This document shows positions 1 to 32,000 of a DNA stretch of 32,000 nt, one piece after another. A model generated the notes under the pieces. The model was not told the origin of the DNA. It made no database searches and saw only the letters and a list, made by a program, of their open reading frames with translations. Both the position numbers and the translations under genes were made by a program. The stretch comes from Planctopirus limnophila DSM 3776 (lineage in GTDB: Bacteria > Planctomycetota > Planctomycetia > Planctomycetales > Planctomycetaceae): the NCBI RefSeq assembly GCF_000092105.1, contig NC_014148.1, positions 570,001-602,000 of the forward strand, given 5' to 3'. The stretch's first letter is position 1, and each line of letters opens with the position of its first letter.

Positions 1-3000
1 TGAAGGTTGTTGATGCCACCAGATGTAACCAGGATCCCGTTGGAACCGTTGGCATCGATAGTATTGTTGACAATCGTGTCAACCGTCTGAGCATTGGTGT
101 TCGGATTGAAGCTCGAACCGGAAATGTTAATTCCGTTCGCTGTGTTCTCGCTGATGGTGTTGTCGGTGATTGACAGTGAATGAGCCACTGAAACGTCAAT
201 ACCGTCATTACCATTTCCAACAATCGTATTGTTGGTGATCACACTGCTGATGAAGGGGGTATCGGTAAGAGCGGAATTGACTGAGAACTGGATCCCGTCG
301 CCGCCGTTGTTCTGGATTGAGTTGGTATCAATATCAACCTGCAGGTCAGCATCCGCCACCAGCTGGGCAGTAATACCGCGGGCCCGGTTGTTATCGATGG
401 TGTTGTTGGTGATCGTGTAGACATCAGCATCGAGATTGCGGGCACGGGCGGTGATATCAATACCGTCGCTGTTGCCCGTGATGATGTTGTTGTCGATCAG
501 CACATTGCGGATGAACGAGTCGGCTTCACGGTCAAAGTGGAGACCATCACCAGCCCCTTCATTGGCGTTGAAGGTCGACCCGGTAATCGAGACGTCGGTG
601 ACATCAGCAAACGATCTCGTATTGAGCGAGAAGCCATGGCTTCCGTTTGCTGAAGAATCGATATTCTGCACCACAATCGAAGGCACGGTCACATTCGGTG
701 CCAGCGTGTTGTCAGTGAGGGTGATTTCGATACCCTCAGCGTTGTTTCCGTTGAACAGTGTTCCGGTGGTGTCGGTCGCATCCCCGATGGTAATGCCACC
801 ATAAGTGGCCGATCCGACACCCCGCAACGAGAGACCCTGGCCAGCGTAACCTGCGACCGTACCAAGCTGTGTGTTCGAGATGGTCGTGCCCGAGATATCA
901 ACCGTAGCCCCGGCGGTGTTGCTGAGAGCCACTGCGACACCCGCCCCGCGGTTGTTGTCGACAATATTGACGAGGCTGGGGTTGGCTCCCGCTTCCATCG
1001 TCAGGTTGACGGCATTGGCATTTGTGCCATTAGCAACAATGTTAATCCCGATACCTGTGTTGTTGTTGACACGGTTGTTGGCAAAGGTTGTTGTGAGCTG
1101 CGAACCATTCTGGACGAGGAAGTTCACGCCTTCGGCACCGTTGGCAGAAATCGAAGCATTATCGGTGAAGGTCATCGTCGCCTGAGCGGTATCCGCCAGG
1201 ACGAGATTCACACCTTGATCGCCGTTGTTATCAATCGTGTTATTCGTGAAAGTCTGGTTCAGGATCGTTGTTGAATTGGCGGCGAGATTGATACCCGCAC
1301 CACCTGTGTTGTTGGTGATGGTGTTCGCATCGTAGACGATATCGATTGAGCTGCCGCTGGTGGGGTTGATCATGCGGATACCGTCGCCGCCGATGTGGCC
1401 GTCGATGGTGTTGTTGCTGATCGTACCGCCGATGGTGCTGTTGACGACGTTGAACTCGATGCCGTTTAGGCCGTTATTGGCAATGCTGGCCAGAGCCGCA
1501 TGGGGTGCCATCGCCTGAGTGACAGTGAAGTTGGTTGTGCGGACAACCTCAGCCGTGGATGAGGGGCTGGATGGAGTGGATCCGCTGGTGATAGCCTGCA
1601 AATAGGGATCGGAGGCGTTGATGTTGACCACATAGCCCTGGTCGGCCAGTGAAGCTGTTGTCGTGCGGCTGATCGGGTTGTCCACACCGGGGTTCAAGAA
1701 GCCGGTCATCAACTCGTTATCGTAAATCGATTCACGCCAGTGAGAATCGCGAGTTCCAGGGCCGCCGGTGTTTTCCACTGGCACGCCAGTTTCGACGTTC
1801 GCGAAGCGGGCGTTGTATTCCGCCGTCGCTTGAGCACCCGTGAAGCGTGGATCGGCTGTGCCGCCACCCTGCAACAGACCCTGGAGGTTCCAGACCGTGC
1901 CAATCCCGAGAACGTGTCCCATCTCATGGAGGATGACATCGAACAGCTGTCCGCTAGCCTCGAGGTTGGCGAGATCGGCACTGTCGAATCGCATGCCGCC
2001 GGAGTACGGGAGATTGCTGCCAGCCCGGATTCCATTAGGTCCGGCTTGGCCGAGAATCCCGCCGACGCCGTCGATATTGGCACCTTCGGCGGAGATTCTG
2101 AGATCGTCGATGATATCGCCGCCACCCAGGTCGACGTCGGCCAGATCACCTGTGATGAGTTGCGACCACCGAGCGGCCGCCTGGGAGAAGATGGCCTGCT
2201 GGGAAGGAGTGAGGCCACCGAGAAGGACGACCTCGATATTAAACTGGCTGATCGGTGTCGGATTGTTCCCACCGAGGCCGTTGGAATCGATGAGGAAGTT
2301 GGCGAAGCTCGAGTTGTCGAGATCGATGTTAATCCCGTCGAGAGTATTCCCGGAGATCGAGCTGTTATTGATGATCTGGAAGTTGTCGGCTGTGGAGTTA
2401 ACCAGAGTCAGGTTGATACCGTTGGCCAGGTTGCTGTCGATTGTGTTGTCGTCAATCACCGAGCCGCTGAAATCACCACCGGTCGTCGCTGTGAGATTCA
2501 CACCGTTGCCGCCGTTGCCGGTGATCGTATTCTCGGCAATGGTCAGCACGAGTGGCCCGGCTGTCGTGGTGGGATCAACGACACTAATGCCGTCGCCAGC
2601 GACTGAGCCCGTGATGGTGTTGCCGCGAAGTTCCACACCGTTCGTGAAGTCAGATCCGTTCACTACGAGCTGAATGCCATTCAGTGCGTTGGCGTCGATG
2701 AGCAGGTTATTGTTGATCGTTGTGGTGGCGACAGTCGAACCGTTACTCAGATCAACGACAACACCGGAACCACCATTCCCACTGATATCGACGTTATCAC
2801 TGATATTGAGCGTGTCGAGGTTCGAGGCATCGAGAGTGACGAGCACACCATCGAGATCGTTGTTGCTGAAGTTGTTCGTGTTGATATCGAGGTTGAGTTC
2901 TGTCCCGGGAGTCGTCGAGTTGAGCAGGCTCACGAGGAGGCCAGCGCCATTTGTCGTCGTGTTCGACTGCGAGTTTGTGACAACAATACCAGCTGTCCCG

Positions 3001-6000
3001 GAGCCGTTGGTGACGGTATCACCGACAATCGCGATCCCTGCTGCATTGCCGGAGGAAGTCCCCGAGGTGTCGGCCAGCATGGAATCGATCACGATTCCAT
3101 CGGCGGTTGGCAAAGTGGCGAGCGTGTTGAGCGCCAGGTCAACCGGCACTGGCAAGCGAGGTTCGGTCACATCGTTGTCGGTACGAGTGAGTACTGAGTA
3201 AGTGTCGGTTCCCACGCCAGGTGGCAAAGCACCGAGAGCCACATTGGTGAGGGCAATGTCGATGGCATTGTCACCGTTGGTGGAGAGAACAGTTGGCCCG
3301 GTGAGGTTGACAGCAGCGGCACCGAGGATGGTATCCAGATTGATGTTTATGCCGTCGAGTGTGTTATTACTGATCGAATCGTAACCTGCGACGGTGACTC
3401 CCGCATTGAGGAGGTTCGTCATCGAAATGTTGACGCCGTTACCAGCGTTGCCATCGATGGTCTGGCCAGCGGCTCCATTGAGCAACACCAGGCCTGTGCC
3501 TGTACCCGTGCCGGTCATATTGACATTCACGCCATCGCCTGGCCCGTTGTTAAACGAACCCGAGAGGCTGACGACTGCAGTATCGACGTTGGTGAACGTG
3601 GCGTTGTATTGACCCAGCGTATTTCCGCTGATGTCGTTGTCGCCTTCCATCAGGAGGACGGCTGTGGTGCCTGCCCCTGTTCCCGCCATCTGCACACCAA
3701 AACCCTGGTTGTTGGTGGCAGTTGATGTATCGATGCGGGCCGTCATGAAGGCGCCGTTCGATGCAGCGAAGTCGTAGCCATCTCCGGTGTTGTTGTTCGA
3801 TTCCGAATCGGCGAAGAGTGTGCGGGCGATGGTGTTCGCACCGTCAGCAGTGACATTCACGCCATCAAAGACACCCGAAGTTCCGTTGCCGTTAAACTGG
3901 CTGCCGGCACTGCGGAAGTTCAACTCACCACCTGACGTAGCCGAAGCCACGAGTCCTTCTTCGCCATTGCCGTTGAACTGCGAGTCGATGGCACCAAAGG
4001 TGGCGACGGAGTTCGCATCGCTCACAGAGACATTGAGGCCGCTGAGCGTCGAACCCGTGAGGAACGAATCCTGGATGACACCGGTAAAGGTTGAACCACC
4101 TGTCGAGGAAACCAGCATGCCTTCAGCACCAGAGCCGTTGACAGTGACATCTTCGAGTACTGTGTTCAGAGTCGAGGCGCCTGAGGCGGTGAAATTCAAT
4201 CCGTTGCCGGTAGCAAGGTTGAAAGTGCCGTTCAGAAGTTCGAAGTTTTGTGTCGCACCGAGCAGCGAGGAGACGACCACTGCGTCCGCACCGGCATTGT
4301 TGCCAGTAAACCCATCGAGCGAGACGTTTGCGATCGATCCCGCACCGGTGGCCACACCGTTAATGGCGTTGACGAGGTTGTTGTCGAAGGATCCGCGAAG
4401 ACCGTTGACGGTCAACGAACTGCCGGAAGCGACGTTGTAAACAAGGCCGCGTTCCTGGGTGGCACCACCATCGCCGATGACATCCGTCAAGCCGAGGCCG
4501 AGCGAAGAAGCATTGGCAAGATCAAGATTGATCGCGTCTTGCAGACCTGTTCCGCCCGCGGCTTGCCCGTTGTTGGAAACATCAACATTTGTGAGTAGTA
4601 CGGTTCCTGTGGCGGCATCAAGAACGGCATTCAGGCCGTTGGCACCGGCACCACCGAACTGTGAGTTGGAGAGGTTGGCCGTGACGTTTGCACCGGCTGT
4701 TGCATCGATGTTGATTCCGTGACGCCCCGCACTGGTGCCATTGATGTTAGCACCCGCCACCGAGATGTTGGCTCCGGCACCTGTACCGATCAGGCTGAGT
4801 GCATCGCGGCCATTGTTCGCCAGATTGGCCCCGTTAAGTGAGAAGGGCGTTAAAGCTGTTCCCAGGATGCCACTGGTTGATTCCAGCCTGATACCATCCA
4901 GAGCGTTGCCCGAAGCAGTAAGCGGCGTCGTAGAAGTGAATGTACCGGTCGCATTGTCGATCGACATGACAATACCGGAACCTGCCGTACTGCCGGTGAA
5001 GGCATTAGCACCGCCGGTCGAGGTGAGTGCGACATCAATATCAGCACCGGATGCACCGGAGATGTTCAGGTTATCCAGTTCGTTGCCAGTGCTGGCCAGG
5101 CCATCCAGCAGCAGGTCAAGATCGGTATCTGCGGCAACGCGGGTACCAAAGCCCTGGTTGTTAGATGTCGTAACTGTCCGAATCGTTCCTGTACCATCCA
5201 CATTCGACAGATAGATTCCACCGGCAGTGGCGGAACCAGCTGTGTTGTTGTTCGTGATATTCAAGTTCTGCAGCAGGAAGTTGGTCGAACCGCCAGGAGT
5301 ATTGGTGATCCCGCTGCCGAGTGCGTCCTGAATGTTAAACGCCGAGACTTCGTTGTTACTAGCTAGAGTGACGACGTTGCCAGCAGTACTGGTGAGTGTG
5401 GGATTGCGACTGGGGTCGTTGAAATCAAACTCGGGCAGAGTGAAGGTCTGCTGTGGGATCGAGAAGGGGCCGTAGTTGGCATAGCCCTCGATCTGATGAA
5501 CCTTGCCTTCGCCCAGCAATCGCTGGAAATCGGTGAGGGTGATGGAATTGTTGTAAGGAGTAACGTTGCTGTTCCCTTGCCGAACGAGAATCAGGTCGGC
5601 AGGAGGCGAATTCGGGGGAAGCTGGGTCAATGGATCTTCATAAGTTCCGGTACCTGCTCCACCGTTGGGATTGGCGCTGTCAACCCATGTAATGAAGTAG
5701 GCTTGATCATCCCGGGGATTGATCACCGGAACAGCAACTGTCGTGTTATAAGTGGTTGTTGAGACACGCCAGTTACGCTGCACAGAAGTCAGCATGCGTT
5801 CCTGAGTATTCAGGCGTGGGAACCAGACAGTGGGCACAAAGCCGGCAAAGCGCCATTCGACATAGGCATTCACACGGGTCTTGAATGTACTGTCGTGAGT
5901 CGCAATCACACCAGCCGTCAGGTCTGTTGACAACTGAGCATCCAGTCGGCCGCGCACACCAGAGACATTGTTTTGTGTCGCATCATAGAAATAACCACCG

Positions 6001-6635
6001 CCATAAGCGCGCAGCCATGACATATTCTGCGTGACAGGGATTCCCAGTTCGAAATCTGCCCCGCGAAGAGCTTCTTCACTCAGGTAGCTACCGGTGAAAT
6101 TGAGCTGGTTCCCTGTATAAAACAGTGTATTAGATAGACCGTTGGGCCCAATCACTTTGTCACTGCTACCTGTTGGAAGGTAGGCGTTGGCCCGCAGATC
6201 AAGGTTCTGACCCAGCGATTCGAAACCAAAACCAATCTGACTGTAGCGATTCGAGTAAGTCGTTTCATCGTTATCGTAGTAGACGTTGGCACCCCAGATG
6301 CGATCTCGACCGGCATCGTAAACACGGCCGATCAAACCCACGTTCACGCCGATCTTACTGGTGTCTGTAATCAGTAATCTCGCCTGTGGAGCAATCAGGA
6401 ACTGCCCGTCATTAAGCAGTGGTGTCAGAGCACCAATCTGCGTAAATCCATGCTGGTAACCGACCCCGCTGTTCGACTGGTTGCGAACATCGAAGTAAGT
6501 GCCATTGAGCATGCCACCACCACTGAAATCCTGCATGGTGGCCACGCCGAGTTCGTCTTCTACAGATTGCGCGACAGCAGGAGCGGCCATTGCCAAGAGA
6601 AGAGCGGACGCCAGGCTGGGTTTTGTAAGTGGCAT
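1..6635 (-). CDS. Giant secreted surface protein, 3'-truncated by the window edge (more than 2211 aa in window). Order: signal peptide, inverse-autotransporter-like beta-barrel, parallel beta-helix (PbH1) passenger with a nested M8-like metalloprotease
   Basis: ATG at 6635..6633 (minus). This frame has no stop down to position 3, which explains why the ORF is not in the track. I hand-translated 6635 to about 4380 and about 3210 to 3. The frame was confirmed at three checkpoints: 6635, the HEMGH motif at 1928..1914, and 59. The N-terminus MPLTKPSLASALLLAMAAPAVA/Q is a classic signal peptide. Most of the remainder is Asn/Gly/Thr-rich repeats such as ITNNTIDNN..GI, NNTIVGNGNDGIDV and ISENTANGINI, typical of right-handed beta-helix repeats. 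Confidence 0.85.
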   Translation of the reverse strand, partial: MPLTKPSLASALLLAMAAPAVAQSVEDELGVATMQDFSGGGMLNGTYFDVRNQSNSGVGYQHGFTQIGALTPLLNDGQFLIAPQARLLITDTSKIGVNVGLIGRVYDAGRDRIWGANVYYDNDETTYSNRYSQIGFGFESLGQNLDLRANAYLPTGSSDKVIGPNGLSNTLFYTGNQLNFTGSYLSEEALRGADFELGIPVTQNMSWLRAYGGGYFYDATQNNVSGVRGRLDAQLSTDLTAGVIATHDSTFKTRVNAYVEWRFAGFVPTVWFPRLNTQERMLTSVQRNWRVSTTTYNTTVAVPVINPRDDQAYFITWVDSANPNGGAGTGTYEDPLTQLPPNSPPADLILVRQGNSNVTPYNNSITLTDFQRLLGEGKVHQIEGYANYGPFSIPQQTFTLPEFDFNDPSRNPTLTSTAGNVVTLASNNEVSAFNIQDALGSGITNTPGGSTNFLLQNLNITNNNTAGSATAGGIYLSNVDGTGTIRTVTTSNNQGFGTRVAADTDLDLLLDGLASTGNELDNLNISGASGADIDVALTSTGGANAFTGSTAGSGIVMSIDNATGTFTSTTPLTASGNALDGIRLESTSGILGTALTPFSLNGANLANNGRDALSLIGTGAGANISVAGANINGTSAGRHGINIDATAGANVTANLSNSQFGGAGANGLNAVLDAATGTVLLTNVDVSNNGQAAGGTGLQDAINLDLANASSLGLGLTDVIGDGGATQERGLVYNVASGSSLTVNGLRGSFDNNLVNAINGVATGAGSIANVSLDGFTGNNAGADAVVVSSLLGATQNFELLNGTFNLATGNGLNFTASGASTLNTVLEDVTVNGSGAEGMLVSSTGGSTFTGVIQDSFLTGSTLSGLNVSVSDANSVATFGAIDSQFNGNGEEGLVASATSGGELNFRSAGSQFNGNGTSGVFDGVNVTADGANTIARTLFADSESNNNTGDGYDFAASNGAFMTARIDTSTATNNQGFGVQMAGTGAGTTAVLLMEGDNDISGNTLGQYNATFTNVDTAVVSLSGSFNNGPGDGVNVNMTGTGTGTGLVLLNGAAGQTIDGNAGNGVNISMTNLLNAGVTVAGYDSISNNTLDGININLDTILGAAAVNLTGPTVLSTNGDNAIDIALTNVALGALPPGVGTDTYSVLTRTDNDVTEPRLPVPVDLALNTLATLPTADGIVIDSMLADTSGTSSGNAAGIAIVGDTVTNGSGTAGIVVTNSQSNTTTNGAGLLVSLLNSTTPGTELNLDINTNNFSNNDLDGVLVTLDASNLDTLNISDNVDISGNGGSGVVVDLSNGSTVATTTINNNLLIDANALNGIQLVVNGSDFTNGVELRGNTITGSVAGDGISVVDPTTTAGPLVLTIAENTITGNGGNGVNLTATTGGDFSGSVIDDNTIDSNLANGINLTLVNSTADNFQIINNSSISGNTLDGINIDLDNSSFANFLIDSNGLGGNNPTPISQFNIEVVLLGGLTPSQQAIFSQAAARWSQLITGDLADVDLGGGDIIDDLRISAEGANIDGVGGILGQAGPNGIRAGSNLPYSGGMRFDSADLANLEASGQLFDVILHEMGHVLGIGTVWNLQGLLQGGGTADPRFTGAQATAEYNARFANVETGVPVENTGGPGTRDSHWRESIYDNELMTGFLNPGVDNPISRTTTASLADQGYVVNINASDPYLQAITSGSTPSSPSSTAEVVRTTNFTVTQAMAPHAALASIANNGLNGIEFNVVNSTIGGTISNNTIDGHIGGDGIRMINPTSGSSIDIVYDANTITNNTGGAGINLAANSTTILNQTFTNNTIDNNGDQGVNLVLADTAQATMTFTDNASISANGAEGVNFLVQNGSQLTTTFANNRVNNNTGIGINIVANGTNANAVNLTMEAGANPSLVNIVDNNRGAGVAVALSNTAGATVDISGTTISNTQLGTVAGYAGQGLSLRGVGSATYGGITIGDATDTTGTLFNGNNAEGIEITLTDNTLAPNVTVPSIVVQNIDSSANGSHGFSLNTRSFADVTDVSITGSTFNANEGAGDGLHFDREADSFIRNVLIDNNIITGNSDGIDITARARNLDADVYTITNNTIDNNRARGITAQLVADADLQVDIDTNSIQNNGGDGIQFSVNSALTDTPFISSVITNNTIVGNGNDGIDVSVAHSLSITDNTISENTANGINISGSSFNPNTNAQTVDTIVNNTIDANGSNGILVTSGGINNL
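1685..2273 (-). other. Domain: leishmanolysin (peptidase M8)-like zinc metalloprotease nested in the beta-helix passenger
   Basis: The in-frame sequence is QFNIEVVLLGGLTPSQQAIFSQAAARWSQLITGDL...DGVGGILGQAGP...MRFDSADL...LFDVILHEMGHVLGIGTVWN...GTRDSHWRESIYDNELMTG. HEMGH lies at 1928..1914. The candidate third His ligand (SHW) lies at 1742..1740, 62 residues after the first His. A Met (ELMTG) follows about 11 residues later, matching the spacing I recall for GP63-type metzincins. Confidence 0.7.
5736..6566 (-). other. Domain: inverse-autotransporter (intimin/invasin IAT_beta)-like outer-membrane beta-barrel plus linker
   Basis: Residues about 24-300 are rich in alternating aromatic/Gly strands. 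They carry strings that resemble the intimin barrel core. KIGVNVGLIGRVYDAGRDRIWGANVYYDNDETTYSNRYSQIGFGFESLGQNLDLRANAYLP compares with intimin QINNGLGWRHF..GINFFFDHDLSRYHSRAGIGAEYWRDYLKLSSNGYL. ALRGADFELGIPV...YGGGYFYD compares with ARPANGWDLRAESWLP...YEQYYGD. The segment ends in VQRNWRV, compared with VDRNNNIVLEY. The domain sits at the N-terminus, ahead of the passenger, which is the inverse topology. Confidence 0.55.
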
Positions 6636-7212
6636 TGAACGATCTCTCCCGTTTACTTGATACGCATAGCCTGCGATCTGGCAGGCCGTGGCCCTCATGC
6701 TGCGAAATTGGCTGCGGAGCGGCTCTTTTTGCCGACTCGAAACCATGGACAACTCAATTCGTGCCCACACGTTCCGTACAGCCACTCTGTCGAGTTATCG
6801 TGAATATTCGGTCTGTAACGATTCTGATCTTGAATACGGTTGAACCGTACCTGAGGGTTTTTCAGGCTGTGAGGGAAGGAGAAGACAAGAATCCGGCGAT
6901 GTTTCGCATTCGATCTCTGGATCGATCCGCAGATTCTGCCAGCGAAGTCCATTAAACCCGTGATTGGCAGATAATGTGCTAAACGCAGGAAGCCTGATCG
7001 CTATGGCCAGCAACTTAATGGACGTATTCAGAGTGATGGCATGCTCGAGCAACTCGGACGATCAACGAGTGGTGCGGCTACAGGGAAGAACCCACAAGGA
7101 CATGGCCAGCATTTTCTATGGCGACGGTTTAGGGCCAACCTATTGGCCTCTTCAACGAACTCTGCGAGAACGCAGTATGCTGGCGGCGTCAGGCAGTGAC
7201 GCTTCAGCGTCA

Positions 7213-7261
7213 TAAACAAAAAGAGTGTCCGTGCCTGAGATGAAATCAGACACGGACACTC
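7213..7261 (-). terminator. Rho-independent terminator downstream of the 7341..7889 gene
   Basis: 16-bp stem (7223..7238 pairs with 7246..7261, one mismatch) and a 7-nt loop. On the minus strand it is followed by TTTTTGTTTA (7222..7213). It sits 80 nt after the stop codon. Confidence 0.6.
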
Positions 7262-7340
7262 AGCTAGGCTTCTGATTGCAAGGTCTCAGGCACATGACGC
7301 TCGCATCATGCCTGCGCTATGCCAATGTGATCCTCTGACC

Positions 7341-7889
7341 TTAGGCCGCTGGTTTGGTTTCGGCAGTTTTGGCCTTCTTGGTTTTGGGTGTGGACTGAAT
7401 TGATTTCAGTGTCTCTTTCTGGGCCGCGGTCAAGACACCCTGCAGTTCTGCATCACGTTTGGCTTTGAGAGCCGCCAGTTGCTTTTCCAGGCTCTCAATC
7501 TCGGCTGCATACTTTTTCTGGATGGTATAGACTTGCTCTTTCTGCTCGCCGGAAAGCTCGAGTTTCCCAAAGTTATTGGGCAGACGCGGCGAATCTTCCT
7601 TATCGTCCGCGGGTTTGGCACCAGCTTCGGTCTTGGGCGCCATGGCCTTTTTCGCGCCGTCGGCCTGAGCCAGCAGGTAAGCACCGGAGGCGGCTTGAAT
7701 CCCCAGGGCTCTGGTTTCTGCCTGATCAGCCTGCTGTTCAGAGCTTAGTGCCTGGATTTCGGAGGCAAAGGATGAAGTCGATTGTCCCTGGTGATTCCAG
7801 AAGGCTCCACTCAGGACAGCCCCACTCAAGAGCACTCCGCCTGTCAGTCGCATAAGGCCGGTAACTCGACGCATACTCAATTTCCCCAT
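7341..7889 (-). CDS. Secreted or periplasmic hypothetical protein with a coiled-coil and Spy/CpxP-like LTxxQ-type motifs
   Basis: The track ORF is 7341..8090, but its first 67 residues look like translated non-coding DNA. The internal start MGKLSMRRVTGLMRLTGGVLLSGAVLSGAFW gives a signal/TM segment. The C-terminus reads LSGEQKEQVYTIQKKYAAEIESLEKQLAALKAKRDAELQGVLTAAQKETLKSI followed by a Lys-rich tail. Confidence 0.55.
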   Translation of the reverse strand: MGKLSMRRVTGLMRLTGGVLLSGAVLSGAFWNHQGQSTSSFASEIQALSSEQQADQAETRALGIQAASGAYLLAQADGAKKAMAPKTEAGAKPADDKEDSPRLPNNFGKLELSGEQKEQVYTIQKKYAAEIESLEKQLAALKAKRDAELQGVLTAAQKETLKSIQSTPKTKKAKTAETKPAA

Positions 7890-8086
7890 GATCAATGAGC
7901 GTCTCGCAGAACCTGTTGCCAGTCGAGCGTAGCGGCAAAATGTGCTCATGCTGCGATAATCACTGAACACACTTATCGCATATTTGCCGCTGGTCGATGC
8001 TGACTGCAAGGAAAATCTGCCAGAAAAAGGGAAAAACGGTGAAGGCTCACGTTCTACGCAAATCGGAGAATTGAAATGGAAAACGG

Positions 8087-8542
8087 TCAATTTGCAGTTC
8101 GTGGCAGGATCATGTCCTGGTGCCAGAACTGATTCAGATCGATCATCAACCGATTGAACTTCTCGATATCGAGCGGTTTCGTCAGGTAACCTTGCACCTG
8201 CAACTTCTCTGTTTCGACGAACGTGGCTTCGTCTGTCGAAGCCGTCATGATGACGACAGGGATTGATTTGATCTGTTCTTCAGCACGCAGTTCCGCCAGA
8301 ACATCTCGACCATCGATACCGGGTAAACCCAGATCCAGAAAGATGAGATCAGGCCGGGGGGCTTGTTGATAAATCCCCCGCTGATGGAGAAATTCCAGGG
8401 CCTGCTCACCATCAGTCACCCAGGTGAGTCGATGTCGCAGGTGACTGTTTTTCAAAGCGCCAATAGCGATGCGCGAGAACATCAGGCTGTCTTCGACCAA
8501 CAGGATCTCCATCGGGCGGCCAACGGTTTCTGTATTGATCAT
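8087..8542 (-). CDS. Single-domain response regulator (CheY-like receiver)
   Basis: MINTETVGRPMEILLVEDS...PDLIFLDLGLPGIDG...PVVIMTAS...YLTKPLD carries the acidic pocket, the phospho-acceptor Asp, and the Thr and Lys signatures. The ATG at 8542 is preceded by GGAGG (cgaGGAGGtcaaATG). The longer track ORF (to 8851) adds a non-protein-like N-terminus. Confidence 0.85.
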   Translation of the reverse strand: MINTETVGRPMEILLVEDSLMFSRIAIGALKNSHLRHRLTWVTDGEQALEFLHQRGIYQQAPRPDLIFLDLGLPGIDGRDVLAELRAEEQIKSIPVVIMTASTDEATFVETEKLQVQGYLTKPLDIEKFNRLMIDLNQFWHQDMILPRTAN

Positions 8543-9190
8543 TTGACCTCCTCGCGAATGAATCACCTGCCTTAAGGATTTTCGCTTGGAAGATCCTGTT
8601 CCAGCAAGTGACCTGCGAGAAAATCCCTGCTCAAAAGGACGAATACTGGTCTGACCAGAATTGCCAAAAGCCAGTGATGTTTCGTCTGTTGTTGACTGAC
8701 CACTTCTGGCGAGCGGGAGATGAGCCCCATGAAATGACCACGTGCGGAGTCCCTCCTGATTCCTGTGCCTCGTGGGCACCGGGTCAGTACGGTCGTCATT
8801 CTGAGGAAAATCGTCGGTGTCAGGTCGATAGATGTCGATCATTATGTACACAATTCAAAAAGCGAAAAGAGTCAGCGAAAGCGATTCGTCGGCGAAAATG
8901 GAGTTGTTGAGAAAGAATTCCGGTACTCACGAGAGCTCATTTCTGAGAGGCTTTACAGTCTGGGAGGGAAAACCCTTTCAGCAAACGAATTTGTCAGGTG
9001 AGTTTGTCCTGCAGAATCCTTCCGACACAAAACGCCGTTGGTTGTTCTCATGAGCAGGTTTGCGGAAATCAAAATGCTTCAGGCAATCAACACCAAGGAT
9101 TGACACCTGACGAACTGTGAAAGTTCGCAGCGAGAATCTATCCGTCTGTTTCTGACGAGCGACCTTTGTCATGAAAATCATGGAATCTGT

Positions 9191-9739
9191 GTGATGCCCG
9201 ACGAACATCAACAGAAACGCACGATACAAAACAAGCTCAATCAACCGGTCGAGTTGAATGCCAGGCGACACACTTCATTGAAGCTGTGGATTTCTCGCTG
9301 GGGACTACGTCTCTCTGCATGTCGATGGTGTGTCGCTTTCTGGCAGAGATCTCCTCATTCACCATCATCTCACCGGACTCTGAACATCGGGGAGCAGGGC
9401 GAAGCCAGAGCGGAGAAGTACTTGAAGGAGTTGGGATATCAGATTCTCGCCAGAAATCTACGCACCCGACTGGGTGAGATTGATCTTCTGGCACTCGAAG
9501 GCGAAACGATTGTCTTCATCGAGGTGAAAACCCGTAAGTCGGATGCGCGCGGCCGACCAGAAGAGGCGATTCATCCGCGTAAACAAAAACAGCTGTCGAG
9601 AGTGGCGATGGCGCTCTTGAAGTCGAAAGGGTGGTTGCATCGACAATCAAGAATCGATGTCATCACAATTACGGGAGAGCCAGAAAGCCCAGATTGTGAG
9701 CTCAGGCACTATCGCCATGCCTTTCCTTCGGTACTCTGA
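9191..9739 (+). CDS. YraN/UPF0102 family protein (restriction-endonuclease-like fold); start codon uncertain
   Basis: The core GEQGEARAEKYLKELGYQILARNLRTRLGEIDLLALEGETIVFIEVKTRKS...GRPEEAIHPRKQKQLSRVAMALL....RIDVITI matches the YraN pattern (GE..A..YL...GY.IL.RN.R...GEIDLI.....LVFVEVK.R). The conserved core begins near 9383. There is no in-frame ATG/GTG/TTG between 9197 and the core. Confidence 0.7.
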   Translation: MMPDEHQQKRTIQNKLNQPVELNARRHTSLKLWISRWGLRLSACRWCVAFWQRSPHSPSSHRTLNIGEQGEARAEKYLKELGYQILARNLRTRLGEIDLLALEGETIVFIEVKTRKSDARGRPEEAIHPRKQKQLSRVAMALLKSKGWLHRQSRIDVITITGEPESPDCELRHYRHAFPSVL

Positions 9740-9778
9740 CCCGATGATTCAACCATCGCGTCATTCAAACGCTATGAC

Positions 9779-10183
9779 CTAACGTAATGGCAAAAGATCG
9801 GTTTCCAGGTCAAAGCGGGAATCGTCTTCCTCCCGGCCTTCCTGTGGCTTCCAGTTCACCAGGTCACTGAAGTCAAGAAAGCCATCGTCCAGTTCGTCTT
9901 CATCGGTCGTCGATGAATAGTGATTCGAACCTGCACTCAAGTGAGGCTGTGTAAAAAAAGTCTCACCCGTGCTTGAGTCACCGAATGGAACATCCTCAGT
10001 CGATGATTCGTTGGTCGAATCATCTTCAGGATTAAGCCATAGCGTTTCGATGCGTCGGGTTTCCGGCTGCCGGGTCTGAAGAATCTCAAGCCTGACGAAG
10101 GCTGGCTGAATCTCAATCACTCGAATGATCGTATCATCACCAACAATGAGACACTCGTTCACAGCTCGTGAAAACTCAAGCAT
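9779..10183 (-). CDS. Divergent CsrA-like RNA-binding domain protein with a long acidic C-terminal tail
   Basis: MLEFSRAVNECLIVGDDTIIRVIEIQPAFVRLEILQTRQPETRRIETL aligns by eye with CsrA ([47 protein letters not shown]). It is followed by about 85 residues rich in D/E/S/T. An alternative start lies 4 codons upstream (10195). Confidence 0.6.
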   Translation of the reverse strand: MLEFSRAVNECLIVGDDTIIRVIEIQPAFVRLEILQTRQPETRRIETLWLNPEDDSTNESSTEDVPFGDSSTGETFFTQPHLSAGSNHYSSTTDEDELDDGFLDFSDLVNWKPQEGREEDDSRFDLETDLLPLR

Positions 10184-10194
10184 CCTGAACCTCA

Positions 10195-10434
10195 TCAGTT
10201 GTATTCCGGTATCACTTCCACACGACCTGCGAGTATGAGCCAGGCATTTCGCGTCCGAGTGATGTCATCAATTGAGGGGTCATTCTGCCGACGGACATCA
10301 ACTCGCACAAGTCGGAAAATCATCTTGGCGCATAGTTCCGTAAACCTTCTCAACGTCAAGAAGTACCGCAACATTTCCCAAGATTTTTCTGCTGAAAAGC
10401 CAGTGAAATTGCCCTTGCATTGAAGACTCATCAC
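10195..10434 (-). CDS. Hypothetical small protein (79 aa); weak call
   Basis: This is an ORF only. Its TGA (10197..10195) overlaps the upstream ATG (10195..10193) of the CsrA-like ORF. I recognised no family. Confidence 0.25.
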   Translation of the reverse strand: MMSLQCKGNFTGFSAEKSWEMLRYFLTLRRFTELCAKMIFRLVRVDVRRQNDPSIDDITRTRNAWLILAGRVEVIPEYN

Positions 10435-10596
10435 TGATCACAGCACGTCCCGGAGAGTGATACTGAATCATGTCAAGTGTTGGGTCGTCGCTTCTATTGG
10501 CTTCAAAAAAAATCATCAAGTATGGCCCAGACGCTTGCATCCCCAATGCATTGTCTTTCTCGCTGGATCAACAGTCCAATGTCGTGATGCGATCAA

Positions 10597-13500
10597 CTAT
10601 CGATTGAGGAGTTGCCCAGGGCTCAGCCTGCGGGCTGCAAATGCCGGCTTGAGAGAGGCATCCATCAGAGAATCCACTCCTTCCAGTCGTGCCAGTGTCT
10701 GGCCTTGTCGATTCAGGATTTCCACATCCATGCTGACGACATGGGCTGTCGTCTTCTGGATGCGGCACGTGATGATCACACCTTCGGCAGGCCACTTTCT
10801 TTGGAGAATTTCAATGCGGCGAATTCCAGTCGGTAACGACGGCATGCCACGCTGTTGCCAAGCCCAGACAATCGCCATCTGAAAGATCACATCCAAGACA
10901 AGGGGATCAATCAGCCAACTGTGACGATGAGGTTTATGCATCCACAACCGAGGGGCCTCTGCCACGCGCGAGATCACGCTGAGTTGTCGTTCATTGCAGG
11001 TCAGAACCTGCTCGATGCCCTGCATGAGAGGGCCATGAAACAACCATTCCTGATACAGATCAGCGGGCAGGATTGAACGATCAAACGAGTCTCCTCGCAA
11101 TTCGTTGGTGGTGGTTACGGGAGTTTGATCGATGGTCTGCCCCGTCATGATGACGTCTGCTGTGGCGTGCAGCAGCGTTCGTCCAGCCGCTTCGCTGGTC
11201 AACCGGGCTTGCCATGGTTGAACCCATCCACTGGTGTGGCGGGGGCTGTCAGCTTCGGCTAAAGGCTCCAGTTGAACCTTGAGGTGAGCGAGTTCATGAG
11301 AACTGAGGCGGACACCCTTCATCACTTTGACGTTCTCAAAACCACTCAGTGCCATCCCCGGGGAAAGATGTGCTGCCCCATGAGCCATCCATTCGAGCAT
11401 CATCGCCAGCGGAAGGACCGCTTTTCCTCCAATCACATGATCATCCAGAAAAGGATGGTCATTGACTGACAGTAATCGATCAAACCCCTGTCGACTGGCC
11501 ACGACTGGCTTAGTCTTTTCAATGGGCGTTTGTGACTCAACGAGTGTTGCCGCAGCCGTCGGTTGGACAGGAGCCAGGACGACGATTTCGACCGGCCGCT
11601 CGCTCGACTGGCAATACTCGCTGGCAAAAATCGAAGCACCTTCCCGCAGGGGAATCAATCCCACCTGTTCTTTGGAAAAAATGGCTCGCAACTGATCATT
11701 CACCATCCCGCCATCCCATGGCCCCCAGTTCCACGAGGTCACATGACACTCGGGATGCTGCGCTGCCCATCCCCGCGCCTGCTTATTGAGAATTTCATTG
11801 GCAATCGCGTAGTCGGCCTGTCCCGTTCGGCCGTATCGACCGGTGAACGAAGAGAATAGGCCCAGCATGCGCAATTGAGATGGATCAATAGCGGCAAGGA
11901 GATGCTTCAGCCCCTGAACCTTCACACGCATGACATCGTCAAATTGCTCCCGGGTCTTACGCTCAATCCGCGCATCCGCAATCACACCCGCCCCGTGAAT
12001 CAAACCCCGGATGGGGCCCATAGTGGCCACAATCTCTGCCAACGCGTGGCGGACACTGGAGGGATTCGAAACATCCACCCGTTGATAAACGGCTCGCACA
12101 CCAGCCTTCGCAAAACGATCAAGATTGGTACGGAGTTCCTGCTGCGCCAATCGTTGACGGGCTTCATCCGCTACCATTCGAGGTGTCCAGCCGACGGGAT
12201 TTTCGCTCATGATCTGCTGACGGAATTCGATTTCCGTCAGTGGTCGGTCATTCTCGCTGGTCGTCGCAGAAAGTTCAGGAGGCGGAGTTCGCCCCAATAG
12301 CACCATGGTTGTCCCCAGGGCTTTGCCGAATTCAAGGGCGGCTTCCATCGTCACGCCGCGGGCACCACCTGAGACAACGACGAGATCGCCAGTAGACAGA
12401 ACGGGGTTCGCTTGGGCAGTTGCTCCCTGCACATCGAGCGTGTTCCATTCCACCTGAACTTCTACGGGAGATCCTCCCGGAAACTGCGCGATCCCCGTCT
12501 CGAGGGGGCCTGTGGCCAAAAGTTCTTCCACAAGCTGCGGTACAGCCTCTGTGTGGGAAAGTTGTCCTATGTCGAACACTCTCGCAGTGACTTCGGGCCA
12601 TTCGTGCCGAGCGGTCTTGATGAGCCCGGTCAATCCGCCCGATTCTGGAGCGACGATGTGGCGAGGAGCGTTGGAGTCCAAAACTCCAAAGTGGCCATTG
12701 AGACGGACAACGCCGCCTAACAATCGTCTTTCACCGGCCACAACATCTTTGCGAAGTGCCGACGAAACCTGCTGCAGCCATTCGAGGTTCTGCCACAGGT
12801 TTGTCAAAGGGTCCTGGGCCGCTGTACTTGGGAGAAGGATCAAGCCGCTCAGAACATCGGGAACACTAACCACCGACGCACCTTGTATGGTGGCTGTCTG
12901 AGGCACAATTCGAGAGGTAATGCCCTCGTTGATCAGAGCACTGGCGAGTGCGCGGGAAAGACCGCTCTCTCCGAGGCCATCATCAGTGATCCAGACTTCG
13001 TGCCGGAATACATCCTTAGTGCGGCGTTCGCTGGCAGGTGCGAGAGCCACTGTTTTCAAAAGGCCACGCTGGAGTGTGTGTGGTTCCGGGAAGCGAACCT
13101 CACGGGGCATGGCCTGTGTGCTGCCAGCAATGGCAGTCGGGGGAAGCTCATTCTCTTTGTGAGTGGATTCAACAATGAGTCCGAATGAGCCTAGTGCATC
13201 AGATGAAGTGTTTTTTTTTAACTCATACGTGCTAACGGGAATGCCTGCAGCAGTGGTCTCCGGATAAGCCGCAACGACATCGGCGAGTGTCTGGAGCGAG
13301 CCCAGTTGTTCTGGAGAAACGACGGGCAGGTTCGGGAATCGTTCCTGCATGGCACTGAGAATCTCGACACGCTTGATCGAATCGATCCCCAGGTCGTGAT
13401 CAAGACTCATCCGCAGCTGTAGCATTTCCTTGGGGTAACCCGTTTTTTCGGCGACGACCTGCAGCAAGGCATTGGCGAGATCAGATCCGCCAGAATGTCC

Positions 13501-16500
13501 GTTTGAACCATTGGTTCCATGGGAAGCTGCTGGCATGCTCACGGAAGGAGAGGCCGAACTCTGAATCACTCCCGAGGAAGCCGCGATGCCCGCGGACGGC
13601 ACTGGTTCGCCCGGGTAGGCAGCGACGACATCGGCGAGAGTCTGAAGCGAGCCAAGCTGTTCTGGAGACACAACAGGGAGGTTCGGGAAACGTTCCTGCA
13701 TGGCACTGAGAATTTCGACCCGCTTGATCGAATCGATCCCCAGATCATGATCAAGACTCATCCGCAGTTGCAGCATTTCCTTGGGGTACCCCGTCTTTTC
13801 TGCGACCACTTCTAATAGTGAGGCAGCCAGACCGCTGGATTCGCTGACAGAACTCGTCTGCGATCGGCTGGAAGTCGGTACTGGTGCGGTCAGTTCCTGG
13901 GGAATCTTCGCAACTGCTGGTGCAGTACCTGTTGTCGATTGCGGATAGGCTGCGACGACATCGGCAAGAGTCTGAAGCGAGCCGAGCTGTTCTGGAGACA
14001 CGGCGGGCAGGTTCGGGAAACGTTCCTGCATGGCACTGAGAATTTCGACGCGCTTGATCGAATCGATTCCCAGATCATGATCAAGACTCATTCTCAGTTG
14101 CAGCATCTCCTTGGGGTAGCCGGTCTTTTCAGAGACCACTTCCAAAAGTGACGCTGCCAGTTCGGAGTTCGTCTTTCCGGCTGGAGGTGCCATAACTGGC
14201 ACAGGAGCTGGTACTGTGACTGGAACTGCTGCTGGTACCACTGCTGAGACCACAGGTTGAGCGGGTGTGATCATGGGTGGGGCCGGTGGCAAGACGGCGA
14301 CTGGCGGTATAGCCAAGATCGTTGTGGCGGGCACCGCAGGTGTCACTATGGGTGGCATTGCCGGTGGCAGAGGTGCTGCCAGTGCCTGGGTCGCAGGGCT
14401 GGTCATTGAACCATTGGGGCTGGCGGCTGGCACATGCTGAATGAGTTGTGTCAACAACTGTAAAGCCTGCTGCTGCTGCGCGAGAAATGTCTGATGTGCC
14501 AGAGCGGTCTGCTGCTGAATGGCCTGCAGTGTCTCAAGATAGGATGCCACGGGGGAAGAATCCTTGATCTGAACGGGATGAGTGAGCGGTTGTGTTTGGT
14601 TGATCTGTGCGGTGTTCGTGATGCTGTTGGTAACGAAACGATCTTCCATAGAATTCAGTGAAAATTCGGAAGACTTAGCTGATGCGCCTGTCGATGAAGA
14701 TGCCGTAGTGTGTGAACTTAACTCAGGTGACATCGATGACTTTGGTGGTGTCAATGAAGCATGCTGTTGAGCAACATCAGAAGAGCTTTGAGGCATCGAA
14801 CCAATAGCGTTGGTCAAATTGGCTCTCGGCAGTTCAGAGCTCGTTGCCGGGATTTGAACCGGCTCAGCCAACTTCGTTTTGACAGGCAGAGGTGGCTTGG
14901 GCTTGGTGTAGTTGGCACCACAGATCGGAATGGTGCCTTCCCGTGGTTCGGGGAGATGGTGATTACTCCAGAGTGTGGGGGCATCCCAATGCGCGAGTTG
15001 AAGATCGTGACCACTCACAGCCAGTTGGCCCAGTAACCAGGCCAGATCCCATTCACCTCGTCGGCGTCCTTGTGAACTATCAAGAGCCAGAGCCTGATGC
15101 GGTTGCCCACTCAGGATCGAAGAGACCAGCCCTGTCAACACGTGGCCGGGGCCCACTTCGATAAACGTGCGCACCCCTGACTGATACATCGCGCGAATCT
15201 CATCCAAAAAATGGACAGGCCTGGCCAGTTGACTGGCCAGCAGTTCGCGGGCAGCGTCTGCTTCCTGTGGATAGACTTTGGCCGATGAGTTGGCGTAAAC
15301 GGGAATCGATCCGCCATGAAAGGGAATCTGTTCGAGTGCCGGACGGAATTTGTGGGCCGCCTGTGCGACCAGCGGGCTATGGAATGCCGCAGCCACCGCC
15401 AACTGTTTGCCTCGCAGATTCCGCTGGCCCAGCAATTCACCAGCCCGGGCAATCTGATCCAGCCGACCCGAGATCACGACTTGTGAAGGGCTGTTATGGT
15501 TGGCAATTACCAGTTCGAGATTCAATTCGCGAAGTGCCTGCTCGACAACTTCACTTGAAGCATGGATTGCGAGCATGCCACCCGGCTGAAGTTCTCCTTC
15601 CGCCATGAGTTGCCCGCGCAGCATACTGAGTCGATAAAGCTCTTCAGGCGAAAATCGGCCCGCCGCACACAGAGCGGTCAATTCCCCATAGCTATGCCCA
15701 GCCACAGCGGTTGGTCGAATGCCAAACCGTTGAAGAACTCTCCATCCTCCCAGGCTGACGGCGCCTAAGGCAGGCTGTGCGACATCCGTGGCTTTCAGCT
15801 GGGTAGTGGCCAAAGCACGCGCTTCGTCATTCCAGACGTTAACAGGGTAAATTGCGTCCGATAACGTCCAGGAAAAGGCCCGATTTCCCGTTCGAGGTGC
15901 ATCCGCAAAGGCATGATTGGCAGCAGCCAGCACATCCCGCATTTCGGGAAAGAGACAAGCCAGATCGCGGAGCATTCCCGGATACTGTGATCCCTGTCCG
16001 GGGAATAAAAGTCCGATCGATCCAGAGGCGAATCCTCGCGAATAGGCGACTCCTTCGGGAAGTGTCCATTGCACAGGTGCTTCGAGAGGAGACTGCCGCG
16101 TGCGGCCGATCTGCTCGATCGCCCGTGTTGCCGGTGTTGGCCAGTCGGTCGAGGAAAGATCAGCCACCATGGCTAGTCGGCAGAGATCCTGAGCACGAAA
16201 CTGGCTCCGCAATTGTGATGCTAGCTGGCGAACTGTTTTTGGTGAACGACGAGCCTGCGCGAGAAACTCATGGATCGTTCGAATGAGCTGATCGTCATCA
16301 GGGCCACTGAACGTAAGCAGTTGAATCTGACCATCCCACCCCGGTTGGCGTGGCGGGCGGCATTCAGCCGGTGCTTCTTCCATCACACAGTGAAAGTTAC
16401 TTCCTCCAAAGCCGAACGCACTGACTCCTGCCCGCCGCTTGCGATTCAGGCCCGGCAGCCAAGGGCGGCTCTGAATGTTGACATAGAACGGGCTTTGACG

Positions 16501-17841
16501 ATCGCCGGAATTGGAGCGGAGAGCATCCGCCGGTTGATCGACTTTAATTGTCGGGGGCAGGACCTCGTGGTGAAGTGCGAGGAGCACTTTGATCAGACTG
16601 GCAATGCCTGCAGCCGCTTTGGTGTGACCAACCTGCGACTTGACGGAGCCGACAGCACACCAGGCACTTTTTGCTTCGCCGGCAACTGTTCGGGCAGCGG
16701 CCTCAAAGATCGTCGTCAGACCTTTGATTTCGGTGGCATCGCCAACTTTAGTTCCCGTCCCGTGAGCTTCCACCAGATCGATTTCGTGGGGAGAAATCCC
16801 CGCCTGCTGATAGGCATCTTCCAGGCAGCGAATCTGACCTTCGGCTTTGGGCGCATAAACCGCAGTCCCTTTGCCATCACTGGAAGTCCCCACACTGCGA
16901 ATGACACCCAGAACGCGATCGCCATCCCGTTTTGCATCGGCGAGTCGCTTGAGAACCATCAGCCCGACACCTTCACCCAGCATTGTGCCATCTGAGTTCT
17001 GGCTGAATGGCCGGGCATCTCCTGTCGGAGACAGTGCCGGCGTTTTGCTGAAGCACATATACATGAAGATATCATTGAAGGTATCGACACCTCCGGTGAG
17101 CACCATATCGCTCCGACCCGCCTGCAGTTCGAGCAGAGCCAGGTGTAACGCGCTTAATGAACTGGCGCAGGCGGCATCGACCACACAGTTCGTGCCCCAC
17201 AAGTCGAGCTTATTGGCAATTCGACCGGCAACCACGTTTCCTAGTAGCCCAGGGAAAGAGTTTTCCTGCCAGGGGACATACGCTGCCGAGATGCGCTCGA
17301 TGACATCCTGTGCCACTGAGGGGGCCACACCCGCTTCTTCGAGAGCTCGTTTCCAGTGCGGATGCCCCAGTCGAGCACCCAGTGGAATGACCATTTCGAG
17401 AGTACCGGTGACTCCGAGAATGCACGAAACCCGCGATCTGTTGAAGACTCGTTCCTGCCCGTAACCTGCGTTTTCCAACGCTCTTTTGGCGGCCACCAAC
17501 CCCAAGAGCTGGGAGGTATCAATCGCTTCAAGATTATTCGGTGAGATGCCAAATTCGAGCGGGTCGAAATCAACAGCTTTCAAAAACCCACCCCTACGGG
17601 CATAGGTTCTATCAGGAGATTTCGGGTCAGCGTGGAAATAGTCGTCGACGTTCCAGTGTGTCTCGGGAATCTCACGAATGCAGTCGACACCACGCCGGAT
17701 ATTTGACCAGAATTCCTCGGCACTGGCCGCTTCCGGAAACAGACACGACAGACCGATGACCGCAATCGGTTCTGGAGCAGATCCATGTTGCTGTGGTGTC
17801 GTAGCAAGTTGAGACATTGTCGAGGGAGCCATGCCGGTCAT
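10597..17841 (-). CDS. Iterative type I FAS/PKS megasynthase, PfaA/HglE/ArsA-like: KS-AT-ACP-ACP-ACP-KR-DH (2414 aa)
   Basis: KS: VVDAACASS (Cys codon 17169..17167), EAHGTGT, GSVKSQVGHTKAAAG. AT: FPGQGSQYPGM and GHSYGE (Ser codon 15693..15691). ACP: three copies of LGIDSIKRVEILS. KR: VVSGGARGVT and GQADYAIANE (Tyr codon 11811..11809). PKS-type DH: HPFLDDHVIGGKAVLP (His codon 11439..11437) plus the later LDVIFQ motif. There is no TE domain. Confidence 0.95.
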   Translation of the reverse strand: MTGMAPSTMSQLATTPQQHGSAPEPIAVIGLSCLFPEAASAEEFWSNIRRGVDCIREIPETHWNVDDYFHADPKSPDRTYARRGGFLKAVDFDPLEFGISPNNLEAIDTSQLLGLVAAKRALENAGYGQERVFNRSRVSCILGVTGTLEMVIPLGARLGHPHWKRALEEAGVAPSVAQDVIERISAAYVPWQENSFPGLLGNVVAGRIANKLDLWGTNCVVDAACASSLSALHLALLELQAGRSDMVLTGGVDTFNDIFMYMCFSKTPALSPTGDARPFSQNSDGTMLGEGVGLMVLKRLADAKRDGDRVLGVIRSVGTSSDGKGTAVYAPKAEGQIRCLEDAYQQAGISPHEIDLVEAHGTGTKVGDATEIKGLTTIFEAAARTVAGEAKSAWCAVGSVKSQVGHTKAAAGIASLIKVLLALHHEVLPPTIKVDQPADALRSNSGDRQSPFYVNIQSRPWLPGLNRKRRAGVSAFGFGGSNFHCVMEEAPAECRPPRQPGWDGQIQLLTFSGPDDDQLIRTIHEFLAQARRSPKTVRQLASQLRSQFRAQDLCRLAMVADLSSTDWPTPATRAIEQIGRTRQSPLEAPVQWTLPEGVAYSRGFASGSIGLLFPGQGSQYPGMLRDLACLFPEMRDVLAAANHAFADAPRTGNRAFSWTLSDAIYPVNVWNDEARALATTQLKATDVAQPALGAVSLGGWRVLQRFGIRPTAVAGHSYGELTALCAAGRFSPEELYRLSMLRGQLMAEGELQPGGMLAIHASSEVVEQALRELNLELVIANHNSPSQVVISGRLDQIARAGELLGQRNLRGKQLAVAAAFHSPLVAQAAHKFRPALEQIPFHGGSIPVYANSSAKVYPQEADAARELLASQLARPVHFLDEIRAMYQSGVRTFIEVGPGHVLTGLVSSILSGQPHQALALDSSQGRRRGEWDLAWLLGQLAVSGHDLQLAHWDAPTLWSNHHLPEPREGTIPICGANYTKPKPPLPVKTKLAEPVQIPATSSELPRANLTNAIGSMPQSSSDVAQQHASLTPPKSSMSPELSSHTTASSSTGASAKSSEFSLNSMEDRFVTNSITNTAQINQTQPLTHPVQIKDSSPVASYLETLQAIQQQTALAHQTFLAQQQQALQLLTQLIQHVPAASPNGSMTSPATQALAAPLPPAMPPIVTPAVPATTILAIPPVAVLPPAPPMITPAQPVVSAVVPAAVPVTVPAPVPVMAPPAGKTNSELAASLLEVVSEKTGYPKEMLQLRMSLDHDLGIDSIKRVEILSAMQERFPNLPAVSPEQLGSLQTLADVVAAYPQSTTGTAPAVAKIPQELTAPVPTSSRSQTSSVSESSGLAASLLEVVAEKTGYPKEMLQLRMSLDHDLGIDSIKRVEILSAMQERFPNLPVVSPEQLGSLQTLADVVAAYPGEPVPSAGIAASSGVIQSSASPSVSMPAASHGTNGSNGHSGGSDLANALLQVVAEKTGYPKEMLQLRMSLDHDLGIDSIKRVEILSAMQERFPNLPVVSPEQLGSLQTLADVVAAYPETTAAGIPVSTYELKKNTSSDALGSFGLIVESTHKENELPPTAIAGSTQAMPREVRFPEPHTLQRGLLKTVALAPASERRTKDVFRHEVWITDDGLGESGLSRALASALINEGITSRIVPQTATIQGASVVSVPDVLSGLILLPSTAAQDPLTNLWQNLEWLQQVSSALRKDVVAGERRLLGGVVRLNGHFGVLDSNAPRHIVAPESGGLTGLIKTARHEWPEVTARVFDIGQLSHTEAVPQLVEELLATGPLETGIAQFPGGSPVEVQVEWNTLDVQGATAQANPVLSTGDLVVVSGGARGVTMEAALEFGKALGTTMVLLGRTPPPELSATTSENDRPLTEIEFRQQIMSENPVGWTPRMVADEARQRLAQQELRTNLDRFAKAGVRAVYQRVDVSNPSSVRHALAEIVATMGPIRGLIHGAGVIADARIERKTREQFDDVMRVKVQGLKHLLAAIDPSQLRMLGLFSSFTGRYGRTGQADYAIANEILNKQARGWAAQHPECHVTSWNWGPWDGGMVNDQLRAIFSKEQVGLIPLREGASIFASEYCQSSERPVEIVVLAPVQPTAAATLVESQTPIEKTKPVVASRQGFDRLLSVNDHPFLDDHVIGGKAVLPLAMMLEWMAHGAAHLSPGMALSGFENVKVMKGVRLSSHELAHLKVQLEPLAEADSPRHTSGWVQPWQARLTSEAAGRTLLHATADVIMTGQTIDQTPVTTTNELRGDSFDRSILPADLYQEWLFHGPLMQGIEQVLTCNERQLSVISRVAEAPRLWMHKPHRHSWLIDPLVLDVIFQMAIVWAWQQRGMPSLPTGIRRIEILQRKWPAEGVIITCRIQKTTAHVVSMDVEILNRQGQTLARLEGVDSLMDASLKPAFAARRLSPGQLLNR
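10600..11480 (-). other. PKS domain: polyketide-type dehydratase (double hot-dog)
   Basis: HxxxGxxxxP motif (HVIGGKAVLP) in the first half. WLFHGP and LIDPLVLDVIFQ (Asp/Gln motif) in the second half. Confidence 0.75.
11700..12400 (-). other. PKS domain: ketoreductase (catalytic subdomain)
   Basis: Rossmann motif GDLVVVSGGARGVT, the HGAGV motif, and catalytic YAIAN followed by WNWGPWDGGMV. Confidence 0.8.
13255..14172 (-). repeat. Three tandem ACP-domain repeats (periods about 339-340 bp), nearly identical at protein level
   Basis: The core LLEVV(S/A)EKTGYPKEMLQLRMSLDHDLGIDSIKRVEILSAMQERFPNLP(A/V)VSPEQLGSLQTLADVVAAYP occurs three times. The phosphopantetheine Ser codons are at 14061..14059, 13731..13729 and 13380..13378. 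The DNA copies share long identical runs, for example cgcttgatcgaatcgat and ttcctgcatggcactgagaat. Confidence 0.9.
15120..16025 (-). other. PKS domain: acyltransferase (malonyl-type by motif context)
   Basis: LLFPGQGSQYPGM, GHSYGE, AFHSP and FIEVGPGHVLTGL. Confidence 0.85.
16375..17772 (-). other. PKS domain: ketosynthase
   Basis: Runs from IAVIGLSCLFPEA to GFGGSNFHCVMEE. The Cys-His-His signature is present (DAACASS, EAHGTGT, VGHTKAAAG). Confidence 0.9.
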
Positions 17842-17853
17842 TTATTCTTCAGG

Positions 17854-17889
17854 ATCTGGACAGGATGCAAAATCTGGACAGGATGCAAA
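17854..17889. repeat. Perfect 18-bp tandem direct repeat (2 copies) in the 70-bp spacer between the ER and megasynthase genes
   Basis: ATCTGGACAGGATGCAAA occurs at 17854..17871 and again at 17872..17889. The repeat ends 12 nt upstream of the megasynthase ATG (17841). Confidence 0.95.
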
Positions 17890-17911
17890 CTATCGATTGT
17901 GATCACAGCCA

Positions 17912-19618
17912 TCAGTTGATCAAGTCGAGAAGAGTTTGTCGCTCCTGTGGAACAACTCTCTGCCAATCAGGATGAACAGGGAAGCCTGTCCATTGCAAGG
18001 CATTGGCTCGTTGCACATAAGCCGCACCGTAGAGCAGATTCAGAGCGACAGTACTCACTTTTCTGGCGGCAGGTTCGGCGAGGAACGTACCCTTGGTCCA
18101 TTCATTGAAAGCTCCCATCGAAGGGCCGCACCAGATCTGGTAGTCGAGTCGACGTTCTGGCAAACCTTGATTGGCCCAGCGTGAGGACTGGCCCAGATAC
18201 CATCGGAAAATCAACGCCATTTTATGTTTCGGCTCTTTTTCCGCACGTTCCAGCTGACGAGGATCCCGCTTGGTGAAGAATTCGACGGTCTGTTGCCAAA
18301 CGTGGTCGAGTGTGGTCTGGAACATCGTCTTTTCGATCTGCTGACGTTCAGCGACAGGGATGTCATCAACCGATGCATAGGTGCGATAGAGTTCGTGCAG
18401 CTTGGCGGCTCGCATGGCGAACATGGTGCCTCGTCGCAAGACCTGCAGTTTAACTCCCATCTCGAACATGTCAGCCGCCGGTGCCATAATGCAGTCAGCC
18501 TGCTGAGCTTCGGCTAACAGTTTTCGCACGACATCACTGGTACCTGATTCCACACACGCCTGATGAACGGAGCCTACCATCACATAGGCGGCACCCATCA
18601 GATAGGCTGCGGCTGTCGATTGGGGTGTGGCAATCCCTCCCGCTGCACCGACTCGCACTGGTTCGGCAAACTTGAATTCATCCTGAAGTCGATCGCGCAG
18701 GGCAATCAACGAAGGCAGCAGCGACACCAGCGGGCGGTTATCCGTATGGCCACCCGAATCAGCTTCAGCAGTCACATCCTGAGCGACAGGAATGTAAGCC
18801 GCAAGACGTCCCTGTTCTTCAGTCAGCACTCCCGTAGAGACCATGTGGGCAACCAGTTTGGGAGGTGCCGGGGACATGAATTTCGTAGCGACTTCGACGC
18901 GAGAAACTTTGGCAACGACACGGTTGGGGACCACGATTTCGTGTCCACGCTGATGCACACCAGAGAGCCGATATCGAATGATATTGGGTGTCAGATCCAG
19001 GAATGCAGAAGCCTCGACCAGCCGGACATTTCGCCGAAGATACAGATCTGTCACAGCCGCTTCGAGCCGAGGTTCACTGGGGCTGTGAATCAGGTTGGCG
19101 CCCCATGGCTTCCCGGCACAGTTTTGCTCCAGCCTGGTCAGGGCCTGTTCAACACGTTCGGGCGAAAGTCCGGCTGCTCCAAAAATCCCCAGCATGCCCG
19201 ACTGAGCCATCTCTTCGACAATGGATTCGGAACCAATCCCTGCCGCCATGGCACCGGACATGTAGGCATATTTGACGCCGTGATATTGCCTGAAGGCGGC
19301 CGAGCCCAGTTGGTGAGGGTGGAGTGCGGGAATGATACCCAGTAAATGTCCTTTCGCAGAACCATGCCAGGGCTCAATGCAATAGTCATGGGGTGCTGAT
19401 TCTGGTTCAAGAGCAGTCACCGACAATGGCCAGTTGAGTCGTCCCAACAGTTGGGCCACGGCTTGAGGTTCTCGAGGAGAGGCCCAGGTTGCAGAATGAT
19501 TCCCTGCCGAGGGTCGTGGGCCAGCCGATGTTGTCGTCATGCTTCTCGTATCCACCGAACTCTGGGAAGTTTCAGAGTATCGCTCGATTGCCAATCCCAT
19601 GTCAGCCGTGACGAACAT
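17912..19618 (-). CDS. PfaD-family trans-acting enoyl reductase (FMN-dependent, nitronate monooxygenase-like TIM barrel)
   Basis: GSAAFRQYHGVKYAYMSGAMAAGIGSESIVEEMAQSGMLGIFGAAGL...WGANLIHSPSEPRLEAAVTDLYLRRNVRLVEASAF...ADSGGHTDNRP...GAAGGI match the PfaD-type ER pattern. Alternative starts are at 19600 and 19540. Confidence 0.88.
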   Translation of the reverse strand: MFVTADMGLAIERYSETSQSSVDTRSMTTTSAGPRPSAGNHSATWASPREPQAVAQLLGRLNWPLSVTALEPESAPHDYCIEPWHGSAKGHLLGIIPALHPHQLGSAAFRQYHGVKYAYMSGAMAAGIGSESIVEEMAQSGMLGIFGAAGLSPERVEQALTRLEQNCAGKPWGANLIHSPSEPRLEAAVTDLYLRRNVRLVEASAFLDLTPNIIRYRLSGVHQRGHEIVVPNRVVAKVSRVEVATKFMSPAPPKLVAHMVSTGVLTEEQGRLAAYIPVAQDVTAEADSGGHTDNRPLVSLLPSLIALRDRLQDEFKFAEPVRVGAAGGIATPQSTAAAYLMGAAYVMVGSVHQACVESGTSDVVRKLLAEAQQADCIMAPAADMFEMGVKLQVLRRGTMFAMRAAKLHELYRTYASVDDIPVAERQQIEKTMFQTTLDHVWQQTVEFFTKRDPRQLERAEKEPKHKMALIFRWYLGQSSRWANQGLPERRLDYQIWCGPSMGAFNEWTKGTFLAEPAARKVSTVALNLLYGAAYVQRANALQWTGFPVHPDWQRVVPQERQTLLDLIN

Positions 19619-20075
19619 CTGGCGGCGTCATGTCTGCCAGTAAGTTTTTGCAGAAGTCAAACACCAGGGAGAGTGATTTTCACTCAGTCATTGAACCGGT
19701 GACGTCTCAGGACTCTTTGATCAGAGCGTTCCTGTCAGGTAATTGGCGTTGACTTTGCGGACGCTATTATACGACTTGAGTGGGACAACGCACCTCTCAG
19801 AATCCTCTGTGAGTAGCCTCTTTCTGGAATTCATCTGTCGATCAACTCCGGTTGTAGGAACCAGCCGGGATTTTGTTAAGCTGGGCGAAGATTTCCCGAT
19901 TTGCAATCGCTCGCGGGCGAGTCTTCACTCGTCGTGACTGTCACAATCTGGCATCATCGTGACGAACGCGACCGTTACTGTGTCAGGGGGTATGCGATTC
20001 TGTGGGATTGTGAATGATCCCGAATGCTGATGAGCATCGATAAGGACAGATTTTGAACGCTGATGGTGCCATCTG

Positions 20076-20531
20076 ATGACGTGGCGAACGTTCTGGGCGA
20101 ATGCTTTCGCCATACCTCGAAAGCCTCCGTTATCTGCGGAAGATCGGGCGCTTTCGGCCTGGGTGGCTCAGGAACTGAAGCGGAGAAACCTCGATGTTCC
20201 GGCTATTCTGGTGGTTGAATCGTGCCAACCACTCGCGGGAATTGCCGCCCAGCTCATGATCTTCCTGGAGCCGAGCCTGTCTCTGTTCATGCGGCCAGTT
20301 GACATTGGCAGGTTTCGGGAATTCATCGAGAAAGAAGGGGCGCTGGATGATCTGGTCGGGCGACTGCAAGGCCAGCCCGCAGTCGAGGTTGGCGATTCAA
20401 AATCAAAAGATCAGACAGAAGCCAATTCGGAACCTTCTCGACTGCCGGAGACTTCCAGCATCTCAGATTCCATCAACTCTTCGGGTGACTCGCCATCGGC
20501 CGTTTCTGACGCAACCACCGAGAGGCCATAA
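20076..20531 (+). CDS. Hypothetical protein (151 aa) on the opposite strand inside the PKS locus
   Basis: ATG ORF with gene-like codon usage. It has a structured N-terminal two thirds (PAILVVESCQPLAGIAAQLMIFLEPSLSLFM..FREFIEKEGALDDLVGRL) and a Ser-rich low-complexity tail. I recognised no family. Confidence 0.45.
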   Translation: MTWRTFWANAFAIPRKPPLSAEDRALSAWVAQELKRRNLDVPAILVVESCQPLAGIAAQLMIFLEPSLSLFMRPVDIGRFREFIEKEGALDDLVGRLQGQPAVEVGDSKSKDQTEANSEPSRLPETSSISDSINSSGDSPSAVSDATTERP

Positions 20532-20824
20532 CCCAGGGCCTGACGACCTTCGGGAGTCAGTTGATAGCGCAGACCATGCTGTGCTTCTGCAAGTTCAAAT
20601 CGAATGAGCCCCCAGGCGATCAACTTCCCATGCCCGGCAGAAAGAGCAGCAGGCTCCATGCATTCAAGGCTGGAAATGCGCGGGATCCAGGTCTCTGTCA
20701 GCCCGTTCGCAAGTTTCTGGGGCTGATAAGCCTCAAGAAGGCTTCGTAACTCTGGCTGTTGGCCGATGAGTCGGGAAGGCATGCCCAAAAGATCCACAAG
20801 TTCAAAAGATTCGTGGGGTTTCAT
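20411..20824 (-). CDS. Hypothetical protein (137 aa), possibly with a winged-helix-like C-terminal segment
   Basis: ORF on the same strand as the PKS genes. GKLIAWGLIRFELAEAQHGLRYQLTPEGRQALG resembles the recognition-helix/wing end of wHTH regulators, followed by an acidic tail. It overlaps the convergent ORF 20076..20531 by 121 bp. Confidence 0.45.
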   Translation of the reverse strand: MKPHESFELVDLLGMPSRLIGQQPELRSLLEAYQPQKLANGLTETWIPRISSLECMEPAALSAGHGKLIAWGLIRFELAEAQHGLRYQLTPEGRQALGYGLSVVASETADGESPEELMESEMLEVSGSREGSELASV

Positions 20825-20863
20825 GCCGTTCGTATCGACCTGAATCTGTCGATGGAAACGGTT

Positions 20864-20897
20864 TGCCTCATGACCGCGATTTAACAGTCATGAGGCA
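20864..20897. promoter_or_regulatory. 11-bp perfect inverted repeat (TGCCTCATGAC-N12-GTCATGAGGCA); either an RNA hairpin or an operator
   Basis: The arms are 20864..20874 and 20887..20897. It sits about 90 nt downstream of the type III PKS stop (20987) and 40 nt upstream of the ATG at 20824. There is no U-tract after it on the minus strand. Confidence 0.45.
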
Positions 20898-20986
20898 TGC
20901 AACCGATATATTCGGATTCACCCGAGCGCGACTGATCCTAACGGCACGAATGCCGATGGGTTGGATGGGGCAGGAATCACCTGAGA

Positions 20987-22108
20987 TCAGATGTTTTCAG
21001 CTTTCAGAAGCATGGCTTCAATCGCAAGTCCTGGTCCAAAACCGAGGGCGACAACAGGGCCATTGATTCTTTCTTCACGCATTCTGTCGAGTACGAACAG
21101 AATCGTTGAAGAGGACATGTTGCCGTGCTTTTCGAGCACTTCACGGGCCGGGGCCACATGGCTGTTGGAAAGTGAAAGTGCGGCCAGGCAGGAATCGAGA
21201 ATACGCGGACCACCCGGGTGAATGGCCCAACCAGCGATATCCTTGATGGTGAGTCCTTCGCGAGCAAGGAAAGGAGTCAGCCAGCTGACGAGGTTTTCCT
21301 CAATCAGTGCAGGAACTTTTTGCGAGAGAGTCATTTCGAAGCCATGATTTCCAATCCGCCAGCTCATCGCGAACTTGGTGTTGGGCACCAGGAACGAGCC
21401 ACTGCGGATCAGTTGATAGGCTGGCTTTCGATCCTCAATCTTCGAAGATCGGCAAATGACGGCTCCAGAACCATCTGCAAAGAGTGCATTGGCAATCACT
21501 TTGTCGGTTGTCCAGCCGTAATGGTGGTGCAGGCTGCAGAGTTCGACAGAGCACATCAGAACGACGGCATCGGGATCAGAAGCAGTGTATCCATGAGCGA
21601 CACGCAGACCGTTAAATGAGCCGTGGCAACCCATGAAGCCGACATGAGTTCGTGAGGTGTTGCGGTTGAGGCCCAGTTCTTCAATCAGGCCCATGTCCAC
21701 GCCGGGAGAATTAAATCCACTGCAGGAAACCGTCACTATGTGCGTGATCTCTCTGGCGTCCTGGCCTGCATCCCGGAGTGCAGCGACAGATGATTTGATG
21801 GCCAGTGGTAAGGCATGCTGCTCGTATTGCCTCATGCGTTCCTGCGTGGAGGGCCCGTAATCTTCTTCGTTCTCGCGTTCGTAAAAGAAGAATTCATCTC
21901 GATCGTCGGCTCGAATGAAATCTTCTGGTTCCGCACCGACTAGAACAGAGCCGCGATGTTTGACGCCTGATCCCTGATAGATCATTTCCATGACCCGGCG
22001 ATGTTCATCGGAGTCGCAACAGGTGTTGCTCATGGCAGAGTAAGCATCCATTTGCGGGATTCGTGATGCGGGAGCAGCAGTCCCGATTCCAGAAATGAGC
22101 ATTGCCAT
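20987..22108 (-). CDS. Type III polyketide synthase (chalcone/stilbene synthase superfamily)
   Basis: MAMLISGIGTAAP start. Catalytic Cys in HIVTVSCSGFNSPG (codon 21724..21722), His in WAIHPGGPRIL, Asn in HGNMSSSTILF, and the C-terminal GFGPGL motif. The track ORF begins 9 codons earlier (22135); starts at 22108 or 22102 fit the family N-terminus better. Confidence 0.9.
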   Translation of the reverse strand: MAMLISGIGTAAPASRIPQMDAYSAMSNTCCDSDEHRRVMEMIYQGSGVKHRGSVLVGAEPEDFIRADDRDEFFFYERENEEDYGPSTQERMRQYEQHALPLAIKSSVAALRDAGQDAREITHIVTVSCSGFNSPGVDMGLIEELGLNRNTSRTHVGFMGCHGSFNGLRVAHGYTASDPDAVVLMCSVELCSLHHHYGWTTDKVIANALFADGSGAVICRSSKIEDRKPAYQLIRSGSFLVPNTKFAMSWRIGNHGFEMTLSQKVPALIEENLVSWLTPFLAREGLTIKDIAGWAIHPGGPRILDSCLAALSLSNSHVAPAREVLEKHGNMSSSTILFVLDRMREERINGPVVALGFGPGLAIEAMLLKAENI

Positions 22109-22593
22109 AATCACTAACTCCGAAAAAAAGCACATGAGAAACGAAAACTTCGAGATTGTCTGGTGGACGCAACCAGCTCAGGAGAGAGACTGATATTTGC
22201 CAGCCGGGCAAGGTGAAGACTGAGTCAATACGACTTTTGAAAACCAGCCCCAGTGTAATCGCGATTTTCTTCGCAATCACTGTAAACATTCCAGATTCTC
22301 TCATTTGCCAGAAAATCTGATCTTTATCAACTATCGACTTGCCAAGTGTGAAGACCCGCAGAATTCGCGAGTCAAAACCACATCAACTGGCATGAAGGCT
22401 GCCTACATGGCACAACCGGCGTAATGCGAAGCACCAGCAAAGAGATAGATCCCTGTCGAACAGAGGTCAACGCAATCACAGAAGGTACTTAGGGGTCGTA
22501 AGTGCATGTTCTTGAGTTTGAAGGTTTGGAACATGCATTTCCTGCGAGGGTTACGTTGAAACAAAATCTTCGCAGAAATTTTAAAACAAGTGT

Positions 22594-22621
22594 TTGACAT
22601 GTCGGGTCGATAGCCTAGAAT
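22594..22621 (+). promoter_or_regulatory. Sigma70-like promoter candidate for the TetR/exporter operon
   Basis: TTGACA (22594..22599), a 16-nt spacer, then TAGAAT (22616..22621). An A/T-rich tract (aaattttaaaac) lies upstream. The promoter ends 37 nt upstream of the TetR ATG. Confidence 0.4.
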
Positions 22622-22625
22622 GAAT

Positions 22626-22635
22626 CAAACGTTTG
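22626..22635. promoter_or_regulatory. Perfect 10-bp palindrome CAAACGTTTG just downstream of the -10 element (candidate operator)
   Basis: Read directly from the sequence. Its position overlaps the predicted transcription start region of the TetR gene. Confidence 0.3.
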
Positions 22636-22657
22636 TTTAGTTTTGTTGGAAAAAGTA

Positions 22658-23317
22658 ATGCCCCCCTCTTCGGATGATACCCGGACCCGGCTGGTGGAAG
22701 CGGCTGGTCTCATGTTTGCAGACAAAGGATTTGATGCTGCGGGTGTCCGGGAGATCTGTCACGAAGCCAAGGCCAATGTGGCGGCCATCAAGTACTACTT
22801 TGGGGATAAACGCAGTCTTTACAAAGCTGTTCTCGAACATGTGCATGTCTGCAAGGAAAATCTTGGGCAGGTCATGGCGAGTGAGGAGTGGCAGGCCCAG
22901 ACACCATTGCAACAGCTGAAGTCTTTCATTCTCGAAATGGTCAAGGAGCATCTGGCAAGCCAGAAGCCGGCCTGGCACCTCGAAATCATGCTCTGGGAAA
23001 TGACCAGGCCCACTCCTGAGGGCAAAGAAGTAATTGAGCTGCAACTCCGCCCGATGGCCACGCATCTTAAAAAAATTCTCATGCAGATTGTGGGAGATGA
23101 TATCCCTGAAGAAACCATCTGGAAGTGCGGCTTCAGTATCGTGGGGCAGGTACTTTTTTACTACGTTCATCAGGCGATCGCCCGGCAATTGGCGGGGGAC
23201 ACTATTTATAATCAGCTCACAGTGGAGCAGATTGCCAGTCATATCTATAGATTCTCAGTCGCGGGATTAGCAACGGTTGCCAACCGACCAGAACTGGTTA
23301 CCCAAATTGATTCATAA
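22658..23317 (+). CDS. TetR/AcrR-family transcriptional regulator
   Basis: The N-terminal HTH is TRTRLVEAAGLMFADKGFDAAGVREICHEAKANVAAIKYYFGDKRSLY. The track ORF starts at TTG 22643; the ATG at 22658 (MPPSSDD) is the more likely start. Confidence 0.85.
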   Translation: MPPSSDDTRTRLVEAAGLMFADKGFDAAGVREICHEAKANVAAIKYYFGDKRSLYKAVLEHVHVCKENLGQVMASEEWQAQTPLQQLKSFILEMVKEHLASQKPAWHLEIMLWEMTRPTPEGKEVIELQLRPMATHLKKILMQIVGDDIPEETIWKCGFSIVGQVLFYYVHQAIARQLAGDTIYNQLTVEQIASHIYRFSVAGLATVANRPELVTQIDS

Positions 23318-23385
23318 AGTTCAGCTTTGAAAATCGGATTGATTCTATAAGCAGTATTCTACACACAATTCATGGAGCACCAGTT

Positions 23386-24546
23386 ATGAACTGGGTGGCT
23401 TGGAAAATGCTCAATGGCGATCCCGTGAAATACCTCGGGACCGTCTTTGGTGTGGGCTTCGGAGTTCTCCTGATTGCCCAGCAATGCTCGATCTTTGTGG
23501 GCATTATTCTCCGCACGGCAAATCCAATTGCTGATGTTCGAGAAGCTCAGATCTGGGTCATGGATCCATATCTGCAGAATGCCGACGAAATTAAGCCCCT
23601 TTCTGATAGCGATCTCTATCGGATCCGTGGCGTGGAAGGAGTGGATTGGGCGGTCAAAATCTATAAAGGACTGGCTCGAGCTAAAATCGAAACGGGAAAC
23701 TTTCGCCAGGTGATTCTGATGGGAGTTGATGATCAGTCGTTGATCGGTGCTCCTGTCAAAATGATTGAAGGAGATATTCGCGATCTCAAGCGGCCGGATG
23801 CCATCGTGATGGATCAGTATGGATACAAGTATCTATGGCCGAACGAGCCTTTTCAGGTCGGTCGTGAAGTCGAAATGAATGATCGCCGGGCAGTGATTGT
23901 CGGGATTTGCGATGTTTCCGCACCATTTCAATCATTCCCGGTTGTATTCACGCGATATTCACAGGCTGTTCAGTTTGTGGCCAGCGAACGCCAGCAGTTG
24001 TCATTTGTCGTGGCGGCTCCCCGTCAAGGATATCAGGTTGATGAAGTGTGTCGCCTGATAAATGAGCAAACTCGCTCAATTGGCGAGAAGTCCGGATTGA
24101 TTGCCATGCCGTATCGTGAGTTTGTCTGGATCAATATCAAATACTATCTGGAGAATACGGGGATCCCGGTGAATTTCGGGATCACGATCACCTTGGGTTT
24201 TATTGTCGGAACGGCGATTGCAGGACAGACATTCTACTTATTTACAATTGAGAATCTGAAACAGTTTGGAGCGCTCAAAGCGATGGGAGTCACAAACTGG
24301 GGGATCGTGGGCATGATTTGCCTGCAGGCTTCTGTCGTGGGGGTGATTGGTCTTTCGATTGGTTTAGGATTGACGGCTCTTTTCTTTGTCGCGACGACCA
24401 GGCTTTTACCCGATTTGCGCGGTTTGCATCTGATGTGGGAAATTGCCGGGGGAACGTGCCTGGCTGTCACGTTAATTATTTGCCTGGCAAGCGCATTAAG
24501 TCTGCGAAAGGTGTTAACGCTCGAACCGGCCGTGGTTTTCCGATAA
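23386..24546 (+). CDS. ABC transporter permease, FtsX/MacB-type (DevC-like size and architecture)
   Basis: 386 aa. An N-terminal TM (LGTVFGVGFGVLLIAQQCSIFVGI) is followed by a periplasmic domain of about 200 aa. The C-terminal FtsX-type TM bundle carries the FGALKAMGVTNWGIVGMI motif. GGAG lies 9 nt upstream of the ATG. Confidence 0.85.
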   Translation: MNWVAWKMLNGDPVKYLGTVFGVGFGVLLIAQQCSIFVGIILRTANPIADVREAQIWVMDPYLQNADEIKPLSDSDLYRIRGVEGVDWAVKIYKGLARAKIETGNFRQVILMGVDDQSLIGAPVKMIEGDIRDLKRPDAIVMDQYGYKYLWPNEPFQVGREVEMNDRRAVIVGICDVSAPFQSFPVVFTRYSQAVQFVASERQQLSFVVAAPRQGYQVDEVCRLINEQTRSIGEKSGLIAMPYREFVWINIKYYLENTGIPVNFGITITLGFIVGTAIAGQTFYLFTIENLKQFGALKAMGVTNWGIVGMICLQASVVGVIGLSIGLGLTALFFVATTRLLPDLRGLHLMWEIAGGTCLAVTLIICLASALSLRKVLTLEPAVVFR

Positions 24547-24708
24547 CAAGTCATCGCACTGTTTGTGAGATAGTAAGTGATACATGGAATCTGAGTCTGC
24601 TACGCGATTTTTGTTTACCGGTTTCTACTTTGCTAAGTGATAGTGATGAGTCTGTGGGATGCTGGTAAGTAACAGGTTGTTTCCTGCGTGTCTGTGTGAG
24701 GGGTATCG

Positions 24709-25503
24709 ATGAATACATTGCTCATGCCGGAGTCCTCGATTAACACGCAGTCCCCACTGAAGGTGGGTGTGGCTTGTGTGAAGCTTGTGAAAGAGTTTGG
24801 TGACGGCGCGAATCGCAATCGCGTGCTTCACGAATTGGATATTGATTTTTACTCGAACCAGTTGACCCTGCTGGTGGGCCCCAGTGGTTGTGGCAAGACA
24901 ACACTGATTTCGATTATTGCCGGCCTGTTGTTTCCCACCAGTGGTGATGTCGAACTGTTTGGAACGCCTCAATCGCGCTTGAAGGGCGGAAAGCTGGTTC
25001 GTTTTCGGGCTCAGAACGTGGGTTTTGTGTTTCAGCAATACAATCTGCTGCCGGCTCTCACTGCGACTGAGAATGTCTGTGTACCGCTGCTGATTCAGGG
25101 GGTTCCCAGGCCCCGGGCATTGATCAAAGCGAAAGAAATGCTCGATCGCGTCGGTCTTTCTCCCCGGGCGGGGGCATATCCACGAGAGCTTTCAGGCGGT
25201 CAACAGCAGAGAGTCGCCATTGCTCGGGCACTCGTGCATGAACCGCGACTACTCGTTTGTGATGAACCGACGGCTGCACTGGATGGAAATTCGGGTCGGA
25301 CTGTGATGCAACTGATCCGGGAAGTGTCCGTTCAGCCGGGGCGTGTGGTGATTGTCGTCACGCATGACTCGCGGGTCTATTCCTATGGTGATCGCATGAT
25401 TGAAATGAGCGATGGTCGAGTGACGAATATCAGTAATTCTCCGTCATCGTCGATGACCGATTCTCAAGTGATCAGTCAGTTCAAGACAAAGGAAACTCAC
25501 TGA
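24709..25503 (+). CDS. ABC transporter ATP-binding protein (MacB/LolD/DevA-type)
   Basis: Walker A GPSGCGKTT, signature LSGGQQQRVAIARAL, Walker B LLVCDEPTAALD, and H-loop VTHD. Confidence 0.92.
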   Translation: MNTLLMPESSINTQSPLKVGVACVKLVKEFGDGANRNRVLHELDIDFYSNQLTLLVGPSGCGKTTLISIIAGLLFPTSGDVELFGTPQSRLKGGKLVRFRAQNVGFVFQQYNLLPALTATENVCVPLLIQGVPRPRALIKAKEMLDRVGLSPRAGAYPRELSGGQQQRVAIARALVHEPRLLVCDEPTAALDGNSGRTVMQLIREVSVQPGRVVIVVTHDSRVYSYGDRMIEMSDGRVTNISNSPSSSMTDSQVISQFKTKETH

Positions 25504-26747
25504 TGCGCCGCTGGATATTGCCAGTTCTTGCTGCCGTGGCCTTGGCGTTTTCACTCGTTCATATGAGTTTGGAAAATGTGCGCCCACCGGCACAGTTCCC
25601 GCCTGTGGAACCGGCCAGGTCACCTTATCGACAGGTGGTGGCCGGGTCCGGTCTGATTGAAGCGAAGTCGGAGAACATCTCAGTGGCTGCTGAAACCGCT
25701 GGTGTTGTTACAGAGATTGCCGTTCGAGTGGGCCAGTCGGTCGAAAAGGGCCAGGTATTATTCCGCCTCGATGATCGAAAACAGCGTTCCGAGCTGGGAG
25801 TTCAGACCGCAGCGCTTCTATCGGCCAAAGCTGAGTTGGAGCGATTGAAAGCGTTACCTCGGCCAGAAGATCTTCCTCCCAGTGCTGCAAAACTGGCAGA
25901 GGCCCGTGAGGATCTGGAGTTGCAGAGAGACCAGCTCAACCGTGCCGAAGAATTGGTGGCGAAACGAGTGATCCAGCAGGAAGAACTCGTCCAAAGAAAG
26001 CAGGCCTATTCGATGGCCCGGGCCCGGCTGGAGAACGCCGAGGCGCAGGATCAAAAACTTCGGGCAGGTGCCTGGAGTTATGAAATTGATGTGCAGAAAG
26101 CAGCTGTCCTGCGGGCTGAACAGCAAGTGGCTCAGGCCCAAACAGAAATTGACCGGCTGGTGGTGAAATCTCCGATCAATGGCGTGGTGCTGAAAGTCGA
26201 TTTGCGGCCTGGAGAATTCGTCGGAGCCCCACCGGGTCAGCCATTGATCATCATGGGTGATCTTTCGACCCTGCATGTGCGCGTCGATATTGATGAGCAG
26301 GATATCCCCAGATTTCGTCCCGGATTGCCTGCCAAGGGATTTTTGCGTGGAGACGCCAAGTTTCCCATCGATCTTTCATTTGTGCGAGTAGAACCCTACA
26401 CGCAGCCCAAAAAGTCATTGACCGGTGATAGTAAAGAGCGTGTGGACACTCGCGTCCTGCAGGTGATCTACGCGATTGACCCCAATTGGCGATCCAAGGG
26501 AAAGTCGCCATCCAAAACCGAAAACACCACACCTGTGCCATCAGCAGGTCAACCCGCAACGCACCCACTTGAAAATGAAATCCTGGCCGCGGATGAACCC
26601 GTTGAGATTTACGTCGGACAGCAGATCGATGTCTTTATTGACATCGAAGAGAAGCCTTCGGCCGCTCAGCCGGAGAAAACTTCGCAGGCCAGACGCAAGC
26701 CAGTGTCTTCTGAGAGAATGGTGGCGTTATCAGAGGTGGCGCCCTGA
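25503..26747 (+). CDS. HlyD-family periplasmic adaptor (membrane fusion protein)
   Basis: N-terminal TM (WILPVLAAVALAFSLV). Lipoyl-like half motifs (GVVTEIAVRVGQSVEKGQVLFRLDD and SPINGVVLKVDLRPGEFV) flank a long coiled coil. The start overlaps the ATPase stop (cacTGATGcgc). The C-terminal region carries a Pro/Ser/Lys-rich insertion and tail. Confidence 0.88.
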   Translation: MRRWILPVLAAVALAFSLVHMSLENVRPPAQFPPVEPARSPYRQVVAGSGLIEAKSENISVAAETAGVVTEIAVRVGQSVEKGQVLFRLDDRKQRSELGVQTAALLSAKAELERLKALPRPEDLPPSAAKLAEAREDLELQRDQLNRAEELVAKRVIQQEELVQRKQAYSMARARLENAEAQDQKLRAGAWSYEIDVQKAAVLRAEQQVAQAQTEIDRLVVKSPINGVVLKVDLRPGEFVGAPPGQPLIIMGDLSTLHVRVDIDEQDIPRFRPGLPAKGFLRGDAKFPIDLSFVRVEPYTQPKKSLTGDSKERVDTRVLQVIYAIDPNWRSKGKSPSKTENTTPVPSAGQPATHPLENEILAADEPVEIYVGQQIDVFIDIEEKPSAAQPEKTSQARRKPVSSERMVALSEVAP

Positions 26748-27052
26748 ACCAGGTGGCGTTTTGTTGAGGATCAACGCCGTACTGTGAGTCATTCGGTGGA
26801 TCGCAAAGTATTTGTCTGTATGGTATTGCGATTATATCGACCGGACTGCGGCTGATCAATGTTTTGTTTCGTTCTGAACAAATCAGCGATCAAGCTGCAG
26901 CATCCTAGGGAGTGAGATTTCCTCAATTCGCTTTCTGGCGAACCTGTCAATAAGAAAATTCTCAAGTTTGTTGCAGGTTGAGGCGGGATCATGTTAGTCT
27001 TACCGGTTGCTGCGCAGACTGCGCCGAAACCGATTCGCACAAGGAGTGTTGG

Positions 27053-30000
27053 GTGAGCACCGGCGAAACATCGTACGATCGCGTCAATGAGTTTTCCTCG
27101 ATTAAGATCAATCTGGCCAGCCCTCACGATATCCGGAGCTGGTCCTTCGGTGAGGTGAAAAAGCCGGAGACTATCAACTACCGAACATATCGTCCCGAGA
27201 GGGATGGTTTGTTCTGTGAGCGTATTTTCGGTCCAGAAAAAGACTGGGAATGCGCCTGCGGTAAGTACCGCGGCATGAAGTACAAGGGGATGATCTGCGA
27301 CCGTTGCGGCGTTAAAGTCACGCATAGTCGTGTTCGCCGTAAGCGCATGGGGCACATTGAGTTAGCTGCCCCGGTCGTGCATATCTGGTTCTTCAAGAGT
27401 ATGCCCAGTCGCCTGGGCGCTCTGCTGAGTGTGAAGACGACGTCACTGGAGAAAGTGATCTACTTCCAGGACTACCTGGTGATTGATCCGGGTGACACGA
27501 CTCTGAAGAGGGGTCAGTTGCTCACAGAAGAAGAATATCGTCAGGCCAAAACCAAGTTCGGCGAAGGCAGCTTCGACGCCGACATGGGTGCGGATGCTAT
27601 CAAGAAGATGCTGCTCGATCTGAATCTCGTCGAGATTTCTCAGCAGCTTCGCGTTGAGCTCAAGAAGACGAACAGCCAGCAGAAGAAAAAAGAGCTGATC
27701 AAGCGTCTGAAGATTGTGGAGTCCCTCCGCGACAGCGATAACCGCCCTGAGTGGATGGTGCTCGACTGTGTGCCAGTGATTCCACCTGATCTGCGGCCAC
27801 TGGTGCTGCTCGATTCTGGCAACTTCGCGACGAGCGATCTGAACGACCTCTACCGCCGCATTATCAATCGAAACAATCGGTTGAAAAAACTGGTCGATTT
27901 GAATGCTCCTGAAGTCATCGTGCGCAACGAGAAGCGCATGTTGCAGCAGTCGGTCGATGCGTTGTTTGATAACAATCGCTGCAAGCGGCCAGTGCTTGGC
28001 TCGTCGAATCGTCCGCTCAAATCCTTGACAGATATGATCAAGGGGAAGCAGGGTCGTTTCCGCGAGAACCTGTTGGGTAAGCGCGTTGACTATTCGGCTC
28101 GTTCGGTGATTGTCGTCGGTCCAACCCTGAAGCTGCACCAGTGTGGTTTGCCGAAGAAGATTGCTCTTGAGCTCTATCAGCCCTTCATCATCCGTCGCCT
28201 CAAGGAACTCGGCCATGCCGATACCATTAAGTCGGCTAAGCGGATGCTGGAGCGTCGCGACGAAGAGGTGTGGGATATTCTTGAAGAGGTGATCACGAAT
28301 CACCCGGTGTTGCTCAACCGCGCACCCACGCTGCACCGAATTGGTATTCAGGCGTTTGAACCACAACTGGTGGAAGGGAATGCGATTCGTATTCACCCGC
28401 TGGTTTGCCGTGGTTTTAACGCTGACTTTGACGGTGACCAGATGGCCGTCCACCTGCCGCTCTCGATTGAGGCACAGGTTGAGGCTCATACGCTGATGAT
28501 GTCGACACACAACATCTTCAGCCCGTCGAACGGGGCGCCGATCATCAGTCCGTCACAGGACATTGTGATGGGTTGCTACTATGTGACGATGAAGAAGCCA
28601 GGCCTGATTGGCGACGGCATGACATTCTCTTCGACGCAGGAAGTCTACACAGCCTTCCAGCATGGCAAGGTGCGCCTGCATACTTCGATCCGCGTTCGCC
28701 TGCCGAAAGACAAGCGAGTGAAGGGAGAAGGGGCTGACACCTACAAGAAGGGTGGCCTGGTTGAGACGAGCGTCGGGCGAGTGGTCTTTAACGATATGAT
28801 CTCGCCAAAGATGGCTTTCTATAACTACACCATGAAAGGTCGCGACCTGGCAGGTGTGATTTCCGACTGCTATCTCGAAATGGGTCGTCGCGAAACGATT
28901 GCTCTGCTGGATCGCATGAAGGAAACTGGTTTCCGCGAATCAACTCGCTCGGGCCTTTCTTTTGCCGCCAGCGATCTGAAGACACCACCCAATAAGGACA
29001 AGGTGATTTCGGAAGCCGAAGCTCACGTTCTCAAGTTCCAGAAGAACTATGAGAAGGGTGTGATTACGGCGAAAGAGCGCTATGAACAGACGCTGGACCG
29101 CTGGACTCAGGCTCGCGAAGCGATCACCGTTTCTATGATGGACGAGTTCAAGAACGACGTTCGCGATGAAGGTCGTTATGTGAATCCGATCTTCCTCATG
29201 GCAGATTCGGGTGCACGCGGTGGCGTCGAACAGATTCGGCAGTTGGCCGGTATGCGTGGTTTGATGGCTAAGCCAAGTGGCGAAATCATCGAAACACCGA
29301 TTAAGGCCAACTTCCGCGAAGGCCTGACAGTGCTGGAGTATTTCAGCTCGACACACGGTGCTCGTAAAGGTCTGGCTGATACTGCACTCAAGACAGCCGA
29401 TTCGGGATACCTGACTCGTAAGCTGGCGGATATCTGTCAGAACCTCGTCATCACCATGCGTGATTGCGGCACCACCAAGGGGATTACCCGCGGTGTGATT
29501 TACCGTGGCGAGAAGGTCGAAGTCGGTCTCGCTGACGCCATTCGTGGACGAGTCAGCCGGACGAATATCGTCAATCCTGTGACAGATGAAGTGGTTGTTC
29601 GTGAGGATGAACTGATCACAATCGAGATTGCCCGCAAGATTGAGGCGATGGGCCTGGAGAAAATCCAGGTGCGCAGCCCCATGACCTGTGAGGCAGGCCT
29701 CGGGATCTGTCAGCTTTGCTATGGGATGGATCTCTCCACAGGTGCACTGGTTGAAGAAGGTCTGGCAGTCGGAACGATTGCTGCCCAGTCGATTGGTGAG
29801 CCTGGAACCCAGTTGACGATGCGTACCTTCCACGTGGGTGGAACGGCATCTCGTGACGTGGAAGACAGCGAAATCAAGTGCCGCAAGGGTGGTCGAGTTC
29901 GCTTTGCCCGCGTTCGCAGCGTTGTCAATGCGGATGGTAAAGCCGTGGTGCTGGGGCGCAATGGTGAAGTCACCGTTGTGGACAGCAAAGATCGTGAACT

Positions 30001-31336
30001 CGAGAAGTACACGATTCCGAACGGGGCGACTCTGCAGGTTGCCGAAAACGAAGTCATTGAAGCGGGCCAGATTCTCTGCTCGTGGGATCCTCACTCAGTA
30101 CCGATCCTCTGCGAAGTGGGTGGTAAGGTGCGGTTCGAAGATTTGATCGAGGGTCAGACTGTTCGCTCTGAAACCGATCGCATGGGTAACATTCGTAAGA
30201 CGATCATCGAACATAAGGGTGATCGTCATCCGCAGATTGTGCTGGAAGACAGTGCTGGTAAAATTCTGGACTTCTACTACCTGCCTGAAAGGGCGACAGT
30301 GGAAGTTCTCGAAGGCCAGCAAGTGGCCGCCGGTTCGATTCTGGCGAAGAACCCCCGCGAATCGATGGGTACGCAGGACATCACCGGTGGTCTGCCCCGA
30401 GTTACTGAACTATTCGAAGCCCGTAAGCCTAAAGAACCTGCCATTATCTCTGAGATTGATGGCGAAGTAGAACTGGTGGCTGAGAAGAAACGCGGCAAGC
30501 GAATCATCAAGGTCAAGGGTGTTGACGGGACCGAACGTGAACACATTATTCCCCATGGTAAGCAACTGCTGGTTCACTCAGGTGAGCAGGTGAAAGCCGG
30601 GGATGCCCTTGTTCGCGGACCACTGGTGCCTCACGACATTCTGGCAGTCAGTGGCGAAGAAGCAGTCCATGCCTATTTGCTGCATGAAATCCAGAACGTA
30701 TACCGCTCACAGCGTGTGGTCATCGACGACAAGCACATTGAATTGGTCGTTGCCCAGATGCTGCGAAAGGTTCGTGTGGATGATGTCGGTGATACGACAT
30801 TGCTGCCAGGCGTGCTGATTGACCGGTTTGAATTCCGCAAGATTAATCAGAAGCTTCAGCAGTGTGGCCGAGTGACCGATCCTGGTGACTCAGAATTCCA
30901 TAAGGACGACATTGTCCCGCTGGAAACGATTGCTCAAGTGAACGAAGAAATTGAAGCTTCCGGCGGGCAGCCGATTGCGACGGCCAAGCCACGACCAGCG
31001 TCTGCCAGTACACAATTGCTGGGGATTACGAAGGCCGCTGTGCAGAGCGAAAGCTTCCTGTCGGCAGCCAGTTTCCAGGAAACGACCAAGGTGCTCACGG
31101 AGGCTGCCATCGCCGGTAAGTCCGATTACCTTGTGGGTTTGAAGGAAAACGTGATTCTTGGCCACCTGATTCCCGCAGGAACTGGCTTCAAGCTTCATCA
31201 GAAGTCTGAGGTTCGAATTCGGCCGGAAGCTCTCGCGGAGTTGACTGCCGAAAGAGACAGGATTCTGGCCGCCCGGGCAAACTTGCTCAACGAACCAGAG
31301 ATTTCGCCCAACAGTGGGCTGGGGCGTCTCGAATAA
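27053..31336 (+). CDS. rpoC: DNA-directed RNA polymerase subunit beta'
   Basis: Zn-finger [21 protein letters not shown] and catalytic [12 protein letters not shown]. Also [22 protein letters not shown] and the C-terminal LIPAGTG. The GTG at 27053 is preceded by AAGGAG (27041..27046). The track's earlier start (26978) adds a Cys-rich non-conserved peptide. Confidence 0.97.
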
Positions 31337-31373
31337 ATCCCTGAGAAGACGCAGGGACTGATTGAGTGGTGTG

Positions 31374-31411
31374 AAGCAGAGAGAGAAACGAGGAGTCGCC
31401 TCTCTCTGCTT
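31374..31411 (+). terminator. 12-bp perfect stem-loop downstream of rpoC (possible terminator, attenuator or processing site)
   Basis: AAGCAGAGAGAG (31374..31385) pairs with CTCTCTCTGCTT (31400..31411) across a 14-nt loop. There is no clear U-tract. Confidence 0.35.
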
Positions 31412-31657
31412 GAATTCTGGTTCATGTGCACTGGCACGGAGCCAGGCGTGAGAACCAACTGAAAGTCGGGTTCGTGACTCGGTTAGGTTGAACTCTCAAC
31501 AGCCGTACGTTATCCTTTTCGACTTTCCAGAGAAACTTATCCGCTCGCAGACATGTTCATTCGGTCTTTTGAGTCCGTAAGTTGTTATCTGGTAAGCACA
31601 TACAAATAGTTCTTGTTGATGCGGCAGATGTCTGCAGCCTGATGGACAGATTGATTT

Positions 31658-32000
31658 ATGCCTACGATTAACCAGCTCGTTCGCAAACCACGCGTGAAGC
31701 AACCTAACCGGACCAAGTCACCGGTACTTGAGGCTTGTCCACAAAAGCGTGGTGTGTGTCTGATGGTGAAGACGATGACTCCTAAAAAGCCAAACTCGGC
31801 TTTGCGGAAGATTGCTCGTGTTCGCCTCTCTAATGGAAAAGAAATTACAGCCTACATCCCTGGTGAAGGGCACAACCTGCAGGAGCACTCGATTGTGCTC
31901 GTGCGCGGTGGTCGTGTTCGCGACTTGCCGGGTGTTCGCTACAAGATCATCCGCGGTGTGCTTGATACTCTGGGTGTGAACAATCGTAAGCAGGCTCGCA
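31658..32000 (+). CDS. rpsL: 30S ribosomal protein S12 (5' part; runs off the window)
   Basis: My own translation reads [100 protein letters not shown]... It is not in the track because there is no in-window stop. Confidence 0.95.

Follow-up and report, generated by a model that had tools for sequence, protein, structure and literature searches.

The gene at the start of the window, that is, of the 32,000-nucleotide stretch of Planctopirus limnophila DSM 3776 analysed here (contig NC_014148.1, positions 570,001 to 602,000), probably encodes a type Ve inverse autotransporter. In this reading, a barrel anchors a beta-helical rod of about 30 nm, which would be threaded outward from its N- to its C-terminus and would display a predicted protease.

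Identification of the Gene and Its Selective Constraint

The gene occupies a minus-strand frame of 2211 codons, stop-free from position 6635 to position 3 as the earlier note had claimed, and the program-made list of open reading frames leaves it out only because it extends past the start of the window. The stretch from 4380 to 3210, singled out before for a possible stop or frameshift, was translated and contains neither. All 2211 translated residues are identical to the N-terminal part of ADG66306.1 / WP_013108737.1 of P. limnophila DSM 3776, a protein of 2615 aa; therefore, 404 residues lie outside the window, and the continuation proposed beyond its edge is real, the remaining C-terminus being supplied by the database protein. 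The same match places the gene in a planctomycete, the lineage whose envelope had been invoked. A Shine-Dalgarno-like GGGAGAG stands 8 nt upstream of the ATG at 6635, and the orthologues share the same start methionine. The upstream gene ends in a strong terminator at 7261-7223, on which basis the gene forms its own transcription unit. Genes for a response regulator and for hypothetical proteins lie upstream of it, and on the downstream side are genes for a hypothetical protein and for an ECF sigma factor. Several ORFs of 100-288 aa are found on the opposite strand. Literature searches by accession numbers and by “Planctopirus limnophila” together with “autotransporter” returned no paper.

Full-length orthologues of 2615-2617 aa occur in two Planctopirus genomes and in several assemblies, and a contig scan with the single protein as query recovered three Planctopirus loci and no others. 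Comparison with the P. ephydatiae orthologue over 2211 colinear, ungapped codons gave a dN/dS of 0.068, with every segment within 0.03-0.08. The gene is real, and strong purifying selection acts on its product. The G/N/T-rich, repetitive sequence and the opposite-strand ORFs could raise the suspicion of an artefact or of a gene in decay, kept open merely by repetitive DNA of biased composition. However, the dN/dS value, on which an ORF artefact was rejected, the full-length orthologues in two genomes, and the presence of distinct domains with conserved catalytic residues leave this explanation a negligible probability.

Domain Organization of the Encoded Protein

The features assigned within the window are listed below, with the basis of each assignment in brackets.

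6635..3, minus strand: open frame, 2211 codons without a stop (translation)
6567..6635, minus strand: start codon and Sec-type signal peptide, residues 1-23 (translation, MPLTKPSLASALLLAMAAPAVA followed by QS)
6498..6566, minus strand: short mature N-terminus of low confidence, residues 24-46 (AF2, Pfam)
5847..6497, minus strand: predicted inverse-autotransporter beta-barrel, residues 47-263 (PF11924, AF2, Foldseek, family profile)
5760..5846, minus strand: linker, residues 264-292, with predicted helix 278-282 and motif RMLxxVQRNWR (AF2, alignments)
5256..5759, minus strand: barrel-proximal passenger domain, residues 293-460 (AF2, family homology, profile)
3246..5255, minus strand: predicted beta-helix repeat block I, residues 461-1130 (hhalign, periodicity)
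3036..3245, minus strand: non-repeat spacer, residues 1131-1200 (homologues in 12 of 160 sequences)
2271..3035, minus strand: predicted beta-helix repeat block II, residues 1201-1455 (hhalign, Pfam, periodicity)
1566..2270, minus strand: predicted metzincin zinc-protease module between blocks II and III, residues 1456-1690 (Pfam, motifs)
1914-1928, minus strand: HEMGH, residues 1570-1574 (protease motif)
1731-1748, minus strand: DSHWRE, residues 1630-1635, with the putative third zinc-ligand histidine H1632 (protease motif)
1704-1718, minus strand: Met-turn NELMT, residues 1640-1644, with M1643 (protease motif)
1506..1565, minus strand: Ser/Thr/Pro-rich connector, residues 1691-1710 (sequence by eye)
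3..1505, minus strand: predicted beta-helix repeat block III, residues 1711-2211, continuing to about 2380 outside the window (Pfam)

Inspection of the translated start by eye revealed a basic n-region and a hydrophobic core, followed by the cleavage motif A-V-A, in line with the signal peptide claimed earlier, and the AF2 model, which covers residues 1-470 and uses a 33-sequence alignment, places a helix at residues 4-14 within it. Residues 1-42 have pLDDT values below 50, and Pfam finds no LysM or other periplasmic domain in the mature N-terminus (residues 24-46).

The barrel was searched for with PF11924 (IAT_beta), as the earlier note had proposed, and was found above the cut-off when the N-terminal 350 aa were scanned alone (41.4 bits against 22.3, E 1.7e-10, residues 47-157), in an alignment spanning only profile positions 45-149 of 279. 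The domain is unreported once the entire protein is scanned; the precomputed Pfam annotation of the protein lists Beta_helix only. Since IAT_beta is lost here when the low-complexity protein is scanned whole, proteins of this kind are easily labelled as mere “beta-helix repeat proteins”. With the alignment, AF2 reached a pLDDT of 88 overall, mostly above 90 across residues 47-263, and a pTM of 0.75, whereas a single-sequence prediction of residues 1-380 reached a pLDDT of only 31. The top three Foldseek matches of the model were intimin (5g26 and 4e1s) and invasin (4e1t), with E values of about 1e-11 and TM scores of 0.74-0.76 at a barrel identity of only 15-19%; the next match, with an E value of 4e-5, was about seven orders of magnitude worse. 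The family profile likewise matched invasin (5.8e-13) and intimin (6.7e-6), and NCBIfam models gave sub-threshold matches only, to Inv, Ilp, and YchO/YchP. Sequence and predicted structure together identify the barrel as a putative transmembrane fold of the intimin/invasin type, and it lies inside the region proposed before (5736..6566, residues 24-300). The structural check suggested earlier yielded a predicted intimin/invasin barrel, in which DSSP delimits 14 segments between residues 47 and 263. The refuting outcome named in the earlier note, no IAT_beta match together with an N-terminal fold other than a transmembrane barrel, thus did not occur.

The linker helix (residues 278-282) comes after the last barrel strand in the AF2 model. 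R287 is unchanged across 33 sequences, and in a set of 8 both R280 and R287 are invariant. The motif RMLxxVQRNWR aligns in the family profile, although weakly, with the linker at the C-terminal end of the crystallised invasin construct, and by analogy the linker (residues 264-292) is presumed to be the segment returning through the pore.

After the linker, the passenger comprises about 2300 residues within and beyond the window. Its barrel-proximal domain (residues 293-460) is homologous in 69 of the 160 family sequences and is confidently modelled by AF2 as strand-rich, with short regular strands from about residue 410 to the end of the model. The equivalent region of one relative, P0173, matches DUF1565 directly behind the barrel (residues 300-479), and family-profile positions 422-616 match the solved beta-helix enzymes GH110 and mannuronan C5-epimerase (E 3e-4 to 1e-3); we take this domain to be the N-terminal beginning of the beta-helix. 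Block III matches Beta_helix PF13229 with 74.3 bits (cut-off 25.9, E 1.1e-20) and NosD with an E value of 1.4e-8, the Beta_helix score being 46.2 bits when the entire protein is scanned. Profile comparison with hhalign matched residues 460-800 and 800-1130, each in several registers, and residues 2210-2380 to the Beta_helix-positive region 1750-2210 with 95-99% probability, and block II to the same region with 99.2%; three control regions were all negative, and the assignment at residues 461-1455 concerns G/N/T-rich sequence, a composition that can inflate such scores. The repeat period is 27-29 residues in block I and 28 residues in block II (z 4.9), the latter also having a weak Beta_helix match in Pfam (21.1 bits). 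No match was obtained with Pfam for residues 290-1130 searched in pieces of the window sequence at E values up to 10, in PDB sequence searches with blocks 430-1130 and 1711-2211, or in domain searches of the spacer (residues 1131-1200). Big_1, Big_2, Intimin_C, and lectin domains have no Pfam match anywhere in the protein, consistent with the earlier proposal of a beta-helix passenger free of Ig-like domains. The passenger is accordingly predicted from its sequence to be a right-handed parallel beta-helix in three blocks that begins directly after the linker. The more than 1900 residues of PbH1-type repeats claimed before are reduced to about 1590 of the 1919 post-linker residues in the window (293-1130, 1201-1455, and 1711-2211), the spacer and the metzincin domain (residues 1456-1690) falling outside the repeats.

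The length of this fused region bears on whether the barrel could instead serve a substrate encoded by another gene, as a two-partner translocator or pore like ZirT, the beta-helix not being its cargo. Two-partner systems of inverse autotransporters have been proposed by Heinz et al. 2016 (PMC4943183). However, those proteins combine a short C-terminal extension with a co-encoded substrate, whereas here a single frame joins about 2300 residues to the barrel and the neighbouring genes suggest no substrate, which makes this arrangement highly improbable. Two further assignments were rejected: type Va, as Pfam found no C-terminal barrel PF03797 in the C-terminal 314 aa or in the entire protein, and type Vb, as there is no TPS domain in the protein and no Omp85-type or POTRA protein among the neighbouring genes.

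The Predicted Embedded Zinc Protease

The beta-helix is interrupted by a zinc-protease module that the earlier note had overlooked. Scanned alone, the module scored above the cut-offs for Peptidase_M8 (26.4 bits against 21) and Peptidase_M10 (24.7 against 24), whereas both fell just under them when the entire protein was scanned; its weak sequence matches in the PDB were MMP-12 and karilysin. The HExxH motif, the distal histidine, and the Met-turn are kept in all 17 family sequences that have the module, in each of which it is internal. The motifs indicate an intact zinc-protease module of the leishmanolysin type, and thus a predicted protease. Ser/Thr/Pro-rich connectors lie on both sides of it, and the flanking blocks have dN/dS values of 0.04-0.07. 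In the Planctopirus comparison, dS of the module is about three times that of its flanks.

Such a module could also cut the rod that carries it. Export would then follow the same route, but the embedded protease or another one would free the distal part as a soluble or fibre-forming exoprotein, leaving the barrel as a one-shot exporter. The intact and conserved protease motifs and the connectors flanking the module are compatible with this fate, and many type Va passengers are freed by cleavage (PMC6555100). By contrast, characterised type Ve passengers stay attached (PMC6555100), no cleavage motif was found in the protein, and the equal constraint on either side of the protease suits both fates. 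Release is therefore considered unlikely, and a rod that stays anchored to its barrel is preferred.

The C-Terminal Domain and Cysteine Content

Beyond the window, the identical full-length protein ends in a distinct domain of 235 aa (residues 2381-2615) that is common to 17 of 160 relatives, has no Pfam match, and is not beta-helix-like by hhalign. None of the 2615 residues is cysteine, while about 28 would be expected from the neighbouring genes, and at most two cysteines are present in 79 of the 115 family members of at least 1000 aa. Passengers that pass unfolded through the narrow autotransporter pore are known to be poor in cysteine.

This composition also bears on a periplasmic location, in which the barrel would merely anchor the protein while the passenger resided in the enlarged planctomycete periplasm, its protease helping to digest internalised macromolecules. 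According to a recent review, the periplasm is enlarged in P. limnophila and its relatives, and polymers taken up by the cell are apparently degraded there (PMC12673574, citing Boedeker 2017 and Lonhienne 2010). However, total cysteine depletion suits passage through a pore and not an oxidising periplasm, the barrel and linker resemble the secretion-competent domains of intimin and invasin, the linker motif is conserved, and an autotransporter barrel would be needless for a periplasmic protein. We consider this location very improbable in comparison with surface display.

Distribution in the Family and Earlier Descriptions

An exhaustive search of representatives yielded about 2800 barrel relatives in all, of which the best 150 were inspected for domain order; the barrel begins within the first ~210 residues in every one of these. 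A word-indexed homologue search with the barrel, in comparison, returned five fragments only and missed the protein itself. Beta-helix repeats of the same kind were found in 105 of the 115 closest barrel relatives that reach 1000 aa or more. The wider family has few source names, namely Planctomycetaceae, Planctomycetota, and Planctomycetales; one relative has a “Candidatus Saccharimonas” MAG label, probably from a mis-binned contig.

These counts run against the earlier suggestion of an unusual or new hybrid, as do previous descriptions. The RefSeq name of exactly WP_013108737.1 already states the class with an inverse barrel and a beta-helix, and Heinz et al. 2016 described a group with invasin_beta and a C-terminal domain of pectin-lyase fold (IPR011050), drew the parallel to pertactin, and noted that a Big/Ig-like passenger is not family-defining (PMC4943183). 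Their account of the group is confined to one paragraph and an inset in a figure; that text names no taxa and describes no experiments (PMC4943183). The presence of inverse autotransporters in Planctomycetes has also been stated in a review (PMC6770984). A beta-helix passenger on an inverse barrel is the rule in this clade, and the architecture was already known, so that the headline arrangement adds nothing new.

Proposed Export Mechanism

The planctomycete envelope is diderm. The argument from an “atypical envelope” made in the earlier note is dated, as the controversies over cell plan and peptidoglycan are described as mostly resolved in a 2025 review (PMC12673574). By analogy with intimin and invasin, the protein would be exported by Sec, and BAM, perhaps with TAM, would then place the barrel in the outer membrane. 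A hairpin would be made by the linker in the pore, from which the unfolded passenger would be threaded outward from its N- to its C-terminus. The barrel-proximal start of the beta-helix would emerge first, and later coils would stack on top of it; as each new coil stacks on the emerged start, folding would act as a ratchet that pulls the remaining passenger through. The logic would be that of the TPS domain of FHA (type Vb), and it would mirror that of the type Va autochaperone, which lies at the C-terminus. If each coil takes up about 28 residues and adds 0.48 nm, the approximately 1750 residues of helix would correspond to a rod about 30 nm long, which would carry the metalloprotease some two-thirds along its length and the uncharacterised tip domain at its end. 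A passenger of 2300 residues belongs to the upper end of the size range for a monomeric barrel of 12 strands. The role of the protein is likely to be surface proteolysis and/or attachment, as would suit a surface-associated freshwater heterotroph.

Significance

The roles of planctomycete giant genes have otherwise only been guessed at (PMC5177795, PMC12673574), and the protein described here offers a concrete export route for some of them. Across the family, enzyme and adhesion cassettes (the M8 protease and NIDO) are exchanged within the beta-helix scaffold. A bolder proposal, which we regard as speculative and rather improbable, is that a large class of Planctomycetota giant-gene products could leave the cell mainly by way of the intimin-type barrel, these products being beta-helical rods of 2000-4500 residues that would pass N-to-C through a 12-stranded pore, serve as scaffolds for swappable cassettes (the M8 protease here, NIDO in relatives), and perhaps form some of the planctomycete surface fibres. 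If this were true, type Ve would handle beta-helical cargo far exceeding in size that of every characterised member, and for some planctomycete giant genes both function and export route would be testable in a genetically tractable species. Genetic tools are available for P. limnophila (Rivas-Marin 2016, cited in PMC12673574). The beta-helix passenger is also a natural test of whether folding drives type V secretion equally in the N-to-C and C-to-N directions, and the maximum cargo size that a 12-stranded barrel admits could be tested as well.

Comparison with Known Systems

The closest counterparts are intimin (EHEC EaeA) and invasin (Yersinia InvA; 4E1S, 4E1T, 5G26), which have the same order of signal peptide, barrel, linker, and C-terminal passenger, the same barrel Pfam family, and the same predicted fold, and with which N-to-C hairpin secretion is presumed to be shared. 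However, their passengers consist of three to five or more Big/Ig-like domains with a lectin-like cap, whereas a predicted beta-helix with an embedded protease is found here; the periplasmic LysM domain is missing here, and their hosts are enteric pathogens, in contrast to the environmental planctomycete that carries this gene. The domain architecture is exactly shared with the group of Heinz et al. 2016 combining invasin_beta and the pectin-lyase fold, for which the same argument was made, that of an inverse barrel delivering a pertactin-like beta-helix (PMC4943183). Their passage on this group is silent on an embedded protease of the M8 type and on NIDO cassettes, and likewise on the giant size of the proteins and on how far the family has expanded in planctomycetes (PMC4943183).

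Type Va autotransporters, such as pertactin and the SPATEs EspP and Hbp, resemble the predicted protein in their 12-stranded barrel, in a beta-helical stalk bearing a protease module, and in a passenger that is poor in cysteine and whose vectorial folding takes place outside the cell, but their domain order and secretion direction are opposite. Moreover, the SPATE protease is an N-terminal serine protease and not a metzincin in mid-stalk, and the EspP, BrkA, and Hbp barrels were far weaker fold matches in Foldseek (E ~1e-4, TM 0.33-0.40). Bordetella FHA (type Vb) is a very long right-handed beta-helix that is exported N-to-C, its N-terminal end first and nucleating folding. The likeness to FHA lies in this long right-handed beta-helix and in N-to-C export with the N-terminus leading; however, FHA depends on a separate 16-stranded Omp85-type transporter, FhaC, and on an N-terminal TPS domain, whereas an intimin-type barrel is fused to the passenger here. 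With leishmanolysin (GP63, M8) and the matrixins (M10), the module shares the HExxH motif, the third histidine about 60 residues further on in an SHW context, and the Met-turn NELM, the M8/M10 scores being marginal (24-26 bits) and the catalytic core alone aligning. Those proteins are free-standing enzymes, whereas the predicted protease described here is a 235-residue insert in a beta-helix rod.

Open Frame and Transcription Unit

Direct translation of the minus strand from window position 6635 to 3 gave 2211 codons without a stop. The uninterrupted frame claimed in the earlier note was thus confirmed, including the stretch 4380-3210 that its reader had not verified. It is indeed omitted from the ORF track, because the lister leaves out frames that run off the window.

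Features upstream of the giant gene and elsewhere in the window
7223-7261, minus: intrinsic-terminator-like hairpin, very strong (16-bp stem, 9 G-C pairs, T-run)
8087-8851, minus: response-regulator receiver protein, upstream of the giant gene
9191-9739, plus: UPF0102/NERD nuclease-like protein, upstream of the giant gene
9779-10195, minus: small ORF with a sub-threshold CsrA match, upstream of the giant gene
10597-19618 and 20987-22135, minus: lipid or polyketide cluster
23386-26747, plus: MacB-type export set (FtsX/MacB_PCD permease, ABC ATPase, HlyD-family membrane-fusion protein)

Read directly, the N-terminus of the product is MPLTKPSLASALLLAMAAPAVA followed by QS, and its basic residue, hydrophobic core and A-V-A cleavage motif agree with the signal peptide described from sequence. 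An SD-like GGGAGAG lies 8 nt upstream of the ATG at 6635. Beyond this ATG the frame stays open for 37 more codons (6636-6745, minus) to another ATG, from which one JGI annotation begins the gene (P0156, 2654 aa). The start at 6635 is favoured by its signal peptide and SD-like motif. The hairpin at 7261-7223 is located just downstream of a 249-aa ORF (7341-8090) and parts it from the giant gene, which therefore probably heads its own transcription unit, as this strong minus-strand terminator closes the preceding gene.

No evident link to the autotransporter was observed for the neighbours at 8087-10195. The lipid or polyketide cluster contains a 2414-aa type I synthase (KS-AT-3xACP-KR-DH), a PfaD-like enoyl reductase (NMO and FabD helical insert) and a type III PKS of the chalcone/stilbene synthase family, a predicted content that resembles PUFA-synthase or alkylresorcinol-type pathways. 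The MacB-type set adjoins rpoC (26978-31336). Outside the window, the P. ephydatiae locus L001 continues directly downstream of the orthologue (18220-20300) with a hypothetical protein of 282 aa, an ECF sigma factor and a possible anti-sigma factor of 177 aa, genes that may form a regulatory neighbourhood.

Identity and Selection

The product matches ADG66306.1 / WP_013108737.1 / UniProt D5SPS6 of P. limnophila DSM 3776 without a single difference over its 2211 residues. Since that protein has 2615 aa, the last 404 residues are missing from the window; the frame continues past its edge, as had been proposed, and the C-terminus was recovered in this way. When only the first 350 residues served as query, an exhaustive search also returned a 2617-aa protein, with 99% identity in that region and 95.7% over all 2211 residues. 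The orthologue from P. ephydatiae aligns colinearly and without gaps, with 95.7% of amino acids and 90.5% of nucleotides identical, and dN/dS against it is 0.068 overall and 0.03-0.08 in each segment, which identifies the frame as a constrained gene. The same values make an ORF artefact almost inconceivable and rule out a by-product of repetitive DNA.

N-Terminal Barrel and Linker

The Pfam IAT_beta model (PF11924), which the earlier note had proposed as a check, matched residues 1-350 scanned alone with 41.4 bits against a cut-off of 22.3 (E 1.7e-10), covering only profile positions 45-149 of 279, and was not reported in the whole-protein scan. NCBIfam gave nothing above threshold for the barrel, its sub-threshold matches being Inv, Ilp and YchO/YchP. 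By sequence, a single-sequence PDB search with the N-terminal region found invasin (E 0.011), and the family profile found invasin (5.8e-13) and intimin (6.7e-6). AF2 modelling of the N-terminus reached a pLDDT of only 31 from the single sequence, and a mean pLDDT of 88 with pTM 0.75 when an alignment of 33 relatives was used as input (residues 1-470). In this model, long strands occupy 47-263 and a strand-rich domain follows the short helix at 278-282. In Foldseek comparisons with the PDB, its best matches were the beta-domains of intimin (5g26, 4e1s) and invasin (4e1t), with E 6e-12 to 1e-11 and TM 0.74-0.76 (target length); the following match had E 4e-5, and the classical autotransporter barrels EspP, BrkA and Hbp reached just TM 0.33-0.40. 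The N-terminal domain is thus a predicted intimin-type beta-barrel, as first read. Conservation is among the highest in the linker motif RMLxxVQRNWR, where R287 is invariant. A LysM or other periplasmic domain is absent from the N-terminal region, where residues 24-46 form a short low-confidence stretch.

Predicted Beta-Helix Passenger and Embedded Protease

Features of the protein after the linker
Residues 293-460: barrel-proximal domain, conserved in 69 of 160 family sequences
Residues 1131-1200: non-repeat spacer
Residues 1456-1690 (window 1566-2270, minus): metzincin module with Peptidase_M8 and Peptidase_M10 matches
Residues 2381-2615 (outside the window): distinct C-terminal domain, common to 17 relatives

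Pfam Beta_helix matched residues 1711-2211 with 74.3 bits, alongside NosD, and weakly about 1330-1440; it gave no match on 300-1130. Profile comparison matched 460-800, 800-1130, 1201-1455 and 2210-2380 to the Beta_helix-positive 1750-2210 with 95-99% probability in several staggered registers, whereas three controls (300-460, the protease and the C-terminal domain) did not match. A periodicity of 27-29 residues in the helix blocks is likewise absent from the controls. The helix probably begins directly after the linker, because the equivalent residues 300-479 of the relative P0173 match DUF1565, a beta-helix family, and family-profile positions 422-616 match solved beta-helix enzymes (GH110, mannuronan C5-epimerases, alpha-1,3-glucanase). 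The protein showed no Big/Ig-like or lectin domain at any position, in line with the proposed beta-helical rather than Ig-like passenger, and a Pfam search with residues 2381-2615 gave no match. The 2615-aa protein contains no cysteine (about 28 expected from neighbouring genes), and 79 of 115 large family members have two or fewer.

Residues 1456-1690 alone scored 26.4 for Peptidase_M8 (cut-off 21) and 24.7 for Peptidase_M10 (cut-off 24), with weak PDB sequence matches to MMP-12 and karilysin; this module had been missed by the reader of the earlier note. Seventeen family sequences carry it, always at an internal position, and all of them retain the predicted catalytic motifs HEMGH (1570-1574), DSHWRE with the distal His, and NELMT as the Met-turn, in a leishmanolysin arrangement. 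Between P. limnophila and P. ephydatiae the module is far more diverged (dS 1.16, dN 0.068) than the flanking blocks (dS 0.16-0.58, dN 0.004-0.027) while its dN/dS stays low (0.059), which suggests that the cassette was swapped by recombination with a divergent allele.

Family and Annotation

The exhaustive search found 2809 representative clusters of barrel relatives at E <= 1e-3, 1096 at <= 1e-10 and 109 at <= 1e-30, the few source names on record being Planctomycetaceae, Planctomycetota and Planctomycetales. Among the best 150, all with an N-terminal barrel, lengths of 1000, 2000 and 3000 aa are reached or exceeded by 115, 66 and 17 relatives, respectively; of the 115 large relatives, 105 match the beta-helix profile of the giant protein over a median 51% of their own length. 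Passengers are mosaic across the family. In two giant relatives sharing the barrel, a mid-helix NIDO (nidogen-like) domain (P0034 residues 3360-3501; P0010 residues 1849-2025) occupies the place of the metalloprotease, so the beta-helix appears to be a scaffold for interchangeable cassettes.

GenBank names ADG66306.1 "Parallel beta-helix repeat protein", and the precomputed Pfam of the orthologue lists Beta_helix alone. IAT_beta, Peptidase_M8 and Peptidase_M10 exceed their cut-offs solely in isolated-domain scans and are lost or sub-threshold in the full low-complexity protein, which explains both the missing IAT_beta and the bland labels in GenBank and UniProt. The RefSeq name of WP_013108737.1 already reflects the inverse autotransporter barrel and beta-helix passenger. 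Heinz et al. 2016 (PMC4943183) had already grouped proteins that join invasin_beta to a C-terminal domain of pectin-lyase fold, and argued from this group for functional equivalence of inverse and classical barrels; a review counts Planctomycetes among the phyla with inverse autotransporters (PMC6770984). The idea of an unusual hybrid was therefore not upheld; in this clade a predicted beta-helix passenger is the norm. The structural interpretation is supported: the feature is genuine and was correctly read, and it belongs to a known, annotated kind. The giant genes of planctomycetes are familiar but functionally uncharacterised (PMC5177795, PMC12673574), and neither this protein nor P. limnophila autotransporters were the subject of any paper found in a literature search. 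What is added here is the embedded M8-type protease, NIDO in its place in relatives, the helix start at the linker, the total absence of cysteine and how large the family is. We would give only a slim chance to the broader notion that the intimin-type barrel serves planctomycetes generally to export giant beta-helical surface rods whose cassettes can be swapped.

Proposed Export Mechanism

Computation shows a signal peptide, an intimin-type barrel, a conserved linker, a barrel-proximal helix start, an intact predicted metzincin, zero cysteine and purifying selection. By analogy with the type Ve secretion of intimin and invasin (PMC6555100), the protein would be exported by Sec, its barrel inserted by BAM or TAM, and the unfolded passenger threaded N-to-C after formation of a linker hairpin. 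The helix start, emerging first, would fold, template coil-by-coil stacking and drive export. With coils of about 28 residues and a rise of 0.48 nm each, about 1750 helix residues would give a rod of about 30 nm, with the protease at roughly two-thirds of its length from the barrel and the tip domain at its end. A role in surface proteolysis and/or attachment is likely. Cutting and release of the distal passenger is an unlikely alternative fate for such a rod, retention of the passenger in an enlarged periplasm is distinctly less probable, and a two-partner translocator role for the barrel is very improbable. For the proposed export through the barrel of the same chain, the logic of folding from the first-emerging end is that of the TPS domain of FHA in type Vb secretion, and the type Va autochaperone is the mirror image of the N-terminal folding start.
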